Shown here piece by piece: positions 1 through 44,077 of a stretch of 44,077 nucleotides of DNA (positions within the stretch are counted from its first letter, which is position 1; each line of letters opens with the position of its first letter). Under the pieces are notes generated by a model that ran no database searches, was not told the origin of the DNA, and worked only from the letters and a program-made list of their open reading frames with translations. The DNA is taken from the sequence record JN984867. The stretch is one strand, 5' to 3'. Made by a program: the position numbers and the translations under genes. This DNA is from Shigella phage EP23.

Positions 1-55
1 TATAATCCCCCTTAGATGGCAGGGCCGTCTCCTATGTTGCCGATGGTCGGCGCAT

Positions 56-628
56 ATGAACAAAAGGGCTTATATCATGGCAGAAATCAAAGTTAAGGGC
101 CGACGCGCCAAACTGGACGGACGAGTAGCAGTAACCCCGCGCCGTAAACCAGGCGAGCAAACCGAGCACACCAATCTTGGACCTGAAATCGAGTACGGAA
201 AGCGCCGTAAAGGCGGCAAATGCGGACGCCCTACTGACTACAGATCCGTTTACTGCGATCAGCTTCGCCGCTATTTTGCCGACGCCGACGCCTGGCAGGT
301 CAACTACTCCGATAAAGGCGCTGCGCAAGTAATCCCCCGCAACAAAATGCCAACCTTCGGCCGATTTGCCGCTGAAATCGGCGTGGGCGTAGCTTGCCTG
401 TATCGCTGGGCGCGTGCGCATGAGGAGTTTGCCGAGGCGATGGCGGACGCAATGGAGTTGCAGAAAACCTTCCTGATGGAAGCTGGCGGCGTGACCATCG
501 CGGCGGGCTTCGCTACATTCCTGCTTAAAGCAAACCACGGCGTCCGCGACGATGTACCGCTGGATGACGACGAAGATGATAACGGCGACGTAGTTGTCGA
601 ACCTTCCGGCAAAGGCCAGGGTGAATAA
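56..628 (+). CDS. terS: terminase small subunit
   Basis: 190-aa ORF; its stop overlaps the large-terminase start by 1 nt. Basic N-terminus, HTH-like segment FGRFAAEIGVGVACLYRWARAHEEF, acidic C-tail. First gene of the packaging module. True start could be M8 (position 77). Confidence 0.7.
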   Translation: MNKRAYIMAEIKVKGRRAKLDGRVAVTPRRKPGEQTEHTNLGPEIEYGKRRKGGKCGRPTDYRSVYCDQLRRYFADADAWQVNYSDKGAAQVIPRNKMPTFGRFAAEIGVGVACLYRWARAHEEFAEAMADAMELQKTFLMEAGGVTIAAGFATFLLKANHGVRDDVPLDDDEDDNGDVVVEPSGKGQGE

Positions 629-2013
629 TGCGTAACTATGCGGCAGAACACCGCGCCCTTGAACGAGCGATCGCAAAGCGAAACAGACCTCCGCGCCCGA
701 CACGCGTTGCGCAGGCTGTCCGCCTTTACCAGCCTGATTGCTTGCCGCACCAGGTTGAACTACTGCGCGACACAAAGACTAAAATCCTCGGCCTGTGTTC
801 CGGCTTCGGTGGCGGAAAGTCGTGGGTAGCTGCGCGTAAGGTCATCCAGCTTCTGACACTTAACCCTGGTTATGACGGCATCGTGACCGAACCGACTATT
901 CCACTCCTGGTTAAAATCATGTATCCGGAACTGGAGAAGGCATTCGACGAGGCTGGCTTCCGGTGGAAGTTCAATAAGCAGGATAAGATCTACAATGTGC
1001 TGGTGAAAGGCAAATGGACACGCGTTATCTGTGAATCAATGGAGAACTATACCCGCCTGATCGGGGTCAACGCCGCGTGGATTGTTGCCGATGAATTCGA
1101 CACTACGAAGCAAGACGTCGCGCTGGCGGCATATCACAAATTGCTCGGTCGTCTGCGTGCGGGCTTCGTCCGCCAGTTCGTCATCGTGTCAACGCCTGAA
1201 GGCTACCGGGCGATGTACCAAATTTTCGAGGTGGAGAAAGACAACCAGAAACGCTTGATCCGGGCGAAGACCACGGACAACCACCATTTACCGGCAGACT
1301 TTATCGACACGCTCCGTAGTCAGTACCCAGCTAACCTGATCGACGCGTACCTGAACGGCCTGTTTGTTAACCTTACGTCGGGCGCGGTATACAAGATGTT
1401 CAACCGCGAGGAGAACGCCAGCACCGAAGAAGTGAAGCCGGACGACACGCTGATTATCGGTATGGACTTTAACGTCACGAAGATGGCGGCGGTTGTGTAC
1501 GTCAGACGGCAGCGAGTCACCGAGAACAAGGAGTTCCGCGACGAGATTCACGCGGTGGATGAATTTGTGGACCTGTTTGACACCCCGGCTATGATTGAGG
1601 CGATAGAGGAGCGCTACCCCGATCATTGTGCTGCCGGTCGTGTTGTCGTTTACCCGGATAGCAGCGGCAAATCCCGCAAGACGGTCAACGCGTCGTCGTC
1701 CGATATCGCACAACTGGAAGATGCGGGCTTCGAGGTGGAGTATGACAGCGTTAACCCGCCTGTGAAAGACCGATTGATTGCGATGAATACGATGATGTGC
1801 AACTCGAAGGGCGTGCGCCAGTATTTTGTCAACCTGGATAAATGCCCTACACTAGCGAAATGTCTGGAACAGCAGGTTTACGACCTGAAGAAAGGCGAGC
1901 CGGATAAAACCGCCGGGGTGGACCACATGAACGATGCCGCGGGCTACCCTATTGCGCACTTGTTCCCTGTGATTCGTCCGATCGCAGTTGTTCCAACTGT
2001 AGACTTCTACTAA
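628..2013 (+). CDS. terL: terminase large subunit
   Basis: 461 aa. Walker A-like GFGGGKSW, Walker B-like WIVADEFD, C-terminal nuclease-type region. Position between TerS and portal. Confidence 0.9.
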   Translation: MRNYAAEHRALERAIAKRNRPPRPTRVAQAVRLYQPDCLPHQVELLRDTKTKILGLCSGFGGGKSWVAARKVIQLLTLNPGYDGIVTEPTIPLLVKIMYPELEKAFDEAGFRWKFNKQDKIYNVLVKGKWTRVICESMENYTRLIGVNAAWIVADEFDTTKQDVALAAYHKLLGRLRAGFVRQFVIVSTPEGYRAMYQIFEVEKDNQKRLIRAKTTDNHHLPADFIDTLRSQYPANLIDAYLNGLFVNLTSGAVYKMFNREENASTEEVKPDDTLIIGMDFNVTKMAAVVYVRRQRVTENKEFRDEIHAVDEFVDLFDTPAMIEAIEERYPDHCAAGRVVVYPDSSGKSRKTVNASSSDIAQLEDAGFEVEYDSVNPPVKDRLIAMNTMMCNSKGVRQYFVNLDKCPTLAKCLEQQVYDLKKGEPDKTAGVDHMNDAAGYPIAHLFPVIRPIAVVPTVDFY

Positions 2014-2024
2014 GGAAACCGACC

Positions 2025-3545
2025 ATGACCGTTAACGTTGACAACCAGCACCCACTCTATGCGCGCATCGCGCCAGAGTGGAAAATGATTCGCGATTGTG
2101 TAGCAGGGGAGCGCGCCGTGAAGGCGTGCGGACCATTGTATCTGCCACACCCAGCCAGCGGCGACACCACAGACCCGAAATCGCGTGCGCGCTATAAGGC
2201 ATATAAGCAACGCGCTGTCTTCCTGAACGCCACCGCCCGCACACTGAATGCCTTGTTAGGCGTCGCCTTCGCCAAACCGGTGAGTATGGACCTTTCCGGG
2301 GCAATGGCTGACCTGATCGAAGACGTAGACGGCAGCGGGATGCCCCTGGCGCAACTCCTGCGCGGCGCTATGTCGGAAGTGCTGCAATCGGGCCGCGCAG
2401 GCTTTATGGTGGACTATGACCGCCAGGCGCATTTTGACGAACTGGGTAACGTAGTGCCGCAGACAGCCGCTGAAATGGCGGCACACCGCCCGCTTATCCG
2501 CCTGTATACGGCTGAACAGATCATCAACTGGCGGCAGACCCACGGGGTCGACACGCTAATCGTGCTGAAGGAAACGGACGAAATCAGCACCGAAGACCAG
2601 GACGACTTCGCAAACCACGAGGTGACCATCTGGACCGAGCTTCGCATGATTGACGGCAAGGCACACGCCCGCCGCTGGTTTTACAATGCGGACACGTCAG
2701 AAGTGCAAATGGACTTGCCGCGGGGATTCACCCGAACCGACCTTGTTCCACTGGTGGATGCTGACGGTAACGCGCTTACTCAACTGCCATTTTGCTGGTG
2801 TGGTGCTGTGGACAACAACGCGACGCCGGACGCCGCACCGCTGGCGGATATTGCATCCATCAACATTAAGCACTACAACGCCGAAGCAGACGTCGCCGAG
2901 ATTGCGCACATTGTGGGCCAACCTACACTTATTGCGACCGGTCTTACCCAATCATGGGCTGATAAAAACCTGAAGGGTGGCATCGCACTAGGCGCGACTA
3001 AGGGCGTTATCCTGGGCCAGAACATGGACGCTAAACTGCTTCAGGCTGAGGAGAGAAACCTGTCAGTTGCGCTGTGTGAGCGACGCGAATTGCAAATGGC
3101 TAAACTGGGCGCGGCCCTGGTCGAGAAGGGGACCGCACCTAAGACGGCAACTGAAGCGGCCTACGATGCGCAGACTGATAACAGTATCCTGTCACTGATT
3201 GCCGGTAACGTTGAGAAGGCATTCAACCGTGCGCTGCAAATCGTCAAACTGTTCACTGGCGACACCGCAGATCAACGCGTAACGCTGAATAAGTTCTACA
3301 CCGAAATCACGGTTGACGCACAGCTTATGACCGCGATGATGGCTGGTGTGCAGACCGGTACGGTCCGTCTGGCGGACTTTATCAAGTGGATGATGGCCCA
3401 GGGCGTCATTGATGACTCGCAAACCGTTGAGCAGGTGGAAGACGAATTGCGAAATCAGAATCCATTGCCTCAAATGTCCCCGGATGCGGTAGAATCTACC
3501 GAAGAAGACCCGGACAAGGTAGCGGACAATGGCGAAGACAATTAA
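2025..3545 (+). CDS. portal protein
   Basis: 506 aa directly after TerL. Size, acidic C-terminus and synteny are typical of siphovirus portals. Confidence 0.8.
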   Translation: MTVNVDNQHPLYARIAPEWKMIRDCVAGERAVKACGPLYLPHPASGDTTDPKSRARYKAYKQRAVFLNATARTLNALLGVAFAKPVSMDLSGAMADLIEDVDGSGMPLAQLLRGAMSEVLQSGRAGFMVDYDRQAHFDELGNVVPQTAAEMAAHRPLIRLYTAEQIINWRQTHGVDTLIVLKETDEISTEDQDDFANHEVTIWTELRMIDGKAHARRWFYNADTSEVQMDLPRGFTRTDLVPLVDADGNALTQLPFCWCGAVDNNATPDAAPLADIASINIKHYNAEADVAEIAHIVGQPTLIATGLTQSWADKNLKGGIALGATKGVILGQNMDAKLLQAEERNLSVALCERRELQMAKLGAALVEKGTAPKTATEAAYDAQTDNSILSLIAGNVEKAFNRALQIVKLFTGDTADQRVTLNKFYTEITVDAQLMTAMMAGVQTGTVRLADFIKWMMAQGVIDDSQTVEQVEDELRNQNPLPQMSPDAVESTEEDPDKVADNGEDN

Positions 3546-4632
3546 TCAATATATGGCGGATCGAATGATTCGCCGTCACATATTCACCCAGCGCCTGAGC
3601 AATGACCAGGCGCGGAGGGTGCTGGCTATGTGGGAGAAGTTCCGTCCCTCGTTACTTGGTAAGCTGACCGAGTTACTTGATGGCAAAAAATCCATGAATA
3701 ACAAGGCACTATCCACGCTGTTAACGCAACTCGACAAGACAGTTAAAGCAGAATTGCGCACCGAGTTTAAGGCGTTGGCTGAAAGCCTTCAGGAGTTTGC
3801 CGACACGGAGGCCGATTATCTCGCCGACACATTAACGGCAGCGATCCAGCCGGTGGTCGCTGTACCTGCGATCGAGGTGGTTGGCGTAGTGACCGGTGCG
3901 CAGATCGCAGCGACTGCGATGAAAAACCCGTTCCAGGGAAATACCATGATGCAATGGCCCGATTCATTGTCTGAGTGGACCAGGACGCAGATCGGGAATC
4001 AGGTGCGCGCTGGATTCATCCAGGGTAAGCCGACTATGGAAATTATAGCGGACGTGAGGCGCGCGCTCGGCGGTCGTAGTGCGCAAGCTATCTCAAGCGT
4101 TGTTAAGTCCGCAGTCAACCACTATGCGGCGACAGCCCGCGAATTAATGGTAAAAGCTAATGACGATATTCTCGAAGGTCGCCAATGGTTATCTACATTG
4201 GACACGCATACTTCTCCCATGTGCCAGCTACGCGATCGCCTGTTTTATCCGGTTGATGTTACTCCCGACACCAAAGGAAAGCGCGGCGGGAAAATGGTGG
4301 CTGGGTCACAATATGGCGCTGGTCCGGGAAAGTTGCATTATTGTTGCCGGTCGACGGAGACGTGGAAGGTTAAAGGCATGGAAGATTGGCCCAGTGGTAA
4401 GCGTCCGGCACTGAAGGCTGACGCGGGTCGATTGCTGAGTGAGCAGGTCGACGCGCAGACTGATTTCTTCTCATGGGTGCAGCGCCAGCCGCGCCATATC
4501 CTGGAAGAATTATACGGAGTGCAACGCGCCGACCAGATTATGCGCGGCGTGAAAGTGCCGAAGATGTTCACCGATTCAGGCGAACTAATGACTATTGCGC
4601 AGCTTAAAAACCGGGGGTTATGGCGTGATTAA
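3529..4632 (+). CDS. head morphogenesis / minor capsid protein (Mu F / SPP1 gp7-like)
   Basis: 367 aa after the portal gene. Motif QWLSTLDTHTSPMCQLRDRLFY resembles the Mu F family core. Confidence 0.7.
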   Translation: MAKTINQYMADRMIRRHIFTQRLSNDQARRVLAMWEKFRPSLLGKLTELLDGKKSMNNKALSTLLTQLDKTVKAELRTEFKALAESLQEFADTEADYLADTLTAAIQPVVAVPAIEVVGVVTGAQIAATAMKNPFQGNTMMQWPDSLSEWTRTQIGNQVRAGFIQGKPTMEIIADVRRALGGRSAQAISSVVKSAVNHYAATARELMVKANDDILEGRQWLSTLDTHTSPMCQLRDRLFYPVDVTPDTKGKRGGKMVAGSQYGAGPGKLHYCCRSTETWKVKGMEDWPSGKRPALKADAGRLLSEQVDAQTDFFSWVQRQPRHILEELYGVQRADQIMRGVKVPKMFTDSGELMTIAQLKNRGLWRD

Positions 4633-4954
4633 ATATGCAGCGATTGGACTGGGTGTCGGTCTGGCGGTAGGATTCTGGCTAGGTGACTCCTATCGCGCTG
4701 GCGTAGTGGCGGAGGCGGCGCAAGAAGCGCAAGCCCAAGCCCAACGGCAGCAAACTAAAGTTGTTGAGCGCTCCGTGCAGGCCGAACAGGCCCGCGACGT
4801 AGAATACCGGACTATCACGAAAGAGGTTGTTAAATATGTTACGCGCCCTAACCGCCCTGATTGTAGTTTTGATGCTGAGCGCGTGCGGATCAAGCAACGT
4901 GCCGTTGATGCCGCTAACGGAGTCGGCGCTGCGACCGCCGTGCAAGTTCGATAG
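4595..4954 (+). CDS. i-spanin (Rz-like)
   Basis: N-terminal TM helix IKYAAIGLGVGLAVGFWLG, Ala/Gln/Glu-rich coiled coil, C-terminal PDCSFDAERVRIKQRAVDAAN. An out-of-frame lipoprotein ORF overlaps its 3' half. A GTG at 4625 preceded by GGGGG may be the real start. Confidence 0.7.
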   Translation: MRSLKTGGYGVIKYAAIGLGVGLAVGFWLGDSYRAGVVAEAAQEAQAQAQRQQTKVVERSVQAEQARDVEYRTITKEVVKYVTRPNRPDCSFDAERVRIKQRAVDAANGVGAATAVQVR

Positions 4955-5066
4955 CCCGTCCGCAGACCCCGACGAGGATTTGATGATTGACGTGAAAAAT
5001 ATGGAATGCGGGGCGAAGCTGAGGGCGCAGGTCCTGGAGTTGCAGCAAATAATTAAGGGGCCGTAA
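4827..5066 (+). CDS. o-spanin lipoprotein (Rz1-like), overlapped architecture
   Basis: Signal peptide plus lipobox (LIVVLMLSAC|GSS) and a Pro-rich mature part. Starts inside the i-spanin gene in another frame and extends 112 nt beyond it. Alternative start at 4836. Confidence 0.75.
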   Translation: MLNMLRALTALIVVLMLSACGSSNVPLMPLTESALRPPCKFDSPSADPDEDLMIDVKNMECGAKLRAQVLELQQIIKGP

Positions 5067-5077
5067 TGGCCCCTTTT
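5055..5077. terminator. hairpin terminator between convergent genes
   Basis: AAGGGGCC-GTAAT-GGCCCCTT followed by TTTT. The o-spanin stop codon lies in the loop. The convergent minus-strand gene ends at 5080. Confidence 0.6.
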
Positions 5078-5079
5078 CG

Positions 5080-5844
5080 TCAGCGCGGAATACCGCAAAT
5101 CTCGTTGAGAGTTTTCACATCCAGCGCCACCGCCGTGGATTTTGGCTTGTCCGGGTATGGTATGAATTGCTCAACTTCAGGCCATGCCTTAATCAGCTTC
5201 TTGTCAGTATTGTGCAGGTCCAGCACACCGGTAACGGTGAGTTTGAACGCATCATACTTCGCGCGTAACTCGCGACGGGCTTTGTCGTTGCGGTCCAGGC
5301 GTTTACAGAAATCATGATCTGCCGGGTAGTCTACGCGACCGCGTGGAAGATATATCGGCAGCGCTTTCCCGTCCTCGTCCACTTCGCACACTGACGCGAG
5401 CATAACCGTCTCGAACCCCGGAACGATATCGCCGAGATCAGGCGCGAGCATATTCATATATTTCTCTTCCCAGTACCCGCGATGTACGCGGTATTGGCGA
5501 CCGTCACCGCTCAAGGACAAGGTGCGAACATTTCCGCCTGCGTTGATTTCGAAAGTGGCGTCGTAAACGCTGCCGATACCCTTCGGACGGTCGGTGTTAT
5601 AACTATACGTCGCCTTGTTGGTGTATACGCTGACGCCGTACATCTGCGACTGGTCATCGAGGATTAACAGGATATGCTCGCGTAGCGCGGCGAATGTGCG
5701 AATGCCGTCCGGCATACAGTCCAGCGTGATTGCGTACGCCAGATCGCGGGAGTCCATCATGATTGATTTGGCTTCGGTTGCGATTTCGTGGTCGCGCAGG
5801 ATGTTAGCCAGGATCTGATTTTTAATGTCTTTCGTCAGTCTCAT
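5080..5844 (-). CDS. hypothetical protein (254 aa), second gene of the antisense island
   Basis: Long ORF with SD GAGGA 8 nt upstream of its ATG. No motif I can assign. Confidence 0.6.
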   Translation of the reverse strand: MRLTKDIKNQILANILRDHEIATEAKSIMMDSRDLAYAITLDCMPDGIRTFAALREHILLILDDQSQMYGVSVYTNKATYSYNTDRPKGIGSVYDATFEINAGGNVRTLSLSGDGRQYRVHRGYWEEKYMNMLAPDLGDIVPGFETVMLASVCEVDEDGKALPIYLPRGRVDYPADHDFCKRLDRNDKARRELRAKYDAFKLTVTGVLDLHNTDKKLIKAWPEVEQFIPYPDKPKSTAVALDVKTLNEICGIPR

Positions 5845-5925
5845 TTTTGTGTCCTCGTTGTTGGGGCTTTCGCCCCGTTTGGTTTAGTTGAATTTGATGC
5901 CGCCACCAACAGGCCGCTTTGTTCG

Positions 5926-6438
5926 CTACAAACGCATCGGCATGATAACAAGGAAGGCCCCACCTTTGAACGACACACGTGTCGCCTTGTCGACCCCCCG
6001 GAATTCCAGTTTTAAGCTATCAAACTTACGGTCGAACAATTTAGCAATTTTGAAGGCGTCGGATAGGTATGCCCCATTAAACCCGATAGCCTCCACTTTA
6101 GCGCTGGCGAAAGACGAAACTCTACGCCAGTCTGGGAATCGTCCGTCTATGTTCTCTACGGGCAGGGTCCCTATTAATACGTCTTTACTATCAAAGAACG
6201 CTGCGGAGGTGTCGTCAATGTTGCAGTATTCGAATTTAGCAGGTAAGCGGCCTTTAATTGATACTATTTTACTTTCACCTTCGGGAACAACCGCGGACCC
6301 TAAGAACAAACGATGTCCGTCGGAGGCCACAATGAAGCCTTTCTCGTCGAAAAATACACCATTCAGATAGTATCGCACGTCATTAGTTGCGGCGCACATC
6401 ATAGCGGCTTTAAGATCGGCATAGTTAACTTTAATCAT
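5926..6438 (-). CDS. truncated DnaN (beta sliding clamp)-like protein, 170 aa
   Basis: Contains DVRYYLNGVFFD, ASDGHRL, DGRFPDWRRV, IGFNGAYLSDAF and a C-terminal VIMPMRL. These match E. coli DnaN blocks DVRYYLNGMLFE, ATDGHRL, DGRFPDYRRV, IGFNVSYVLDVL and VVMPMRL. Start trimmed from the track value (6492) to the ATG at 6438 (or 6444) behind SD GAGGA. Confidence 0.75.
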   Translation of the reverse strand: MIKVNYADLKAAMMCAATNDVRYYLNGVFFDEKGFIVASDGHRLFLGSAVVPEGESKIVSIKGRLPAKFEYCNIDDTSAAFFDSKDVLIGTLPVENIDGRFPDWRRVSSFASAKVEAIGFNGAYLSDAFKIAKLFDRKFDSLKLEFRGVDKATRVSFKGGAFLVIMPMRL

Positions 6439-6467
6439 TATCATTTCCTCGTTGTTGGTGTGCAACC

Positions 6468-6497
6468 AATATAATGCAACCAACATCTGCAATGCAA
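6468..6497 (-). promoter_or_regulatory. sigma70-like promoter for the antisense island
   Basis: On the minus strand: TTGCAT-18 nt-TATATT. TTGGTTGCA boxes abut both sides of the -10, giving TATATTGGTTGCACACCAAC, which nearly repeats at 39515-39534. Confidence 0.55.
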
Positions 6498-6504
6498 GCG
6501 AATT

Positions 6505-6532
6505 TTGCGATTATTTTTATCGCTGATAATAT
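6505..6532 (+). promoter_or_regulatory. candidate promoter for scaffold/capsid genes
   Basis: TTGCGA-16 nt-TAATAT, divergent from the 6468-6497 promoter. Confidence 0.4.
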
Positions 6533-6586
6533 TAAGGCGTGAAGTCAAGCGGGTGGCCCGCTTTGCCACAATCCCAGGGGGATAGC

Positions 6587-7291
6587 ATGAAACTTACTAA
6601 AGCAGAATATGACGCGTTGCCAGAAGGCATGAAGGCTTTATTTGTTGCCGATGGCGATGGGTATAAATCCACGTTCATGACCGCCGAAGAAGTACAGGCG
6701 GAGATCAAGGGTCTGAAAGACAACAACGCGAAGCTGGTTAGCGAGAAGAAAGCAGAAGCCGAACGTCGCGCCGAAGCCGAGCGCCTTGCGAAAGAGAAAG
6801 AGGAAGCCGCCGCGCGCAAAAATGGTGACCTCGAAGCAATCGACAAATCCTGGAAAGATAAGTTCGCAAAACATGAAGCGGACACATCGGGGAAAATCGA
6901 AGCCTACCGCAAGCAGATCCACGACCTGACCATCGGCAGCGCCGCCAAAGATCTGGCGTCGAAGCTGTTCGGTAAGAACGCCGGAATCATGCAACGTCAC
7001 GTTATGGACCGCCTGACGCTGGAAGACGGCGAAGACGGCAGCTTGAAAGTGCGGGTCTTGCAGGATGGCAAACCGTCCGCGCTGACTATGGAAGAGCTTG
7101 AAAAAGAGTTCCGTAATAACGCCGATTTTGCATCCGTCCTGGCTGGCACGCCAGCAGGCGGCGCTCCTAGCAAACCGACGCAGGTTGTCGAAGATGTGAA
7201 GTCAAAAATCACTATGGGCCACAGCTTCGGTATCACTGACTTAACGAAACAGGCAGGGGATATCATCGCTAAAATGGGCGACGACGAGTAA
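6587..7291 (+). CDS. scaffolding protein
   Basis: 234 aa, strongly helical and charged (AEAERRAEAERLAKEKEEAAARK), immediately upstream of the major capsid gene. Start trimmed to the ATG at 6587 behind GGGGGA. Confidence 0.65.
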   Translation: MKLTKAEYDALPEGMKALFVADGDGYKSTFMTAEEVQAEIKGLKDNNAKLVSEKKAEAERRAEAERLAKEKEEAAARKNGDLEAIDKSWKDKFAKHEADTSGKIEAYRKQIHDLTIGSAAKDLASKLFGKNAGIMQRHVMDRLTLEDGEDGSLKVRVLQDGKPSALTMEELEKEFRNNADFASVLAGTPAGGAPSKPTQVVEDVKSKITMGHSFGITDLTKQAGDIIAKMGDDE

Positions 7292-7295
7292 GCAG

Positions 7296-7320
7296 ATCGC
7301 CCGCGAAAGCGGGCGATTTT
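7296..7320 (+). terminator. intrinsic terminator after the scaffold gene
   Basis: ATCGCCCGC-GAAA-GCGGGCGAT followed by TTTT. Confidence 0.6.
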
Positions 7321-7388
7321 GCGAGCGCGTAAATCTAAGGTAACATTAACGACACTGAGCGAATGCTCACAACTCAAAGGATTCTAAT

Positions 7389-8483
7389 ATGTCTTTAACA
7401 GTGTTCCAGCGTAAACTCGTCACCGCGGTTACGCAAATGATTCCCGATAACCTGAACGTGTTCAACGCTGCCGCTAACGGTGCTGTTGTTCTCGGCACGG
7501 GTGAAGTTCTGAAGGACGTTGTAGAAAAAATGTCCGTAGGCTTGATCGCCAACCTCGTTACCGACCGTAACGCCTACGCCCCTGTCGGTACTCCGGCGAC
7601 CGCAAAAGTGCTGGCGCGTATGCTGACCAACTCGGTTAACCTGTCCGCGAAAGTGGGTCCGGTGGCAATCACTAAGGCCATGATGGCTAAGATCGAAACC
7701 AACGTTAATAGCGTTGCGGCTGAGATTGCGGCACAGGCTACTCAAGCGATTATGCTGCATTACCTCAAAGCGGGTATCGGTGCGGGCAAAGCCGCTATTG
7801 AAAGCAACGCAGCGGCAAACTACACCCAACCTGCGCGCGTTGACGGCGTTGGCGGTCGTACCTTCCCGACCCTGGCAGACTTCCCGCTGGCGGCTTCTAA
7901 GTTCGGCGATCAGGCTGCTTTGATTAAGTCCTGGTTTATGGACGGCGTTACCTGGGCAAACTTCATCGCTTACCAGGCGCTTCCATCTGCCGAGCAGGTA
8001 TTCGCGATCGGCGATCTGCAGGTAATGGGCGATGGCCTGGGCCGCCGTTTCATTATCTCCGATGCCGCTGCCGATGCAATGGGCGCGGGTAAAATGCTGG
8101 GTCTGGTCCCTGGCGCGGTTGCAGTTACCACCAACGGCCTAGATATGCTGGCGCAGGAAAAAGGCGGTAACGAGAACATTGAGCGCTGGTGGCAGGGCGA
8201 GTTCGACTTCAACGTGGCTGTTAAAGGCTATCGTCTGAAGGCGTCCGCTCGTACTCCGGTCGAAGGCGTTCGCTCGTTCAAGCTGTCCGATATCACCGAT
8301 AAGGCCAACTGGGAACTGGACCAGGGCCAGGTAGACAACGCACCGGCAACCGTGCAGGATGTTGGCAGCGATAGCGATACCAAAGGCCGCCGCCGTACGC
8401 AGACAGCGCAGGCAGTGCCTACCCGTAACATCAAGGAAACCGCGGGCGTACTGGTTACGCTGACTGCTACCACCGCGTCGTAA
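7389..8483 (+). CDS. major capsid protein
   Basis: 364 aa, SD AAAGGA. Position after the scaffold gene and a strong terminator downstream. The size fits HK97-fold capsid proteins. Confidence 0.8.
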   Translation: MSLTVFQRKLVTAVTQMIPDNLNVFNAAANGAVVLGTGEVLKDVVEKMSVGLIANLVTDRNAYAPVGTPATAKVLARMLTNSVNLSAKVGPVAITKAMMAKIETNVNSVAAEIAAQATQAIMLHYLKAGIGAGKAAIESNAAANYTQPARVDGVGGRTFPTLADFPLAASKFGDQAALIKSWFMDGVTWANFIAYQALPSAEQVFAIGDLQVMGDGLGRRFIISDAAADAMGAGKMLGLVPGAVAVTTNGLDMLAQEKGGNENIERWWQGEFDFNVAVKGYRLKASARTPVEGVRSFKLSDITDKANWELDQGQVDNAPATVQDVGSDSDTKGRRRTQTAQAVPTRNIKETAGVLVTLTATTAS

Positions 8484-8501
8484 CAGGCGCACATCCCAAA
8501 T

Positions 8502-8526
8502 GGGCGGGCTTATGCCCGCCTTTTTT
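8502..8526 (+). terminator. intrinsic terminator after the capsid gene
   Basis: GGGCGGGC-TTAT-GCCCGCC followed by TTTTTT. Confidence 0.8.
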
Positions 8527-8541
8527 ATAGGAGTGAATACA

Positions 8542-9042
8542 ATGTATGGCGACCCGCAAACCTTTGTTGATTATGCCGCAACGCGAGGCGTTGAAGTCAC
8601 GCTGGGCGATGCAACGCGACACCTCACCGTCGTTAATGACTTCCTTAACGGCATCAACTGGATCGGCGAACCCGCAGACCAGACCGGCATCGACGCATGG
8701 CCCCGCCTTAATTACCAGTCGGACGGTAAGCCGGTGCGAGACACGCTCACTGAAGTTTTGGCAGTAGTGCCTGCAGGGCAAATCGTAGACTTCGCATCAA
8801 TCCCCGTTGCCGTTGAGCAAGCCGTTTACAGGTTGGCGATGTTGGTGGCGGACGAGGTTGATATTTCTCCTGTGGGTAGCGGTAAGGAGACTATCCGCGA
8901 AACTGTTGGCCCGATCACGATGGAATATGACCCCGCGACGATTGGTAGCGGTGTCTCGTTCCCGTGGTGGGATGGCTTGCTGGGCCACTGGATTGATTCA
9001 GACGGCAACGCAGCGGGTAATTTTGACGTATTCCGGGGGTGA
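8542..9042 (+). CDS. head-tail connector / adaptor protein
   Basis: 166 aa, first gene after the capsid terminator. Start trimmed to the ATG at 8542 behind GGAG. Function inferred from position only. Confidence 0.45.
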   Translation: MYGDPQTFVDYAATRGVEVTLGDATRHLTVVNDFLNGINWIGEPADQTGIDAWPRLNYQSDGKPVRDTLTEVLAVVPAGQIVDFASIPVAVEQAVYRLAMLVADEVDISPVGSGKETIRETVGPITMEYDPATIGSGVSFPWWDGLLGHWIDSDGNAAGNFDVFRG

Positions 9043-9043
9043 T

Positions 9044-9160
9044 ATGAATCCTGCATTACTGGCGGCTATTATCGCCGCAAATACTAAACGCCAACCAGAA
9101 CCGGAACCAGCGCCAGAACCGGAACCACCGGTACAGGAGGATGATAATGGCGGGCTTTAA
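9044..9160 (+). CDS. small Pro/Glu-rich protein (38 aa; not in ORF track as a separate gene)
   Basis: ATG lies 1 nt after the upstream stop. Sequence MNPALLAAIIAANTKRQPEPEPAPEPEPPVQEDDNGGL. Overlaps the next gene's start. Confidence 0.35.
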   Translation: MNPALLAAIIAANTKRQPEPEPAPEPEPPVQEDDNGGL

Positions 9161-9500
9161 TTACTCGGGCTTAAAGCGGAAAGTTAATCCGTTGATTAAA
9201 AAGTTTGGCATGACGGCTACGGTGACGCGCCCCGGTACAGTCGACCGCGTAGACGGCGACGAAGTGGTCATCCCTCCGACCTCGTTTAACGTCATCGGAC
9301 TTCGCGAGGAGTACAAGCCAAGCGAGATCGACGGGACGCGTATCGTTGCCGGGGATGTGAAGTTTTTGTGTCAGGCCGTCAAGCAGGTGAAGGTCGGGGA
9401 TTTGGTTAGCCTGAACAATACAGACTACAGGGTTATCAATCCCAACCCCCTGCAACCGGCGGGCCAGACCATGCTGTTTCAACTACAGCTAAGGGGCTAA
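9141..9500 (+). CDS. head closure / head-tail joining protein
   Basis: About 117 aa. SD GGAGGA precedes the ATG at 9147, which is the likely true start. Function inferred from position in the neck module. Confidence 0.45.
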   Translation: MIMAGFNYSGLKRKVNPLIKKFGMTATVTRPGTVDRVDGDEVVIPPTSFNVIGLREEYKPSEIDGTRIVAGDVKFLCQAVKQVKVGDLVSLNNTDYRVINPNPLQPAGQTMLFQLQLRG

Positions 9501-9501
9501 C

Positions 9502-10095
9502 GTGGCTGAAGTCTACTCATTCGCCGCCACTATTGCTACATGGGTGGATAAGACGAAGGAGAACAACGATAAGGCGGTGCGGGCGTACGGGATGCAAATA
9601 CTCGGACGCCTTATTGAGATCTCCCCGGTGGGCGACCCTCGCCGGTGGAAGATTAACAAGGCTTATGCAATGGCCCGCCAGCACGCGAACAAGGTTAACG
9701 CCGCACAGCGTCGCAAGAATGGCGGCAAACTGAAGCGCGGGCAGAAGAAGCACGCCAGTGTGCTGGTATCATTCAAGACTAAAAACGGCAACGTCACGTT
9801 CCGCCAGCGCGGCTGGGCCGCGAAGAACTACACCGGGGGGCGCTTCCGGGGTAACTGGCAGGTGACATTTGATCGACCAGCTGTCGGTGCTATTGACCGC
9901 GTTGACAAGGCCGGAACGGCAACATTAGCCGCTGGGCGTGAAGTGCTGGCGCATTACGATTCGAGTGAATACGGGTCGATCTGGTTTACTAACAACGTGC
10001 CATACGCGCAGCGACTTGAGTATGGCTGGAGTAAACAAGCGCCCGCGGGGATTGTTCGCGTCGTAGCGGCAGAAATTAATTCGAAGGTGAAATAA
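9502..10095 (+). CDS. neck / tail completion protein (HK97 gp10-like)
   Basis: 197 aa, GTG start. The C-terminal NNVPYAQRLEYGWSKQAPAG resembles the HK97 gp10 family signature. Confidence 0.55.
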   Translation: MAEVYSFAATIATWVDKTKENNDKAVRAYGMQILGRLIEISPVGDPRRWKINKAYAMARQHANKVNAAQRRKNGGKLKRGQKKHASVLVSFKTKNGNVTFRQRGWAAKNYTGGRFRGNWQVTFDRPAVGAIDRVDKAGTATLAAGREVLAHYDSSEYGSIWFTNNVPYAQRLEYGWSKQAPAGIVRVVAAEINSKVK

Positions 10096-10517
10096 TGAGC
10101 AATACCGCAATCCGCAAAGCGCTTAACAGCGTGGTAGAAGAGTTATCGGTAAGCCTGAGCACTAGCCAGCGCCCGATCCAGGTTAACTGGGAGAACGTGA
10201 GCGGCGACCACGCAAACGGCAGCGGTGTCTACCTGGAGCCGTACCTGCTACCGGCCCCGACCCAGTTTGTGGGCTTCCAGCAGAAGGGCCGGATCTATGC
10301 TGGCGTATATCAGGTTGCCGTAGTGTTTCCCGCGGGCACGGGTACACAGTATGCGAGCGAACTGGCGGACGCCATCGCGACGTCGGATAAATGGCAGGCC
10401 GTAAGGATTTCCGGAGCGGCCTTCCAGCTTCAGGACTCGCCTTATACCAGTTCAGTGGTTGAGGACGTTGATCGCGCCCGCATCGTGGTTACAGTCCCCT
10501 ACACCTGTTGCGCCTGA
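10095..10517 (+). CDS. tail terminator-like protein
   Basis: 140 aa, ATGA-type overlap with the upstream gene, immediately before the major tail gene. Confidence 0.45.
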   Translation: MSNTAIRKALNSVVEELSVSLSTSQRPIQVNWENVSGDHANGSGVYLEPYLLPAPTQFVGFQQKGRIYAGVYQVAVVFPAGTGTQYASELADAIATSDKWQAVRISGAAFQLQDSPYTSSVVEDVDRARIVVTVPYTCCA

Positions 10518-10518
10518 T

Positions 10519-10547
10519 TTGGCGCTATTCTGCGCGTGCTGTATCAT
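10519..10547 (+). promoter_or_regulatory. weak candidate promoter before the major tail gene
   Basis: TTGGCG-17 nt-TATCAT. Confidence 0.25.
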
Positions 10548-10578
10548 TGAACCGTATATCTAAACAGGAGCGTTCATT

Positions 10579-11304
10579 ATGGGTTATCAACTTCCTAACG
10601 GGTCCAGCGTCCAGATTGGGTCCGTACTTGGCACCGGCATCGCTGTTACAGCAGCTACCAACGCCGCCGCGTCGATCTCTGATCTTACGAAAGGTTGCGT
10701 TATCACCTGCGCGGCTTCTCATGGCCTGCAAGTTGGTGACGTGGTTATGTTCACTAAAACCCCGTGGGTCCGTGCGCTGAACCGCGCGTTTATCGTAGGT
10801 AAAGTAGCCGAGAACGCCGTTACGCTGGCGCGCTTCGACACCTCGGACGTCACCAAATATCCTGCCGGTGCTTTTGGGGCGGGAACCCCAGGCGAAGTGG
10901 TGAAAGTGTCGAATTTTATCGACTTCCCGTTTATCACTAACGTTGCCGTGTCGGGTGGTGACCAGCAGACCACTACCTTCCAGCCGTTGCAGGTGAATAC
11001 CGCGATCAGTCTGAACACCACGAAAAACCCGTTGGTACAGACCTACACTTTCACCCACGACGAAGAAGACCCGATCCGCCCGATTCTGGAAGACCTGGAC
11101 GACACACAGAAAACCACTGTGATTAAGTTCACTAACCCGGCAGCGGCAAGCGGCAAAGGTGAAATCCGTATTTACCCGGCTAAGGTGTCTTTCCGCAAGA
11201 TTCCGTCGGCTGAAGTAAACAACGTGGAGACGGTGGAGTCCACCCTCACTATGCAATCCGATATGGTTATTTACCGTAAGGACCTGGTTGAAGCGCGGTC
11301 GTGA
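10579..11304 (+). CDS. major tail (tube) protein
   Basis: 241 aa, SD AGGAG. Followed by a strong terminator and then the chaperone G/GT pair, which is the canonical order. Confidence 0.7.
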   Translation: MGYQLPNGSSVQIGSVLGTGIAVTAATNAAASISDLTKGCVITCAASHGLQVGDVVMFTKTPWVRALNRAFIVGKVAENAVTLARFDTSDVTKYPAGAFGAGTPGEVVKVSNFIDFPFITNVAVSGGDQQTTTFQPLQVNTAISLNTTKNPLVQTYTFTHDEEDPIRPILEDLDDTQKTTVIKFTNPAAASGKGEIRIYPAKVSFRKIPSAEVNNVETVESTLTMQSDMVIYRKDLVEARS

Positions 11305-11334
11305 TTTGGTCGCTTAAATAGCGGGTGTTAATAT

Positions 11335-11357
11335 GGGGCCGTACTGGCCCTTTTTTT
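11335..11357 (+). terminator. intrinsic terminator after the major tail gene
   Basis: GGGCC-GTACT-GGCCC followed by TTTTTTT. Confidence 0.8.
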
Positions 11358-11373
11358 ATTGGAGAATACTACA

Positions 11374-11736
11374 ATGGCTAAAGCACCACTCTTTACACTT
11401 GACCCTAAGCCGACTTTTAAGCTGCCGATTGAAATCCCGCGCCCAGGCGAAAACGAACCGGGCAAAATGACGTTTACCGTGCGCCACCGTCCGATCGACG
11501 AGTTTTCGCAGACCATGCAGGATACTGAGCGCAAGTTATCGGAATATGACGACAATGACCCGGACGGCTTTAACGTTATGGTCGAGGCCATCATGCACGT
11601 AGCAGAAGGCTGGAATCTGCCGGACGAATTTAACGCGGAGAACGTCCGCCGCCTGGTGGTCAACTATCCGCGCGCGTTCGGCGTGTTCCACACTTCGTAC
11701 TATCTCGAACTGATGGGATTGCGTGAAAAAAACTAA
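11374..11736 (+). CDS. tail assembly chaperone (gpG-like)
   Basis: 120 aa. The ATG at 11374 lies behind GGAG (the track used an upstream TTG). Ends at the slippery site GAA AAA AAC TAA. Confidence 0.8.
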   Translation: MAKAPLFTLDPKPTFKLPIEIPRPGENEPGKMTFTVRHRPIDEFSQTMQDTERKLSEYDDNDPDGFNVMVEAIMHVAEGWNLPDEFNAENVRRLVVNYPRAFGVFHTSYYLELMGLREKN

Positions 11737-12050
11737 TTGAGGCGGCGCGACGCTTTTATGGCCCGCCGCCACCCTCCGAAGATTTAGCCGCGAGTTTATG
11801 GGGGGCGACCCCGGAAGATGTTTGCCCCCCGGTTGCACTATGGCCCGACAATGCGAAGGTAGTCGCAGTCTTCACAGATTGCTCCACGCAATGGCGCACC
11901 GGATTCGGTGGTGCATACGGCATTGACTACGGCGTACTGGAATGGCTTTTTAAGATGCACGGCATCGAAAACGCGCAGCGTGCGTTTAAAGATATTAAGC
12001 TAATGGAACGCATTGCGCTGGACGAAATGGCGCGGCATAACCCCGCATAG
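11374..12050 (+). CDS. tail assembly chaperone frameshift product (gpGT-like), -1 PRF at 11727-11733
   Basis: I translated the -1 frame from 11733 to the TAG at 12048-12050. It is open for 105 codons and encodes a gpT-like sequence: ...ALWPDNAKVVAVFTDCSTQWRTGFGGAYGIDYGVLEWLFKMHGIENAQRAFKDIKLMERIALDEMARHNPA. Confidence 0.75.
11727..11733 (+). other. slippery heptamer A AAA AAC for the G/GT -1 frameshift
   Basis: An X XXY YYZ pattern in the G frame, 1 codon before the G stop. Confidence 0.7.
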
Positions 12051-12323
12051 CAAATCGGGACAGGCGGGACGTCCCGATTTATCCCGTTCTGTCCCGCACA
12101 TCTAAAAACTGCATATTTACCCACTACGATTGCATAAACTAAAAGCGGGACAGGGGTGCTGTCCCGATCTGTCCCGCCCCTCAAAAGTGAATGGCTATGC
12201 GGTTTTTCTGCATAAAACAAACGGGACAGAAAGCGGGACAGAATGAGGCGGGACAAAGCGGGACAGCACCCCTGTCCCAGTCAGTGCTGCCGCGGGTTTT
12301 GACCGATCGGGACAGGCGGGACA
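12051..12323. repeat. array of GCGGGACA boxes (module 1)
   Basis: GGGAC starts at 12057, 12066, 12147, 12223, 12235, 12250, 12260, 12309 and 12318. GTCCC lies at 12071, 12091, 12161, 12171 and 12274. The 19-bp palindrome GGGACAGCACCCCTGTCCC is at 12260-12278 and its reverse complement at 12147-12165. Confidence 0.85.
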
Positions 12324-12377
12324 ACTCCCAGTCTTTCAGACTAGACGGGGGTCAGCGGCCCCCCTCGTCTGAGACTG
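12308..12377 (+). repeat. 70-bp element, copy 1 (identical to 39263-39332)
   Basis: cgggacaggcgggacaactcccagtctttcagactagacgggggtcagcggcccccctcgtctgagactg. Compared base by base with copy 2: 70/70 identical. Confidence 0.95.
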
Positions 12378-12446
12378 AATAAGGTTTGTTTTAAATTCGC
12401 TGATACAATGACCGACGGCAACTGCATAAAAAAGGGGGACTGCATA

Positions 12447-15089
12447 ATGGCAGATCAGGCAGCGGGCATCACGCTCAAGGCGGACGTCGCGCAAATTAAA
12501 ACGGCTAATACTGTGCTGGACACATTTGCGCAGAAATCCGAGAACACAGAACAGAAAGTAAAGAAATTAAACGACACCCTCGGCAAGTCGAAAAAGGTTA
12601 CTGGCGACGCCGCGGGCGGAATGGAAAAGTTAGCGACTGAATCGCAGCGTGCCGCCGATGGCATGACGAAACAGGAGCGACTCGCCAGCCGATTAGGCAT
12701 GTCGACCAAAAACCTGGGATTCGCATCGCGGAACGCCGCATTCCAGTTACAGGATATTGCGGTGACGCTTGAGATGGGTATGCCGGTGCACCGCGTTATG
12801 CTTCAGCAGTTACCGCAGCTTACTGGGGCGTTTGGCGGACTGGGTAACACGCTGCGATATGTTGCGGGCTTTCTCGGCCCAGTAGGGATCGGCCTTTCAG
12901 CATTAACGGCGACGTTAGGCGTAGGGGTGGCAATTACGACCCGCGCAGAGAACCAGGTGGCGGCGCTTAATAAGACGCTGGCGCTGTCCGGTAATATTTC
13001 AGGCCTCACAGCTAACCAGATCCTTGTGCTGTCCGAGAACGCCGAGCGCATGGGCGGGTCATTTCGCAAGACGCGTGACACAATCCAGGCGCTGGCGGCG
13101 GCGGGTGTGAAAGCGGGTGGTGACTTCGGCGCATTGGCTAAGGTAGTTAATGACTTTGCGAAGGTGTCCAGCCAGCCGATCGAGGATGTGGTAGCGGCGG
13201 TGGCGAAGCTGTCAACAGACCCCGTTGGCGGACTGCGTGCGCTGGCGGATAAGTATCACGTCGTAAACGAAGCGCAGATCCAGCAGGTACAGTCGCTCGT
13301 TGATGCGGGTCGTGAGACAGACGCGGTTGCGTTGGCTAACAAAACAGCCGCTGCGTCGTTCACCAGCATGACCAATGAGATCAAGGCGAACATGGGTACG
13401 CTTGAGCGATCTATGAACGTCGTCACATCGGCAGCCAAATCAATGTGGGACGCCATCCTGGATGTGGGCCGCGCGCAGTCCTCCAATGAGTCCGAGATGA
13501 AAGCGCGCGAATCACTACAGCGCATGACCACGGCTTACTATGCCGAGATGAAAGCGGTAAACGCTGCCGGTGGGGTAATGACTGAAGCGCAGAAAGCACG
13601 TATTAACATGCTTTACAGCGAACTGGTCGCCCAGGAAAAAGTGGTGGCGTCGCTCACCCTGCGTAACCGTGCTGAGCGAGACAACGCCCGCGCCGCAGAC
13701 GAATCCGCAAAGGCGAACGAGGAGGCCAACCGCACCGCCCGCGACCGCGCTGCGTTCGAGAAGGAGTACGCAACTAACGCGAAGAAGCGCGCCGACGAGA
13801 TCGCCCGCCTCAATTTGCTGAATAAGCGCGGCGTTATTGATGAGAAAGAGCTTGCCGAGGCGGTGAAGCAGGTAAACGAGCGTTATAAAGACCCCGCCCC
13901 GAAGAAGGCCGCCGCTGTACGAGTCGATGCCGGTATGAAAATGCTGGAAGTCGCACGGAGCGAACTGGCCCAGCTTCGAGAATCCGGCAAGCAGATCGAA
14001 GCCAACGCGTCTACGCAGACCCGCACGCAACGCGCTCAAGCGGCCTTAAACAAGCTGATCGCCGACAATGAGCAGTTAATCGCGGCGAGCAAAGAAAGGG
14101 CGCTAACGGCAGCAGAGAAGCAGCAGATGGTAGAATTCGGACGCGTGAAGGAAGTGCGCGAGCAGATTGTCGAAGAAGCCAAACTACTGGACGCGAAAGA
14201 GAAGCAGGTTAAGGCGCACGCGCAGATCGACGCCTTCGTTAAGAACCAGAATGCCGAGCTAAAAGCCACCGCGGCGGGCTATGCGCTTTCTACTCGAGAA
14301 GCGGCAAACCTGCGTGAAGAATTGCAGCTAATCGACCGCCTGAAGCGTGTAGGCGCTAACGATACCGATATTGACAAGGCGGTGTCTAAGCTGCGGGAAG
14401 TGCAGGAGGCGCAGACCGGCGCTAACGCCTCGCTATGGGATGGATTCAGTCGCGGGCTTAAGGATAGCGTGGATGAAATGGGTAACGGATATACGCAGAT
14501 GGCGTCGCTCACGAAATTCACGTTCAGCGCTATGCAGGACACAATGAACGAGTTTTTCGAGACGGGCAAGTTGAACGCAAAGGATATGGTTAAATCCATC
14601 CTGAGCGAGTTAATCAAGCTGGCTACCTCGCAGGCGTTCAAGTCTATCGTTAGCGCTTTCGGTGGTGACGGCGGCAAAAACGGATTGTTCGGCGCTATCT
14701 TCTCTGGCCTCACTAAGAATGCGGACGGCGGAGCGTACGCAGGAGGCAATCTCGCGGCCTATTCGGGGAAAGTGGTAAGCCAGCCTACCTTCTTTAGTTA
14801 TGGCGTCCAGGCGTTCGCTAAGGGTGCGGGATTGATGGGCGAGGCTGGACCAGAGGCCATCATGCCACTGAAGCGCGGGCCGGACGGGAAACTGGGCGTT
14901 GCCGCGTCGGGCGCAGGCGGTGGTATGGTCGTGACGACTAACGTTTACACGGGGACTGGTAAAACGGATACCAGTGTCAGCGGGCCGGACCCCCGTACTG
15001 CGCAAGCGTTCGGCAAGCAAATCACCGAGGCGGTGAAGGCCGAGATCGTGAAAGCGACGAAACCGGGTGGTGTACTTTACAAACGATGA
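12447..15089 (+). CDS. tape measure protein
   Basis: 880 aa, long Ala/Gln/Lys-rich helical protein downstream of G/GT. Start trimmed to the ATG at 12447 behind GGGGGA. Confidence 0.9.
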   Translation: MADQAAGITLKADVAQIKTANTVLDTFAQKSENTEQKVKKLNDTLGKSKKVTGDAAGGMEKLATESQRAADGMTKQERLASRLGMSTKNLGFASRNAAFQLQDIAVTLEMGMPVHRVMLQQLPQLTGAFGGLGNTLRYVAGFLGPVGIGLSALTATLGVGVAITTRAENQVAALNKTLALSGNISGLTANQILVLSENAERMGGSFRKTRDTIQALAAAGVKAGGDFGALAKVVNDFAKVSSQPIEDVVAAVAKLSTDPVGGLRALADKYHVVNEAQIQQVQSLVDAGRETDAVALANKTAAASFTSMTNEIKANMGTLERSMNVVTSAAKSMWDAILDVGRAQSSNESEMKARESLQRMTTAYYAEMKAVNAAGGVMTEAQKARINMLYSELVAQEKVVASLTLRNRAERDNARAADESAKANEEANRTARDRAAFEKEYATNAKKRADEIARLNLLNKRGVIDEKELAEAVKQVNERYKDPAPKKAAAVRVDAGMKMLEVARSELAQLRESGKQIEANASTQTRTQRAQAALNKLIADNEQLIAASKERALTAAEKQQMVEFGRVKEVREQIVEEAKLLDAKEKQVKAHAQIDAFVKNQNAELKATAAGYALSTREAANLREELQLIDRLKRVGANDTDIDKAVSKLREVQEAQTGANASLWDGFSRGLKDSVDEMGNGYTQMASLTKFTFSAMQDTMNEFFETGKLNAKDMVKSILSELIKLATSQAFKSIVSAFGGDGGKNGLFGAIFSGLTKNADGGAYAGGNLAAYSGKVVSQPTFFSYGVQAFAKGAGLMGEAGPEAIMPLKRGPDGKLGVAASGAGGGMVVTTNVYTGTGKTDTSVSGPDPRTAQAFGKQITEAVKAEIVKATKPGGVLYKR

Positions 15090-15096
15090 TAAAATG

Positions 15097-15125
15097 GCCC
15101 TCACATCCATCGTGGGGGCTTTTTT
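15097..15125 (+). terminator. intrinsic terminator after the tape measure gene
   Basis: GCCCTCAC-ATCCATC-GTGGGGGC followed by TTTTTT, abutting the next ATG (15126). Confidence 0.55.
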
Positions 15126-15725
15126 ATGTCACAAGGTACAATCACATTAACTAAGGGGAGTAAGACCGTTACGGGCGTGGGGACGGCGTTCCTTAGCGAG
15201 ATCGGGAAGGTACGCGTATTCACCCACATCGACGGCAACGACTACACCGGCAAAATTGCAGCATTCAACTCGAATACGGTCATTACACTGAAAGATAACT
15301 GGGCCGGTCCAACGAAATCCGGTGCGGCGTATGAGCTAATCGAAGCACACGACCCGCGATCAAACGAATGGCCCTATTACTGGCACATGCAATTGCAGGG
15401 CGGTGGCGACGTGCAGTTAGCTTTCCGGTCGGAGGAATTGCAATTCGGTAATGGCTACGGGCAGAACATCGCGGACGGCCCGAACGCCGAAACGAAACAG
15501 TTCCCCGTGCAATTCGTCGGGCTGACTACTGACAAATGGTGCGACCCTAAACTGGTTTACAACTTCCTTCGCGGTCACTTCGTAAAACCGTTTGTCGTCA
15601 CAGCACCGGATGGCGAAACAGGTTTATTCGTTGTCGAGCGTTCGAGCTTGTCGTACACGGACAACGGGCACTACACGGCAACGGTATCAGCCACCCTTAA
15701 AACAGCTATTGGATTCGTGAGATGA
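15126..15725 (+). CDS. minor tail protein (gpM position) with a fibre-like N-terminal domain
   Basis: 199 aa after the tape measure gene. The N-terminus GTITLTKGSKTVTGVGTAF parallels the tail fibre N-terminus GTLSVTNNSKAVVGVGTTF. Confidence 0.6.
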   Translation: MSQGTITLTKGSKTVTGVGTAFLSEIGKVRVFTHIDGNDYTGKIAAFNSNTVITLKDNWAGPTKSGAAYELIEAHDPRSNEWPYYWHMQLQGGGDVQLAFRSEELQFGNGYGQNIADGPNAETKQFPVQFVGLTTDKWCDPKLVYNFLRGHFVKPFVVTAPDGETGLFVVERSSLSYTDNGHYTATVSATLKTAIGFVR

Positions 15726-16510
15726 ATAAACTATATCGTGAGGCGACGCGCTTTGACCCATCGGGTCGCGTTCGCCTGATTCACATTGACGCGCAGGACG
15801 TGGAACCAGGCGACGGTGCGATCGGCGCGGGCCATCACTATTTCCACTATTGCTTTATTCCACACACTGCCGAGGATATTGCTGCCGCCGGTGGGGACGA
15901 GGACAAGCTAAAGCCAAAATCTATCTTCTTCGGCGGGCAGGAGTTCGAATTTTGGCCCTTCGATTTGTCCGGCCTTAACTTCTCCACATCAACGGCAGCA
16001 GAACCGCAGCTAACTATCGTCGATATTGGCGGGGTCATCACCAGGCTATCACTGAATCACGACCAGCTACTGGGCGCGAAGGTTGAAATCATCGACACGT
16101 TCGCGAAGTTCCTGGACAACGGGCCGGATCCAGACCCAACGCAAAAACGTGTCCAGGAGTTTTACATCGACTCACAGGTGGGCCGCAATCCGGGCAAACA
16201 AATCACCTTCGCATTATCCTCGCCCGCGGATATGGAGGGGCAAGTAGTCCCCCGCCGCCAAATCATGAATATGTGCGAGTGGGCGCTCAATGGGAAGTAC
16301 GCCAGCGGGGACGGATGCACCTGGAACCTTGCAAAGCCGGGTATCAAGTATTACGACGAACGCGGTAATGAGGTCATCGCGATGAACATGGACCGATGCG
16401 GCGGCTGTTTGTCAGACTGTTATCTTCGATTTGGGCAAGGGCTTGCGGATCCTAAAGCGGCGGTGCTGGACTTCGGCGGCTTTCCGGGGTCACGATTAAT
16501 TAAGGGGTAG
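15722..16510 (+). CDS. minor tail protein L-like
   Basis: 262 aa. C-terminal cysteine cluster CEWALNG...CTW...CGGCLSDC, typical of gpL. Confidence 0.8.
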   Translation: MNKLYREATRFDPSGRVRLIHIDAQDVEPGDGAIGAGHHYFHYCFIPHTAEDIAAAGGDEDKLKPKSIFFGGQEFEFWPFDLSGLNFSTSTAAEPQLTIVDIGGVITRLSLNHDQLLGAKVEIIDTFAKFLDNGPDPDPTQKRVQEFYIDSQVGRNPGKQITFALSSPADMEGQVVPRRQIMNMCEWALNGKYASGDGCTWNLAKPGIKYYDERGNEVIAMNMDRCGGCLSDCYLRFGQGLADPKAAVLDFGGFPGSRLIKG

Positions 16511-16512
16511 TC

Positions 16513-17253
16513 ATGTTAACGAAAAAGGTTAAAAGCGATATTGCCGCGCACGTTGCGGCATGTCTGCCGGAGGAAGCCTGCGGCCTGGTTGTCATGGTGG
16601 GCCGCAAACAAGTTTTTGTCCCGTGCATGAACGTATTCGAAGACCCGACCGGAGCGCGATCACGTAGAGACGCGTTTACCATTAGTGATATGGCCTGGAT
16701 GGAGGCCGAGGATATGGGCGACGTTGTTCGCGTTGTCCACTCACACCCAGGCCAGCGCGAGCTAACCCCGTCACTTGGCGACGTTAACGGGTGCAACGGC
16801 AGCGGCGTCGTGTGGACCATTACTAATGAGTACGGCGACTTTATCGAGATTGACCCGGAAGACCCGCCGCTGGTAGGCCGCCGATTTGTTCTCGGAATTA
16901 CGGATTGCTATGGCCTCGTAATGGACTGGCACAAAAAGCAGGGCGTGATTCTGCCAGACTTCCGCGTGCCGTACAACTGGTGGGAGACTGGCGAAAACCT
17001 GTATATGGATAACTGGTACGGAGCAGGCTTCAGGGAATGCGAGGAGAATACACCAGGGGCGATGGTCATCATGCAGATTAGCGCGCCGGTGCCAAACCAT
17101 GCGGGGATCTTCCTTCCAGGCAACCAGCTACTACACCATATCTACGGCAGCTTGTCGAGCGTCGTCCCCTTCCGGGCAGGATTTTTCCGCGACAATGTGG
17201 TTAAATGGGTGCGTCATAAAGACTTACCTGGGGATATTACAGAATGGCAATGA
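16513..17253 (+). CDS. tail tip assembly protein K-like (JAB/MPN + NlpC/P60)
   Basis: HSHP metalloprotease motif, then a GITDCYGLV Cys and a downstream His. Confidence 0.85.
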   Translation: MLTKKVKSDIAAHVAACLPEEACGLVVMVGRKQVFVPCMNVFEDPTGARSRRDAFTISDMAWMEAEDMGDVVRVVHSHPGQRELTPSLGDVNGCNGSGVVWTITNEYGDFIEIDPEDPPLVGRRFVLGITDCYGLVMDWHKKQGVILPDFRVPYNWWETGENLYMDNWYGAGFRECEENTPGAMVIMQISAPVPNHAGIFLPGNQLLHHIYGSLSSVVPFRAGFFRDNVVKWVRHKDLPGDITEWQ

Positions 17254-17861
17254 CCACGTTTAAATTGTACGGCGTCTTAGGGCGTCGTTTTGGTAAAGTG
17301 CACAAGCTGGACTGCTTCACACCAGGCGAAGGCATCACCGGCCTGTGCGTTAAGTTACCTGGCTTACAGGACTTTCTAATGTCGGCCCACCTGGAAAACA
17401 TTATGTTCAAGGTGCGCAAGGGCAATCACACAATGACCGGATACGACGAGTTGGGCGAGTTCCACGGCGACCGCGTAGTGACCATCGCGCCGGTTATGAC
17501 TGGCGCAAAAAGAGGACTGGGTCAGTTGCTGGCAGGCGTAGCAATCGTGGTGGCGTCATTCTACACCGGCGGGCTTGCTACTGCCGCTTTTGGTGCTTCA
17601 GCCGCGACCGCTGCCGCTATTGGCACAGCAACTTTCTCGTTCGGGATGTCAATGGCGCTGGGCGGCGTTATGCAATTGCTGTCGCCACAGCCGAAAGGAT
17701 TGCAGACACGGCAGGACGTGGACAACAAAGCGTCGTATGCGTTCGGCGGACCGGTAAACACGACAGCGCAAGGTACCGCACTTGGTGTATTATGGGGCGA
17801 GCGTGAGATCGGCGGCGCTATTATTTCAGCCGGAATTGTAACCGAGGATTTTAACGAATGA
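17244..17861 (+). CDS. tail assembly protein I-like
   Basis: 205 aa between the K-like and J-like genes. Gly/Ala-rich hydrophobic C-terminal half. Confidence 0.75.
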   Translation: MAMTTFKLYGVLGRRFGKVHKLDCFTPGEGITGLCVKLPGLQDFLMSAHLENIMFKVRKGNHTMTGYDELGEFHGDRVVTIAPVMTGAKRGLGQLLAGVAIVVASFYTGGLATAAFGASAATAAAIGTATFSFGMSMALGGVMQLLSPQPKGLQTRQDVDNKASYAFGGPVNTTAQGTALGVLWGEREIGGAIISAGIVTEDFNE

Positions 17862-20800
17862 CGATTATCTACGACGTCACGGGCCATAAAGGCGGCGGCG
17901 CAAAACCGCACACCCCACAGGAGACGCCTGACAGCCTGCATTCACTGGCTAAAGCCCGCATCTTGCTAGCACTGGGTGAAGGTGAGTTTGAAGGCATCCC
18001 GACCGACAACGAATTACGGCAGCGCGTTTATTTGGACGGCACGCCGATCCAGAACGCCGACCGATCCGAAAACTTCCCCGGCGCGCGCGTGGAGTTCCGC
18101 CCAGGCACACAGCACCAGGACGTTATTCACGGATTTTCCGCGGTGGAAAGCGAGCAGACAGTGGGTGTAAAACTGGAATACGGCACGCCGTGGGTGCGCC
18201 AGATTAACGACACCAGTTTGGACGCCGTGCGCATTCGAGTCGGTATACCGGCCCTGTACACTAACGAAGATAATGGCGACCTGGTGGGCGGGCGCATCGA
18301 CTATAAAATCGTTGTGTATACGGATAACGCCGATCCGCGCGAGTTCCGCTTCGCTGCCGTTGGAAAAACAATGTCGCTGTACGAGCGCGACCACCGCATC
18401 GAGCTACCGTCTAACGTGAATACCGGCTGGCGCGTGGAGGTGCACCGCTTAACGGCTGATTCCACCTCTGCGAAAGTGGTCAATGATATCCGGGTGCAAT
18501 CCATTACGGAGATTATCGACGCCCGCCTGCGATACCCGCTAACCGCGCTGTTGTTCGTGGAGTTCGACGCTAAGGCTTTCCAGAATATCCCGCGCGTGTC
18601 AATCAAGTGCAAAGGTCGCAAGGTGTTGGTCCCGAACAACTACGACCCGATTAATCACACCTATTCGGGGGACTGGGATGGCACGTTTAAACGCGCATGG
18701 ACGGATAACCCTGCGTGGCACTGGTACGATATTTGTATTACTGAGCGCTTTGGCCTCGGTCGTCGTATCAAACCGCAAATGCTAAACCGATACGCGCTTT
18801 ACCAGGTTGCGCAGCGCTGCGATCAGCTGGTCAGCGACGGCAACGGCGGGCAGGAAATCCGATTTAAGAATGATATGTACATCCAGTCGCAGACCGACGC
18901 CTGGACCGTGCTTAAGGATTTAGCCGCTATCTTTGCCGGTATGACCTGGTGGGGCAATCAGATGTTAAATATCGTCAGTGACCAGCCGGTAGCCGCGGTA
19001 TCGCACACTATCACAAACGCCTCGGTGATTGATGGTCGATTCGACTACGCATCCGGTAGCCAGAAAACCCGGTATTCCACGTTCGCGGTAGCATACGGCA
19101 ACCCGAAGAACCACTACGAAGACGCCATCGCAACGGGCCAGCGCGTCGAACTGGTGCGCCGCCATAAGATTAACCGCCTCGATATTACGGCGATCGGCTG
19201 TACGCGTGAGTCCGAAGCGCAACGCCGCGGGCACTGGGCGCTAATCTCCAACCAGCTTGACCAGCAAGTTAGCTTTAAGGTTGGCATGGAAGGGCTGTTT
19301 TTTATCCCGGGAAGCGTAGTTGCGATCGCGGATACTAATATTTCCGGCGGCTTCGAGACACGCGGCGGACGCCTGTTGTCAGATCCAGGGACGCGTACTG
19401 TGCTGAACACGGACAGCGAAATCACGTTCCGCCCTGGCGATAAATTCTTGGTGCGCACCGATAGCGGGAATGTGGAGACTCGCGAGATTGCCAGCGTCAA
19501 CGGCAACAAGGTTACGCTGAAAACAGCACTGAACGCTGACCCGATTCCCGATCAACCGTTTTGCGTTGATGGCGACGATATCCAGTTGCAGAAGTTCCGC
19601 ATCACCGACCTGGAATATGACGACGCTACCAGCACTTTCTCGGTGCGCGGGATTGAATACAACGACAGCAAATACGATGCCGTTGATAATGGCGCTCGCC
19701 TTGATCCGGGCATCTTCACGCAAGTTCCTGACGGCGTAATGAAGGGGCCGGAGTCGGTAATCATCACCCCGTCGCAGATCTCATCGCAAGGCCAGCTAAT
19801 CACCAACGTGGATATTGTTTTCCCGCCGGTGAAAGATGCCGTTGTGTACGAAATCCAGTGGCGGCGCACCAGCTTGCAGAATATGGAAATCCAGTGGGGT
19901 AACGACTGGGTGAACCTTCCACGCACGGCATCGAACGGCGCGCACATCCCTAACGTGTTCTCCGGCAACTACCAGGCACGCGTCCGCGCGATCGGTATGG
20001 GTGAGATTTCATCCCCGTGGGTGGAGTCCGCCATCACGCCGGTGGAAGGTCGCCTCGGCGGGCTTAACGCGCCGATCATCACCAACGCGATTTCTGGCCT
20101 CCACCAGATTTTGTGGAAGTGGAACCATAATAACGCCGCGACGGATATCTCATACACCGAGCTTGAAGTGCGCAAGACCGGTGAGACGGAATGGAAATTT
20201 CTTACCAACGTCCCATATCCAGGGGCGGAGTATGCACAAACGTCTCTGGAGTTCGGTATCTATCAGCAGTTGCGCGCCCGCGTAGCGGATAAAATCGGCA
20301 ACCTGTCGGACTGGTCGGCCCCGTTTGAAGGGCAGGTAAGTAACAAAGTTGACGAGTACATGAAGGGGCTTGACGATGAGTTCTTGACTTCTGAGGATGG
20401 TAAACGCTTCCAGGAAGCGATCGACACCATGCCGCAAGGCATTTACGAGGCCATGCTCACCGACGCGCAGCAAATGTTCAACGCCCGCGCTGAGTACCAG
20501 GGGATTTATGCGGAAATCAAGGTGGCGTATAACGTGGCAGCAGACGCCCACCAGGCCGTCGCGCAACTGGAGACGTTGATCGGCACGCGCCTTGACGAAG
20601 CTGAAGCGGCGATTCACACGTTGCAGACGGCGCAGAGTACGCAAGAGCAGGCCTTCGCCCGGTATCAGCAGACTGTTGCCGCTAAGTTCTCGGAGCAGGA
20701 AGCCGCTATCCAGCAGGTACAGACGGCAACGGCGGACGTAGCTGGCGCACTGGCGGAGTATAAGACCCAGGTCGCAGCACAGTTTGGGCAGCAGTCTGCC

Positions 20801-21676
20801 GCTATTGAGCAGAAGATGACGTCTTCGTTTAACCACTCCGGTGGTAGCGCCACGTACAGCCTTAAGGCGGGCGTGACGTATAACGGGACTTACTACGATG
20901 CCGGTATGCAGCTTTCCGTCGTGACGTCGGGCAACGCGGTTAAATCACGCATCGCATTCAAGGCGGACCAGTTCTACATCATGCACCCGTCCAACGGCAC
21001 GCTGTCATCGGCGTTTATTGTGGATGGGGGACAGGTGTATATAGACACAGCCCGCATCAAGAACGCGTCCATAAACTTCGCGCAGATCACGGACACGCTG
21101 CGGTCAGATAACTTCGTAGCGGGATCACGCGGGTGGAACCTGCCTAAATCTGGTAATGCGGAGCTTAACAATGTGACAGTCCGCGGCACCGTTTATGCGA
21201 ATGATGGTGAGTTCCGGGGCACGGTTTATGCAAGGGATGGGGTATTTACCGGAACGGTCGAAGCCACCAGTTTTGTCGGTGACGTTGCAAATATGTGTGT
21301 TATCGGTGCGAAAGCAATACCCAACACAGCCAGGAATGGATCAAGGTCGTGGTCGGTGACTTTCAACGACTCATCCAATTCAACAAAACTCAAAGACTTT
21401 GTATTGCTGTTAAGCTACTCACTGGTCGGGTACACCGCAAGCCAGTCAAGCCGCATTGCTATTACCGCCAATATTGGCGGGAAAGTAGTCTCAAGGACTA
21501 TTGAACGAGCGGCAAGCGGAAACGCAATCCATACAACGATTCCTTTAGCTGCGAAAGGTGTAACGGCGGGAAGTGTGACAATTACTGTGAAAGAAGAGTA
21601 TACAAACGTCTACGGCAGCACATTGCACCCGTCTGTAATTTTAATGACTCGTGGGACAGGTAGCTGGTCGCAATAA
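17858..21676 (+). CDS. tail tip / host specificity protein J-like
   Basis: 1272 aa following I. Size and order match the lambda J family. Confidence 0.9.
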   Translation: MTIIYDVTGHKGGGAKPHTPQETPDSLHSLAKARILLALGEGEFEGIPTDNELRQRVYLDGTPIQNADRSENFPGARVEFRPGTQHQDVIHGFSAVESEQTVGVKLEYGTPWVRQINDTSLDAVRIRVGIPALYTNEDNGDLVGGRIDYKIVVYTDNADPREFRFAAVGKTMSLYERDHRIELPSNVNTGWRVEVHRLTADSTSAKVVNDIRVQSITEIIDARLRYPLTALLFVEFDAKAFQNIPRVSIKCKGRKVLVPNNYDPINHTYSGDWDGTFKRAWTDNPAWHWYDICITERFGLGRRIKPQMLNRYALYQVAQRCDQLVSDGNGGQEIRFKNDMYIQSQTDAWTVLKDLAAIFAGMTWWGNQMLNIVSDQPVAAVSHTITNASVIDGRFDYASGSQKTRYSTFAVAYGNPKNHYEDAIATGQRVELVRRHKINRLDITAIGCTRESEAQRRGHWALISNQLDQQVSFKVGMEGLFFIPGSVVAIADTNISGGFETRGGRLLSDPGTRTVLNTDSEITFRPGDKFLVRTDSGNVETREIASVNGNKVTLKTALNADPIPDQPFCVDGDDIQLQKFRITDLEYDDATSTFSVRGIEYNDSKYDAVDNGARLDPGIFTQVPDGVMKGPESVIITPSQISSQGQLITNVDIVFPPVKDAVVYEIQWRRTSLQNMEIQWGNDWVNLPRTASNGAHIPNVFSGNYQARVRAIGMGEISSPWVESAITPVEGRLGGLNAPIITNAISGLHQILWKWNHNNAATDISYTELEVRKTGETEWKFLTNVPYPGAEYAQTSLEFGIYQQLRARVADKIGNLSDWSAPFEGQVSNKVDEYMKGLDDEFLTSEDGKRFQEAIDTMPQGIYEAMLTDAQQMFNARAEYQGIYAEIKVAYNVAADAHQAVAQLETLIGTRLDEAEAAIHTLQTAQSTQEQAFARYQQTVAAKFSEQEAAIQQVQTATADVAGALAEYKTQVAAQFGQQSAAIEQKMTSSFNHSGGSATYSLKAGVTYNGTYYDAGMQLSVVTSGNAVKSRIAFKADQFYIMHPSNGTLSSAFIVDGGQVYIDTARIKNASINFAQITDTLRSDNFVAGSRGWNLPKSGNAELNNVTVRGTVYANDGEFRGTVYARDGVFTGTVEATSFVGDVANMCVIGAKAIPNTARNGSRSWSVTFNDSSNSTKLKDFVLLLSYSLVGYTASQSSRIAITANIGGKVVSRTIERAASGNAIHTTIPLAAKGVTAGSVTITVKEEYTNVYGSTLHPSVILMTRGTGSWSQ

Positions 21677-21680
21677 GCAA

Positions 21681-21709
21681 ATAGCCCCTCGCTTGAGGGG
21701 CTATCTTTT
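21681..21709. terminator. bidirectional terminator
   Basis: ATAGCCCCTC-GCTT-GAGGGGCTAT followed by CTTTT, between the convergent J gene and the lipoprotein gene. Confidence 0.75.
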
Positions 21710-21950
21710 AATAATCAATGACGCAGTTTGATGGGGAACCAATCCTGCGGTGTTCGTGGCTAATCTCCTGGCACCACTGACCGGTATATGGTAGCTTTTC
21801 GGTATCGTAAACCAAAGACCCGTCCTCATGTCGCTCAATAGGCTGAGGTATTACACCGGAATTTGGAACGCCTGTGCTTAAGCCGCTGCCACATGCCGTC
21901 ATCAGAAGGCACGCCGCGGGTATTATCAGATTTTTGATTAAAGTTTTCAT
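21708..21950 (-). CDS. small lipoprotein, candidate receptor-blocking superinfection exclusion protein (Llp/Cor-like role)
   Basis: 80 aa. Signal peptide plus lipobox (AACLLMTAC|GSG), SD GGAGA. Antisense gene between the two receptor-binding genes. Start trimmed from 22013 to 21950. Confidence 0.7.
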   Translation of the reverse strand: MKTLIKNLIIPAACLLMTACGSGLSTGVPNSGVIPQPIERHEDGSLVYDTEKLPYTGQWCQEISHEHRRIGSPSNCVIDY

Positions 21951-21980
21951 GTTATCATCTCCTGTATTGGGTTGAGTTTT

Positions 21981-22009
21981 AGTATTACACCGCTCAACCA
22001 AGAATGCAA
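21981..22009 (-). promoter_or_regulatory. candidate promoter for the lipoprotein gene
   Basis: On the minus strand: TTGGTTGCAT (-35 TTGCAT)-17 nt-AATACT, preceded by TGT. Confidence 0.4.
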
Positions 22010-22031
22010 CCAATTTTATGAGGATTTAGCT

Positions 22032-23660
22032 ATGGCAGCGGGTACGCTCTCCGTAACGAACAATAGCAAGGCTGTAGTAGGGGTTGGCACAACGTTTACC
22101 GAGTACAAGGCTGGTGACTTCTTATCGCTGGTGGTTGGGCAAGTGCCTTACACCGTGGCGATCGCGTCCATCGAAAGCGCAACCGCGCTCACACTGGTGT
22201 TGCCGTTCGACGGCCCAACGGCGACGGGTCTGGCCTGGGACGGCATCAAACGTGACACCATGTCATTGGCGACGATGGGCGTAACCGTCCAGGCGCAAAA
22301 AGCATTGCGATTGATGATCGCAGATGAGAACAACTGGCGCGCAATCTTCGGAGAAGAAGAGGAAATAACAGTGACGTTACCTAACGGGCAGGTTATGCAG
22401 GGCATGTCATGGGGCTATCTGTCGCAGCTAATGAAGCAGATCGACCCCGTAGAAATGCGCAACCTGCAACAACAGGCCGAGACGGCAAAAAACCAGGCTG
22501 TTACTGCGAAGGGCCAGGCAGAATCAGCGCGCGATGCGGCTAATACAGCAAAAACTGGCGCGGAGAACGCCCGCAACCAGGCCAACACCGCACGTGATCA
22601 GGCCAACACCGCCAAAACAGGCGCAGAATCAGCGCGCGATGCGGCTAATACAGCAAAAACTGGTGCGGAGAACGCCCGCAGCCAGGCGCAAGGGTATCGC
22701 GACGAAGCAGAGCAGTTTAAAAACCAAATCAACCCATCACAGTTCATGCTTAAGTCGCAAAACCTTAGCGACGTAGCGAACAAAGATACGGCGCGGGACA
22801 ATCTGTCACTAGGCCGCACTCAGCGTGCGCAATTTGAGGGGGTTGACCTGTCTAAAAGCGACTGGCCCGGCTTAAGGTTTATTACAACCAGCATGTCACC
22901 AACAGAGGTCGGCTATCGCGTTGTCTTTGAGCATGATTCGAGTGATAACCGCATGGCGCTCTACTGGCGAAATGGCTCAGATGCCAATGGGCAGGCCGCC
23001 GTCCACTTCACCGCGCCTGCCAGCGGGCAGACGCGATTTATTGCATACAAGGAAGAAGTAAACCTTCCAGAAATTACAGGCTGGGGCGTAGCGGCTCCCT
23101 CGCAAGGACCGAGGGCGACGAACGCCACAAACCTTGCGCCGGGGCTTTATTGGGGTACCGTCGCTGACGTCGGCAATCCAATTTCAGGAACACTCGGCAT
23201 GTCGATGCTTCAAACATCAGGATCATCCGCCAATTACCGCTGCCAGTTGGTGTTTCAGGATAGCGCGGGCGGGGCGATGTATCTCCGTTCCAGTAATAGT
23301 AGCGTTTTTGGTAACTACAAGCAGGTAACTACCTCTGCGGTGTCGGATGAGCGCCTGAAAACTGTCCGGGGAAATCTTAATCTAGAAGGTGCGCTGGATA
23401 ACATAAACCGAATGGATTTTAAAATTTTCTCGTTCCTGAGTGATGGGCCGGAACGTAGCTACCGACGCGGCGTTATCTCGCAGCAGATCCGCCAGATTGA
23501 TAAGCAGTACACGAAAGAGATCGGCGGGTACTATCATCTTGATCAGACACCAATGCTACTGGACGCCCTAGCGGCAATTAAAGCATTGCGGGCGCGTGAC
23601 GAGGCTAATAAAGCAGAGATTGCAGAGTTAAAAGCGGCGATTGCAGAATTGAAAAAATAA
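22032..23660 (+). CDS. side tail fibre with C-terminal intramolecular chaperone (peptidase S74-type) domain
   Basis: 542 aa. Coiled repeat region, then a C-terminal S|DERLKTVRGNLN...IDKQYTKEIGG...ELKAAIAELKK typical of autocleaving fibre chaperone domains. Start trimmed to 22032. Confidence 0.8.
   Translation: MAAGTLSVTNNSKAVVGVGTTFTEYKAGDFLSLVVGQVPYTVAIASIESATALTLVLPFDGPTATGLAWDGIKRDTMSLATMGVTVQAQKALRLMIADENNWRAIFGEEEEITVTLPNGQVMQGMSWGYLSQLMKQIDPVEMRNLQQQAETAKNQAVTAKGQAESARDAANTAKTGAENARNQANTARDQANTAKTGAESARDAANTAKTGAENARSQAQGYRDEAEQFKNQINPSQFMLKSQNLSDVANKDTARDNLSLGRTQRAQFEGVDLSKSDWPGLRFITTSMSPTEVGYRVVFEHDSSDNRMALYWRNGSDANGQAAVHFTAPASGQTRFIAYKEEVNLPEITGWGVAAPSQGPRATNATNLAPGLYWGTVADVGNPISGTLGMSMLQTSGSSANYRCQLVFQDSAGGAMYLRSSNSSVFGNYKQVTTSAVSDERLKTVRGNLNLEGALDNINRMDFKIFSFLSDGPERSYRRGVISQQIRQIDKQYTKEIGGYYHLDQTPMLLDALAAIKALRARDEANKAEIAELKAAIAELKK
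22518..22680 (+). repeat. direct repeat inside the fibre gene (58 bp x2, 105-bp period)
   Basis: 22518-22575 versus 22623-22680 differ at 1 of 58 positions. They encode the repeated AESARDAANTAKTGAENAR segment. Confidence 0.85.
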
Positions 23661-23664
23661 AAGA

Positions 23665-23687
23665 GGGGGCCACACGGCCCCTTTTTT
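23665..23687. terminator. bidirectional terminator
   Basis: GGGGCC-ACAC-GGCCCC followed by TTTTTT, between convergent genes. Confidence 0.8.
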
Positions 23688-24261
23688 AGTTTGAGTTTTC
23701 CCAGTCCATTTTGCGCCGCACCAGCGGGCTTTCGTAATATTCCTTCCCCTCCACTTCCAACAAGGGCCAATCGTTCACAATCACGTAGGGTTCCGCAATG
23801 TCCTCAATTACGCCGTGCGCGCTGTGCTGCCCGAATGACACACCAACCAGGATAACACCGGCAACTCGACGTGTGAGGTACTCGTGCGCGCAACGTGCCT
23901 CAACCAGTCCGCGACGGATGCCGCTGGTGGCTTTCACCTCGTAGGTCCAAACGGCATCGATCATGTGCTCACGGTAGTCGGGGCCGGATTTAACCTTGCG
24001 CTTACCGACCATAATAATATCGCCGCGGTCGATGGTGTTGGCGCTAAACAGGCCAGTACGCATTAGCAAGCCTTGCGGTATGCAACTACGCCCGCCTGCC
24101 TGCCCCTCAAGGTACATGCCCGCAAACATCTCGCCAAGCACACCGACGAGACGGCTTTGTTTGCACGCGTCTGACTTTAAACGCCATTGATCAAACTCGA
24201 TGCTTGCTAACATTGCCGCCAGGTGGAATTGTTTACCGGTTATTTCAAATTCTCCGAACAT
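23686..24261 (-). CDS. hypothetical protein, possible PD-(D/E)XK nuclease fold
   Basis: 191 aa, SD GGGGGA. GDIIMVG ... TYEVKAT spacing resembles the D...(D/E)xK motif. Confidence 0.55.
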   Translation of the reverse strand: MFGEFEITGKQFHLAAMLASIEFDQWRLKSDACKQSRLVGVLGEMFAGMYLEGQAGGRSCIPQGLLMRTGLFSANTIDRGDIIMVGKRKVKSGPDYREHMIDAVWTYEVKATSGIRRGLVEARCAHEYLTRRVAGVILVGVSFGQHSAHGVIEDIAEPYVIVNDWPLLEVEGKEYYESPLVRRKMDWENSN

Positions 24262-24303
24262 TGTGAATCCCCCATTGCTGCGGGCCGAAGCCCGCGATTA
24301 GTG

Positions 24304-24858
24304 TTATTTCAGTGCGCTACGCACCAGTGTTTTTTCCATGTTGCGGAAGTCTTCCGGCGTCATGCAGATTTTCGGTCCGTCTTCGCCGGTGAGCACGACC
24401 ATAGGCTGGGCGTCCTGATCTGCGATGCCAAAATCGCCGGCCTTAACAGTCTTGCCGAACGAGGCTACCGTGTCCTCCGCAACGCGAATTGCGCTGTTAT
24501 ACGCATTAATCTCACCGTCCAGGCGCACGGACAGGCCTTTGAGGCTTTCAAACTGTTCTGCCGTTGTATCGATCTGAATCTCGTCATGCACGGTCATGTA
24601 AGACTCGCCCAGCAGGGAGGCATACGCCACCAGATCCACGATGTTATCTTCCTGGTGCTTACGGTGCTGGCGCACCAGCTTCAGGCAGATTAGGAAGGTC
24701 CAGGCTTCTTGCTCTGTCAAGTCGCGACCGGTAAGCGCGTTAAACACGGCAGCGATTTGTTTAGCGCTGCGTTCTTCTTTCGCGTTGTCATAGCCGTTTT
24801 CTTTCCCGCGCTGTTCCATAGTGGTGGCGGCGTTTTTGCAGTATTCGTATGCTTTCAC
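24304..24858 (-). CDS. hypothetical protein (184 aa)
   Basis: GTG start behind AAGGG. Downstream of the 24905-24934 promoter. Confidence 0.6.
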   Translation of the reverse strand: MKAYEYCKNAATTMEQRGKENGYDNAKEERSAKQIAAVFNALTGRDLTEQEAWTFLICLKLVRQHRKHQEDNIVDLVAYASLLGESYMTVHDEIQIDTTAEQFESLKGLSVRLDGEINAYNSAIRVAEDTVASFGKTVKAGDFGIADQDAQPMVVLTGEDGPKICMTPEDFRNMEKTLVRSALK

Positions 24859-24904
24859 AGTATTACCCTTTTAGCGAGGGGGCTGTATTGCCCCCGACAC
24901 GTTT

Positions 24905-24934
24905 ACTATAGTGCAACCAACCTATTGGTTGCAA
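24905..24934 (-). promoter_or_regulatory. sigma70-like promoter overlapping a perfect inverted repeat
   Basis: On the minus strand: TTGCAA-18 nt-TATAGT. The plus strand carries TGCAACCAA-ccta-TTGGTTGCA (24912-24933). Confidence 0.55.
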
Positions 24935-25392
24935 GTGAATTTTGCAACGTTTATTGCGTAAATTTTCGGGACCAAATCACCACACGCCCGACGAATTGCC
25001 GCGATGTTCTTCGGGCAGTCCTCAATGATGACCAGTTCCGACACGTCCGCATAGCAGACCATTTTGAACACGGCGCACGCCTTAAACTCAGGCGGCGGGG
25101 TGTCGTCCAGCATGTGGCGCATAAACAACCGGCCTACTGGGAAGACCTCCAATTGCTCGGCGGTGGTGTCCCAACATTCTCGCTGCCGGTTTGTCAGATA
25201 CGCGATCTCGAAGCCTTGCTCTTTATACATGCGCAGCAGCGGCAGCATATCCATGTTCAGGTCTTCGCGGACGTGCGCTTTGTGCCACTTCGCCCAAAAG
25301 GTGGATTTCGTTTTTATCCCCGGCACCAGGTCGGCGCGCGCATCGCTTGATCCATTAATAACGCCATCCAGATCACAAATCAGTAATTTCAT
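24922..25392 (-). CDS. HAD-superfamily phosphatase-like protein
   Basis: 156 aa. N-terminal LICDLDGVI (DxDG motif I). Confidence 0.55.
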   Translation of the reverse strand: MKLLICDLDGVINGSSDARADLVPGIKTKSTFWAKWHKAHVREDLNMDMLPLLRMYKEQGFEIAYLTNRQRECWDTTAEQLEVFPVGRLFMRHMLDDTPPPEFKACAVFKMVCYADVSELVIIEDCPKNIAAIRRACGDLVPKIYAINVAKFTCNQ

Positions 25393-25613
25393 TTCAATTC
25401 CTCAATCAAATTTGCACGAACAGTACGGGCGGAAAACGTGTCACACACAAGATGACAGCGGGCAGTCATTACAAGCCAGCCAGTAAGGTCCATGCCCAGG
25501 AGGTGTTCTGGCCGTGACACGCGACGCACTTTGTTCTCCCTCGGGTTGATTTGGTAGCGTTTAACAATTTCGTCCACGACGCGCATACTGCGATCAACGA
25601 TTAAGATATTCAC
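25389..25613 (-). CDS. hypothetical protein (74 aa)
   Basis: ORF with overlaps to both neighbours (ATGA with the downstream gene, 20 nt with the upstream gene). Confidence 0.5.
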   Translation of the reverse strand: MNILIVDRSMRVVDEIVKRYQINPRENKVRRVSRPEHLLGMDLTGWLVMTARCHLVCDTFSARTVRANLIEELK

Positions 25614-26079
25614 GTAGTTCTCCCTCGCTCATTATTTCAATTTGTGCGCTGCCGGTGGGCGGCGCTTCGTCGAAGATTATCAATTGCTGGCACTTGTTAT
25701 TGCTCGGCCCGACTTCACCAGTTACAGCGTGAATAAATCGGATACGCCAGTCCAGAAGAATTATCAGGTTTGCAGTCTTCCGGGCCAGCTTCGCCCACTT
25801 AGTCGACGTGTCCTGATTCAGTAGCATGACGGTCCGGCGTCCGTGCGCTGCGCACTTGACCCACGGCAGCGGATCGGAATACGGCGGGTTGCACCACTTC
25901 CACCCTTTCAACTCTGACCAGTCCACCTCAAGCGCGCTGTGCTCTGCCGTGAAGTAACGCGGTAGAAGGTGGTTGGCATCGCTCGCCGCCATATCGTAAC
26001 GGAATCGGTACTTCCGGCGCAGCGGTTTAAATAAAGCTGGCGGCGTGCGCCAGCTATCTTTTTGCTCACTCTTCTGCAT
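25594..26079 (-). CDS. dam: DNA N6-adenine methyltransferase (phage Dam family)
   Basis: SWRTPPALF ... YDMAASDANHLLPRYFT ... WCNPPYS motifs. Confidence 0.85.
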   Translation of the reverse strand: MQKSEQKDSWRTPPALFKPLRRKYRFRYDMAASDANHLLPRYFTAEHSALEVDWSELKGWKWCNPPYSDPLPWVKCAAHGRRTVMLLNQDTSTKWAKLARKTANLIILLDWRIRFIHAVTGEVGPSNNKCQQLIIFDEAPPTGSAQIEIMSEGELREYLNR

Positions 26080-26524
26080 GATCTGGATCTATCGCGTACA
26101 GGGCAATTTTCTTATTACTGTTTAGAACGCGTTGCACGCGCTTTGATTCCTCGGTGCCGAGTGGTCGGCAGTCGGAGTAGTAAGACCCGTTCCCCCGCCA
26201 CGCAACCAGCACCAGGTCTTTCCGGTCAATCTTAGACTGGCGGCCCTTCGGACGCACGTACTCCTCGGCCCGTTTGCAATGCTCACGCAGACCATCGGCA
26301 GTGATGCGGTTTAGTGCAACGCTGGTGGTGTATCCGGTGCGCTGCATAATCCCCATCAATTTGAAAAGCAGTTCGAAGCGCTCCTCTAGCTCCTGGCGCA
26401 CTTTCTTCTCTCCTTCATATAGCGCCTGGTTGGTGTCCACCAACGCGTTAGCCCGTTCGGCCTGTTCGCGGGCTTCGAGGCATTGCGCGGCCCAGTAATC
26501 TTTTTCTTCTTGTAAAATTCTCAT
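26066..26524 (-). CDS. hypothetical protein (152 aa, coiled-coil N-terminus)
   Basis: Start trimmed to the ATG at 26524 behind GGAGA. The promoter at 26571-26599 lies just upstream. Confidence 0.6.
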   Translation of the reverse strand: MRILQEEKDYWAAQCLEAREQAERANALVDTNQALYEGEKKVRQELEERFELLFKLMGIMQRTGYTTSVALNRITADGLREHCKRAEEYVRPKGRQSKIDRKDLVLVAWRGNGSYYSDCRPLGTEESKRVQRVLNSNKKIALYAIDPDHAEE

Positions 26525-26570
26525 CGTGTTGTCTCCAGGTATTAAAAAGGGCGTCCAACCGGACACCCTC

Positions 26571-26599
26571 AATATAATGCAACCAATATGCTTATGCAA
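26571..26599 (-). promoter_or_regulatory. sigma70-like promoter
   Basis: On the minus strand: TTGGTTGCAT (-35 TTGCAT)-17 nt-TATATT, with a second TTGGTTGCA abutting the -10. Confidence 0.6.
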
Positions 26600-26604
26600 C
26601 CAAT

Positions 26605-26922
26605 TTACGCATAAAAATTTGGGTCGCGCGCAACGTCTACCAAGTAAAGGTTACTAATGCGGTTGCCGTAGTGGCCAGGTGTGCGCTGACGGCACACTAC
26701 GGCATAGCCTGGAGGTATTGTATTGCCAGTCTCGATAATCCACGCCACGCGTGCGCCAGACAGCGTCTTGCCGTTGCACTCGATACGAGTACCGCCATCA
26801 GTAGTATTGAGGTTGCCAATCTTGCAGCCGGTGGATTTCAGACGGATGACTCCGGTTTTGCTGTCGTAGGTGAATAGCTGGTTAGTCATTGCGACCGAAA
26901 AATCGATTGGTTCGAATGTCAT
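26605..26922 (-). CDS. HNH-endonuclease-like protein, apparently degenerate
   Basis: 105 aa. ARVAWIIETGNTIPPGYAVVCRQ...NRISNLYLV resembles HNH_3-type proteins, but Cys sits where the catalytic His is expected. Confidence 0.4.
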   Translation of the reverse strand: MTFEPIDFSVAMTNQLFTYDSKTGVIRLKSTGCKIGNLNTTDGGTRIECNGKTLSGARVAWIIETGNTIPPGYAVVCRQRTPGHYGNRISNLYLVDVARDPNFYA

Positions 26923-26923
26923 T

Positions 26924-28351
26924 TTAAATTTTCCTCGTTTTCTTAGCTTTCATGTATTCCATCAAGTCGTCCTGGATATCTCGCCTACTGTCGCGACGCT
27001 CGGCGACCAATTCGTCCAGTGTCCCGCGAGCCTGGATAATGTAGACGAATACTGGTCGAGGGTGTCCGGCTTGCATCTGGCGAACCGGCCCGATACGTTC
27101 AACGATCTGCGAAAAGTGCTCAAAGTTCCAGGTATCGGAGAAGATTGCCAGGTGATGTCCGCCGTCCTGCAAGTTAAGGCCGTGGCCTGCCGATGCCGGG
27201 TGTGCAAACATGATGGGGATCTCGCCCCTGTTCCACGCTTCCATATCCTTATTGCCCTGCTTACCCTTACCCAACGCGACGCCGTGCGGAAATTTCTTCT
27301 TAAGACGTGCCAGATCATGCTTGTACTGATACGCAACGAGCAACGGCGCGCCGTTCAACTCCTCCACGATACTTTCCAGCGCGTCCAGCTTCGCGTCGTG
27401 AATCTTCACCCACTCGTCGGTCCGTTCGCCGTCTTCGTCCACCTTATACACAGCGCCGGATGCAAGCTGAAGGCACTTAATTGTCTTCGCCGCGGCGTTC
27501 GCCGCTTCCACTGTTCCGCTTTCCAGTTCGGCAAATAGCTCGCTTTCAAACTGGTCATAAATCTTGCGGGCTTTCTTCGGCAGGTCCACAACAACCGGCG
27601 TATAGATTGGCTTGTCACACCCGAAGTATTCAGCCGCATCAACGGTTAGCGACACGTCGGACAGTCGTTGTTGTATTTCTTTCTCGGAGTTCTTAAGCGG
27701 GGCGTGCTGCATCGTGAAGCTGCCAGGCTTAACAGGCTTGCTAATAAACCAGCGGTCCGTGAACGCCTTATAGCTACTGCCGAGACGTTCGCCGCCGTCG
27801 ACAAACCACGTCTGACCCCATAGGTCTTTCAGCCCGTTCGGTGCGGGTGTGCCAGTCAGGTTAATCCAGCGCTTGACGTGCTTATGTGCGATCGCTGCCA
27901 GCGCACGGGCGCGCTTACTTCCCTGCTTGCTTCTATAGCCTTTCAGCTTAGTGGATTCATCGGCAACCACGACCGTAAAGGGCCACTCGTCGCCGCAATA
28001 CTCAACAAGCCACTCAACTACATCATAGTTAATACAAACCACGTTAGCGTCGCTCTCAAGCGCAGCGATGCGGTCCTTCTCTGGCCCAGTGCCGTCTACT
28101 ACCAGCAAGGCTGGGAAGCGCCATTTCTCCTGTTCCGGGGGCCATGTACCGGACGCAACGCGCAGCGGGGCCAGCACCAGTACGCGGTCATCCTGGTTGG
28201 ACAGGATGCCAGTCTGGAACATTTTATTCAGCGCCCACATGGTCGCGCCGGTTTTACCCGACCCCATTGTCGCCCATATATTGCATCGCTTATGCTTGAG
28301 GATGAACGCGGTTATCAACTTCTGATATTCGCGACGTCGGAAACGTGCCAT
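26924..28351 (-). CDS. SNF2/DEAD-like helicase
   Basis: Walker A ATMGSGKTG, motif II VVADESTKLK, C-terminal helicase domain (HPASAGHGLNLQ). The ORF is open to 28441. The ATG at 28351 avoids a 90-nt overlap with the upstream gene. Confidence 0.85.
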   Translation of the reverse strand: MARFRRREYQKLITAFILKHKRCNIWATMGSGKTGATMWALNKMFQTGILSNQDDRVLVLAPLRVASGTWPPEQEKWRFPALLVVDGTGPEKDRIAALESDANVVCINYDVVEWLVEYCGDEWPFTVVVADESTKLKGYRSKQGSKRARALAAIAHKHVKRWINLTGTPAPNGLKDLWGQTWFVDGGERLGSSYKAFTDRWFISKPVKPGSFTMQHAPLKNSEKEIQQRLSDVSLTVDAAEYFGCDKPIYTPVVVDLPKKARKIYDQFESELFAELESGTVEAANAAAKTIKCLQLASGAVYKVDEDGERTDEWVKIHDAKLDALESIVEELNGAPLLVAYQYKHDLARLKKKFPHGVALGKGKQGNKDMEAWNRGEIPIMFAHPASAGHGLNLQDGGHHLAIFSDTWNFEHFSQIVERIGPVRQMQAGHPRPVFVYIIQARGTLDELVAERRDSRRDIQDDLMEYMKAKKTRKI

Positions 28352-28355
28352 TTCT

Positions 28356-28574
28356 TTATTCCGCCTTTTTCCAGACTTCAGTTTCACTATCCCAGTTCCT
28401 CTTTGTGGCGTCGTAGTTGGTGGCGTGTCCGACGTGGACACCGGTAGCCCGGAAGCTCTTAAATTTTTGCCAGCACACCGTCAACGGCAGTGGGTAATTT
28501 AGGCCCGCGATAAACCACACGCGATCGCCTGGTTTACATTCGCCCAGCTTGGTGAGTCGGTAATGTTCTTTCAT
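28356..28574 (-). CDS. hypothetical protein (72 aa)
   Basis: SD GGGAGA 7 nt upstream of the ATG at 28574 (alternative start 28580). Confidence 0.5.
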   Translation of the reverse strand: MKEHYRLTKLGECKPGDRVWFIAGLNYPLPLTVCWQKFKSFRATGVHVGHATNYDATKRNWDSETEVWKKAE

Positions 28575-28586
28575 CGTCATGTCTCC

Positions 28587-28610
28587 CAAAAATGGCGGGA
28601 CAAGCCCGCC
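28587..28610 (-). terminator. candidate terminator
   Basis: On the minus strand: GGCGGG-CTTGT-CCCGCC followed by ATTTTT. The plus strand contains one GCGGGACA box. Confidence 0.5.
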
Positions 28611-28617
28611 GTATTAA

Positions 28618-28791
28618 TTATTTTTGTTCTGCACGGTAGCGGCGCTGCCGTTCGCGCTCTTTCTTATTGCGGCACGATTTGCACTCTGCCCGATACCCGT
28701 CTGGACTGCGCGCAGTCTTACCGGTGTATTTGTGGAACTGGGATAGCGGCTTTACACAGCCGCAATTACTACAACGTTTTTCTTCAATCAT
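28618..28791 (-). CDS. small zinc-ribbon protein (57 aa)
   Basis: CSNCGC ... CKSCRNKK four-Cys pattern, basic C-tail. Start trimmed to 28791 behind GAGGA, downstream of the 28823-28851 promoter. Confidence 0.55.
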   Translation of the reverse strand: MIEEKRCSNCGCVKPLSQFHKYTGKTARSPDGYRAECKSCRNKKERERQRRYRAEQK

Positions 28792-28822
28792 CTCTAAAAT
28801 CCTCGATATGGCTAACCGGCAC

Positions 28823-28851
28823 ACTATACCGCTATGCGACCAATTCAGCAA
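28823..28851 (-). promoter_or_regulatory. sigma70-like promoter
   Basis: On the minus strand: TTGGTTGCTG (-35 TTGCTG)-17 nt-TATAGT, with TTGGTCGCA in the spacer. Confidence 0.5.
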
Positions 28852-29110
28852 CCAATAAATCGCAGTCGGATATGTTGTCGATAACGCGAACGTCAGCACC
28901 GCGGCGGGCCATTCGCTCATGTTCACGTACCTGGTGCGGCTTCGGTTTTCCTCCGGGGCGCTTCACTTCGACGAACACTATTTTGCCGTTGATGATAATA
29001 ATCAGGTCGGGCGCACCTGCGCGCCCCTCCCATGCCAGTTTTCGGCAGAATCCGCCAACATCTTTCACCCGTCTCATCAGGTGGCTTTGAATCTTGCCTT
29101 CTGGTGTCAT
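28832..29110 (-). CDS. VRR-NUC domain nuclease
   Basis: 92 aa. GAPDLIIIINGKIVFVEVKRPGGKPKPHQVREHERM matches the VRR-NUC core (D...EVK). Its ATG overlaps the polymerase stop by 1 nt (TAATG). Confidence 0.8.
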   Translation of the reverse strand: MTPEGKIQSHLMRRVKDVGGFCRKLAWEGRAGAPDLIIIINGKIVFVEVKRPGGKPKPHQVREHERMARRGADVRVIDNISDCDLLVAELVA

Positions 29111-32100
29111 TACTTGCGGTAGCGATACATGCAATCGCCCTCTGCGGCAAGTGGGAAGCCTTTCGCCCAAACCGGCAGGTCGCACATCAGCGCGCACAAC
29201 TCCTCGGTTGTGTAGTCGTCGGTATCCGGCACTTCGGTTATCAGCTCATCGTGTACGGAAAGTACGATCTCATACCCCGCAGCTTCAACGCCAGGCATGG
29301 ACCATGCGAGAATATCGCGGCACAACGCCTGTACGATGTTTTCCGTCAGTTTGCCGCCGTAGGTATACTGGAATCCCCACTGGCGCGTCGTCTGATTCTC
29401 GCCCTGATATTTAATGCGTGTGCTGGTGCGCTTCTTGCCGGTGTCTTCGTCGATCTCGGTCGTGACAGACAGCGCGATGCCAGGGTAGCTCATGATGCGC
29501 CCTGACGGCAACTCAATTTTAAGCCACCACCCCGCCGCGTTCGGGTCGTCGCGCTCCTCGTCGAAGGTCGGGTCATGCTTCGCCTTCGTTCGAACAATTT
29601 TGAGCGCTTTCCTGCCATCCGGGCGAACGTTCGCGCCAGCCCAGTACGCTTTGCCCGGATTGCGGATCGCGCAGAGCACCGCGTCCTCCAGTTCGGCCCA
29701 AAAGGCTACCGTCATCGGGTGAGACTCACGCCACATACGTTTGATCGCGTCACACGTCAGCCACACGTTTTTCGGCAGTATGTAAGTTGGGCGCTCGTCT
29801 TTCTTGCCAGGCTTCGGCGGGCGCTTCTCCTCGTTAATGCGAGCGTACTCATAACCCCGCTTCGCCGCCGCCCAAATGTGATCCGGGAATGTGCCCTTCA
29901 TGACGTCAGCCATAGTGTAAAGGTCGAGGCCCAGGTTTTTAGCGAACTGCAAGAACGCCGCGACGCCGCCACCATAGCCCAGGCCAAGCTCGCAGTTATG
30001 CGCCACCAGAAAACCAGACTTAGACGCAATAAGGAACCGGTTTCCGTCTTCCACATCAATCAGGTCGTAAACCGGCTCGCAATAGGTTAACTTCCCGTTC
30101 CAGTTCAGCAATGCGGGTAAGGGCTTCATCGTACTTTCTCTGAAGCTCGGGCACGCTGCGCCGGTTACGGCAGTTTTCCGAACGGCTGACAAACCGAAGG
30201 TTTCCAGGCTCATAGTCGCCGTCTGTATCGATCCTGTCCATTTCGAAGTCTGGCTTATCCCAGCCGTCCAGCGTTTGAACGTAGAGAAGAAACGACCTTT
30301 TATCTCTCTTCCATTCGTCACATACGGCAATCCCACGACCGCCGTAGTTTTTATACCCTTTGGCGCGGGGGTTTGTCGTTCGTGATATTGCCGCTGACAG
30401 CCGGTTGAGTAGCCGCGTTCTGTGCGCATCGTCTGGCATTGCGTCATCGTAGCAAAAATACTGTTTACGATACCGCTTTGTCGCTTCAATTGCGCAGAGG
30501 TTGCATTGGGATGTTTTACCCCTTCGGACGTTGTCATACCCGACGCGTCCTGGCATCGCTCCGCAATCACATTGGGCCAGCAGTTGTCTGTGACCCTGTC
30601 GTTTTGGTAATTCGCGCAGGATAACCAGGCGTCCATACCTCTCGCCAGGGCGCGGACCATCGTGCACCTGTCTGAAACGAGTTGCCTTGCCTCCTTCCAT
30701 GAATGCGTCAAGATTTTGTGGTCTTCTGTCATCAAGACCCCGTCCACGTCTATCACTGGTTTCCACCCCATAAGGTGCGCGCCTTTTGTACTCACCCATT
30801 TTTCGCCGTTCCATACTTTATCCGTTGATGTTACGGCCATAATATCCTTGAACCCGCCATTGGTCAATACTTGGGTATGGCGGTGCAAGCAAGCCTTACC
30901 GATCTGGCGTAAGTCCTTGCGGTTGGCTTTAATGTAATCCGGGTCAAGGCCGAACATCTTACCGGCAGTCTCGCAATAGATATCGCGACCGGCCTTAAAG
31001 ACCATTAACGCTGTTTTCTCGCCAGCGATCCAGGCAAGTCCACGCCCTTCCACATTGGAGTAGTCCGCTACGACAAACTTCTTGCCCTTCGCCGGAATAA
31101 TGCACCCGCGAACGGTCGAGGCCGTTAGCTTCGATATGTCATACGCCCAGTGTGCGGTCCCGCGTAACAGGGAGTTGATGCCGTTGGTGAGCATGTGCGA
31201 CCGGACCCAAAACGAGACGTCGCTTTCACCCTCGCGGCGTTTAATCTTCCCTTCGTGGTCGTCGCTGTACTCGCCACGCGCCAGGTTTTGAGGCTGGAAG
31301 CCTTTGCCCGCCCAGCGCAGCGTGCGCTTTGCGCCGCCATACTGAAGACACCCACGGCGGCGACCATCTGCGGATAAGCCGTTAACTAGCGGATTGTACT
31401 TAGTCGATGCCGTTGATGACGCCCCGAGGCGCATTTCGATAAGCGCTTTGCCTTCGTCGGGGAAGTCCGGGTCTTCAAGCAGGTCGTTAAGCGTGGATTT
31501 CTGCGCGTTGTGGATCGTGAACGCCGGGGCGATATCACGCAGGATTGGCAGGAAGTCATTGCCTGTCAGCTTACCGCCAAATCGCTCCCAGGCTTCTTCC
31601 TTCAATTCTTCCTTATGCGCCTGCACCGCTTTGATCGCGGCGTTCGCCAGGTCAACGTCGACGTAGAAGCCGCGGTCGTTAATCAACTGGTCGATGAGCA
31701 GGATTTCATCTTCCTTAGGCGAGTTTCCCCAGTCCGGTATGCGCCAGTAGACTTCACGCATTGCGATAATATCCAGCGCGGCATAGCGCAGAAATTTGGC
31801 CCATTCTTCCGGGTGAGTCTCGCGAGTGTAGCGGCGGATTTTGTAGGTCTTAGGGGTAGGCTTACAGAATCGGTTAATCAGCGCCTTGCCTGCCTTATCC
31901 TTCGCGTGCTCTGCGTCAACGCCCAGAACCTGGCACTGCATATCGAGGCTACCGGGCAGCGCGTGGCGAAAGGCCATAATCATAGTGTCTTCGATCTGGC
32001 TTACCGGCAGGTCAATACCCCACTTCTCGCGGATAACCAGGCGGTCAAACAGGAGGCCGTTAGCCATCACTATTTTAGCCTTCTTGCGGGATACCCGGCG

Positions 32101-32298
32101 GAGCGCCTTGCGCAGTTCACGCGGCATTGTGGGGGATTCAGTGGCATCCCATGTCTGCACGCGGCCCTCGTCTATGGCGTAGGTGCAAATCATAATCTCT
32201 GTGGTTGGGTGCTCCGCGTAGGCGTACGCCCCAACTTTCTTCAGGTCCACCCCGCTAAATGTCTCGGTGTCGAGAAACAGGCGTTCGAAGTCTTTCAT
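29110..32298 (-). CDS. family A DNA polymerase precursor with 3'-5' exonuclease domain, interrupted by an intein
   Basis: Exo I FLDTETFS. Polymerase motif B is split as RQIGKA|C...HN|CELGLGYGGG. Exteins are 30892-32298 and 29110-29994. Confidence 0.9.
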   Translation of the reverse strand: MKDFERLFLDTETFSGVDLKKVGAYAYAEHPTTEIMICTYAIDEGRVQTWDATESPTMPRELRKALRRVSRKKAKIVMANGLLFDRLVIREKWGIDLPVSQIEDTMIMAFRHALPGSLDMQCQVLGVDAEHAKDKAGKALINRFCKPTPKTYKIRRYTRETHPEEWAKFLRYAALDIIAMREVYWRIPDWGNSPKEDEILLIDQLINDRGFYVDVDLANAAIKAVQAHKEELKEEAWERFGGKLTGNDFLPILRDIAPAFTIHNAQKSTLNDLLEDPDFPDEGKALIEMRLGASSTASTKYNPLVNGLSADGRRRGCLQYGGAKRTLRWAGKGFQPQNLARGEYSDDHEGKIKRREGESDVSFWVRSHMLTNGINSLLRGTAHWAYDISKLTASTVRGCIIPAKGKKFVVADYSNVEGRGLAWIAGEKTALMVFKAGRDIYCETAGKMFGLDPDYIKANRKDLRQIGKACLHRHTQVLTNGGFKDIMAVTSTDKVWNGEKWVSTKGAHLMGWKPVIDVDGVLMTEDHKILTHSWKEARQLVSDRCTMVRALARGMDAWLSCANYQNDRVTDNCWPNVIAERCQDASGMTTSEGVKHPNATSAQLKRQSGIVNSIFATMTQCQTMRTERGYSTGCQRQYHERQTPAPKGIKTTAVVGLPYVTNGREIKGRFFSTFKRWTAGISQTSKWTGSIQTATMSLETFGLSAVRKTAVTGAACPSFRESTMKPLPALLNWNGKLTYCEPVYDLIDVEDGNRFLIASKSGFLVAHNCELGLGYGGGVAAFLQFAKNLGLDLYTMADVMKGTFPDHIWAAAKRGYEYARINEEKRPPKPGKKDERPTYILPKNVWLTCDAIKRMWRESHPMTVAFWAELEDAVLCAIRNPGKAYWAGANVRPDGRKALKIVRTKAKHDPTFDEERDDPNAAGWWLKIELPSGRIMSYPGIALSVTTEIDEDTGKKRTSTRIKYQGENQTTRQWGFQYTYGGKLTENIVQALCRDILAWSMPGVEAAGYEIVLSVHDELITEVPDTDDYTTEELCALMCDLPVWAKGFPLAAEGDCMYRYRK
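29995..30891 (-). mobile_element. intein (299 aa) in polymerase motif B
   Basis: Block A CLHRHTQVLTNGGFKDI, block B LMTEDHKILT, C-terminal blocks VYDLIDVEDGNRFLIASKSGFLVAHN followed by the +1 Cys. Boundary codons checked on the sequence: 30889-30891 = Cys, 29995-30000 = His-Asn, 29992-29994 = Cys. Confidence 0.85.
30056..30814 (-). CDS. HNH-family homing endonuclease-like ORF nested inside the intein in the -1 frame
   Basis: Motifs GERYGRLVIL, CDCG...QCNLC, YKNYGGRGIAVCDEW, MDRIDTDGDYEPGNLRFVSRSENCRNRR. 30814 is the maximal ORF start. The ATG at 30700 (214 aa) lies just before the conserved core. No clear SD at either start. Confidence 0.7.
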   Translation of the reverse strand: MERRKMGEYKRRAPYGVETSDRRGRGLDDRRPQNLDAFMEGGKATRFRQVHDGPRPGERYGRLVILRELPKRQGHRQLLAQCDCGAMPGRVGYDNVRRGKTSQCNLCAIEATKRYRKQYFCYDDAMPDDAHRTRLLNRLSAAISRTTNPRAKGYKNYGGRGIAVCDEWKRDKRSFLLYVQTLDGWDKPDFEMDRIDTDGDYEPGNLRFVSRSENCRNRRSVPELQRKYDEALTRIAELEREVNLLRAGLRPD

Positions 32299-32465
32299 TG
32301 CTTTATCCTCACTACGGCGTCAGCGCTGCCGATCATGGAGAAGATGCCGTCGGACAGGGCGATCTCTTCGCCGTTGTTGCGAATCTCGGCAACTGTGAAA
32401 TATTCCCCCAGTAGCTTGGACCATACTTGCATTCCGACTTTTACTTCGCTGGCTTTAATACGCAT
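32295..32465 (-). CDS. small hypothetical protein (56 aa; below the ORF-track cutoff)
   Basis: Translated by hand: MRIKASEVKVGMQVWSKLLGEYFTVAEIRNNGEEIALSDGIFSMIGSADAVVRIKQ. ATGA overlap with the polymerase start. AGGA upstream. Confidence 0.5.
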   Translation of the reverse strand: MRIKASEVKVGMQVWSKLLGEYFTVAEIRNNGEEIALSDGIFSMIGSADAVVRIKQ

Positions 32466-32481
32466 TTTTCATTGTCCTGTT

Positions 32482-32505
32482 AAAAAGCCCGCATTAAGCG
32501 GGCTT
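32482..32505 (-). terminator. intrinsic terminator after the SSB gene
   Basis: On the minus strand: AAGCCCGC-TTAAT-GCGGGCTT followed by TTTTT. Confidence 0.75.
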
Positions 32506-32523
32506 GAATAGTGGGCTTTGCCC

Positions 32524-33198
32524 TTAACGGCGGCGACGTTTACGTGGCGCTTCGTCTTCGTCGTCGTCTTCGTCATCGTCATCACGACGTTTTGACTTTT
32601 TGGACTTACGCGGGCTTTCATCTTCGTCATCGTCGCCCAGGTCTTCGTCGGAACATGAAGACCCGCCACCGCCGAAGGCTTCGCCGTCATCACGGAAGCG
32701 CATACCCAGCAGACCACAGCCTAAGCCTTTGCCGTTGGTATTGTTCCAGGCCCAAATATCTAAGGAAACGTTGCAATAGCAACCGGAATAGATTTCCTTC
32801 CCTTCGATTTCGTCGCCGTCGATGGTCAGACCCTGCTCCGTCTGCTTCTCGCCTTCGGAAGTCTGGATGATCGGCTGTTTGAACGATTTGGCGTTGATGT
32901 ACAACATGCCTTCGAATTCTTCGGTTACTTCGTCGCGCTCGTCACCGTCGCGAACTGCGCATTCCTTAGAATCCTGGGCGTAGTGGCGGTCCATCCACTT
33001 ATCAGCATTCTTCTCGGATTTCAGCTTGTCGGTTAGCACTGCGCGCGCTGCCGCTTCCACTTTGTCCACCTGCGGATCTTCTTTATCAAGAAGAATCACT
33101 GCACGGTATGCCGGTTTTTGTCCATCCTGTTTAGGGGTATCACGTTCCCAAATTTTAAGGAAACATACGCGCACATTTTTCAGGTTGACTTTAGCCAT
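32524..33198 (-). CDS. ssDNA-binding protein (DUF2815 / gp2.5-like), inferred
   Basis: 224 aa. The N-terminus MAKVNLKNVRVCFLKIWE and the position between the DUF2800-type nuclease and PolA match the known DUF2800-DUF2815-PolA module. Mixed acidic/basic C-tail. Start trimmed to 33198 behind GAGGA. Confidence 0.6.
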   Translation of the reverse strand: MAKVNLKNVRVCFLKIWERDTPKQDGQKPAYRAVILLDKEDPQVDKVEAAARAVLTDKLKSEKNADKWMDRHYAQDSKECAVRDGDERDEVTEEFEGMLYINAKSFKQPIIQTSEGEKQTEQGLTIDGDEIEGKEIYSGCYCNVSLDIWAWNNTNGKGLGCGLLGMRFRDDGEAFGGGGSSCSDEDLGDDDEDESPRKSKKSKRRDDDDEDDDEDEAPRKRRRR

Positions 33199-33263
33199 TT
33201 TCCAATTCCTCATTTTCACATGTATCGGGGTTATTGGAAGCCACCCCGTTCGGCTTGGTTGCT

Positions 33264-33292
33264 AATTTACTTGGTTGCGCCTGAGCGGTCAA
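33264..33292 (-). promoter_or_regulatory. sigma70-like promoter for SSB/polymerase genes
   Basis: On the minus strand: TTGACC-17 nt-TAAATT, with GCAACCAAG in the spacer and AGCAACCAAG just after the -10. Confidence 0.5.
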
Positions 33293-33531
33293 GCATTTTC
33301 ATTAAAAAGATTTCGGGTAACGTAGTTGGTCGCGTTCTCGATCCAGCTTAACGGCGGGCGGTTGATGTTCTTCTCCACCCAATCGACGGCAGCTTCGCTA
33401 TAGCCGTCATCCAGCCAGCGGGTCGGATGTCTAATCATCCATGCCACCATTAACACGCCTTGCACACAATGCAGGATAAAGCCCAGCGCGCCGATAACAA
33501 ACATCAATAAGATTGCGAATACTTTATTCAT
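33289..33531 (-). CDS. small membrane protein (80 aa)
   Basis: Two hydrophobic helices (VFAILLMFVIGALGFILHCVQGVLMVAWMI). Confidence 0.5.
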   Translation of the reverse strand: MNKVFAILLMFVIGALGFILHCVQGVLMVAWMIRHPTRWLDDGYSEAAVDWVEKNINRPPLSWIENATNYVTRNLFNENA

Positions 33532-34954
33532 TGCTTAAGTCCTCGTCAGTAGCTACAGACCACGCAGGGCGCGGGTCGTCGATGGGTGCTAATACCGGTT
33601 TAGCTGGTGCGCGCGTGATTTTATCACACAGCTTCGCCCATACTTTCGGCTTCTCGTCCTTCAATACCTTCTCGGCATCAGTAGGGCTGAGTAATGTTTC
33701 TTTGTACATCACATCGCGCTTGATCCGGGCCTTCGTGAAGATTTCAATCACTTCGCTTTCGTCCGCCCACTTGCGAATCCCTTCCTTACCTGCAACCATC
33801 TTGAGGCCCAGCGATTCGCCGTCGCCCGCCATCACAGCCTTGAATACCGCGGACTCGATAGCCTTGATGTGCTGGCGCATTGCGTCCAGGCCTTCATAAG
33901 CCTTGCGCAGTTCCGCGGCGGTCATAGCGCCGGGGGCCGCTTCTTTCTTGCCACGCTTCGCACGTCGTGCCGCTTTGCGGGCTTCGCGGGCCATATTGCG
34001 GTCGTGATTGGCGCATTCTTCCTCTGTCGCAATACTCACGTCGTCGCCCAGGTCTTCGTCTGTTGCCGTTGGTGGGGTCATCGTGCCGATTGCAGCCTTA
34101 GCGCGGGCGCTACACTGATCCGCAAATCTGCACCACTGACACGCATCAACGCTCGGTCGGAAGTCGGCGCGGGTGAGTCCCTTTTTTCCGCGGGAGTACG
34201 CTTCCAGGGCGGCGATAGCACGCTTGGACGCAAACTTAGCGAATATCTCCAGGGCTTCTACCGAAATATCCCACTCCGACGCCCCGCCGCAATACGGCTG
34301 GAAGATAACAAGGCGCACGGTTGTAATGTCGTACATAGTTTTCAGCTTGCGCAGCAAGCCCAGCGCATACAACATAAGCTGTTTGTTTTCTTTCGCCTCG
34401 ACCTTATGCCGCCCCGTCTTCAGGTCGCCAACAATCAGCATGTACGTGCCGTCGGTCTTCTTCATGACCATGACCATATCGGCAGTACCGAACGTCTTAA
34501 CCCGGTTGCCGTCGATCTCGAAGCCTGAGTGAAGGACGCGGGTCAGATCGGCGCGCATCTCAAGCTGAACAAACTCCGCCACTTCGAGGAGCGGTCGCCA
34601 GTGGTCGATGTACGCGTCGCACTGTTTCACCATGTCGTCGTTGACCAGTACGCCGCCTTTCGGTGCTTTCGGGTGGGCCTTTACCGGCCCCTTACCTTCG
34701 TTCTCTACGTAGCACCCTTTGTACGTCTTAGCGGTTATCAGCTTCTCCCCGGCAATGATGCGGTTTAGCACCACTTCAGATACGGTGTGCATACTCGTAC
34801 CGTTAATCGCCGCTTGCCCGGATTCGTTCGGGATATCTTTTTCCACCACCAGGGCGGCGGGACACCCCATCCATTTTTTAGCACCGGATGGGCCAAGTAA
34901 TGAGTGTTCCGTATTACTACCGGATTGCGTTTTACGTTTTGGTTTAATCGCCAT
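33524..34954 (-). CDS. DUF2800 / Cas4-like PD-(D/E)XK exonuclease
   Basis: 476 aa. LLGPSGAKKWMGCPA N-terminal motif, GDLKTGRHKV, C-terminal Cys cluster CQWCRFADQC. Confidence 0.75.
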   Translation of the reverse strand: MAIKPKRKTQSGSNTEHSLLGPSGAKKWMGCPAALVVEKDIPNESGQAAINGTSMHTVSEVVLNRIIAGEKLITAKTYKGCYVENEGKGPVKAHPKAPKGGVLVNDDMVKQCDAYIDHWRPLLEVAEFVQLEMRADLTRVLHSGFEIDGNRVKTFGTADMVMVMKKTDGTYMLIVGDLKTGRHKVEAKENKQLMLYALGLLRKLKTMYDITTVRLVIFQPYCGGASEWDISVEALEIFAKFASKRAIAALEAYSRGKKGLTRADFRPSVDACQWCRFADQCSARAKAAIGTMTPPTATDEDLGDDVSIATEEECANHDRNMAREARKAARRAKRGKKEAAPGAMTAAELRKAYEGLDAMRQHIKAIESAVFKAVMAGDGESLGLKMVAGKEGIRKWADESEVIEIFTKARIKRDVMYKETLLSPTDAEKVLKDEKPKVWAKLCDKITRAPAKPVLAPIDDPRPAWSVATDEDLSNE

Positions 34955-35133
34955 TATTCCACCCGTGTAAACTGGACAATTACATATTTCACATTCGCCA
35001 AGCCCGCTTTTTCGACACGGCTGCGCACTTCATGCTGCGCATCGGTCCAGCACATCGAGGCGTCCTTGTTAACAACAAGAAAAGAGAAATGGTCGTTTAA
35101 TTCGTGGCAAGTTGCCAGCACGAAAAATTTCAT
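34954..35133 (-). CDS. small hypothetical protein (59 aa; below the ORF-track cutoff)
   Basis: Translated by hand: MKFFVLATCHELNDHFSFLVVNKDASMCWTDAQHEVRSRVEKAGLANVKYVIVQFTRVE. TAATG overlaps at both ends indicate translational coupling. Confidence 0.5.
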   Translation of the reverse strand: MKFFVLATCHELNDHFSFLVVNKDASMCWTDAQHEVRSRVEKAGLANVKYVIVQFTRVE

Positions 35134-35384
35134 TATTTTGTCTCCCAGCGGTCAATTGTTTTTGCTTCGGATGCAACGGCGAAGCGAACATATTCCAGAT
35201 TGGAGTCAGCCCAAATATAAAAATCGGGGTTAGTAAAGGTGGTGCGCTTAATTTGCGCGGGGGTGTTGCGGCGTTTATCTATTACGGCAACGCGGGATTG
35301 AAAGCTGCCGATGCGTTCGAATAGCCAATAGTACGGGCGCTGGTCGCGGGAATCCACCGCCTCGATTAGCGTGAATCGTGCCAT
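35133..35384 (-). CDS. hypothetical protein (83 aa)
   Basis: ORF with a GGACGAGA SD-like sequence, directly downstream of the terminator at 35397-35424. Confidence 0.5.
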   Translation of the reverse strand: MARFTLIEAVDSRDQRPYYWLFERIGSFQSRVAVIDKRRNTPAQIKRTTFTNPDFYIWADSNLEYVRFAVASEAKTIDRWETK

Positions 35385-35396
35385 TGTCTCGTCCTC

Positions 35397-35424
35397 TAAA
35401 AAGAGGCCCGCTAATATGCGGGCC
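35397..35424 (-). terminator. intrinsic terminator
   Basis: On the minus strand: GGCCCGC-ATATTA-GCGGGCC followed by TCTTTTT. Confidence 0.7.
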
Positions 35425-35432
35425 GGATAATA

Positions 35433-35558
35433 TTAATCTTCACCGCCGAGTTGTTTATAAACCTCGTCCGGGTCGTCGCCTCTTTCTTCGCAGAAGGCGG
35501 TGAATGCCGCCCAATTTTCTGCTATGAAATCGAGCATGATTCTCATTTCATAGTCCAT
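35433..35558 (-). CDS. small acidic protein (41 aa; below the ORF-track cutoff)
   Basis: Translated by hand: MDYEMRIMLDFIAENWAAFTAFCEERGDDPDEVYKQLGGED. Starts 4 nt after the upstream stop. Confidence 0.4.
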   Translation of the reverse strand: MDYEMRIMLDFIAENWAAFTAFCEERGDDPDEVYKQLGGED

Positions 35559-35562
35559 GATA

Positions 35563-36078
35563 TTAATCTTCCAGTTCGAAATAAGTTTCGACGATTTCTT
35601 TTAGCTCTTTGTGGAAGTCTTCGACGTCGTCATCTTCCAGCTTAGCGATTGATTTGATCTCGAACGATTCCAGAAGGTCGTCGAATTCGTCGTTCGCATC
35701 GTCGTCATCGCCACCGGCGATAATCGCGGCATACTGTTTGATTTCGTCGCGCATCTCCGCCAGCGGATCGGCATCTTTCTTACCTTTGCCTTTCGCCGGT
35801 GCTTTCTTAGACTTAGCCGGTTTTTCGTCTTCGGCATCGGCATCGTCGTCGTCATCTTCTACGACTTCTTTTTTGGCCTTACCTTTCGCCGGTGCTTTTT
35901 TGGTTTTCGCCGGGGCTTCGTCTTCAGCGTCGTCATCTTCTACGACTTCTTTTTTGGCCTTAGACGGCTTCTTGTCTTCCTGTTTACCAACGGCAGCGCC
36001 AACGGTTTCATAATGCTTAGCGATGATTTCCAGTGCTACTACGCCGCGAGTGATCAGGTTTACGATTTGCTCAAACAT
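35563..36078 (-). CDS. highly acidic early protein with Lys/Ala-Asp/Glu repeats (171 aa)
   Basis: SD GGAGA before the ATG at 36078. Repeats KKEVVEDDD..DE.PAK.KKAPAKGK. First gene downstream of the strong 36275-36303 promoter. Confidence 0.65.
   Translation of the reverse strand: MFEQIVNLITRGVVALEIIAKHYETVGAAVGKQEDKKPSKAKKEVVEDDDAEDEAPAKTKKAPAKGKAKKEVVEDDDDDADAEDEKPAKSKKAPAKGKGKKDADPLAEMRDEIKQYAAIIAGGDDDDANDEFDDLLESFEIKSIAKLEDDDVEDFHKELKEIVETYFELED
35780..35965. repeat. tandem ~81-bp repeats within the acidic protein gene
   Basis: gtcatcttctacgacttcttttttggcctta occurs at 35851-35881 and 35932-35962. cctttcgccggtgcttt recurs nearby. Confidence 0.8.
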
Positions 36079-36274
36079 GGTATATCTCCGATTGGTTAAG
36101 TTTAGGTGTCGACCATTAACTTCGTCGGTGGCCTTAACATAGTGCCAGGTTACGCGTTCTCCCGTTCGGGTAGTGGACCTGGTTATATAATCACGGTTGG
36201 GAATCCTGACACTTCGATCCGGCCCCTGCGTTGCCCCTCTCCAGTTTGCGTCCTGCATCCTGTCGACGAGGTGA

Positions 36275-36303
36275 ATATTAGATTGGTTGCAGAAGGGAGT
36301 CAA
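36275..36303 (-). promoter_or_regulatory. strong sigma70-like early-left promoter
   Basis: On the minus strand: TTGACT-17 nt-TAATAT, with TGCAACCAA in the spacer. About 190-nt leader before the ATG at 36078. Confidence 0.65.
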
Positions 36304-36313
36304 CAACTAATTT

Positions 36314-36350
36314 AAAAAAAAAAAGCGCCGAAGCAAAATGCGACGGCGCT
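36314..36350 (-). terminator. strong intrinsic terminator with no upstream protein gene
   Basis: On the minus strand: AGCGCCG-13-nt loop-CGGCGCT followed by T11. Confidence 0.8.
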
Positions 36351-36372
36351 AACCAATAAGAGACAATGAGAC
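36314..36372 (-). ncRNA. candidate ~60-nt small RNA (promoter-to-terminator unit)
   Basis: Bounded by the candidate promoter at 36379-36407 and the T11 terminator. No ORF. Purely structural prediction. Confidence 0.3.
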
Positions 36373-36378
36373 GGGAGT

Positions 36379-36407
36379 ATTATTACACGCGTGCGCGCCC
36401 GTTTCAA
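36379..36407 (-). promoter_or_regulatory. candidate promoter of the sRNA unit
   Basis: On the minus strand: TTGAAA-17 nt-AATAAT, preceded by TGT (extended -10). Back to back with the plus-strand promoter at 36421. Confidence 0.4.
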
Positions 36408-36420
36408 TATCCCAAAGGAG

Positions 36421-36449
36421 TTGACACCCTGCGGTTTTAGGTGTAGTTT
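36421..36449 (+). promoter_or_regulatory. sigma70-like early-right promoter
   Basis: TTGACA-17 nt-TAGTTT, then SD GGAGA and the ATG at 36481. Confidence 0.6.
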
Positions 36450-36480
36450 CATTGGTCATTAACCAACCGGAGACAGAATA

Positions 36481-36810
36481 ATGAATATCAACGACGCAAT
36501 CGAAATGCTAACGAAGACTGTCTGCAGTGAGACTAGCCGGTCCTGGGCGTATACCGATGCCGTGGGGGCGGTGCTATTTGAAATCGAACGTCTGCGACTT
36601 ACCGAAAAAGAATTGCGCGCGAAGCTGGAATTACTCAACGGTACGGCAGCCAGCAAGCTGCAAAAGCACAATGAAGAAATGGAAGAATACAAAAAACAGG
36701 TTATCCGTTTGCGCGCCGAGGGAAAATCCTGGGCGATGATCGCTGAGTTGACAGGAATTAATCAGAGCACCGTGCGCTCCTGGGTACGCAATAACAAAAC
36801 TTCGAAGTAA
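36481..36810 (+). CDS. HTH DNA-binding protein (109 aa)
   Basis: C-terminal helix-turn-helix KSWAMIAELTGINQSTVRSWVRNN. First gene of the rightward early operon. Confidence 0.6.
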   Translation: MNINDAIEMLTKTVCSETSRSWAYTDAVGAVLFEIERLRLTEKELRAKLELLNGTAASKLQKHNEEMEEYKKQVIRLRAEGKSWAMIAELTGINQSTVRSWVRNNKTSK

Positions 36811-36820
36811 GGCAACGGCA

Positions 36821-39085
36821 ATGAGCTTAATTAAATTCGCTGTAACACGACCCGCTAAAAAAGGCGAAAAAGCCAGGGCGGAAAACTTCCAGATGACCAC
36901 CGATGAATTTTTCGAATTTATCAATGACGCGAAAGAAATATCATCGGTGCATATCAACAAGACCGAGGATAAAGCGGAGTATGCGCGCCGCAAGCGTAAG
37001 GCCGATGGCATCGTAGCGTATACCAGTGACGGCTTACGCCGCAAGACCAGCGCGGTGGACCGCTCGATCCTGTTCTTTGATATTGACCGCACCGACACTC
37101 GCACCTTACGCCGCTGCCGTAAGGCGTTCATTGACGCGGGTCTGGAACACGTATTCCACACAACCACCGGCGACCGCCACCCGCTTAAAGGCGGCACGCG
37201 TTGCGCTCGCTTCCTGGTACTCACTGATAAGCCGGTCCCGGCTGAAGACCTGGGCCGTGTCCAGTATGCGCTATTACATCAACTTGGTCTGTCGGATGTG
37301 GACTTCGACGATTGCACGAAAGACACAAACCGCCTGATGTACCTGCCGCACCAGCAATCGGTTATTAAGTGCCACTACGGCAAACGTGCCCGCGTCCGTC
37401 GTCTGCTTCGCCTGGCGGATACGCTTGGCGTGGAGAAGGAAGAAGTACGCCGCGAGCTTACCCAGGGCGACGACGCAGTGGCGGACGGGATTCTGGACTG
37501 GTGCTTCCAGGCAGGATTTGAGGAGTTATCTTCCGGTCGCGGTTATGAAGTGCCATGCCCGAACGAACATCTGCACAGCGGCGAAGGGTCGACGGCTATC
37601 ATGGTCAAGGATGGCGAGATCCGTTTCAAGTGTATGCACACAGGCAACGAGTGTTGCTCTGAGCTAAATAGACACCAGCACCTGGCGCTACGTCTTATCG
37701 GGATACCGGACCACCTGAACGTCGAGCCGCACAACATGTCGCGTAAGCAAATCGCCGCCATCCTGCCAGGTCTGGACGACGAGGAAGTCGAATCCTTATA
37801 TGATCATATTGTTGATGCAGTTGGCGACGGCGAAGAATACGGCGTGTGCACCGATGCGGATCTGGATAACGAGCCGGTCGCACTATTCAGTAAGCACGAC
37901 CCGATCATCGAAGGCCTGGTCAACTTCAAATCGACCTGGTACATGGCTGGCGAGTCGAACATCGGTAAATCGTTCTACGTGCTGGGCCAAATGGGCGCGG
38001 TTGCCGCGGGGATTCCGTTCGGCGGTGCGAAGGTCGTCCAGTCTCATTGCTTCTATTTCGACGCGGAAGGTGGCGAAGCCTCCAACCAGCGTAAGGAAGC
38101 ATTGCAGATCAAATATGAGCACGACCTGGACAAGCTGCACATTATTGACCTGCAATCACGCGGCTGGGATATCACCAGCAAATCAGGCTTGCGTGAAGTT
38201 ATCAGCTTCATCAACCGCACCGCTAACGGCGAGCCGGTTGGCCTGGTGGCGTTCGACTCACTCAACCAGACTGTTGCGCTGCGGTCCGCCGATGCAAAAC
38301 CGTTCGACGAGAACAACGCCAGCGATATGGGCGAAGTGGTCAAAGCGCTGAAGGCCATTGCGGAAAATACAGGCGGCAGTGCGGGCGTCATCCACCACCC
38401 GGCGAAAGGTGCAAACGGCCGCAGATCTCCCCGTGGGTCCGGCGCGCTGCATGGTGCTGTCGATTCTGCGTTCTTCCTGGAGCAACCGGACGACAACCAG
38501 CCAGGTCAATTGAACCTGTATCACGAAAAGGCACGTAACGGCATCAAGCAAGCGCCGCGCGGCTTCGTCCTGCTCAAGTGCAAGGTTAAGGTGGATCTCC
38601 GCAAGTCCGAAGCGTTCGAAGCCCACCAGTCCACCAGCACCGGGCCAGACTTCGGCGATGTGGTTGCCGGTTGGGACGTCAAACCAATTGCGTCCACCCC
38701 GCGCGACGAGACTCTATACCTCGTACCGGTAGCCCTGGCACCGTTCGCGATAGAACAGGCGAAGGCGGCGGGCAAAGCCGCAGTTAAGGAAGAGAACACC
38801 GCCGGTCCGCGCAACGAAAAAGAGAAAGTGCTTTATGCGGCCCTGGAAAAACTGATGGCAGATAACCCTGACCATACTGGATTCAGTAAATCGGCAATTG
38901 TACGCCAGGCGGGACTCGCTAAGGGTGGCACTTCGACGAAGGCAATCGACGATATGGTCGAGCGCGGCGTGATTGGTTTCTATACAGACCCGCACACCGG
39001 GGCCATATATGGGTCGTCGAATTTAGTCATCAAATCGGAGATCCCCATAACGCTTTCGGCGACCGATGACGACCTGAAAGACTAA
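36821..39085 (+). CDS. primase-helicase (N-terminal primase/polymerase-like domain, zinc finger, RepA/DnaB-like ATPase)
   Basis: 754 aa. LFFDIDRTD, CPNEHLH...CMHTGNECC, Walker A GESNIGKS, Walker B VAFDSLNQ. Confidence 0.8.
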   Translation: MSLIKFAVTRPAKKGEKARAENFQMTTDEFFEFINDAKEISSVHINKTEDKAEYARRKRKADGIVAYTSDGLRRKTSAVDRSILFFDIDRTDTRTLRRCRKAFIDAGLEHVFHTTTGDRHPLKGGTRCARFLVLTDKPVPAEDLGRVQYALLHQLGLSDVDFDDCTKDTNRLMYLPHQQSVIKCHYGKRARVRRLLRLADTLGVEKEEVRRELTQGDDAVADGILDWCFQAGFEELSSGRGYEVPCPNEHLHSGEGSTAIMVKDGEIRFKCMHTGNECCSELNRHQHLALRLIGIPDHLNVEPHNMSRKQIAAILPGLDDEEVESLYDHIVDAVGDGEEYGVCTDADLDNEPVALFSKHDPIIEGLVNFKSTWYMAGESNIGKSFYVLGQMGAVAAGIPFGGAKVVQSHCFYFDAEGGEASNQRKEALQIKYEHDLDKLHIIDLQSRGWDITSKSGLREVISFINRTANGEPVGLVAFDSLNQTVALRSADAKPFDENNASDMGEVVKALKAIAENTGGSAGVIHHPAKGANGRRSPRGSGALHGAVDSAFFLEQPDDNQPGQLNLYHEKARNGIKQAPRGFVLLKCKVKVDLRKSEAFEAHQSTSTGPDFGDVVAGWDVKPIASTPRDETLYLVPVALAPFAIEQAKAAGKAAVKEENTAGPRNEKEKVLYAALEKLMADNPDHTGFSKSAIVRQAGLAKGGTSTKAIDDMVERGVIGFYTDPHTGAIYGSSNLVIKSEIPITLSATDDDLKD

Positions 39086-39173
39086 ATCCTATTTTGAGTG
39101 TTTTTAGCTGGTCGCATTGGTTGCCGTGCAGTATAAATATAGTGAATAGTTATGCAATAAAACTGCATAAAGT

Positions 39174-39278
39174 AAGCGGGACAAAAAGCGGGACAAACTT
39201 GGGGCGGGACAAAGCGGGACAGCACCCCCGTCCCGCCCCGGATGACGCGGCCTGGAGAGGAGCGGGACAGGCGGGACA
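39174..39278. repeat. array of GCGGGACA boxes (module 2)
   Basis: GGGAC starts at 39178, 39190, 39206, 39216, 39264 and 39273. GTCCC lies at 39230. 39204-39234 matches 12248-12278 at 30 of 31 positions. Confidence 0.85.
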
Positions 39279-39332
39279 ACTCCCAGTCTTTCAGACTAGA
39301 CGGGGGTCAGCGGCCCCCCTCGTCTGAGACTG
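39263..39332 (+). repeat. 70-bp element, copy 2 (identical to 12308-12377)
   Basis: 70/70 identity by direct comparison. Confidence 0.95.
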
Positions 39333-39491
39333 CATAAAATCCGGGATTGCAAAATACACGGCAGCACATTGGAAATCGCGGTCGTCGATGAACTGGGCAA
39401 CCAATGCGAGTTGCAGAATGTGGTGTGAAAAATGCAGTTTGCAGTCACAGCTGATAGCGATCAACTTTTTCATGCGCATGATTAATATTGG

Positions 39492-39520
39492 TTGCATTCA
39501 TGCCAGCACCCTGCTAGATT
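39492..39520 (+). promoter_or_regulatory. sigma70-like promoter
   Basis: TTGGTTGCAT (-35 TTGCAT)-17 nt-TAGATT, followed by GGTTGCACACCAAC (the same post -10 sequence as at 6468), then SD GAGGG and the ATG at 39549. Confidence 0.6.
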
Positions 39521-39548
39521 GGTTGCACACCAACATGAGGGCTGAACA

Positions 39549-39875
39549 ATGAAAGCGATTATCTGGAATTACGCAATGGCTATGGCGAAGGCACAAGAAG
39601 CGGCGGAGTTCGCCGGGGAGGGGGCGGAAGCAGTAGAGAGACTATCGGCAGCGTGGTCCGTTGTTCGCGTCACGCAGCAGGCCATCGCCTGTATGCTTGA
39701 GCGCCGCTTCGACACGATGGCGGAGATCCAGCCGTTGGCGAACGCTATCCAGGACTACGCGCTTGCATTTGCCCGTGAACGCCTGGCGTATCGCTTCGGG
39801 ATCGGAGAGACGGCAGTGACAAACGTTGCCCGGATTAAAGCCCAGCGTGAGCTATTCGCCCAGCTTGCGAAATAA
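39549..39875 (+). CDS. hypothetical protein (108 aa)
   Basis: ORF with an SD, downstream of the 39492 promoter. Confidence 0.6.
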   Translation: MKAIIWNYAMAMAKAQEAAEFAGEGAEAVERLSAAWSVVRVTQQAIACMLERRFDTMAEIQPLANAIQDYALAFARERLAYRFGIGETAVTNVARIKAQRELFAQLAK

Positions 39876-39884
39876 GAGGCCAAA

Positions 39885-40154
39885 ATGACCCGTAGACGCG
39901 CAAAACAGCTTTCGTGGCATATCCCCCTGCATTGCATACGAATATGGGCTAAGAATGCGAATGCGGGGGACTCTGTGTACTGGTGCTATCGCGACGACGT
40001 TAAGCCGTTGACGCAGACTCGCTACTTGCACCAGTTCGCCGCGCAACATGATTTCTATGTGCGGACCTCCTTGCAACCAATGGGGATCCGTATTACATTA
40101 CGCCGGAAGCCCGCAGTCGAGCGGGTAGGCAAACACTGGAGACTGAGCAAATGA
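39885..40154 (+). CDS. hypothetical protein (89 aa)
   Basis: ORF 9 nt after the upstream stop. Basic. Confidence 0.5.
   Translation: MTRRRAKQLSWHIPLHCIRIWAKNANAGDSVYWCYRDDVKPLTQTRYLHQFAAQHDFYVRTSLQPMGIRITLRRKPAVERVGKHWRLSK
40071..40099 (+). promoter_or_regulatory. candidate internal promoter
   Basis: TTGCAA-17 nt-TACATT overlapping an exact TGCAACCAA (40072-40080), inside the 39885-40154 ORF. Confidence 0.3.
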
Positions 40155-40693
40155 AATTACTATTCCGCCGAAAATCAGATGGCCGCATTCTTAAGCCAAT
40201 ACAGACCCTTGACACCCATGTGCGACTTCACCACGCCGCAAGCGATCGTGTCTGGTGGGCGAATAAGGCAAAGCTGCCGGAGAAATACGAAATCCTCACG
40301 CATGATATTGAGCGCGGCGATGTGCTGCGTGATATTCGCGACGGGCAATTGTGGGTCGTTGAGCACACCAGCCAGCACGGCTTGCGTATGCAAACCCGCA
40401 AGGGCGGAGTAGTGGGTAACATACAGAGGGTTATGACGTACTTCGGGCTAATCCACTACGAGCGCGTGGGGCGCAAATACTGCCTGCGCAACCGCCAGCC
40501 TCATGAGCGCGCAACCTACGACTCCCACCAGGTGCAAGCGAAGATGGGCCGCGCCGTACACCAAATCGTCAATCGCTTTGATGCCGTGACGAACGCACAA
40601 CGCCATGCGCAGGAATACGGTGTTGGATTCATCCAGGTGGAACGAGACGGCAGCATGAAAGCCATCGACCCGCGCTCGGTGATTCTGAAATGA
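40151..40693 (+). CDS. hypothetical protein (180 aa)
   Basis: ATGA overlap with the upstream ORF. Confidence 0.6.
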   Translation: MKLLFRRKSDGRILKPIQTLDTHVRLHHAASDRVWWANKAKLPEKYEILTHDIERGDVLRDIRDGQLWVVEHTSQHGLRMQTRKGGVVGNIQRVMTYFGLIHYERVGRKYCLRNRQPHERATYDSHQVQAKMGRAVHQIVNRFDAVTNAQRHAQEYGVGFIQVERDGSMKAIDPRSVILK

Positions 40694-40836
40694 GTGCGAC
40701 GATCCGTGATATGCTTCAGCACAACCGCTTTGAAATAGGCGGTCGGGTATTTCGAAATTACTTCGTGGCGCGTGCATGGGCGCGCCATATTGGCAAACCG
40801 GAAGGGGAAATTCGATGCTATACGTCTTCGCGGTAG
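40690..40836 (+). CDS. small hypothetical protein (48 aa; below the ORF-track cutoff)
   Basis: ATGA overlap with the upstream gene. Hand translation: MSATIRDMLQHNRFEIGGRVFRNYFVARAWARHIGKPEGEIRCYTSSR. Confidence 0.4.
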   Translation: MSATIRDMLQHNRFEIGGRVFRNYFVARAWARHIGKPEGEIRCYTSSR

Positions 40837-40916
40837 TATGTGGCGGTAGTCTGGCGGCCCTGGTGCTGTTGGCGTCGGTTATTAGTCTGGTTAAATACCT
40901 ATGGGGCAGATTATGA
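40815..40916 (+). CDS. small single-pass membrane peptide (33 aa; below the ORF-track cutoff)
   Basis: SD GAAGGGGA, sequence MLYVFAVVCGGSLAALVLLASVISLVKYLWGRL. ATGA overlap with the next ORF. Confidence 0.45.
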   Translation: MLYVFAVVCGGSLAALVLLASVISLVKYLWGRL

Positions 40917-41200
40917 TTCATGATGTGATTTATTGGTTTGGTATGGCCAGCATGTTATGCCTGGTTACGGGAGTGCTGGGCGCAATATGGGTATTCCTGG
41001 TATGGCCTGCGGTGGAAGCTGCCAGCATTACCCGGATGACATTCGAGATCTACAAGCGCCGTGGAATAACGGAGCACCCGACCAGGCTTCGGATGTGGTG
41101 GCTGTGGTATCGGGATATGATAGGCGGTCGAACATTCGAAGCCGTCCGCTCATCCGGGTGGGAGTGGAAAGCCGTCGGCAAGTGGTCCGTTTTCGATTAA
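40913..41200 (+). CDS. membrane protein (95 aa)
   Basis: Hydrophobic N-terminal segment of about 40 aa (one or two TM helices; WFGMASMLCLVTGVLGAIWVFLVWPAV). The track start at 40901 is also possible. Confidence 0.5.
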   Translation: MIHDVIYWFGMASMLCLVTGVLGAIWVFLVWPAVEAASITRMTFEIYKRRGITEHPTRLRMWWLWYRDMIGGRTFEAVRSSGWEWKAVGKWSVFD

Positions 41201-41217
41201 TTATGCAAGCGTGATAT

Positions 41218-41252
41218 AGTCCCAGTGAGCTAAAACTTACTGGGACTTTTTT
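41218..41252 (+). terminator. intrinsic terminator immediately before the lysis genes
   Basis: AGTCCCAGT-12-nt loop-ACTGGGACT followed by TTTTTT, abutting the ATG at 41253. Confidence 0.7.
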
Positions 41253-41543
41253 ATGGATAAGCTAAACGAGTGGCTATTCGCCCTGGCATGTCTGGCGGGT
41301 GGCTTCGTAGGCGCACGCATTCATGGTGAGGCTACGAAGGGGCCACTAAACTTCGTTTTGTATGTTGTAGTTGGCTTCTTGTGTGCCATATTTGGCGCAC
41401 CGGCTATTGCCGAGTGGGCTGGTTTGTCGGGTGAGCGCACTGTCGCCGGTTTAGGCTTCGTAACCGCAATCTTCTGGATGCCAATCGCCGACCGGATCAG
41501 GGAGACTATTGCGTCGTTCCGACTTCCGGGGGGCGCAAAATGA
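41253..41543 (+). CDS. holin (three predicted TM helices)
   Basis: 96 aa. Hydrophobic helices, charged C-terminus. Directly upstream of the endolysin region. Confidence 0.65.
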   Translation: MDKLNEWLFALACLAGGFVGARIHGEATKGPLNFVLYVVVGFLCAIFGAPAIAEWAGLSGERTVAGLGFVTAIFWMPIADRIRETIASFRLPGGAK

Positions 41544-41785
41544 TTATCTCCGTCCTGTTGTTTGTTATCATCGGGGCTTCGTCCCTGTTTAACGTGTATG
41601 CGCCGTCCGTCCGGGATGGCATTTTCGGTCGGGTGCTGTATCTGTTAACGGCAATGGTCTGTATTATCGGATTGCTGCAAACAGGAGACGTATCTGATAC
41701 CACATGGACCGCGTTAATCTGGCTGTTTGCATTGCGCACCCTGCGTAATGCTGTTTTGAATGGGGTAAAACATGCGATTCAGTGA
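41540..41785 (+). CDS. second holin-like / antiholin membrane protein
   Basis: 81 aa, 2-3 TM helices. ATGA overlap upstream, and overlaps the endolysin start. Confidence 0.55.
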   Translation: MIISVLLFVIIGASSLFNVYAPSVRDGIFGRVLYLLTAMVCIIGLLQTGDVSDTTWTALIWLFALRTLRNAVLNGVKHAIQ

Positions 41786-42263
41786 TAACGGTCTACGATT
41801 TACGGCAGCCTGGGAGGCTTTCAGCCCGGTGCCGTATTTCGCGACCAAGAAAGAGCAGGCCCGCGGCCTGTACACCTGGGGTTATGGTCATACCGGCACT
41901 AATCCGCCTCGAAGCATTACCCGCGAGGAAGCGCTGGCACTGCTCAAGCGCGATGTGGCGTATGCTGAGGACTGGGTTAACAAATACGCACATCCGAGCA
42001 TTAACCAGGCGCAATTCGACGCGCTGGTGGACCTGGTAATCAACGCCGGTCCTGGTCCGATCGTACCGGATGACGTCGCGAATGATTTCGATGATGCGGT
42101 ACGGTTGGGCGACTGGGCGAAGGTCCGTGCTACGCTGCCGCAGTTCCGCAAGCAAGGCGGCGAAGTGCTTAAGGGTCTGGTACGCCGTGCAATCGGCAGA
42201 CAGGCGTTGTTTGATGGTAAGCAGTGGGACGTTGCCGAACGAATCGGTCGTAACGCTGCATAA
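41772..42263 (+). CDS. endolysin (lysozyme, GH24-like)
   Basis: 163 aa. FTAAWEAF...GLYTWGYGHT...INQAQFDALVDLVINAG is typical of phage lysozymes. Confidence 0.85.
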   Translation: MRFSDNGLRFTAAWEAFSPVPYFATKKEQARGLYTWGYGHTGTNPPRSITREEALALLKRDVAYAEDWVNKYAHPSINQAQFDALVDLVINAGPGPIVPDDVANDFDDAVRLGDWAKVRATLPQFRKQGGEVLKGLVRRAIGRQALFDGKQWDVAERIGRNAA

Positions 42264-42279
42264 TACGAGGTAACACAGT

Positions 42280-42447
42280 ATGTTAAAAAGCATTCTTGAT
42301 CATAATGCGGACGCGCTTGCCGCACTGGCTAAAACCGAAGACCCAGGCGCACGCGCTATCATAGCGGACTCTATCAACCACGCTGGGGTCTTCGATGCGA
42401 AGCTGCCAAGCCCACCACCGCAGGAGGAATCTGGTCCTGCAGCGTAA
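42280..42447 (+). CDS. small hypothetical protein (55 aa; below the ORF-track cutoff)
   Basis: SD GAGG. Hand translation: MLKSILDHNADALAALAKTEDPGARAIIADSINHAGVFDAKLPSPPPQEESGPAA. Followed by a strong terminator. Confidence 0.45.
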   Translation: MLKSILDHNADALAALAKTEDPGARAIIADSINHAGVFDAKLPSPPPQEESGPAA

Positions 42448-42453
42448 ACAATC

Positions 42454-42479
42454 AAGCCCGGAATTAACCGGGCTTTTTA
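42454..42479 (+). terminator. intrinsic terminator
   Basis: AGCCCGG-AATTAA-CCGGGCT followed by TTTTT. Confidence 0.85.
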
Positions 42480-42483
42480 TTGC

Positions 42484-42513
42484 TTGACTTGCAACCAACA
42501 TAGACTCTATACT
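42484..42513 (+). promoter_or_regulatory. sigma70-like promoter
   Basis: TTGACT-18 nt-TATACT. TGCAACCAA lies right after the -35 and TGCGACCAA right after the -10. Confidence 0.6.
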
Positions 42514-42542
42514 GCGACCAATCAACGAGAGGAGTAATCAAG

Positions 42543-42623
42543 ATGGCACGTAAAGATATTTGGGTATTAGCGATCTGGACCACCACGGCTTTTATCGACA
42601 TGGTTATTTGCGAATTGATATAG
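42543..42623 (+). CDS. 26-codon hydrophobic mini-ORF
   Basis: Strong SD GAGAGGAG 8 nt upstream. Sequence MARKDIWVLAIWTTTAFIDMVICELI. Sits 30 nt downstream of a good promoter. Confidence 0.4.
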   Translation: MARKDIWVLAIWTTTAFIDMVICELI

Positions 42624-42684
42624 CCCGCCGCCATACGGACCGTGGTATATTGTCCGCGGTCCACTAATCAGGAATTAATTAAAT

Positions 42685-43827
42685 ATGCACCCGCAAACTA
42701 AAATTACCGATGAGCAATTGATCGCAGAAATTCAGGAAGGGACTACAGTTAAAGAGATTGCGAAGAAGTACGGCATCGCACTTCGAAATGTCTATATGCG
42801 CAAAGCCCGCCTGTCTAAAAAGGGGATTGGTCACGGCAATGATGCAGTGATCCGTAAGCGCGTTGCCGATGGTTTTGGGGTTAAGCGCGTATCGGCCCTG
42901 GTGCGCGGCAATGGCGAAGAGGTCATGTCGTGGGTCATCACTGAGCAGGACAAAGAGCGCCAACTCGAAGCTATGCGCGCTGTTGTCGATGGTATGAACA
43001 GCGAAATCACACCGGCAGCGCCAGTAAAAGCCCCGCCAGTCCCAGTCCAGGCACTCGACTTGCTCAACCTGTACACCGTGTCAGACTTTCACCTGGGAAT
43101 GCTGGCATGGGGTGAGGAGACTGGCGAAGACTGGGATATGGCGATTGCTGAAGACCTGTTCTACCGCTGGTTTGTCGAAGCCTTCGCCCGCGCACCGGAC
43201 GCAGGAACTGCCGTTATCAATATCCTCGGGGATATGGCCCACTTTGATAGCCTTGATGCCGTCACACCGGCAAGCGGTCACGTACTGGACGCCGACACAC
43301 GATACCAGAAGTTGGTCCGCTATATGATTCGCATGGTGCGCAACGTGGTAGACCTGGCGCTGCAAAAACACCACAAAGTAAAACTGCTAATCGTCCAGGG
43401 TAATCATGACGAATCTGGTATGATTTGGCTTGCTGAGATGTTCAATACCTTGTATGAGAACGAGCCGCGCGTCGATGTGGACACGTCACCGGACGTCTAC
43501 AAAATGGTGCAGCACGGTAAGACTACGCTATTTTTCCACCACGGGCACAAAGCGCGATTCGATGTTATCGAGCAGGTTATGATCGCTAAATTCAGACAGG
43601 CGTTCGGGGCGAGCGAATACAGCTACGCGCACGTAGGCCATTTGCACCACCAGAAGATTGTTGAATCCCGCAACATGATTGTCGAACAGCACAGGACGCT
43701 CGCAGCGAAAGACGCCTACGCCAGTCGTGGCGGCTGGATGAGCGGTCGCAGCGCAAACGTCATCACCTATAGCGCCAACTACGGAGAAGTAGCGCGCTTA
43801 ACCATTAGCCCGGAAATGTTGAAATGA
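42685..43827 (+). CDS. HTH domain fused to a calcineurin-like metallophosphoesterase
   Basis: N-terminal TVKEIAKKYGIALRNVYMRKARL. Phosphoesterase motifs SDFHLG, GDMAH, GNHDE, HHGH. Confidence 0.65.
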   Translation: MHPQTKITDEQLIAEIQEGTTVKEIAKKYGIALRNVYMRKARLSKKGIGHGNDAVIRKRVADGFGVKRVSALVRGNGEEVMSWVITEQDKERQLEAMRAVVDGMNSEITPAAPVKAPPVPVQALDLLNLYTVSDFHLGMLAWGEETGEDWDMAIAEDLFYRWFVEAFARAPDAGTAVINILGDMAHFDSLDAVTPASGHVLDADTRYQKLVRYMIRMVRNVVDLALQKHHKVKLLIVQGNHDESGMIWLAEMFNTLYENEPRVDVDTSPDVYKMVQHGKTTLFFHHGHKARFDVIEQVMIAKFRQAFGASEYSYAHVGHLHHQKIVESRNMIVEQHRTLAAKDAYASRGGWMSGRSANVITYSANYGEVARLTISPEMLK

Positions 43828-44036
43828 TCAGACAAGTATTCATGAGCACGCAGGCCGCACGCCTGAAAGAACTACGCAAACAACTGGAAGGATTGCGCCG
43901 ATTCGAACGAACGGCAGCGGCAGTCGGTATGTCGATGGATGAGCGAATCGAGATACTGTCGCAAATACGCTACACAGAGGGCGCTATACGCGAAGTACAA
44001 AGCATGTCAACCCGATACTACGGGCGCGACGTTTAA
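43824..44036 (+). CDS. hypothetical protein (70 aa)
   Basis: ATGA overlap with the upstream gene. Helical and charged. Confidence 0.5.
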   Translation: MIRQVFMSTQAARLKELRKQLEGLRRFERTAAAVGMSMDERIEILSQIRYTEGAIREVQSMSTRYYGRDV

Positions 44037-44043
44037 ACCGCAT

Positions 44044-44069
44044 AGCCTGCCGATTTGGTGGGCTTTTTT
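44044..44069 (+). terminator. intrinsic terminator at the right end of the window
   Basis: AGCCTGCC-GATTT-GGTGGGCT (two G-U pairs) followed by TTTTT. Confidence 0.65.
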
Positions 44070-44077
44070 GTGCCTGT

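Follow-up and report, generated by a model that had tools for sequence, protein, structure and literature searches.

The two-gene minus-strand unit that separates the spanin genes from the scaffold gene is probably one of the ordinary accessory-gene slots of phages, in this case a slot of Dhillonvirus coliphages that has already been studied in part and whose cargo is swapped between relatives. The window (the whole stretch of 44,077 nucleotides that was analyzed) comes from a Dhillonvirus, an HK578-like coliphage, and in database comparison the region matches 157 phage records, almost all of them Dhillonvirus. On the minus strand, the order is promoter, clamp-like gene, hairpin, nmad5 and terminator (Table 1). 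All elements that the original prediction had listed for such a unit are found in the sequence: the promoter expected at 6468-6497 has its -35 and -10 elements there, and they are kept in relatives, while the hairpin expected at about 5863-5877 and the terminator expected at 5055-5077 lie at 5863-5876 and 5055-5075. The island had also been described as breaking an otherwise uniformly plus-strand late region. It is indeed antisense, but so is a cor-like gene near 21.9 kb. The latter has the same type of promoter as the island.

Table 1. Features of the island and its borders, in window coordinates.
Feature	Position	Strand	Remarks
G+C-rich hairpin terminator	5055..5075	.	between convergent Rz1 and nmad5; 8 pairs, 6 of them G-C
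Direct repeat CTGACGAAA, 3' copy	5075..5083	-	overlaps nmad5 stop codon
nmad5, 254 aa, Pfam PF18757	5080..5844	-	carries K216, the site mutated in Tmn-escape phage
Direct repeat CTGACGAAA, 5' copy, 9 bp	5830..5838	-	brackets nmad5; read from sequence
Joint/ribosome-binding module AACAACGAGGA before nmad5	5852..5862	-	kept in relatives with point changes
GGGGC-GAAA-GCCCC tetraloop hairpin GGGGCGAAAGCCCC	5863..5876	-	conserved 3' joint of slot-1 cassettes
p109 3'-end remnant (...GGIKFN-stop)	5884..5913	-	30 nt; aligned with p109 3' ends of YD-2008.s, CHD5UKE2 and L059
Mini beta-clamp gene, 170 aa	5926..6438	-	likely start ATG at 6438, GAGGA before start
Joint/ribosome-binding module AACAACGAGGA before clamp-like gene	6446..6456	-	exact repeat of 5852-5862
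Two TTGGTTGCA boxes in island promoter	6475-6483 and 6461-6469	-	read from sequence
Island promoter	6468..6497	-	TTGCAT -35 (6492-6497), 18-nt spacer, TATATT -10 (6468-6473); predicted from sequence

The comparison of the window with the loci of otherwise syntenic relatives (19 loci, some of them from the same genomes fetched twice) shows a constant site with changing content. The locus is present in the window and in 19/19 relatives' loci, in at least nine arrangements. Those that retain nmad5 are P>clamp>Nmad5, P>p109>Nmad5, P>Nmad5, P>p135>Nmad5, P>p53>Nmad5 and P>p109>Nmad5>clamp (P, promoter); those without it are P>clamp, P>p109>clamp, and P>p135 with nmad5 deleted. The clamp gene occurs in 7 of the 19 loci as well as in the window, nmad5 is missing from 5 loci, and three other orphan genes (p109, p135 and p53) alternate in the slot, while promoter, hairpin and terminator are kept across the loci compared. 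Two nmad5 deletions among these loci are independent of each other; in one locus (L051), the deletion runs exactly between the two CTGACGAAA copies. Identity of Nmad5 across relatives is 66-97%, while in the same genomes, the scaffold protein is 92-100% and the portal protein 89-99% identical; by this measure, Nmad5 evolves faster than its structural-gene neighbours. A universally conserved island had been named as an observation that would speak against cargo; the locus does occur throughout the loci examined, but with variable content. The description as moron-like likewise holds in part: the island has its own conserved promoter and terminator motifs, its content varies and the clamp gene was acquired secondarily, but the locus itself is constant in the loci examined. 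PADLOC returned no defence-system match for Nmad5, clamp, p109 or p135, and NCBIfam nothing useful for these four cassette proteins. We also considered whether the published Dhillonvirus factors anti-Tmn (ORF35) and Ksap1 are island genes, but the descriptions in the respective papers place them elsewhere.

We suggest that the cargo is reshuffled by recombination at three short conserved joints. The first would consist of the promoter plus CACCAAC-AACGAGGA, the second of AACTAAACCAAAC-GGGGCGAAAGCCCC plus AACAACGAGGA, and the third of the terminator hairpin; recombination at these joints would therefore leave each phage with a different combination of unrelated small genes. AACAACGAGGA is found exactly twice, both times inside the island, which bears out the expectation that the two genes use the same ribosome-binding context. 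In relatives, this joint stands behind the promoter or behind the hairpin, irrespective of the gene that it precedes, and we read the repeated AACAACGAGGA as a common cassette joint. The GGGGCGAAAGCCCC hairpin does not vary, whether it follows p109, p135 or clamp, which are unrelated cassettes. It is present in the MFE and centroid folds, is without a U-tract on the minus strand, and looks terminator-like on the plus strand. The fold of the intercistronic region as a whole is no more stable than that of shuffled sequence (z -0.2), leaving the 14-nt hairpin as its only notable element, and a search of Rfam over 4800-6800 gave no RNA family. The 30-nt remnant of p109 indicates that in the window's lineage, the mini beta-clamp gene took the place of an older gene of 109 aa upstream of nmad5 by overwriting it. 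As to the third joint, the hairpin has a T-rich tail on the minus strand and is followed by TTTT on the plus strand. It plausibly serves as terminator for both strands, since the Rz1 stop codon (5064-5066) falls within it. In CHD5UKE2, the terminator is duplicated and flanks the clamp gene. The GenBank annotators of this phage have already labelled that gene “possible moron”.

The island promoter matches the sigma-70 consensus at 8/12 positions, slightly under the threshold of the promoter scan, and is kept in every relative for which upstream sequence was read. It had been predicted to share its sequence with a promoter at 39492. This is the case except for one mismatch: TATATTGGTTGCACACCAAC is located at 6454-6473 (minus strand), and one further copy, identical at 19/20 positions (TAGATT...), at 39515-39534 (plus strand), with zero copies expected by chance. 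The 108-aa gene behind this twin promoter (39549) was considered as a relative of the 109-aa slot gene, but the two have no similarity. The shorter TTGGTTGCA box occurs in 12 copies genome-wide (0.45 expected) and, in YD-2008.s, at orthologous sites in 10 copies (0.46 expected). The sites lie upstream of cor, EpYD_08, EpYD_13, EpYD_52, an HTH gene and the primase-helicase; taken as a promoter class, they precede the methyltransferase/ligase operon, the primase-helicase operon and the cor exclusion gene. Because replication genes and cor are preceded by this same class, the shared motifs suggest that the island is expressed early and independently of the late genes that surround it. Host RNA polymerase would probably transcribe it from the predicted TTGGTTGCA-class promoter. 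As a candidate for binding the TTGGTTGCA box, the phage encodes a 109-aa Sigma70_r4/HTH protein (36481-36807).

The 254-aa protein had been described as one of unknown function, but its family is known. It is a clear Nmad5 protein, with a Pfam match over profile positions 1-206 of 206 (E 2.2e-58, 198.2 bits against a cut-off of 27) and a match to phrog_1965 (E 8.5e-62). All family motifs are found in the window's protein, namely the N-terminal (M)RL(T/N), TxxKLxxxWP and the C-terminal LN..CG.P. Among 52 diverse members, conservation reaches at least 90% at each of R2, T213, L217, W221, P222, L246, N247, G251 and P253. Gly, Pro or hydrophobic residues occupy nearly all of the almost invariant positions, and only R2, T213 and N247 are polar. 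The AF2 model has a pLDDT of 89, and structure comparison of this model detected no enzyme or other known fold. Elsewhere, homologues reside in replication/recombination operons, including lambdoid pL operons and other early operons. The gene has been studied in the Dhillonvirus phages SMA8 and SMS22, where the K216E exchange escapes the Tmn defence, the gene can be deleted but is toxic to clone, and sensitivity to Tmn persists after its deletion (Yamashita et al., 2025; PMC11846954). As the deletion left Tmn sensitivity in place, the link between Nmad5 and Tmn is indirect. We picture Nmad5 as an early protein that the phage can do without, with a probable role in binding a partner rather than in catalysis. 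The conserved TxxK(216)LxxxWP surface is the site whose mutation permits escape from Tmn.

The name of the family suggests a different role. Nmad5 is named for modification in Pfam, it is termed a modification enzyme in the Tmn paper (PMC11846954), and in M6-like Pseudomonas phages, it is encoded beside a thymidine hypermodification cassette (PMC9476957). If it were a DNA base-modification enzyme, the island would be a modification module that shields the phage genome. We consider this unlikely, given not only the absence of a detectable enzyme fold and of conserved polar residues beyond those mentioned, but also the genomic surroundings. In the non-structural half of the genome, genes for a hydroxymethylase, nucleotide kinase, aGPT-Pplase, radical-SAM enzyme, PLP enzyme or glycosyltransferase are all missing. 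When 29 proteins encoded at 21.8-44 kb were scanned with Pfam, none of the M6/YuA-type partners (pyrimidine hydroxymethylase, 5-hmdU kinase, aGPT-Pplase, radical-SAM, PLP) turned up; the matches were confined to Dam, PolA, DUF2800, an SSB, helicases, phosphatases and HTH proteins, and the annotation of YD-2008.s agrees in having no hypermodification partner enzymes. No modification genes were seen around the Nmad5 homologues in the lambdoid pL and other early operons either, and Dhillonviruses are reported to be comparatively sensitive to restriction-modification systems (PMC8594841).

Slightly less probable still is a single two-component system, in which one module would, for example, track DNA and bring a modifying or repair activity to it. 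The two genes are adjacent and presumably co-transcribed in the window and in L048; in CHD5UKE2-type phages, the clamp gene lies on the opposite side of nmad5, so that adjacency was reached in two different ways, and both families are elsewhere found near replication genes. That at least two different rearrangements put the clamp beside nmad5 within the genus might mean that the two are functionally linked and that the site is not just a permissive one. However, arrangements with either gene alone and with both orders show that the two are not obligate partners. Four loci (L047, L050, which is SO-1, L052 and L059) have the clamp only, many have Nmad5 only, and the two genes replace each other behind the 109-aa gene, which speaks against the partnership originally proposed. 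Close nmad5 genes (at least 60% identity) occur in about 148 phage records, close clamp genes (at least 80%) in 14. Kagunavirus, a Salmonella phage, lambdoid phages and others have the clamp family but no Nmad5 in the flanks examined, and the search brought up no clamp homologue within 5 kb of Nmad5 in the loci L018-L046, which come from outside Dhillonvirus. Reading by eye, we saw no QL[SD]LF-like clamp-binding motif in Nmad5; the stretch Q10-I-L-A-N-I-L was considered, but it lies within a predicted helix and does not match, and the conserved C-terminal tail has no Q. The mini clamp and Nmad5 probably act separately.

A role of the island genes in head assembly or structure is very improbable. 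Their position would fit it, with genes for head morphogenesis and the spanins to one side and those for scaffold and capsid to the other, and the head blocks of Kagunavirus have an antisense clamp gene at a comparable site. However, the island runs on the opposite strand under a promoter of the replication-gene class, its content differs between phages whose capsid genes are almost the same, neither of its proteins has a match among structural families, and Nmad5, which the original prediction allowed might prove to be an assembly factor, belongs to a named family, is linked to Tmn and is dispensable for plaques, with viable deletion mutants (PMC11846954).

The first gene of the unit encodes what reads as a miniature beta clamp, made of domain II and the C-terminal half of domain III. 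Aligned to E. coli beta, the profile of its family covers residues 137-289 and 313-366 (E 4e-32), and with the AF2 model (pLDDT 94, pTM 0.90, a compact predicted fold), Foldseek returns beta clamps as sole matches. Full-length clamp models fit less well: PF02767 (DNA_pol3_beta_2) is the only Pfam match and a weak one (20.3 bits, cut-off 27), and the score against TIGR00663 is 23.5 bits (cut-off 137.65), which means that the three-domain DnaN architecture is not present. The protein also matches phrog_3007 (E 3e-55), a family labelled RusA-like Holliday junction resolvase. There is no Pfam RusA match, and the structure search gives beta clamps only; the RusA label in PHROG is apparently a mistake in annotation, which GenBank records have taken over. 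The length of 170 aa is shared by the closest homologues (P0001-P0007). The family comprises more than 100 clusters, mostly of 170-225 aa, matches 285 phage records, and is common among siphophages, with members in Dhillonvirus, Kagunavirus, many Salmonella and Klebsiella phages, and lambdoid phages; we found no literature on truncated phage clamps. That the gene is a decaying, functionless fragment of a captured dnaN, as its size of about half a clamp and the scores under both cut-offs could suggest, is very improbable given the size of the family, the compact predicted fold, the strong and position-specific conservation, and the retention of the gene at 86-95% identity across several arrangements.

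All equivalents of the beta cleft residues R152, Y154, L155, T172, G174, H175 and L177 are present in the window's protein, as are those of P242, V247, N320, Y323, V360, M362 and P363. Mean conservation at cleft-equivalent positions is 0.82, against 0.43 elsewhere in the protein (59 family members). The same residues are also the most conserved in all bacterial clamps, some of them for structural reasons, and their retention is therefore no proof of peptide binding. The beta residues that form the ring interface are well established from the E. coli structure. The mini clamp has no domain I, and the alignment skips beta residues of approximately 250-312 in domain III, so that both faces of the ring-closing interface are missing. 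A DNA-encircling processivity factor is thus unlikely, although with three half-domains per chain, a four-chain ring is possible in principle. Because the cleft residues are kept and the ring-closing parts are missing, we tentatively propose, as the most likely single role, a soluble module that would bind proteins with clamp-binding motifs and titrate or recruit host replication and repair factors. A somewhat more doubtful extension is that this free-standing copy of the cleft captures host clamp-motif proteins early in infection, shutting down or redirecting replication and repair, and that the island as a whole is an exchanger of cassettes with portable joints. If this is true, Pol III alpha or delta, Hda, MutS/L and translesion polymerases would be candidates for the captured host proteins, and the Dhillonvirus island would swap host-takeover or immune-evasion genes through portable ribosome-binding joints.

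Accessory-gene slots of this kind are where phages store genes for host takeover and against bacterial immunity. Dhillonviruses are being engineered for therapy, and the exact joints together with the natural range of cargo show safe sites for foreign genes. The variation also shows that nmad5, whose K216E form defeats the Tmn defence, is naturally lost and reshuffled. Labels in use are misleading for both products: Nmad5 in Dhillonvirus is called “nucleotide modification”, and the mini clamp appears as “RusA-like resolvase” or “DNA polymerase III beta subunit”. For the mini clamp, we offer a concrete hypothesis on a widespread and unstudied phage family in which the interaction cleft is the only part of the bacterial sliding clamp to be copied.

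The island resembles known systems in some respects and departs from them in others. Like morons of the Hendrix type (lambdoid lom/bor, cor), it is, judged by its motifs, an autonomous promoter-gene-terminator unit among conserved late genes; its presence or content differs among close relatives, and the CHD5UKE2 clamp gene sits between duplicated terminators. Unlike morons, it belongs to a lytic phage, so that prophage expression does not apply, its locus is fixed in the genus with only the cargo changing, and exchange would take place at short common joints that include a portable ribosome-binding module. The nmad5 gene is the one studied in SMA8 and SMS22, at the same locus, there described as near the capsid gene (PMC11846954). 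The window's protein shares the length class of the SMA8 form and keeps K216; the difference is that in the window, a clamp gene precedes nmad5. The mini clamp is clearly homologous to domain II and the C-terminal half of domain III of E. coli DnaN (PDB 1MMI, 2POL) and keeps the cleft-building motifs RYYLNG, (T/S)DGHRL, DGRFPD(Y/W)RRV and MPMRL, but it has 170 aa instead of 366 aa, and a dimer of it would presumably not encircle DNA. Phage interference with the clamp as an interaction hub, as we propose it here, has precedents, since staphylococcal phages encode clamp inhibitors. The Mu protein MuC carries a clamp-binding motif and exploits the cleft of the host clamp (PMC12867686). In contrast to MuC and the staphylococcal inhibitors, which bind the host clamp, the mini clamp would imitate the clamp's own cleft.

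The island occupies a fixed accessory locus whose cargo is exchangeable. The genome is that of a Dhillonvirus, an HK578-like lytic E. coli siphophage, and the 2.9 kb around the island match 157 phage records, nearly all from Escherichia Dhillonvirus, at 80-99% identity. The original prediction described the island accurately: promoter, clamp-like gene, hairpin, 254-aa gene and terminator were each located in the sequence (see table), on the minus strand with Rz1 on one side and the scaffold gene on the other. The promoter match reported near 39492 was recovered as well, as a single further copy of the 20-mer TATATTGGTTGCACACCAAC with one mismatch, where none is expected. The clamp start listed is the best one, because the resulting length equals that of the closest homologues. 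The late region is not otherwise uniformly plus-strand, as had been claimed, since a cor-like superinfection-exclusion gene forms a second antisense insert within the tail genes; its promoter is of the TTGGTTGCA type (TTGGTTGCAT-16 nt-TAATAC). As the predicted island terminator would block read-through from the portal/spanin operon, late transcription would have to restart in the spacer (6498-6583) that precedes the scaffold gene.

Features of the island, its surroundings and the TTGGTTGCA sites (window positions)
Feature	Position	Strand	Remark
Portal	2025-3545	+	
Mu-F-like head morphogenesis protein	3529-4632	+	
Nested spanins Rz/Rz1	4595-5066	+	
G+C-rich hairpin	5055-5075		Encloses stop codon of convergent Rz1
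9-bp direct repeat CTGACGAAA	5075-5083 and 5830-5838		Brackets nmad5 ORF
nmad5 ORF	5844-5080	-	254 aa
Second AACAACGAGGA copy		-	Ahead of nmad5 ORF
Spacer, clamp to nmad5		-	81 nt; GGGGCGAAAGCCCC hairpin at 5863-5876
Clamp-like ORF	6438-5926	-	170 aa; ATG start; GAGGA ribosome-binding site ahead
Predicted island promoter	6497-6468	-	TTGCAT-18 nt-TATATT
Spacer, island promoter to scaffold gene	6498-6583	+	Candidate divergent promoter TTGCGA-16 nt-TAATAT; GCGGGTGGCCCGC hairpin in scaffold gene leader
Scaffold protein	about 6584-7291	+	
Major capsid protein	7389-8483	+	
cor-like gene	about 21900-22013	-	
Sigma70_r4/HTH gene	36481-36807		109 aa
Near-copy of TATATTGGTTGCACACCAAC	39515-39534		
Promoter-like element and hairpin	42464-42530	-	TTGGTCGCA-gTATAGA-N7-TTGGTTGCA, followed by AAAAAGCCCGGTTAATTCCGGGCTT hairpin
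TTGGTTGCA sites	6461-6483, 22005-22013, 24912-24933, 26578-26603, 36283-36291, 39488-39527, 40072-40080, 42490-42498		

The synteny comparison suggested in the original prediction set the window against 19 loci of relatives, taken from GenBank, IMG/VR and read-archive assemblies; some of these loci are the same genomes fetched twice. Every locus compared has, between Rz1 and the scaffold gene, the predicted promoter and terminator and one or more minus-strand genes; it is the cargo that differs. The promoter is followed by the clamp gene and nmad5 (window and comparison locus L048), p109 and nmad5 (YD-2008.s and others), p135 and nmad5 (L057, L061), p53 and nmad5 (L053), nmad5 alone (L049, L054, L055, L062), the clamp gene alone (Sodalis phage SO-1, L047, L052), p109 and the clamp gene (L059), p135 with nmad5 deleted (L051) or, in phage CHD5UKE2, p109, nmad5, a terminator, the clamp gene and another terminator. 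Family searches gave no informative match for the orphan cassettes p109, p135 and p53. In L051 (IMGVR_UViG_2595698459_000001, 3860-4510), the nmad5 deletion runs exactly between two copies of the 9-bp direct repeat, with a scar of ATGAGACTGACGAAAAGGGG fused to the terminator, and in L059 the final nmad5 codons persist behind the clamp 3' untranslated region; nmad5 has therefore been lost at least twice independently. Close nmad5 genes (at least 60% identity) occur in about 148 records of the phage database, close clamp genes (at least 80% identity) in only 14.

Three short conserved sequences join the cassettes in the relatives' loci and the window. Behind the promoter stands TATATTGGTTGCACACCAAC, directly followed by AACGAGGA and then by whichever gene is next. 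The cassettes directly behind the promoter (p109, p135 and the window clamp) all end in AACTAAACCAAAC-GGGGCGAAAGCCCC, after which (A/T)A(C/A)AA(C/T)GAGGA appears again, ahead of the next gene. The third joint is the terminator hairpin that closes the unit, of which CHD5UKE2 has copies on both sides of its clamp gene. The 11-mer AACAACGAGGA is thus a portable joint and ribosome-binding site, which accounts for its presence at both island genes: the repeat noted earlier is there, but it does not speak for co-regulation particular to these two. Behind the window clamp stop, 30 nt (5884-5913) align with the last p109 codons (...GGIKFN-stop), so the clamp gene has overwritten p109 in the window lineage; it is a secondary acquisition and recent arrival. 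No minus-strand U-tract was found behind the hairpin between the two genes, so that it does not terminate transcription of the island; RNA stabilisation or a halt to plus-strand read-through are possible roles. The RNA around it folds no better than shuffled sequence, and Rfam gave no match in the island region.

TTGGTTGCA is present in 12 copies in the window (0.45 expected) and in ten copies, at orthologous places, in YD-2008.s. The copies are mostly intergenic, often paired and in promoter-like settings, typically with TTGG-TTGCAT as -35, a spacer of about 17 nt and TA(T/G)ATT as -10; some then carry GGTTGCA(CACCAAC). One pair, at 24912-24933, is a perfect inverted repeat (TGCAACCAA-tagg-TTGGTTGCA). 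Mapped onto an annotated relative, the sites fall upstream of a Sigma70_r4-like HTH gene and a primase-helicase gene, of an operon with ligase and Dam methyltransferase genes, of two operons of small unknown genes, of the antisense cor exclusion gene in the tail block, and of the island. The promoter type of the island is therefore that of replication and host-interaction genes and not that of the surrounding head genes. Judging from this sequence context, TTGGTTGCA seems to define an early class of promoters or operators that spans the phage genome, and the island would most likely be expressed early and autonomously. A candidate for binding TTGGTTGCA is the phage's own Sigma70_r4/HTH protein, whose gene has a TTGGTTGCA site upstream. 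Within 42464-42530, a strong terminator hairpin, AAAAAGCCCGGTTAATTCCGGGCTT, lies about 20 nt past a promoter-like element, with no ORF between; the pair could give a very short transcript or simply represent a plus-strand terminator seen from the opposite strand.

The clamp-like protein ("mini clamp") gives a match to phrog_3007 (E 3e-55) and a weak one to the DnaN central domain. Aligned to E. coli beta, a 59-member family profile covers residues 137-289 (E 4e-32) and, with its C-terminal part, residues 313-366. The AlphaFold2 model from the 59-sequence alignment is confident and compact (pLDDT 94, pTM 0.90), with three beta-alpha-beta-beta-beta-type units, i.e. one and a half clamp domains, and Foldseek retrieved bacterial beta clamps only. 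The phrog_3007 label 'RusA-like Holliday junction resolvase', copied into many recent GenBank phage annotations, found no support in the Pfam family search; as sequence and structure both indicate a beta-clamp fragment, it appears to be an error.

Compared with E. coli beta, the mini clamp lacks domain I and roughly residues 250-312, the parts that supply both sides of the dimer interface by which the E. coli ring closes. In pairwise alignment, RYYLNG corresponds to beta 152-157, SDGHRL to 172-177, DGRFPDWRRV to 238-247, GFNGAY to 318-323 and VIMPMRL to 360-366; in the E. coli clamp these five segments form the hydrophobic cleft for clamp-binding motifs, which are carried by Pol III alpha and delta, Hda, Pol II, IV and V, and MutS and MutL. 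Family-wide conservation is 0.82 at cleft-equivalent positions vs 0.43 for the rest, although the same residues are conserved in all clamps, in part for structural reasons, which limits what this says about binding. A ring built from four chains, each with three half-domains, is conceivable in principle. Because the cleft residues are kept and the ring-closing parts are missing, we tentatively prefer a mini clamp that might act as a soluble cleft module, binding proteins with clamp-binding motifs as decoy or adaptor.

The mini-clamp family is widespread (more than 100 clusters at 90% identity; 285 phage records), in varied settings at early or accessory positions. In lambdoid phages the gene lies between cII and O, a place from which a mimic of the clamp cleft could influence how host Pol III is recruited; lambdoid contigs L003 and L004 have a 178-aa version (6001-6537) exactly between cII and replication gene O. 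Elsewhere the family adjoins Dam and primase genes. Kagunavirus phages and one Salmonella phage carry the mini clamp antisense inside the head block. In Kagunavirus fFiEco02 and XY2 (L067, L068) and Salmonella phage SaI_NFG_5577 (L069), it is 40-44% identical and flanked by Ig-like or Hoc-like head protein and spanin genes, so that an antisense clamp beside spanins recurs across siphophage groups. Nmad5 is absent from the examined flanks in all these settings outside Dhillonvirus, and the gene distribution lends no support to the suggested partnership of the 254-aa protein with the clamp fragment.

The 254-aa protein is a full-length Pfam Nmad5 ('nucleotide modification associated domain 5'; E 2e-58, 198 bits, cut-off 27) and also belongs to phrog_1965. 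The name stems from M6-like Pseudomonas phages, in which the gene is a neighbour of the thymidine hypermodification cassette (PMC9476957). By Pfam scan and a relative's annotation, the window encodes none of the M6-like hypermodification enzymes, and Dhillonviruses are reported to be comparatively restriction-sensitive (PMC8594841). The nearly invariant positions of the family (862 representatives at E <1e-3), namely R2, G104, G113, T213, L217, W221, P222, P229, L246, N247, G251 and P253, are almost all Gly, Pro or hydrophobic, with only three polar ones. This looks unlike a catalytic constellation, and Nmad5 is probably non-enzymatic.

Tmn-escape phages carry nmad5 K216E (SMA8) or the equivalent K296E (SMS22), and reverting the mutation restores Tmn sensitivity; an nmad5-deleted Dhillonvirus is viable and still Tmn-sensitive, and the gene could not be cloned because of its toxicity (Yamashita et al., 2025, PMC11846954). 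In the window protein, K216 is present with the same surroundings (NTDKK216LIKAWPEV), and this residue is the consensus (36 of 52) within a TxxKLxxxWP motif. The Nmad5-Tmn link is real but, as deletion does not abolish sensitivity, indirect. Six viral contigs of about 40 kb (L018-L023) and locus L070, which share the Dhillonvirus replication module, carry Nmad5 within their early replication operon, where the genes for DUF2800 exonuclease, SSB and PolA follow directly downstream, and temperate phages have it between the repressor or N gene and Erf/RecT recombination genes. Its rate of evolution in Dhillonvirus exceeds that of its neighbours (66-97% identity vs 92-100% for the scaffold protein). 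We conclude that Nmad5 is a dispensable, probably early protein tied to DNA replication/recombination or host interaction.

The earlier characterization as moron-like cargo is largely right. The cargo is accessory and exchangeable and the clamp a recent arrival; the locus itself is fixed. Part of this was already known, since nmad5 has been published on in Dhillonvirus and the clamp gene already bears the remark 'possible moron' from the GenBank annotators of CHD5UKE2. New here are the joint anatomy, the TTGGTTGCA promoter class and the view that the mini clamp is a clamp fragment reduced to the cleft; a literature search on truncated phage clamp proteins found no paper. It is the decoy hypothesis for the mini clamp that deserves experiment. 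The island locus as such belongs to a well-known kind, that of accessory-gene hotspots and morons.

Follow-up and report, generated by a model that had tools for sequence, protein, structure and literature searches.

A clamp-like protein of Shigella phage EP23 is predicted to keep the peptide-binding pocket of DnaN and to lack its ring-forming interface

The peptide-binding pocket of the bacterial beta clamp is the hub that coordinates polymerases, the clamp loader, mismatch repair and Hda, and it is also an antibiotic target. Among viral processivity factors, the herpesvirus proteins UL42 of HSV and UL44 of CMV have the clamp fold, form no closed ring and bind their polymerase via a pocket near the interdomain connector; UL42 consists of two full domains with a strongly basic DNA-binding face. 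In Escherichia coli DnaN, the pocket that receives clamp-binding motifs comprises subsite I (R152, L155, T172, G174, H175, R176, L177, P242, R246, V247, V360, and M362) and subsite II (H175, N320, Y323, V344, M362, P363, M364, and R365), V344 being one of its two non-conserved residues (PMC11139829). Mutation of I272/L273 turns beta monomeric, and the affinity of the clamp-loader subunit delta for monomeric full-length beta exceeds that for the ring about 50-fold (PMC11139829). Phages do make use of the clamp–motif interface, as exemplified by MuC of phage Mu (PMC12867686), and DnaN homologs have been described in phage genomes, namely a full-length version of 386 aa located beside the polymerase in KL1/PA73-type phages and a version of 209 aa in phage AH2 (PMC3483164). 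Otherwise, the full-text literature that we searched mentions short phage beta clamps at the level of annotation, and no functional or structural study of them was found.

Here, we analyzed a window of 44,077 nucleotides from Shigella phage EP23 (record JN984867), which constitutes a nearly complete Dhillonvirus genome, with emphasis on a minus-strand gene that a first-pass annotation, made from the letters alone, had described as a truncated DnaN homolog of 170 residues (hereafter, mini-clamp). The coordinates proposed for this gene proved right, since the open reading frame (ORF) is intact and both the upstream signals and the starts of the homologs agree with it (table 1). A GAGGA element lies 8–9 nt 5' of the ATG at 6438, and the only other in-frame ATG considered, two codons upstream at 6444, leaves too short a spacing to this element; because the homologs also begin with MIK or MIR, 6438 is the better start. 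The gene evolves under purifying selection, as the comparison with three Dhillonvirus orthologs at dS of at least 0.22 yielded dN/dS values of 0.16–0.24. The closest pair, formed with the ortholog of locus L006 (dS 0.036, dN/dS 0.64), is too similar to be informative.

Table 1. Features of the mini-clamp gene and its surroundings in the EP23 window
Feature	Position	Strand	Remarks
Mini beta-clamp CDS, 170 aa	5926..6438	-	ATG at 6438, stop TAG 5926-5928; from ORF listing and sequence
Codons 20-27, DVRYYLNG	6358..6381	-	DnaN 150-157; holds pocket residues R152 and L155; V21-L25 invariant in family
Codons 39-44, SDGHRL	6307..6324	-	DnaN T172-L177; subsite I, including bridging His175
Codons 98-107, DGRFPDWRRV	6118..6147	-	Interdomain connector, DnaN 238-247; pocket residues P242, R246, V247
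Codons 118-170, lone half-domain	5929..6087	-	Second HMM domain versus DnaN 311-366; secondary structure from model
Nmad5 (PF18757), 254 aa, downstream, co-oriented	5080..5844	-	Pfam E = 2.2e-58; independent cassette
Terminator-like hairpin closing the leftward two-gene unit	5055..5075	-	
12-mer CAACAACGAGGA with Shine-Dalgarno	6446..6457	-	Repeated before Nmad5 start (5852-5863); cassette junctions within
Promoter-like TTGCAT-N18-TATATT, 5' of the leftward unit	6468..6497	-	Weak, spotted by eye, below scan criteria; putative
Mini-clamp cassette limits	5900..6452	.	blastn breakpoints and annotations

Searching all PDB sequences with phmmer, we recovered beta sliding clamps only, and the best matches (E = 4.5e-8 to 7e-8) were to the E. 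coli protein. Residues 10–143 of the mini-clamp aligned with DnaN 140–282, and a second, weak domain paired residues 111–170 with DnaN 311–366. E. coli DnaN itself scored 106 bits (E = 8e-35) against a profile built from 50 mini-clamp homologs. A structure prediction of the monomer, which the first-pass annotation had suggested as a check, was performed using AlphaFold2 with the alignment of these 50 homologs as input and returned a clamp fold of beta-alpha-beta-beta-beta repeats at a pLDDT of 92.8 and a pTM of 0.89. The best 50 Foldseek matches to this model in the PDB were all beta clamps, 48 of them from E. coli, with probability 1.0 and query-normalized TM scores of 0.62–0.68 over approximately 257 alignment columns, a count that reflects a large internal gap. 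The similarity to DnaN is thus far beyond chance, and the sequence searches and the predicted model together establish homology and fold, in agreement with the initial description of a truncated clamp of about 1.5 domains.

In the model, the first motif is complete (strand 2–5, helix 6–15, and three strands), whereas in the second motif a short loop containing Pro (residues 62–70) takes the place of the helix, indicating that domain II has lost its second inner helix in the subfamily of the window protein. The connector follows with a short helix, and the last motif runs from a helix at residues 122–135 through a beta meander to the C-terminal VIMPMRL (DnaN V360–L366), preceded by IGFNGAYL, which carries the counterparts of DnaN N320 and Y323. 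On the basis of the alignments and the model, the mini-clamp corresponds to domain II of DnaN followed by a single half-domain, whose last element is the C-terminal strand of DnaN. All motifs that had been aligned by eye (those in table 1 and IGFNGAYL...VIMPMRL, matching DnaN 317–366) were present and aligned as claimed. The same annotation had also placed a skip of about 60 residues between the connector and the C-terminus. Approximately 60 domain III residues are indeed gone, but the position of the skip is one of two equivalent solutions, as the family profile fits DnaN 139–294 without a break and then needs the last strand only. The half-domain can be aligned with either half of domain III of DnaN, contiguously to 251–294 and separately to 311–366, and the two alignments are equally valid because these halves are homologous to each other; in either case a single beta-alpha-beta-beta-beta half-domain is kept. 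The organization of a three-domain DnaN (about 366 aa; TIGR00663; PF00712, PF02767, and PF02768) is accordingly absent: the NCBIfam dnaN model, whose cut-off is 137.65 bits, gave 23.5 bits, and the central clamp domain was the only one detected with Pfam, at 20.3 bits (gathering score, 27).

Conservation is strongest in and around the pocket. Sixteen of the 18 listed pocket residues (PMC11139829) are identical in the window protein, the exceptions being T172, replaced by Ser, and V344, replaced by Asp. Across the 50 homologs, in which the mean column identity is approximately 29–30%, we found 19 invariant or nearly invariant positions (V21, R22, Y23, Y24, L25, T39, D40, G41, H42, R43, G99, F101, P102, D103, R106, Y124, M166, P167, and R169). 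Twelve of them correspond to pocket residues of the review, and the remaining seven (V21, Y23, Y24, D40, G99, F101, and D103, equivalent to DnaN V151, Y153, Y154, D173, G239, F241, and D243) belong to the same four motifs, a distribution which argues that selection in this family centers on the pocket region. At the residue level, both subsites of the hydrophobic domain II/III pocket are therefore represented, as the first-pass annotation had anticipated.

The interface through which two DnaN subunits close into a ring presents the opposite picture. Domain I is missing, in accordance with the initial claim, given that the alignments begin in DnaN domain II, and the domain III segment bearing I272/L273 (or its counterpart half) is absent too, so that neither side of the head-to-tail contact between domain I and the I272/L273 helix is found. 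Judging from these alignments, the canonical two-subunit, six-domain beta2 ring cannot form from the mini-clamp, because domain I and the interface helix and strands of domain III are lacking. A uniformly basic DNA-binding character was considered as a family trait and appears improbable, since the isoelectric point is 8.8 in the window protein and spreads from 4.8 to 9.2 in the family. In the AlphaFold2 model of P0046, a homolog bearing a tail, the tail reached a pLDDT of 53–67 and gave no sign of docking.

The first-pass annotation implied that such a protein would be a rarity, which turned out to be wrong. The mini-clamp is a member of phrog_3007 (E = 4.9e-55; protein residues 1–170 against positions 2–186 of the 190-position profile), and tblastn detected homologs in 247 GenBank phage records spanning Salmonella, Escherichia, Klebsiella, Vibrio, Serratia, Burkholderia, Pseudomonas, Shewanella, and Microcystis as hosts. 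The nearest homologs are gp7 of Sodalis phage SO-1 (90.6% identity) and the proteins of Escherichia phages TheodorHerzl, rolling, and WF5505 (86–87%). IMG/VR holds at least 464 mini-clamp loci, and the profile search retrieved 344 clusters (50% identity) at E ≤ 1e-30, the best 150 of which cover the whole profile with lengths of 169–312 aa; in the 85 loci analyzed for their surroundings, the ORFs span 169–258 aa. The BFVD database contributed many similar phage models of 163–250 aa with query-normalized TM scores of up to 0.88, some of them from phages of Actinobacteria and Bacillus. The family is therefore old, large and standalone, and a recent truncation is not the case. Many of these records are already labeled as 'DNA polymerase III beta subunit', 'beta clamp domain protein' or 'sliding clamp', and others are named 'RusA-like Holliday junction resolvase', a label taken over from PHROG. 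The latter, although widespread for phrog_3007, appears to be wrong, as no RusA family emerged from a Pfam scan with E-values of up to 10 and the top Foldseek matches are beta clamps. The protein of EP23 is one more member of a catalogued family, and the predicted reduction of a clamp to its pocket would be a trait of the family as a whole.

We tentatively propose, with slightly less than even confidence, that the mini-clamp serves as a soluble receptor of clamp-binding motifs, which would compete for or redirect the host clients of the clamp. Domain II and the half-domain would together rebuild the hydrophobic pocket that docks QLxLF-type motifs, and the protein would be expressed from a small independent transcription unit. 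Candidate clients may include the clamp-loader subunit delta, Pol III alpha/epsilon, Hda, Pol II/IV/V, and MutS/MutL, among which the clamp loader is an attractive and plausible target because of the preference of delta for monomeric beta. The outcome would be an accessory factor that helps the phage to take over the host or to hijack the replisome, acting either by sequestration or by recruitment.

A host clamp client would be the simplest ligand because the pocket is invariant, the neighboring genes and replication strategies vary, and the phage proteins offer no convincing motif. All-against-all clustering of the ORFs from the 85 loci revealed no universal neighbor, the commonest families being present in 26 of the 85 and tracking phage lineage. 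Among 6,004 mechanical ORFs, the strict pattern of the clamp-binding motif produced five hits, all of them internal and scattered, and the window proteins gave loose hits only (QQLIIF in Dam and QLEVF in a 156-aa protein). None was found in the PolA proteins. A conserved QLxLY in the DUF2800 proteins was examined as a candidate and discounted, as it fits the QxxxY nuclease motif that is characteristic of RecB/Cas4-type nucleases. In addition, the presence of the family both in phages with a PolA module and in phages for which no polymerase was found suggests a ligand available in every bacterial host.

Several observations weigh against the receptor model. The conserved pocket would fit a motif in a phage protein equally well, the half-domain may need a partner surface, and N121 (DnaN N320) varies among close orthologs, being K in one and A in another. 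Blanket sequestration of Pol III would harm phages that seemingly rely on the host enzyme; given that such inhibition would be self-defeating, the target would have to be selective (Hda, translesion polymerases or MutS/L) or the role would be one of recruitment. Finally, several lineages have the gene inside phage PolA replication operons, or overlapping them.

This last point leads to the strongest of the alternatives, which we regard as unlikely but by no means negligible, namely that the mini-clamp is a subunit of the phage replisome that tethers a family-A polymerase or confers processivity on it, either as an oligomeric ring (e.g., of four 1.5-domain subunits, as the first-pass annotation had speculated) or as a non-ring tether in the manner of UL42. 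In enterobacterial prophage-like loci, the mini-clamp opens an operon that includes PolA; behind a gene for a CI-like repressor, the order is mini-clamp, a 300-aa protein, a DUF2800 PD-(D/E)XK nuclease, an Enc34-type SSB, Nmad5, and PolA. In locus L059, the mini-clamp ORF and the 3' end of the PolA gene overlap, and in L061 the mini-clamp is located between SSB/DUF2800 and an SNF2 helicase within the same PolA-type module. EP23 itself carries the PolA replication module found in the prophage-like loci, at 26.9–39.1 kb of the window, and the DnaN homologs of KL1/PA73-type phages and AH2 would be in line with such a role.

On the other side, most Dhillonviruses have no mini-clamp, in a comparison of gene presence in which SSL-2009a was examined individually. 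According to their deposited annotations, no DNA polymerase was found in three carriers, Skatevirus BS5, Vibrio Roufvirus pYD38-A, and Serratia phage Eta, all of which have a primase, helicase, exonuclease VIII, recombinase, and SSB; for BS5, a Pfam scan of ten of its larger ORFs agrees with the annotation but left one 495-aa protein without assignment. The lack of a clamp-binding motif in the PolA proteins and the wide range of isoelectric points, which speaks against a uniformly basic DNA-binding face, likewise disfavor a replisome subunit, and the predicted loss of the second inner helix of domain II in this subfamily would leave a gap in a DNA-lining channel. Two further settings recur: the mini-clamp is a lone antisense cassette amid head genes with its own terminators in Kagunavirus, and in environmental PolA phages it is part of a small operon that has the terminase gene on one flank and the replication genes on the other.

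In EP23, the gene is likewise antisense to the head genes, flanked at one end by the genes for spanin and head morphogenesis and at the other by those for the scaffold and the major capsid protein, which bears out the earlier placement within the structural block. A promoter of its own had also been claimed. That claim did not hold, as it comes down to a weak consensus match found by eye in a region common to all variants of a two-gene accessory locus; this region is kept in Dhillonviruses irrespective of the cassette behind it, and our promoter scan gave weak sites only, with no excess over shuffled sequence. The EP23 mini-clamp is an optional, shufflable cassette of this accessory locus, since the junctions fall in CAACAACGAGGA before both genes. 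In SSL-2009a, 319 bp that encode an unrelated protein, gp08 (109 aa), occupy the place of the segment delimited in table 1, phage rolling has the mini-clamp and Nmad5 in swapped order, locus L007 has the mini-clamp and no Nmad5, and L006 has a 121-aa ORF together with the mini-clamp and again no Nmad5.

Such trading with unrelated genes at a conserved 12-mer of a hypervariable locus would suit an anti-defense decoy, that is, a protein that traps the clamp-binding motif of a host immunity protein which senses or acts on replicating phage DNA via the beta clamp. To our knowledge, no defense system depends on a clamp-binding motif, and the gene is stable inside replication or ParB operons in other lineages, which leaves this explanation rather improbable. 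Membership of the gene in a defense system was considered as well and rejected, as PADLOC gave no hits. The neighboring Nmad5 gene is the locus of escape mutations from the Tmn defense system; Dhillonvirus Nmad5 is non-essential and toxic to clone, and its gain-of-function change K216E escapes Tmn, but the same paper makes no mention of a clamp-like gene (PMC11846954). The window Nmad5 protein has K at position 216.

About as improbable, or marginally more so, is that mini-clamps assemble into an unseen DNA-tracking platform, either a closed ring of 1.5-domain subunits such as a tetramer or a complex on a ParB-like CTP-gated clamp, whose beta-type pockets would recruit host enzymes to phage DNA independently of the beta2 ring.

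A related and still less probable explanation assigns the mini-clamp to an adjacent DNA-bound partner, ParB-like or Nmad5, in the partition, modification or marking of phage DNA, with the pocket docking the partner or recruiting host enzymes. In 16 of the 85 loci, the mini-clamp follows a ParB-like gene of the same orientation, as it also does in Serratia phage Eta, Vibrio phage pYD38-A, and Skatevirus BS5, but these 16 loci belong mostly to one broad lineage, in which inheritance may explain the pairing, and the EP23 window has no ParB-like gene. As for Nmad5, it adjoins the mini-clamp in EP23 and shares its operon in the prophage-type loci, and yet the two occur independently: Nmad5 is within 6 kb in 5 of the 85 loci and close Dhillonvirus relatives have one without the other, for which reason an obligate partnership was rejected.

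The first-pass annotation had further considered a poison subunit, which in this case would heterodimerize with host beta monomers and block ring closure. The homology of the mini-clamp to DnaN is compatible with this idea, but the loss of both canonical interface sides, domain I and the I272/L273 helix of domain III, makes it very improbable, and among the functional ideas put forward there we would speculate that a decoy or adaptor fits best and a poison subunit worst. A decaying, functionless gene fragment, as might be supposed of a gene shorter than dnaN and optional in Dhillonviruses, can be set aside almost entirely in view of the uniform lengths, an ORF that is intact in every locus examined, a dN/dS of about 0.2 among orthologs at dS of at least 0.22, the invariant pocket, and the confidently predicted fold.

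These results depict a large and ancient phage family that has trimmed the clamp to little beyond its pocket. Should the mini-clamp trap or redirect host clients, as the receptor model would have it, it would be a natural, genetically encoded pocket competitor and a new means of taking over the host, mirroring those phage proteins that contribute the clamp-binding motif instead; should it form a new type of ring, the known architectures of sliding clamps would be extended. On the practical side, the 'RusA-like Holliday junction resolvase' label of phrog_3007 in the databases appears to need correction.

Compared with E. coli DnaN (PDB 2POL/1MMI), the mini-clamp shares the clamp fold, a domain II that is homologous throughout, a nearly identical C-terminal strand and the pocket residues described above, and differs in having 170 instead of 366 aa and in lacking domain I, about 60 residues of domain III, and the second inner helix of domain II. 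It resembles the pocket half of DnaN and, by the three-domain organization and the ring interface, is not a DnaN. The proteins of phrog_3007 and those annotated as beta clamps (SO-1 gp7, the homologs of TheodorHerzl, rolling, and WF5505, and gp10 of Serratia phage Eta) have the same architecture, the nearest being 86–91% identical, and show no difference in kind. A functional analogy may be drawn with the I272A/L273A mutant of beta in complex with delta (PDB 1JQJ/1JQL), which is likewise a beta that forms no ring and has an accessible pocket; this mutant keeps all three domains, whereas the mini-clamp is also without the domain III loop that provides extra contacts with delta. Relative to UL42-like factors, the mini-clamp family is not uniformly basic and no polymerase motif was found for it. 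With MuC of phage Mu, the mini-clamp would share the exploitation of the pocket–motif interface of the host clamp (PMC12867686), with the difference that MuC brings the motif and an EP23-type phage brings the pocket.

The family profile that matches the mini-clamp over its full length, phrog_3007, carries the label 'RusA-like Holliday junction resolvase', which is widespread across many RefSeq phage records (e.g., NC_054651.1 and NC_021534.1). The Pfam scan of the mini-clamp was devoid of any RusA signal and the fold search retrieved beta clamps only; hence, this label appears to be an annotation error that has spread from record to record.

The mini-clamp cassette extends from ~5900 to 6452 in the window, and the same 12-mer, CAACAACGAGGA, which contains the ribosome-binding site, precedes both leftward genes. 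Dhillonvirus variants of this locus comprise the replacement of the mini-clamp by gp08 (an unrelated gene of SSL-2009a), a swapped gene order, the loss of Nmad5, and the presence of an additional 121-aa ORF. Since the variant breakpoints fall within or adjoining the 12-mer, recombination at this sequence is suggested to drive cassette exchange among Dhillonviruses. The Dhillonvirus Nmad5 has been reported as non-essential and toxic upon cloning, and its K216E substitution allows the phage to escape the Tmn defence system (PMC11846954). Position 216 of the Nmad5 protein in the window is a Lys.

Coordinates of the features discussed (window positions unless a mini-clamp locus of another phage, L087, L089 or L090, is named)
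Feature	Position	Strand	Remark
Nmad5-domain protein (PF18757), 254 aa	5080-5844	-	adjoins mini-clamp gene
12-mer with ribosome-binding site	5852-5863; 6446-6457	-	ahead of both leftward genes
DNA polymerase, 1062 aa	29110-32298	-	Pfam DNA_pol_A
Enc34-type SSB	32524-33219	-	acidic C-terminal tail
DUF2800 nuclease	33524-34954	-	acidic C-terminal tail
Primase-helicase	36821-39085	+	acidic C-terminal tail
ParB-like HTH gene	L087 8125-8943	-
ParB-like HTH gene	L089 4882-5703	-
ParB-like HTH gene	L090 2241-3056	+

In other phages, the mini-clamp is directly preceded by a co-oriented gene for a ParB-like HTH protein (16 of the 85 loci), as observed in Skatevirus, Roufvirus, and Serratia phage Eta, in which no DNA polymerase was found.

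Within the wider family, 133 of 199 members (approximately two thirds; homologues P0027–P0213, the window mini-clamp excluded) bear a C-terminal tail beyond the terminal xPxR. An -AA terminus, similar to that of ssrA-type ClpX degrons, occurs in 63 of these tails, against a mean of 5.8 and a maximum of 16 after shuffling; 38 exhibit a P-x-W motif exactly 9–15 residues past xPxR (mean of 6.2 and maximum of 14 after shuffling). This motif could be a ligand of the pocket or of a partner; no confident tail docking was seen in the AF2 model, where the tail pLDDT was 53–67.

In the replication module, the DNA_pol_A match is confined to residues 393–469 of the polymerase (50.7 bits), whose homologues from related modules span 647–705 aa versus 1062 aa in the window; much of the window polymerase thus has no domain assignment. 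The DUF2800 nuclease has a conserved QL[MQN]LY at residue 192, also present in its homologues in L009–L014 and L059, which resembles a clamp-binding motif. It was set aside as a candidate mini-clamp ligand because it fits the QxxxY motif of RecB/Cas4-type nucleases. Additionally, in the window and in these same loci, an acidic motif approximating (F)[DE]D[LIV][ST] (e.g., DDFDDIS, NDFDDVS, DEDLSNE, and DDDLKD) is common to the C-terminal tails of the SSB, the DUF2800 nuclease, and the primase-helicase. T7 polymerase docks gp2.5 and gp4 through their acidic tails, which those of the three replication proteins resemble.

Follow-up and report, generated by a model that had tools for sequence, protein, structure and literature searches.

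The window analysed in this work, i.e., the whole 44,077-nucleotide stretch deposited as sequence record JN984867, is a complete Dhillonvirus genome, that of Shigella phage EP23. The same 70 nucleotides are found in it at two places (12308-12377 and 39263-39332); the two copies are 100% identical, and both of them lie on the plus strand, in direct orientation. When the comparison is extended, the match around the 70-mer is 97% over 78 nt, and a looser homology can be followed for about 200 nt (12186-12382 versus 39131-39337), which indicates that the flanks of the 70-mer are diverged paralogues and not unrelated sequence. The duplication and the common strand, already reported in a preliminary description of this DNA, were confirmed by sequence comparison; the same description had presented the flanks as diverged, and the divergence is real, although the paralogy can still be recognized throughout these 200 nt.

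The 70-mer represents the core of a module of about 200-300 bp. Module A (about 12050-12425) is located between the tail-chaperone and the tape-measure genes, and module B (about 39090-39370) directly after a gene coding for a helicase-primase of 754 aa (36821-39085, plus strand). Each module comprises a GAATAGTTATGCA-type motif, iteron arrays, a final iteron pair with a 49-bp palindrome, an ACGGCARC octamer, and a promoter-like sequence. The iterons are CGGGACA boxes, both direct and inverted, clustered about one helical turn apart with spacings of 9-15 nt. The window contains 22 of these sites against about 6 expected, and 17 of them fall in the two module regions, which confirms the previously noticed array of boxes ahead of each copy of the 70-mer. 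The array of module A (12222-12278, plus strand) is made up of four direct CGGGACA iterons, spaced by 12, 15, and 10 nt, and of an inverted half-site, and four direct iterons plus an inverted half-site also form the array of module B (39177-39234, plus strand). Extra distal clusters of direct and inverted iterons are present only in module A (12056-12176), where iterons also form a 32-nt inverted repeat (12147-12178 and 12247-12278) that is absent from module B and whose arms, 94% complementary, are 68 nt apart. The flanking motif GAATAGTTATGCA...CTGCATAA is located at 39144-39170 (plus strand) in module B and, as a degenerate copy, at 12190-12215 in module A; it is kept even in those lineages where the iterons differ.

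The first 16 nt of the 70-mer are a pair of iterons, CGGGACA-GG-CGGGACA (12308-12323 in module A and 39263-39278 in module B, plus strand), and the imperfect 49-bp palindrome occupies positions 12329-12377 and, with the same sequence, 39284-39332 (covariance-model hits of 83.7 and 82.8 bits, respectively). Palindrome A reads CAGTCT-TTC-AGACT / A / GACGGGGG-loop-CCCCCC(T)CGTC / TG-AGACTG. Past this palindrome, and before the tape-measure gene (start at 12447), an extended -10-like sequence, TGATACAAT, can be read at 12401-12409 (plus strand); it is conserved in the relatives examined, was not called by a consensus promoter scan, and might act as a promoter element. A promoter-like TTGCAT-17 nt-TAGATT can also be read at 39492-39520 (plus strand), 160 nt past palindrome B and just before the gene at 39549; its 8/12 matches are below the scan threshold, and it overlaps TTGGTTGCA motifs. 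No sigma-70-like promoter was called in 11700-12700 or in 38800-39800, and read-through from the upstream genes is possible. The first ACGGCAAC octamer past palindrome A is at 12415-12422 (plus strand), its equivalent in module B being at 39358-39365. As for AT-rich DNA, stretches with TTATGCA motifs are found at 12187-12217, 39140-39176, and 12378-12400, with no defined repeated element of the 13-mer type in them, and no single clear AT-rich unwinding element was found in the modules.

The element is present in 157 related phage records, at two places in most of them, and in 14 out of the 14 contigs where this could be checked the two copies have the direct orientation; no copy was found in the E. 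coli genomes and plasmids searched. In the GenBank record of Sodalis phage SO-1, both loci are marked as repeat regions, namely "region A", which precedes the tape-measure gene, and "region B", which follows the helicase-primase gene. No description of the element was retrieved from the literature, which was searched for the box sequence, the iterons, promoters of Dhillonvirus, and origins of Guernseyvirinae. The metagenomic contig ERR11172925_9173 (L387 and L396; 27,589 nt) starts inside module A and ends inside module B of a relative; evidently, the duplicated module breaks the short-read assemblies of these phages.

The perfect identity of the two copies is specific to EP23. In 15 Dhillonvirus-type genomes, copies A and B differ at 2-12 of 74 positions, mostly in the spacer past the second box, in the apical loop, and in the length of the G/C runs, and variants are often common to both copies of the same genome. 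These differences, together with the variants shared within single genomes, suggest that the identity observed in EP23 is the outcome of a recent gene conversion superimposed on constraint. It had previously been proposed that perfect conservation implies strong constraint; the constraint is retained here, whereas gene conversion between the two paralogous modules, both of them constrained, appears to be the best explanation of the perfect identity itself.

The comparison was extended to more distant phages through the helicase-primase, which was found in 643 phage records. Its homologues are graded in identity (98%, 79-87%, 66-69%, and 43-48%), and the more distant module-bearing relatives share 37-48% of their residues with the EP23 protein. 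A module is located directly after the helicase-primase gene in Dhillonvirus, in some Guernseyvirinae, and in unclassified relatives, and the same layout is found past this gene in Pantoea phage AH01, Salmonella phage FSL SP-031, Hafnia phage TS33, and several metagenomic phages. In these relatives, one or more GAATAGTTATGCA motifs are followed by iterons, by the final iteron pair, and, after 0-5 nt, by the palindrome; then come a TTATGCA-type motif, the sequence CACGGCARCA, and a sigma-70 promoter, e.g., TTGACA-17-TATTGT. The final iteron pair abuts the palindrome (0-5 nt) in every lineage examined. In Jerseyvirus and Kagunavirus, a homologue of the helicase is present, with no intergenic module directly past its gene. 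An IMG/VR search with the tape-measure protein retrieved generic tape-measure loci and none of the relatives sought, and an IMG/VR scan for TGAATAGTTATGCA gave mainly chance matches and one useful locus (L202).

The sequence of the iterons varies with the lineage of the helicase-primase. At least nine iteron types can be recognized across the lineages, including TCCGACA, CGGACAA, GGGATAA, GGGGATR, GGGGAGA, GGGAKA, and TTGCGAGT in the relatives at 37-48% identity. Already in the relatives at 66-69%, the iterons have switched to GTGTGGCA, GTGTGCCA, or GGTGCCA, and the AGTCT/AGACT palindrome is kept in both of those whose sequence reaches the palindrome (the GTGTGGCA and GTGTGCCA ones). In the GTGTGGCA phage, the copy preceding the tape-measure gene also has GTGTGGCA iterons; that is, both modules have switched together, which suggests that the two copies follow one and the same specificity determinant. 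A second module before the tape-measure gene is also found in the lineage at 46% identity, and only a single module in three Guernseyvirinae examined. Sequences matching the IHF consensus WATCAANNNNTTR are found between the iteron array and the last pair in several relatives (e.g., AATCAATAGCTTA and AATCAATAACTTA; L175 at about 4880-4900, L379 at about 10975-10990, and L397 at about 1345-1365); in Dhillonvirus, the corresponding spacer is GC-rich and has no IHF match.

Concerning the structure of the palindrome, the 70-mer had been proposed to fold into two adjacent stem-loops. Such stem-loops can be drawn, but the stretch 12329-12377 is predicted to form a single nested imperfect hairpin of about 20 bp (-27.6 kcal/mol with RNA parameters), held together by the pairings CAGTC/GACTG, TCAGAC/GTCTGA, and G-run/C-run, whereas the two adjacent stem-loops reach -15.2 kcal/mol, i.e., they are disfavoured by 12 kcal/mol, the first of them having only 5 bp. 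In the fold ensemble, the probability of this first hairpin is about 0 and that of the outer stem is 0.98, and DNA parameters leave the ranking unchanged; hence, the 49-bp stretch can be regarded as one imperfect palindrome, which folds in this nested way on either strand. The 58-nt core, taken as DNA, folds better than its shuffled versions whichever strand is used (z = -3.7 and -3.5), and a 96-nt context taken as RNA is unremarkable (z = -1.9). The palindromes of eight out of eight lineages fold better than shuffles on both strands (z = -1.95 to -4.4). In 15 of the 18 elements, the antisense (minus) strand folds as well as or better than the sense strand, which is thus not the better folder; this bias is suggestive only, since the lineages are not independent and the counts of G-T pairs show no clear difference.

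The stems show almost no variation inside the genus; the covariation counted there is uninformative, and the nested and two-hairpin models are not separable by it. Between lineages, the architecture is kept and the sequence has turned over: the arms (e.g., AGTCT/AGACT, TCCTC/GAGGA, TCTCC/GGAGA, CATC/GATG, and CTCCT/AGGAG) flank a GC-rich apical stem that often carries one bulge. With the covariance model of the element, both copies of the window score 83 bits and the AH01 palindrome 24 bits, and compensatory changes were seen, e.g., in L140, where the GC stem has G-C instead of A-T at its base, and in L386, where T-A replaces G-C. The real covariation evidence is the complete turnover of the sequence under a retained architecture.

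These data bear on the possibility that the element acts at the RNA level, the special case proposed in the preliminary description being a likeness to the put antitermination RNAs of phage HK022. It is known that put RNAs are located downstream of PL and PR, within the transcript, and form two long stem-loops (PMC9378689); putL is found just after PL and putR about 270 nt past the start of PR. Like the put sites, whose features are those given in PMC9378689, the EP23 element is about 70 nt long, is present twice, and precedes long operons on their sense strand. Unlike the put stem-loops, which are V-shaped with a triplex, it forms one nested hairpin, and it is located upstream of the local promoters and abuts DNA iterons; the promoter-like elements sit downstream of it both in EP23 and in its relatives. 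Searching Rfam with the 70-mer gave no match, either at the gathering thresholds or at E<=10; the only matches at E<=10 were sub-threshold, miRNA-like hairpins on the large inverted repeat of region A, which are spurious and can be traced to the 32-nt inverted repeat of that module. The covariance model R1, run against the 25-32 kb region of HK022, found nothing in the PL/PR region (the put sites are unannotated in that record), its one match in this phage, of 16 bits (E = 0.18), being inside the helicase gene. The likeness to put fails on every testable feature, i.e., fold, promoter position, Rfam, covariance model, and strand; a put-like antitermination RNA is thus extremely improbable, and a tempting but unsupported claim can be removed.

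More generally, the element might work in read-through transcripts as a site of RNase III processing, as a stabiliser of 3' ends, or in some other way as a cis-acting RNA. With its approximately 20 bp, imperfect and interrupted by internal loops, the hairpin has the size and shape of a T7-type RNase III site, and like the T7-type hairpins it is intergenic and on the sense strand; moreover, it lies between operons, and there is no terminator between it and the upstream genes. Unlike them, it is always coupled to iterons (there is no RNA rationale for the pair of DNA iterons that abuts it, at 0-5 nt, in all the lineages), and the two strands fold equally well or the antisense one folds better (as well or better in the 15 of 18 elements mentioned above). 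On the whole, an RNA-level function seems quite unlikely. An intrinsic terminator, already dismissed in the preliminary description for want of a U-tract, can be rejected in EP23 on the same ground, since neither a T-tract nor a terminator-like site is present past either copy; a weak terminator role is possible in some Guernseyvirinae, where a T-rich TTATTCATTT follows the palindrome. An N4-type hairpin promoter was also considered and rejected, no virion RNA polymerase gene being apparent in the list of open reading frames or in the SO-1 annotation.

In EP23, the gene of the helicase-primase ends about 90 nt before the start of module B, and all the module-bearing relatives likewise have a module next to this gene; module A is not adjacent to it. 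The protein has an N-terminal primase-like region and a RepA/AAA_25 helicase domain (Pfam AAA_25), and a winged helix is predicted in its C-terminal 100 aa or so (38783-39085). Its AlphaFold model matches the hexameric helicase RepA of RSF1010 (TM 0.60-0.64). The association of this protein with the boxes goes beyond the relatives described above. An IMG/VR scan for CGGGACANNCGGGACA retrieved many contigs, unrelated at the DNA level, with direct and inverted CGGGACA arrays around a GC-rich palindrome, and the helicase-primase is the sole protein of the window with homologues in them (22 loci). In the 20 loci examined, the helicase-primase gene mostly has the first box overlapping its 3' end or no more than about 60 nt from its stop codon, with two exceptions, one with a box 285 nt downstream and one with none downstream within its sequence.

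The IMG/VR loci sharing the box (among them L004, L007, L019, L021, L038, L044, L057, L070, L075, L081, and L117) have a CGGGACA box that is exactly that of EP23, arrayed on both sides of a perfect, GC-rich palindrome; the arrays are located immediately past an AAA_25 helicase gene, and these helicases carry a C-terminal W-R-x-x-F-Y ... K-K-A-F-x-R-A motif. No profile similarity was found between the Dhillon-type winged helix and the KKAFxRA C-termini of these unrelated helicases, and a protein search with the C-terminal 169 aa of the helicase-primase alone returned just one fragment. Few residues of the winged helix track the iteron type, and this correlation is confounded by phylogeny. A small HTH protein encoded nearby (36481-36810) is unlikely to be the reader of the iterons, since its recognition helix is invariant across the iteron types.

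The comparative evidence comes close to a protein-binding DNA site, which the preliminary description had kept as a fallback. More precisely, the 70-mer is probably the core of a duplicated cis module of the replication-origin type, serving the phage's own helicase-primase. The observations counted in favour of this reading are the association with the helicase, the kept architecture, the joint switching of the iterons, the structure found in every lineage, and the conservation within the group. The modules have features of iteron-type origins, i.e., clustered short direct and inverted repeats, a helicase gene with a predicted DNA-binding domain next to module B, and iterons that co-vary with the lineage of the presumed initiator, and a feature of the ssi type, i.e., a hairpin-forming palindromic architecture maintained despite a complete turnover of the sequence. 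The anatomy, the conservation, the change of the iterons with the phage lineage at both copies, the protein folds, and the genomic association have been shown, whereas the identity of the iteron-binding protein and replication as the process involved are inferred. Several observations count against the origin-type reading: the GC skew follows gene orientation and marks neither module; the region between the tail-chaperone and the tape-measure genes is an odd location for an origin; and, as reported above, there is no single clear AT-rich unwinding element, the winged-helix residues tracking the iterons are few and confounded by phylogeny, the winged helix has no profile similarity to the C-termini of the unrelated box-associated helicases, and Jerseyvirus and Kagunavirus have the helicase without the intergenic module.

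According to the mechanism that might be envisaged, the winged helix at the C-terminus of the primase-helicase would bind the iterons and assemble the RepA-like hexameric helicase; unwinding or supercoiling would let the palindrome extrude as a hairpin or a cruciform, and the extruded palindrome might then represent a loading or priming signal, resembling the ssi hairpins of the IncQ oriV. The two copies might be two origins, or an origin and a cis enhancer, as in the case of P4 ori and crr.

The oriV of the IncQ plasmids RSF1010/R1162 is made up of RepC iterons and of the ssiA and ssiB hairpins, and works with the RepA helicase and the RepB' primase. The EP23 module shares with it an iteron array beside structured palindromic DNA, a helicase structurally related to RepA, and the fact that the element encodes its own primase and DNA-binding function. 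There is no sequence similarity, and the EP23 module differs from oriV in that primase, helicase, and winged helix belong to one polypeptide; in the length of the iterons (7-8 bp versus 20 bp in IncQ); in having one palindrome per module instead of two ssi sites on opposite strands; and in the presence of two modules in direct orientation, the priming from the hairpin being here putative. In the satellite phage P4, the alpha protein is a primase-helicase with a C-terminal winged helix, its 8-bp iterons occur in both orientations, and ori and crr share them. A primase-helicase with a C-terminal winged helix, short iterons, and two separated cis regions are thus common to P4 and EP23; unlike the EP23 protein, alpha has an SF3 helicase and a DnaG-type primase and not a RepA-type helicase, and crr is located 4.5 kb from ori and lacks such a palindrome, whereas the EP23 copies are complete paralogous modules 27 kb apart. 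Lastly, in the pri-rep-ori region of SaPIs and PICIs, a short-iteron origin is placed immediately 3' of the initiator-helicase gene and its iterons co-vary with the specificity domain of the initiator. The EP23-type module is similarly located 3' of the helicase gene and its iterons vary by lineage, but in SaPIs two iteron sets flank an AT-rich region, there is no conserved GC-rich palindrome, the origin is single-copy, and the helicase belongs to another family.

Since both modules end in promoter-like sequences, a transcriptional role is possible, and a DNA-level regulatory module is the main rival of the origin-type reading, although an unlikely one. A protein bound to the iterons and an architectural palindrome would regulate the downstream promoters, i.e., those of the tail operon after module A and of the lysis/late genes after module B, and this might couple late transcription to replication. 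Both copies are indeed directly followed by promoter-like sequences and by late genes, whose sense strand they share; in the relatives, a strong TTGACA-17-TATTGT promoter is found 60-100 nt past the palindrome, and the promoter-proximal part is included in the duplicated unit. Nevertheless, such near-consensus sigma-70 promoters need no activator, and the iterons are located upstream of the promoter, without overlapping it as repressor operators usually do. Furthermore, the arrays in unrelated contigs track the helicase gene and not a particular downstream operon, and no co-variation with the iterons is seen in the one dedicated HTH regulator of the neighbourhood. It is very unlikely that the modules are cis sites at which the DNA is packaged (pac), partitioned, or recombined site-specifically, or undergoes some similar transaction, even though short repeats arrayed in both orientations also typify pac, parS, and res sites and some relatives have IHF-consensus-like sequences between iteron clusters: the module is not near the terminase genes (56-2013), the phage is virulent, with no adjacent partition or recombinase genes, recombination between the direct copies would split the genome, and the association is with the helicase-primase.

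Going back to the origin-type reading, its most extended version, which we regard as tentative and rather doubtful, is that Dhillonvirus and its relatives may have an undescribed origin design, in which one protein carrying primase, helicase, and winged helix would read lineage-specific iterons, the palindrome, conserved in structure, would be a loading/priming hairpin, ACGGCARC would be a genome-wide priming/orientation signal of the same enzyme, and two origins would fire, with replication coupled to late/tail expression. If so, each origin would be placed directly upstream of a late promoter and the initiation of replication would be physically coupled to the expression of the late/tail genes. 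Among coliphages and Salmonella phages, Dhillonvirus and Guernseyvirinae count as some of those isolated most often, and they are used in therapy cocktails and in studies on defence systems; the module represents a directly testable candidate for their replication origin. In addition, CGGGACA, GTGTGGCA, GTGTGCCA, and GGTGCCA offer natural specificity switches for dissecting how a winged helix might read iterons.

The ACGGCARC octamer occurs 45 times in the window (34 on the plus and 11 on the minus strand) against about 3-5 expected, that is, about one site per kb and a 10-25-fold over-representation. All three reading frames are represented, genes of either orientation carry it, and intergenic DNA contains it as well. 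It is equally over-represented, with 33-59 copies, in SO-1, Pantoea phage AH01, Salmonella phage FSL SP-031, and Hafnia phage TS33 (L002, L377, L378, and L379), which all have the helicase-primase in common. The first octamer is placed 20-40 nt past each palindrome, and the sites of the window nearest to the left of both modules are on the minus strand, those to the right forming long runs on the plus strand. The same replication machinery may use the octamer as a signal for priming or orientation.

A different motif, TTGGTTGCA, is present in 12 exact copies, mostly intergenic and often paired and overlapping promoter-like hexamers with TTGCAT as the -35 (6461-6483, 22005, 24912-24933, 26578-26603, 36283, 39117, 39488-39527, 40072, and 42490). 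Related motifs are TGTTGGCTG in Guernseyvirinae and the GCAACCAAC arrays past the helicase gene of Edwardsiella phage eiAU. The conserved small HTH protein with the invariant recognition helix (36481-36810) probably has TTGGTTGCA as its operator.

Lastly, some features of single genes can be mentioned. The DNA polymerase open reading frame (29110-32298, minus strand) is a 1062-aa read-through, with a 252-aa open reading frame nested in another frame (30056-30814, minus strand); in the SO-1 record, the homologous region is annotated as a group I intron with an HNH endonuclease. Tandem repeats of about 63/105 nt are found inside the tail-fibre gene (22518-22687), and acidic low-complexity repeats, of the GTCTTCGTCGTC type on the plus strand, occur in an early minus-strand open reading frame (35563-36306).

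Follow-up and report, generated by a model that had tools for sequence, protein, structure and literature searches.

A GGGACA box module present twice in Shigella phage EP23 is a probable origin-like iteron array read by the phage primase-helicase

Shigella phage EP23, a Dhillonvirus, carries arrays of a short box, GCGGGACA, at two separate places about 27 kb apart: at 12055-12323 in the tail operon (region A) and at 39176-39279, directly 3' of the gene for a 754-aa primase-helicase (region B). Judged by their sequence likeness, region A is one of two copies of one module. This module most likely acts as a replication origin that is read by the primase-helicase. More specifically, we consider it probable that the C-terminal winged helix of the phage's own AEP-primase/RepA-type helicase binds the GGGACA boxes as iterons, and that the two regions are origin-like modules. 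Other mobile elements are known to work on this principle; for this phage group we know of no earlier description. In the literature on this group, genome papers included, we found no mention or discussion of the arrays. The GenBank record of Sodalis phage SO-1 (GQ502199 / NC_013600) already labels the two places as repeats, "regions A and B".

All positions refer to the window, which is the whole 44,077-nt stretch of record JN984867. The initial annotation had counted nine forward and five reverse GGGAC cores in 12051-12323, and our recount agrees exactly (forward at 12057, 12066, 12147, 12223, 12235, 12250, 12260, 12309 and 12318; reverse at 12071, 12091, 12161, 12171 and 12274). At the rest-of-genome rate, 0.26 cores would be expected per 273 bp instead of 14 (Poisson P about 7e-20), and no 273-bp stretch in any of 300 first-order Markov simulations had more than five. 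Across the window GGGACA is only mildly enriched (27 copies vs 18 expected), with 12 of the 27 in 12051-12323 and another six at 39178-39278. Because 18 of the copies fall in these two places, the signal is one of clustering.

The inverted repeats are also where they had been reported. The palindrome GGGACGTCCC lies at 12066-12075, and GGGACAG-N5-CTGTCCC occurs at 12147-12165 and 12260-12278, each being the reverse complement of the other. Both of the latter belong to a 32-nt inverted repeat at 12147-12178 / 12247-12278, 94% complementary, with its arms 68 nt apart. Forward boxes, described as 9-15 bp apart, are spaced by 12, 15, 10 and 9 bp. The 396-bp gap between the GT stop (12050) and the tape measure ATG (12447) stands as well; this ATG agrees with the 2643-bp HK578 gene, and the gap is non-coding, as 46 of its 49 indels among relatives are not multiples of three. 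We also agree that the array is not a CRISPR: the boxes are 8 bp long, in both orientations and 9-16 bp apart, whereas a CRISPR has regular 24-40-bp repeats with unique spacers of similar length. The element had been given bounds of 12051-12323, which are too narrow because they leave out a conserved hairpin. The features of region A are as follows.

12051-12446, plus strand: region A, the entire non-coding gap from the GT stop to the tape measure start (indels among relatives; repeat 'region A' in the SO-1 record).
12055-12097, unstranded: distal box cluster with TCGGGACA, GCGGGACG (within the palindrome GGGACGTCCC), a degenerate TCCCG and a reverse GCGGGACA; relatives vary more here than in the core boxes.
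12098-12144, unstranded: AT-rich segment, 70% AT (genome 45.6%), with ACTGCATAT and TTGCATAA.
12145-12178, unstranded: left arm of the 32-nt inverted repeat, with a forward box, the palindrome GGGACAGGGGTGCTGTCCC and an extra reverse box; 94% complementary to 12247-12278.
12179-12221, unstranded: central AT-rich segment, 63% AT, with GTGAATGGCTATGCGG and CTGCATAA; counterpart of GTGAATAGTTATGCA-N7-TGCATAA in region B.
12221-12280, plus strand: core array of four direct boxes (12221, 12233, 12248, 12258), the last forming the palindrome GGGACAGCACCCCTGTCCC; right arm of the inverted repeat; 94% identical to 39200-39234 (35 nt), with GGGAC cores nearly invariant in 14 relatives.
12281-12306, plus strand: spacer peculiar to region A, CAGTGCTGCCGCG, invariant among region A copies and unlike the region B spacer.
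12307-12323, plus strand: proximal direct box pair, TCGGGACAG GCGGGACA.
12329-12377, plus strand: long hairpin of CAGTCTTTCAGACTAGACGGGGG, a loop and CCCCCCTCGTCTGAGACTG; its stem is conserved and its loop variable, and no T run adjoins the hairpin; 97% identical to 39284-39332.
12420-12447, plus strand: two ACTGCATAA motifs around the tape measure Shine-Dalgarno, the second overlapping the start codon.

In region A, reverse boxes at 12160 and 12170 lie on one side of the 63% AT centre and the forward boxes run from 12221 on the other. Short iteron-like boxes thus face opposite ways across an AT-rich centre, with the 32-nt inverted repeat spanning them, and 12179-12221 is a candidate unwinding region. 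The array had been taken as unique, and this did not hold up, since there is a second copy with seven GGGAC-type boxes at 39176-39279. The features there are as follows.

39086-39548, plus strand: region B, the non-coding gap directly 3' of the primase-helicase gene, with the second module copy ('region B' in the SO-1 record).
39112-39125, unstranded: TCGCATTGGTTGCC, left arm of a perfect 14-nt inverted repeat around module B (partner 39396-39409), with a separate TTGGTTGC motif.
39126-39175, unstranded: AT-rich segment, 74% AT, with GTGAATAGTTATGCA-N7-CTGCATAA; kept even in lineages with other boxes.
39176-39236, plus strand: four direct GCGGGACA boxes (39176, 39188, 39204, 39214) and one imperfect reverse box (39229-39236).
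39262-39279, plus strand: proximal direct box pair.
39284-39332, plus strand: hairpin; the 78-nt repeat around it (39260-39337) and 12305-12382 are 97% identical.

In both regions the module combines a TGCATAA-bearing AT-rich segment, a set of four direct boxes with a palindrome, a spacer, a further two boxes and the long hairpin. Two repeats are common to the regions, one of 78 nt (97% identity) and one of 35 nt (94%). AT-rich segments abut the boxes in both, which is an origin-like feature. No GGGACA box is found on the left of the AT-rich segment in region B, so the opposed-box layout is only partly present there. The TGCATAA-type motifs noticed earlier as flanking the array are a real co-motif: TGCATAA/TTATGCA occurs 15 times in the window vs 5.7 expected, and seven of the 15 are in the two array regions. 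GC skew over the genome tracks transcription direction only and gave no origin signal.

The array is present in more than 150 records of the phage collection. Among relatives the spacers, the hairpin loops and 1-nt indels vary freely while the boxes hardly change; invariant columns make up 71% of box columns in 14 region A copies and 74% in 17 region B copies, compared with 46% and 23% of non-box columns in the same relatives. The helicase-adjacent position is the one conserved across the wider phage family, and the tail-operon copy, from which the initial annotation started, is the lineage-specific one, seen in Dhillonvirus and in Eiauvirus (phage eiAU). Cornellvirus VSiP has the helicase-adjacent array only and a tight GT-to-tape-measure junction. 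A T-protein search for the tail-operon copy in the 68%-identity lineage returned close relatives only. In eiAU the tail-operon and helicase-adjacent gaps share a 52-nt segment (88%) that includes one copy of the candidate box. As in EP23, the distant copy there resembles the helicase-adjacent one, a pattern of sequence likeness that we read as concerted evolution.

In most relatives sampled, the gap directly 3' of the primase-helicase gene has a broadly similar layout with a different box of 6-8 bp. We count about ten box types across lineages, the others being GGTGCCA, ACTCGCAA, GGGATC, GGGGGAGA, TGTCGGAA, AGGGATAA, CGGACAA and GGGGATG; the candidate box of eiAU, TCGCCCCG, is poorly defined and a weaker case. 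All lineages examined have a corresponding hairpin in this position, built on a different outer stem. One group of relatives (L064, L065, L066 and L073) shows no array 3' of the gene, and a k-mer count suggests that the same is likely for L067 and L071. A scan of IMG/VR for arrays with the pattern CGGGACANNNNGCGGGACA was too unspecific to serve.

The box type goes together with the C-terminus of the primase-helicase, which is our proposed box reader and has the following features.

36821-39085, plus strand: primase-helicase, 754 aa.
38801-39040, plus strand: predicted winged-helix domain, codons 661-740, exchanged with box type in recombinants.

The protein begins with an AEP PrimPol fold (about residues 1-205 of the modelled 1-345), for which the best match of the modelled structure is the cyanophage S-2L PrimPol (E 3e-5). 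This is followed by a Cys/His zinc motif (246-287), a RepA-type helicase core (357-531; Pfam AAA_25, RepA/RecA-type, E 6e-19), a variable linker and the predicted C-terminal winged helix. Residues 661-740 are modelled as helix-strand-helix-helix-wing with pLDDT 81-90, and the structural neighbours listed for them are mostly DNA-binding winged-helix proteins or winged-helix domains (MarR-family regulators, linker histone H1, ORC, LexA), each a weak match at E 0.02-0.5. PDB sequence and profile searches with the primase-helicase gave no significant match to any solved origin-binding domain, and for the helicase core they returned one relative only, RSF1010 RepA, again weak (E 0.14-0.46).

Two natural recombinant pairs show that the box type and the last approximately 115 helicase residues are exchanged together. 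Between L077 (box TGTCGGAA) and L075/L076 (CGGACAA), helicase identity is 96-100% over residues 1-650 and then 56/54/36%. Between L063/L079 (GGGGGAGA) and L070 (CGGACAA) it is 82% over the first 50 residues, 92-100% over residues 51-650 and then 56-58/40/62%. At the DNA level, similarity in these pairs ends at about codon 659 and comes back in the gap only in non-box patches. Conversely, L077 and L080 have the same box, and their arrays are 89% identical although the genes are only 79% identical. L039 (GGTGCCA) and L054 (GCGGGACA) have different boxes with C-terminal domains about equally distant from that of EP23, in which case box specificity would rest on few residues. Two cautions apply here. 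Our sequence of the recombinants covers about 3 kb on each side, so a protein elsewhere in their genomes may co-vary with the box type. The joint exchange of the C-terminal domain and the array could also reflect physical linkage in one recombination cassette and not recognition.

The initial annotation had proposed a landing pad for a dimeric late activator, replication initiator or partition-like protein. The initiator is what the sequence evidence favors among these, and a dimeric state of the protein finds no support. It had listed the primase-helicase as one candidate binder, and this choice is favored by the second array beside its gene, by the joint change of box and C-terminus and by the winged-helix model. 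Another of its candidates was the small HTH protein at 36481-36810. We rejected it as reader, since it does not follow the box type: one relative with another box has almost the same HTH, and two phages that differ in box have counterparts of the protein that are 98.6% identical.

From these patterns we infer binding, unwinding, priming, any origin activity and a division of labor between regions A and B, in the following way. The winged helices of several primase-helicase subunits would dock on the direct and inverted boxes, which would concentrate the RepA-type helicase beside the 63-74% AT segment, and the duplex would open there. The helicase would then load itself and the N-terminal AEP primase would lay the first primers, for which the conserved G5/C5 hairpin beside the boxes may be a priming or loading signal. 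In region A, the boxes that face opposite ways across an AT-rich centre form the layout expected if two opposed helicases are loaded. Region A would therefore serve either as a second origin or as a site that works jointly with region B, much as crr and ori do in phage P4.

The P4 alpha protein reportedly binds an octamer iteron, TGTTCACC, present at two separate cis sites, ori and crr, both of them needed. These sites lie about 4.5 kb apart in P4, as against about 27 kb between the EP23 arrays. One 8-bp box at two separate arrays makes P4 the closest parallel, and the two gaps of eiAU with their shared 52-nt segment are a further likeness. Alpha also unites primase and helicase in one polypeptide with an origin-binding winged-helix domain at the C-terminus (PMC2777425). 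It differs in combining a DnaG-type primase with an SF3 helicase (PMC2777425), where EP23 has an AEP PrimPol fold and a RepA-type helicase.

The Rep and PriRep initiator-helicases of the Staphylococcus aureus pathogenicity islands (SaPIs) read 5-6-nt iterons with a C-terminal winged helix, at an ori that lies directly 3' of rep, has an AT-rich centre and contains 6-12 very short iterons in opposite orientations; the helicase loads itself, and in SaPI5 a primase is fused to it (PMC9371898). Region B resembles this in position, since it starts at the helicase stop codon, as it does in most relatives sampled. Region A resembles it in its symmetric layout, and its distance of 27 kb fits the SaPI position only if it is a duplicate. 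However, SaPI Reps are AAA+ proteins (SF3 or MCM-like; PMC9371898) and the EP23 core is RecA-type RepA/AAA_25, the EP23 boxes are 6-8 bp with a second copy about 27 kb off in a structural operon, and the EP23 module includes the conserved long hairpin and the TGCATAA motifs. PDB sequence and profile searches detected no sequence similarity between SaPI Rep and the primase-helicase. Given the AAA_25 core and RSF1010 RepA as the only PDB relative, we regard the EP23 system as a functional analogue of SaPI Rep and not a family member.

The archaeal plasmid pRN1 has the same domain combination that we predict for EP23, with AEP prim/pol, helicase and C-terminal winged helix in one protein, ORF904 (PMC2777425). 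Its essential cis region lies just 3' of the gene (PMC2777425, PMC4234260), the position that region B has in EP23. The pRN1 helicase is SF3, and these sources identify no cognate site and describe no short-box array. For the IncQ plasmid RSF1010 the likeness is that RepA is the only solved relative of the EP23 helicase core. The RSF1010 oriV has iterons, an AT-rich segment and two hairpins (ssiA, ssiB) used for priming by the plasmid primase, and by analogy ssiA/ssiB are a possible model for the EP23 hairpin. The differences are that RSF1010 splits helicase, primase and iteron binding over three proteins (RepA, RepB', RepC) and that its iterons are about 20 bp long. Classical iteron origins (pSC101, F, R6K, RK2) differ, with 17-22-bp iterons, a dedicated Rep and DnaA boxes, compared with 6-8-bp boxes and no enrichment of DnaA boxes in EP23. 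A search of the plasmid collection turned up no plasmid with this replicon; the sole full-length match was a 44-kb record that resembles a phage genome.

We weighed several other explanations. If the module were a transcription control element, a phage activator or repressor would bind the boxes and the hairpin would be a terminator or attenuator, so that the tape measure and later tail genes would be lowered relative to the major tail protein and the chaperones, and in region B the replication operon would be set apart from the downstream genes. Both copies do have genes of the same direction on either side and sit on the transcribed strand, and a strong hairpin closes each of them. A rho-independent terminator is annotated in this gap in the HK578 record, Cornellvirus-like relatives have a T-rich ATTATTCATTTA after the hairpin, and TGCATAA is found 14-16 nt 5' of the first box in each set, with two copies bracketing the tape measure RBS. 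However, promoter consensus scans called nothing in region A or B, and within the array a terminator-like sequence was called just once, at the palindrome 12146-12166 on the minus strand. The scan for intrinsic terminators passed over the hairpins at 12329-12377 and 39284-39332, where the next bases are AATAAGG and CATAAAA with no T run. The nearest regulator is the small HTH protein, which does not co-vary with the boxes, and box type tracks the helicase C-terminus instead. As the Cornellvirus module is found only after the helicase gene, with the GT-to-tape-measure junction tight, tail-gene regulation is not the ancestral role of the module. Overall we think that transcription control is unlikely to be the explanation. 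We find it somewhat less likely still that both functions are combined, such that the tail-operon copy is no redundant duplicate but a working second origin, or a crr-like partner looping to region B, and its place between the tail chaperone and tape measure genes lets bound primase-helicase control how much transcription continues into the tape measure gene and the distal tail genes. Were this the case, late tail-gene dosage would be tied to replication state.

The same six core boxes, all on one strand with A-rich linkers and a GGA in each, could instead belong to a small structured RNA of about 160 nt, from just after TGCATAA to the hairpin, in which the GGGACA repeats act on RNA, for example as a CsrB-like sponge with GGA motifs. 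A -10-like CATAAA upstream and the hairpin at the end would fit, and region B folds better than shuffles (z -2.96). On the other hand, region A does not (z -1.35), five of its boxes are on the opposite strand, and no promoter was called. Rfam gave no match to the module at gathering score, and the only matches at E<=1, all to eukaryotic models (miRNA hairpins and a single snoRNA), lay far below their thresholds; we consider them spurious. In addition, the right arm of the palindrome decays among relatives (TGTCCC to CGTCCC, AGTCCC or GCCCCA) while the forward box is kept, so base pairing is not what is conserved, and the box differs completely between lineages in step with a domain of DNA-binding type. 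This makes an RNA very improbable. We give even less credence to arrays that serve some other DNA transaction without the primase-helicase, such as a terminase pac site, a partition-like site or a recombination hotspot. Dhillonviruses use headful packaging, for which a pac site is needed (PMC9022532), and several records or contigs are opened in or beside region A (eiAU, PNS1, BEK2-2, UAE_MI-01, Kente and the IMG/VR contig behind L207). A simpler account of these breaks is that assemblers stop at the repeat of about 80-150 bp common to regions A and B, which probably explains the breaks in several public assemblies. Moreover, the conserved position in all lineages adjoins the primase-helicase gene and not the terminase genes, box type again tracks the helicase C-terminus, and we noticed no partition genes in the ORFs and domains examined.

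Dhillonviruses are among the most commonly isolated E. coli siphophages, and we found no paper that defines a replication origin for them. An origin read by the primase-helicase, which we prefer, would name the start site of replication, the protein that reads it and the approximately 80 residues that set specificity. With the winged-helix domain and boxes exchanged as a unit and about ten box types, relatives would offer a natural specificity series for short-iteron recognition, and box/winged-helix cassettes could supply orthogonal phage replicons. There may also be a connection to phage defence. Escape mutants of HK578 from OLD defence map to this primase-helicase and its operon promoter, and activation of OLD and Lamassu has been linked to hairpins from palindromic origin repeats (bioRxiv 10.64898/2026.07.10.737580). 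The palindromic GGGACA boxes are obvious candidates for the trigger of OLD and Lamassu.

Two further points count against the reading that we prefer. Region A is inside a late operon, so that replication starting there would run into transcription. A role at the RNA level is also conceivable, given that the transcribed strand carries all six core boxes and that a hairpin closes the module. GTGAATAGTTATGCA resembled two imperfect DnaA boxes, and we dropped this idea: TTATNCACA with at most one mismatch occurs 31 times vs 25.6 expected, which is not an enrichment, and only one match (12207-12215) is within the two modules. TGAATAGTTATGCA agrees with the ArgR box TGAATWWWWATTCA at 12 of 14 positions. 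There are only two such matches in the window vs 1.2 expected, and the likeness is an unexplained resemblance. Some relatives have better copies of this box, and one of them has two, 21 bp apart.

The GGGACA boxes in region A, the gap between the GT gene and the tape measure gene (12051-12446), are denser than simulation predicts. We recovered 9 forward and 5 reverse copies of the GGGAC core (the common part of the boxes) in 12051-12323, which reproduces the counts and positions of the initial annotation. From their frequency elsewhere in the genome, 0.26 cores would be expected per 273 bp, and in 300 Markov simulations the densest 273-bp window never held more than 5, against 14 here. The palindromes reported at 12066-12075, 12147-12165 and 12260-12278 are also present, and the last two are included in a 32-nt inverted repeat (12147-12178 and 12247-12278, 94% complementary). 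The gap is 396 bp as described, from the GT stop at 12050 to the ATG at 12447, which opens a 2643-bp tape measure gene of the same length as in HK578. The gap is non-coding, as 46 of its 49 indels among 13 relatives are not multiples of three.

The window is a Dhillonvirus with 92-95% identity to StarDew, HK578, SSL-2009a and others. The gap has matches in 157 records of the phage collection, and in 150 of these the match spans at least 80% of its length. In GenBank, the Sodalis phage SO-1 record annotates this gap and the one after the primase-helicase gene as repeat regions, "region A" and "region B", containing "direct, inverted and palindromic repeat sequences", and mentions their mutual similarity and a possible function. 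The HK578 record has a terminator annotated in the GT-tape measure gap. We found no discussion of the arrays in the published literature that we searched, including the genome papers.

A second array, which the initial annotation did not see, consists of six GGGACA boxes at 39178-39278. It lies in region B (39086-39548), directly 3' of the 754-aa primase-helicase gene (36821-39085). Regions A and B share a 78-nt direct repeat (12305-12382 and 39260-39337, 97%) and another of 35 nt (94%). Judging from these repeats and from reading both regions side by side with their relatives, the two are copies of one module, with these parts in order:

AT-rich segment with GTGAATAGTTATGCA-N7-TGCATAA, intact or degenerate
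four direct boxes, the last of which forms a palindrome
spacer of about 27 nt, differing between the two copies
two direct boxes
long hairpin, at 12329-12377 in region A and 39284-39332 in region B

The segment adjoining the region B boxes is 74% AT, compared with 45.6% for the genome. Beyond the shared module, region A has two extra upstream box sets that include reverse copies, so that boxes of opposite orientation flank a centre of 63% AT.

We compared 14 copies of region A and 17 of region B from IMG/VR contigs. Box columns are invariant in 71% (A) and 74% (B) of cases, while upstream of the hairpin only 46% (A) and 23% (B) of the non-box columns are. Spacers vary in length and sequence, and the hairpin keeps its stem with a free loop. 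By this pattern, the boxes are under selection. In many relatives the forward box of the palindrome is intact while its right arm has decayed, which speaks against conservation of an RNA stem at this place.

Among homologues of the primase-helicase (37-86% identity), the gene is usually followed at once by 0.4-0.9 kb of non-coding DNA with direct boxes, a palindrome and an AT-rich segment. Cornellvirus-like and Dhillonvirus gaps add to this a spacer, two further boxes and a G5/C5 hairpin whose relative position is constant. The comparison indicates that the module predates the genus and that the box is specific to the lineage.

Boxes found after the primase-helicase gene, by lineage (L-numbers are loci of relatives).
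GCGGGACA: Dhillonvirus, including one lineage at 68% identity
GGTGCCA: L039
ACTCGCAA: L040, L057-59, L078
GGGATC: L041
GGGGGAGA: Cornellvirus (VSiP, L063, L079)
TGTCGGAA: L068, L077, L080
AGGGATAA: L069
CGGACAA: L070, L072, L074-76
GGGGATG: L081
TCGCCCCG: Edwardsiella phage eiAU (L009), a less clearly defined candidate

VSiP has the helicase-adjacent array only and its GT-to-tape-measure junction is tight, so the common position is the helicase-adjacent one, to which the tail-operon copy has been added. The GT-to-tape-measure gap of eiAU is large, about 1.1 kb, and shares with the post-helicase gap a 52-nt segment (88%) that contains one copy of the candidate box. In both two-copy lineages, then, the distant copy retains sequence of the local copy, which points to a trans-acting reader shared by the two. 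The eiAU gap (L009 42365-42900) also holds an annotated minus-strand ORF, 42365-42718, and may carry an inserted gene besides the repeats.

Box arrays were absent after the gene in the sequences of L064, L065, L066 and L073, and probably also in L067 and L071, judged by k-mer counts only. The primase-helicases of this group are relatives at 43-45% identity. In L064, L065, L066 and L073 the gene is followed by terminator-like hairpins and then by sequence that looks coding by eye. The origin in this group, if it is of this type, must be elsewhere.

Two natural recombinant pairs help to decide which protein reads the boxes. L077 (box TGTCGGAA) and L075/L076 (CGGACAA) are 96-100% identical over primase-helicase residues 1-650, but over the last ~115 residues identity drops to 56, 54 and 36%. 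For L063/L079 (GGGGGAGA) and L070 (CGGACAA), identity is 92-100% over residues 51-650 and 56-58, 40 and 62% beyond. The DNA similarity of L077 to L076 stops at about codon 659 and resumes in the gap only as short non-box patches. L077 and L080, which have the same box, have arrays that are 89% identical and genes that are only 79% identical. None of the ORFs within about 3 kb of the recombinants' loci follows the box type. Among the binders proposed initially, this exchange of box type with the C-terminal ~115 residues favours the primase-helicase. The small HTH protein just upstream of it (36481-36810), also proposed, is a poor candidate that does not co-vary with box type: its HTH is almost unchanged in L039 despite a different box, and its counterparts in L079 and L070 are 98.6% identical with different boxes. 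Because the recombinant genomes were viewed over ±3 kb, the co-exchange could also reflect linkage. Our protein comparison did not find residues that separate GGTGCCA from GCGGGACA specificity.

Pfam matches only the RepA-type AAA_25 helicase core of the primase-helicase (residues 357-531). Residues 1-345 model as an AEP primase-polymerase fold (pLDDT 85), with cyanophage S-2L PrimPol as best match (E 3e-5), and the invariant D87-x-D89, H120 and Cys/His cluster at 246-287 fit this fold. Modelling of residues 601-754 gave confident structure only over 661-740 (pLDDT 81-90), the segment that is exchanged along with the boxes. Its topology is helix-strand-helix-helix-wing, and its structural neighbours are mostly winged-helix DNA binders or domains (MarR-family regulators, linker histone H1, ORC, LexA, RIOK2), every match being weak (E 0.02-0.5). 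We therefore describe 661-740 as a predicted winged helix.

We think it probable, with real room for doubt, that the boxes are iterons (short repeated binding sites) for the winged-helix tail of a self-loading primase-helicase. The tail would bind direct and inverted boxes and place the helicase beside the AT-rich segment, where it would open the DNA and load and the AEP domain would then prime; the conserved hairpin may provide a signal for priming or loading. The copy in the tail operon would act as a second origin or as a partner site like crr. In P4, one octamer is used at two cis sites, ori and crr. P4 alpha likewise combines primase, helicase and winged helix in one protein (PMC2777425). 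The likeness to SaPI Rep/ori is functional: the SaPI ori is right after rep, and its 5-6-nt iterons, arranged around an AT-rich centre, are read by a C-terminal winged helix (PMC9371898), as the predicted tail may do here. This system belongs to neither family, because its helicase core is RecA/RepA-type where both of theirs are AAA+, and its primase is AEP where that of P4 is DnaG-type. It would be a known functional kind built from different parts, with an unusual second copy inside a late operon. It does not match a classical iteron plasmid origin either, for which the boxes are too short, and DnaA boxes show no enrichment.

Indirect support for this mechanism comes from HK578, whose gp46 is the homologue of our primase-helicase. 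A 2026 preprint reports that HK578 mutants escaping the OLD defence system map to helicase-primase gp46 and to the gp45-gp46 operon promoter, and its authors link OLD activation to hairpins of palindromic origin repeats (bioRxiv 10.64898/2026.07.10.737580). The palindromic boxes of regions A and B are candidate triggers of OLD.

Transcription control by an attenuator with activator sites would suit the position, strand and hairpin of the module, but we consider it unlikely: no promoter was called at the module, the hairpin has no T run in the window and drew no terminator call, and the box type tracks the helicase instead of the nearby regulator. A small RNA or sponge is very improbable: Rfam gives no matches, the fold statistics are weak, boxes occur on both strands and the palindrome arm decays. 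We give scarcely any weight to a pac or partition site, since the position adjoins the helicase gene in all lineages and the assembly breaks are better explained by the repeat common to regions A and B.

These breaks are records or contigs that begin or end in or near region A (eiAU, PNS1, BEK2-2, UAE_MI-01, Kente and the IMG/VR contig behind L207), as seen from the eiAU record ends, matching phage records H35, H63, H69 and H70, and L207. They are probably assemblers stopping at the shared repeat and not a physical genome end. For this genus, headful packaging has been reported (PMC9022532). Two records with unexpected host names, 'Acinetobacter phage NJ01' and 'Campylobacter phage A144' (H10, H54), are 83-94% identical to this E. 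coli Dhillonvirus over the queried 0.4-1.7 kb, and their host labels look doubtful. The 6 matching places in the 88.6-kb record P-GXEC-L2P5 (H14) suggest that this assembly is concatenated.

GTGAATAGTTATGCA (39142-39156 in the window; 4833-4870 in L005; also L039 and L076) is kept beside the boxes in most lineages examined, though the boxes differ. This conservation suggests a common factor, which could be a protein of the host or a conserved one of the phage. The motif resembles an ArgR box at 12 of 14 positions in the window and 13 of 14 in L039 and L076, and L076 has two such copies 21 bp apart; ArgR-like sequence is not enriched in the window. DnaA boxes do not fit GTGAATAGTTATGCA. Two ACTGCATAA motifs 18 bp apart (12420-12447) bracket the tape measure Shine-Dalgarno, the second overlapping the ATG. 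This heptamer also follows the region B hairpin directly and precedes the first box of every box set by 14-16 nt; it may serve as a binding site, a translational operator or a -10-like element.

Two tandem repeats lie within ORFs: 22518-22687 (105-nt period, copies 97% identical) in the 562-aa plus-strand ORF 21972-23660, and 35769-35951 (93-nt period, 74%) in the minus-strand ORF 35563-36306. A further motif, TTGGTTGC, has 17 copies in the window where 2 are expected, among others at 6462-6483, 24913-24932, 26579-26603, 33255-33278, 36283, 39117, 39397, 39488, 39519, 40073 and 42491. The sites checked in the sequence are all intergenic and many are paired; one pair is a perfect 14-nt inverted repeat that brackets the region B module (39112-39125 and 39396-39409). 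The copy at 39488-39495 overlaps a -35-like TTGCAT, with TAGATT 17 nt further on. eiAU has 23 copies of this motif. In Cornellvirus-like relatives, similar positions are occupied by TTGGCTG or TTGGCAGC, and the small upstream protein is of the HTH_3 type, not HTH_23/sigma-70-region-4-like. The conserved small HTH protein (36481-36810) may read TTGGTTGC as a phage promoter or operator element.

Follow-up and report, generated by a model that had tools for sequence, protein, structure and literature searches.

A conserved 9-10-bp promoter-embedded motif in Dhillonvirus genomes, most likely a shared control site for a predicted DNA-binding protein

Comparison with described systems

Functionally, the closest described counterparts of the element reported here are the stoperators of phage L5, the C1 operators of P1, the MotA boxes of T4 and the KorA/KorB regulon of RK2, although none of them fits as a family. 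In L5 and P1, one regulator coordinates many transcription units through tens of sites that lack dyad symmetry, some of which overlap a -35 element. MotA boxes define a temporal class in T4, and KorA/KorB, of the small coiled-coil/HTH regulator type, act at backbone promoters. The DNA-binding modules of serine recombinases read half-sites of ~9-12 bp with variable spacing and orientation, as in the Tn3 and Sin res sites, and CytR tolerates half-sites in either direct or inverted arrangement.

We analyzed a stretch of 44,077 nucleotides from Shigella phage EP23 (JN984867), referred to below as the window. Like the gp71 stoperators of L5 and the C1 operators of P1, the sites of the motif are short, asymmetric and present in many dispersed, mostly intergenic copies (19-23 here). 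Those systems, however, serve the maintenance repressors of temperate phages and have an identified repressor gene, whereas the window comes from a virulent phage and offers only a candidate binder. L5 sites keep one orientation to transcription and act in transcribed regions; here the motif is forward in six promoters and reversed in three to four, and every site overlaps predicted core promoter elements. With the MotA boxes it shares an asymmetric 9-bp box that replaces or overlaps the -35 element while a sigma70 -10 is retained, as well as conservation across related phages, but MotA boxes have one register (centred near -30) and one orientation, whereas at least four registers and reversed copies occur here. 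Pfam and PHROG searches of 20 early/middle ORFs recognised no MotA- or AsiA-like protein, although small divergent analogues could escape such searches. As with KorA/KorB of the IncP plasmid RK2, identical operators stand in many promoters at varied positions relative to -35 and -10; KorA/KorB operators are palindromic and plasmid-borne, in contrast to these asymmetric 9-mers in a lytic phage. Sites of ~9-12 bp, inverted or direct and variably spaced, are also found in Tn3/gamma-delta res II-III and Sin site II, and the AlphaFold2 model of the 109-aa protein encoded at 36481-36810 best matches, at a non-significant level, the serine-recombinase module of an HTH on a long helix. Serine recombinases, however, have a catalytic domain and a recombination locus; here there is no catalytic domain, and the sites lie at promoters.

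Parts of the motif resemble binding sites of known factors, namely GTTGCATT (CytR), ATTGGT (PdhR/GntR) and TGGTGCA (NtrC), but its strictly conserved combination of TTGG and TGCA fits none of the three. In respect of the CytR octamer GTTGCATT, a T follows TTGGTTGCA in 8 of 23 copies, the next position is unconserved, and the invariant TTGG lies outside the octamer. The PdhR/GntR-FadR arrangement (A)TTGGT-N3-ACCAA(T) occurs in none of the genomes examined, and most copies are without a partner half-site. The motif also departs from the sigma54 pattern (GG and GC 12 bp apart, TGGCAC-N5-TTGCA) and from NtrC sites (TGCACCA-N3-TGGTGCA), GG and GC being 4 bp apart within a copy and at least 16 bp apart between paired copies. 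Iterons are clustered, regular direct repeats beside an initiator gene and are variable, whereas these copies are dispersed and identical in sequence across clades. Six forward promoters do carry the hexamer of a plain sigma70 -35 element, 17-18 nt upstream of the -10 on the gene strand, but conservation is not confined to that hexamer: the TTGG on its 5' side is invariant, and copies in other registers and in reverse are conserved as well.

By megablast, the window is a near-complete genome of the genus Dhillonvirus, the HK578/SO-1-like virulent siphophages of E. coli, with best matches 91-97% identical across 85-89% of a 24-kb query. The gene map, built from the ORF list and annotated relatives, comprises rightward structural genes from 56 to 23660, within which lie leftward cassettes at 5080-6441 (Nmad5 and a clamp-like protein) and 21708-21932 (a lipoprotein); a leftward replication/modification block from 23686 to ~36078; and a rightward block from 36481 to 44036 with the HTH protein, the helicase-primase, small genes, lysis genes and a phosphoesterase. 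The annotated genes of relatives include no integrase and nothing CI-like, and Rfam gave no known RNA family in the window. A ~200-bp element occurs twice, at 12186-12382 and 39141-39337 (83% identical), packed with GCGGGACA repeats and with a long hairpin at its end; the record of SO-1 names the two copies regions A and B. The repeat unit of these regions differs between clades, being CGGACA in phiEap-2 and GGGGGAGA in VSiP.

The motif and its promoter layouts

With its flank profile, the window copies give the consensus aTTGGT(T/C)GCa, 9-10 bp in length. Both strands together hold 12 exact copies of TTGGTTGCA, where 0.45 are expected, and none of 100 dinucleotide-preserving shuffles attained that number, so that the genome-wide enrichment proposed in the first-pass annotation holds. 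ATTGGTTGCA is the most over-represented 10-mer and TGCAACCAA the most over-represented 9-mer of the window, a rank that the motif also takes in L001-L003, and the core TTGGT[TC]GC occurs 23 times in the window. Allowing up to one mismatch gives 22 TTGGTTGCA matches against 12 expected; one-mismatch copies therefore count only if they neighbour an exact copy or fall in a promoter gap, and those given weight are at 28835, 28847, 33255, 33271, 39117, 39396 and 42513. One-mismatch matches at 24157, 30884 and 33791 seem to be due to chance. Nineteen of the 20 positions previously listed as exact or one-mismatch copies proved correct on recount, 21993 being CTCAACCAA, with two mismatches. This is a real and strongly conserved promoter-embedded regulatory element. 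Searches of annotation and of the literature by genus, phage name and literal sequence found no description of the motif, which, within the searched literature, is previously undescribed.

Most core copies (18 of 23) lie in, or no more than 12 bp from, the non-coding gaps, which account for 7.3% of the genome (binomial 2e-15). Adjacent pairs within 35 bp number seven, against 0.4 by random placement, and pairing has P ~0.005 when sites are restricted to non-coding DNA, which bears out the earlier description of the copies as mostly intergenic and often paired. Six pairs are direct and one is inverted, with start-to-start spacings of 12-31 bp. Outside the gaps are the core copies at 28848, in the last codons of the VRR-NUC gene, and 40073, within the gene at 39885-40154, as well as three further TTGGTCGC copies in coding sequence (27003, 33326 and 41841) that are probably chance. 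The exact minus-strand copy inside the 39885-40154 coding sequence (40072-40080) is invariant over 16 distinct sequences. That the motif sits in nearly every recognisable promoter was, however, overstated: it is present in 10 of the 27 gaps of at least 25 bp, and a degenerate, palindromic form of it, TTGGTcattaACCAA, is all that stands at the best rightward early promoter (TTGACA at 36421).

Promoters are consensus predictions, with sites read in the direction of the downstream genes; the total of promoter-consensus matches in the window is not above that in shuffles, and the searched literature offered neither mapped transcription starts nor binding or expression measurements for these phages. 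Our reconstruction arrived at the same two promoter configurations as the first-pass annotation (its classes A and B) and at all of its promoter coordinates. In the forward class, the -35 is weak (TTGCAt, TTGCAa or TTGCTg), and the motif supplies it and/or abuts the -10. In the six forward promoters, 17-18 nt separate the -35 from a -10 that agrees with TATAAT at 4-5 of its 6 positions (leftward at 6468, 21981, 24905, 26571 and 28823; rightward at 39515). The forward motif takes the registers -39 to -31, where TTGCA and the next base form the -35; -27 to -19; -22 to -14, where one base separates it from the -10; and -8 to +1. The pair spacings of the forward class, 12, 14, 17 and 31 bp, are explained as combinations of these registers. 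In the reversed class, which comprises three to four promoters, the -35s are good (TTGACT 36303 and TTGACC 33292 on the minus strand, TTGACT 42484 on the plus strand), and the motif lies in the spacer and/or directly after the -10. Read on their own strand, the reversed copies lack a usable -10 and therefore cannot be promoters themselves. When the window, L125, the Edwardsiella phage eiAU and one locus of an uncultured clade, clade X, were pooled, -10 hexamers with at least 5 of 6 matches stood at fixed offsets from the motif start, namely +27 (8), +10 (4), +15 (3) and -5/-4 (6), the offset +27 corresponding to TTGCAt as a -35 with a 17-nt spacer. Consensus promoter matches that overlap the motif are those at 24934, 36303, 33292 and 6464 on the minus strand and 42484 on the plus strand.

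At 24912-24933, a minus-strand copy (24912-24920) and a plus-strand copy (24925-24933) form the inverted repeat TGCAACCAA-ccta-TTGGTTGCA, which is perfect on re-reading, as had been stated, and is kept in L001-L003 and L174. The leftward promoter overlapping it has TTGCAA at 24934-24929, an 18-nt spacer and TATAGT at 24910-24905. In the divergent gap 6442-6538, two forward copies on the minus strand (6483-6475 and 6469-6461) accompany a leftward promoter (TTGCAT 6497-6492, N18, TATATT 6473-6468) predicted to drive the clamp-like/Nmad5 cassette, while on the plus strand a perfect TATAAT (6470-6475), upstream of head genes, has these copies on either side. The other leftward cassette, the small lipoprotein gene 21708-21932, has a predicted promoter with TTGCAT at 22009-22004, N17 and AATACT at 21986-21981, with an exact copy (22013-22005) and a degenerate TTGGTTGag with two mismatches on the minus strand of 21993-22013. 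Two forward copies 17 bp apart on the minus strand of 26578-26603 occupy -39 to -31 and -22 to -14 of a leftward promoter with TTGCAT at 26599-26594, N17 and TATATT at 26576-26571. The minus-strand copies at 28835-28855, in the last codons of the VRR-NUC gene, are one-mismatch copies 12 bp apart, and the promoter there reads TTGCTG 28851-28846, N17, TATAGT 28828-28823.

Among the reversed layouts, two one-mismatch copies on the plus strand of 33255-33279, one in the spacer and one directly after the -10, belong to the leftward promoter TTGACC 33292-33287, N17, TAAATT 33269-33264. The leftward early promoter (TTGACT 36303-36298, N17, TAATAT 36280-36275) has an exact reversed copy in its spacer at 36283-36291 on the plus strand, a layout also seen in L125, L295 and clade X. 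The rightward early promoter at 36421-36466 on the plus strand (TTGACA 36421-36426, N17, TAGTTT 36444-36449) is followed, upstream of the HTH gene, by the palindrome TTGGTcattaACCAA at 36452-36466, which is kept in L001, L002 and L174. Just after a terminator, the rightward promoter TTGACT 42484-42489, N18, TATACT 42508-42513 carries reversed copies directly after its -35 (42490-42498) and directly after its -10 (42513-42521), both listed on the plus strand of 42484-42521; the layout TTGACG-TGCAACCAA after a terminator is kept in L125 and L295. The small ORF that follows this promoter was considered as a ribbon-helix-helix protein and rejected, as it encodes a 26-aa hydrophobic peptide.

Around the region-B repeat element, TTGGTTGCC copies at 39117-39125 on the plus strand, with TATAGT at 39138-39143, and at 39396-39404 on the minus strand form a 12-bp inverted repeat (GCATTGGTTGCC / GGCAACCAATGC); the latter copy is 100% conserved against 76% for its flanks. 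Further on, two exact forward copies 31 bp apart on the plus strand of 39488-39527 accompany a rightward promoter (TTGCAT 39492-39497, N17, TAGATT 39515-39520) predicted to drive the genes from 39549 onward, towards the lysis genes, and the palindrome TTGGTTGCAcACCAA (39519-39533) is an extension of the second copy. The full palindrome TTGGTTGCAACCAA, which had been suggested to suit a dimeric HTH protein, has 0 occurrences. The palindromic forms present are TTGGT-N5-ACCAA (6455, 36452 and 39519) and, at one site, ACCAA-N4-TTGGT.

Conservation across phages and candidate binders

At 19 window sites, compared over a maximum of 17 distinct Dhillonvirus sequences, identity is ~1.00 at core positions 0-7 and 0.90 in the flanks, and the intragenic 40072 copy and the 39396 copy are as invariant as the others. 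In TheodorHerzl, jat and CHD5UKE2, too, no k-mer ranks above the motif, which occupies the orthologous positions there. More distant relatives were reached through the HTH protein and the helicase-primase. In the sister clade of L124, L125, L145 and L295, at ~70% DNA identity, the top k-mer is aATTGGTTGC and the layouts are unchanged, among them a leftward early promoter whose spacer holds one or two reversed copies. In phage eiAU (Eiauvirus), with a helicase at 46% identity, 43 kb hold 14 exact copies, their consensus being gTTGGTTGCA, and its promoters include TTGG[TTGCAT]-N17-[TATAGT]TGGTTGCA and TTGG[TTGCAT]tgTTGGTTGCAcactgc[TATAGT]. Motif copies, some of them reversed within TTGACA promoters, are likewise present in clade X (L148-153 and L170), whose helicase is 48% identical. 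The relatives that lack the motif are phiEap-2, VSiP and more than 15 Guernseyvirinae-like contigs, and no diverged version with a genome-wide spread was found in phiEap-2 or VSiP. Unrelated repeats dominated the matches listed in a paired-9-mer scan of viral contigs and in a paired-10-mer scan of genome contigs, the latter with no enterobacterial loci among the matches listed.

The 109-aa protein with a C-terminal HTH, encoded on the plus strand at 36481-36810, is the first gene product of the rightward operon, its stop codon lying 8 nt upstream of the helicase-primase start. Residues 65-105 score above the Pfam thresholds for HTH_23 (30.8 bits) and Sigma70_r4_2 (27.8 bits), which makes it the sole above-threshold HTH and the sole recognisable DNA-binding candidate in the genome. 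Its family comprises 26 clusters among 5.8 billion proteins, with C-terminal 55 residues that are nearly invariant and N-terminal halves that are swapped between lineages. In the AlphaFold2 model (pLDDT 83), a three-helix HTH comes after a long helix (25-79); its best matches by fold, with non-significant E-values, are the E-helix plus DNA-binding domain of Sin/Tn3 resolvases and GerE/LuxR-type domains. By analogy, a long helix carrying an HTH would suit the motif.

The first-pass annotation had named this protein and the HTH fusion at 42685-43827 as binders, and the distribution of both speaks against them. The HTH_23 protein is confined to the Dhillonvirus lineage, and neither tblastn nor the family HMM on six-frame ORFs found a homologue in eiAU or clade X, which keep the motif and its layouts; the family HMM matched only a coiled-coil segment of P858_33 in eiAU. 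The 42685-43827 product is a metallophosphoesterase whose N-terminal HTH matches all fall below Pfam thresholds; a homologue with 75% identity occurs in VSiP, which lacks the motif, and eiAU has none. At the position syntenic with the 109-aa gene, eiAU and clade X encode a 70-aa XRE-type protein, as do motif-less clades; these XRE proteins were rejected as binders, since no recognition-helix signature separates them from those of the motif-less clades. The helicase-primase was rejected as well, as no segment is more conserved in motif-bearing clades and the C-terminus of eiAU is 23% identical. Pfam detected no DNA-binding domain in 20 further small proteins of eiAU and clade X. In a presence/absence screen of all window ORFs, only a Dam-like methyltransferase was found in every motif-bearing clade and went undetected in the motif-less genomes and loci searched, a pattern that may reflect phylogeny. 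Nmad5 is in all three clades and is missing from TheodorHerzl and SO-1; DUF6378 is also in one motif-less contig.

The site is thus preserved without change across three genera that share no recognisable regulator. The most intriguing feature is this frozen DNA element set against exchanged neighbour regulators, which keeps a host factor or a mechanism linked to RNA polymerase in play.

Proposed function and competing readings

The most likely role of the motif is that of a shared control site, which a predicted DNA-binding protein would read. What the analysis shows is that the motif is enriched, lies mainly in non-coding DNA, occurs in pairs, stands at fixed registers to -10 hexamers and is conserved both inside genera and from one genus to another; binding by a protein, the effect of that binding and the identity of the protein are inferred. 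On balance, we favour an asymmetric operator in about ten sigma70-type promoters that would be bound by a sequence-specific protein. The reversed copies, which cannot themselves serve as promoters, make an operator for a trans-acting regulator the best reading; lacking a -10 partner, they are yet conserved as forward ones are, so that the earlier preference for an operator over a plain promoter consensus stands. Forward copies do supply a usable -35 (TTGCAt), and part of the signal could be promoter consensus.

As proposed, this operator would sit in promoters of the early/middle region and of the two leftward "moron" cassettes, and a DNA-binding protein would recognise single sites of 9-10 bp, often two per promoter, with flexible spacing and orientation. 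All registers given above, and the reversed positions in the spacer or after the -10, would fall within the footprint of RNA polymerase, and binding would thus control the promoters jointly. The simplest mechanism would be repression by occlusion of the -35, spacer or -10, serving as a timed shut-off or as feedback; orientation-dependent activation of the weak -35 class is a possible alternative.

Dhillonviruses are common E. coli phages, included in the BASEL collection and employed in studies of defence systems and of therapy, and the searched literature holds no promoter map or temporal programme for them. The motif offers a testable handle, namely about ten predicted promoters with a shared control element and precise bases to mutate. 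For phage engineering, it points to predicted promoters to test and reuse.

As to what would bind, the 109-aa coiled-coil-HTH protein is a tentative candidate, which would be made first, from the rightward early promoter, bind the 9-mers as a flexibly linked dimer and feed back on its own promoter through TTGGTcattaACCAA. The motif is present in every genome that encodes the protein, including L295 with its 45%-identical homologue; the near-invariant C-terminal half matches an invariant DNA target; as the only HTH above threshold, it has no rival of its kind in the genome; and the modelled helix and HTH would suit paired sites at variable spacing. TTGGT-N5-ACCAA palindromes, which are kept in Dhillonvirus proper, are also limited to it, but L125 and L295 have the protein and not the palindromes, and eiAU and clade X display identical motif, registers and pairings while a non-homologous XRE protein holds the syntenic slot. 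Another, so far unrecognised phage protein is an equally tentative choice. A conserved protein of the Enterobacterales hosts, to which the phage promoters would be wired, we regard as rather doubtful. It would fit a slowly evolving partner that eight core positions are identical although replication proteins are 45-48% identical and early regulators are non-homologous, with hosts that span E. coli, Sodalis and Edwardsiella, and the ATTGGT half-site resembles those of the GntR/FadR type, such as the PdhR box. However, no known E. coli factor matches the motif: the PdhR geometry TTGGT-N3-ACCAA is absent, the 3' TT of the CytR octamer is not conserved, and the spacing is wrong for sigma54 and NtrC sites. 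The literature searched offered no match. Motif-less relatives, moreover, infect similar hosts, and the lack of enterobacterial loci with paired 10-mers among the matches listed argues weakly in the same direction. It is likewise doubtful, yet conceivable, that the reader shared by the three phage genera is something other than an ordinary phage repressor. Either the phages would use a conserved enterobacterial protein as a timer or physiological sensor, or small non-homologous phage adaptors would re-target host RNA polymerase in a manner resembling sigma appropriation, with forward copies activating weak -35s and reversed copies silencing strong early promoters. Such a reader would explain a frozen element beside exchanged HTH_23/XRE genes.

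The favoured operator has also to be weighed against readings that dispense with a dedicated regulator. It is unlikely that there is no separate factor and that the motif is a lineage-specific promoter module for host RNA polymerase, possibly with a small phage "appropriator", multiplied by cassette duplication. The dominant register does put TTGCAt exactly at -35 with a 17-nt spacer, longer promoter stretches are shared (GCAAAATTCrCTTGCA upstream of 24933 and 6483; TTGGTTGCACACCAACA at 6469 and 39519), and the HTH protein scores as sigma70 region 4. Against such a module, the invariant TTGG upstream of the -35 hexamer corresponds to no known sigma70 contact, the 9-mer is conserved at three other registers and in reverse, where a -35 role is impossible, and flanks diverge while the 9-mer does not. 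Sites for replication or another DNA transaction (iterons, origin binding) or, for 24912-24933 alone, an RNA hairpin or terminator appear very improbable. The palindrome at 24912-24933 folds with a 9-bp stem at about -19 to -22 kcal/mol in folded segments and was picked up by a terminator scan, but a hairpin is possible for one of ~20 copies, and no U-tract follows it on the transcribed strand. Copies are densest in the gap after the helicase-primase gene, with 4-5 in the window and at least eight in 300 bp of eiAU, and the inverted repeat of the 39117 and 39396 copies around region B makes a replication link conceivable for that cluster. Most copies, however, are single or paired at promoters with no regular array, the helicase-primase has no region more conserved in motif-bearing clades, and the part of iterons would be filled much better by the GCGGGACA repeats of regions A and B, which vary between clades as iterons do. 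In the motif-less phiEap-2, GTTGGCTG lies mostly near the region-B analogue and is accompanied by a local palindrome, TGGAATAAATTATTCCA, and VSiP carries GGGGGAGA iterons.

Duplicated non-coding element and its surroundings

A non-coding element of approximately 200 bp is present twice in the same orientation, at 12186-12382 (region A) and 39141-39337 (region B), with 83% identity between the copies. The counterparts of this element are annotated as repeat regions A and B in the record of the Dhillonvirus relative SO-1. Each copy carries five to seven GCGGGACA(A/G) repeats together with a long GC-rich hairpin (cagtctttcagactaGACGGGGG...CCCCCCTCGTCtgagactg). The 10-mer AAGCGGGACA ranked second for enrichment in every Dhillonvirus genome examined, and the repeat unit of the equivalent element is changed in other phages, to CGGACA in phiEap-2 and GGGGGAGA in Salmonella phage VSiP. 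The duplicated element is likely to be an origin or iteron array. Region B is flanked by the arms of a perfect 12-bp inverted repeat, GCATTGGTTGCC / GGCAACCAATGC (39114-39125 and 39396-39407, 270 bp apart), of which 11-12 of the 12 positions are kept in the relative TheodorHerzl.

Genes associated with predicted promoters

Within the rightward structural block, a leftward cassette (5080-6441, minus strand) holds the genes for an Nmad5 protein (PF18757, 2e-58) and for a clamp-like protein annotated as RusA, and its transcription is driven by a predicted promoter carrying the operator-like motif aTTGGT(T/C)GCa. Nmad5 is missing in TheodorHerzl and SO-1 and is found at different positions in two motif-bearing relatives, Edwardsiella phage eiAU and the uncultured clade X. 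The first leftward early gene, kept in all clades, contains two copies of the 18-bp unit GTCGTCATCTTCTACGAC 81 bp apart (35848-35865 and 35929-35946); its acidic, repeat-containing product (phrog_3127) could be a DNA mimic.

Immediately 3' of the strong predicted rightward promoter at 42484, and 5' of the phosphoesterase gene, lies a 26-codon hydrophobic ORF (MARKDIWVLAIWTTTAFIDMVICELI; 42543-42623, plus strand) with a good ribosome-binding site. The N-terminal part of the metallophosphoesterase follows at 42685-43074 (plus strand), and its first 50 residues gave several sub-threshold HTH matches (GerE at 19.4 bits, HTH_28 and HTH_7). The SO-1 record describes this protein as a 'putative transcriptional regulator', and a homologue with 75% identity is present in VSiP, which lacks the motif.

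Operator-like repeats in relatives

In phiEap-2, another motif-less relative, an operator-like local palindrome, TGGAATAAATTATTCCA, occurs at 11514-11887 and 12650-12669 of its sequence (L131), clustering in two to three intergenic regions close to the spanin and head genes. Three direct repeats in eiAU, AGTTGCG / AGTTGCC / AGTTGGC (L130 24170-24215, at 10-11 bp intervals), resemble incomplete, degenerate versions of the motif. They lie immediately upstream of the -10 element of a predicted XRE-gene promoter.

The enlarged DNA polymerase ORF

The DNA polymerase ORF (29110-32298, minus strand) encodes 1062 residues, compared with approximately 763 in relatives, and encloses an HNH endonuclease ORF (30056-30814, minus strand). 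This arrangement is labelled a group I self-splicing intron in the SO-1 record; an Rfam search at the gathering threshold found no intron. A TTGACC-N17-TATTAT site (30867-30839, minus strand) stands immediately upstream of the inner HNH ORF.
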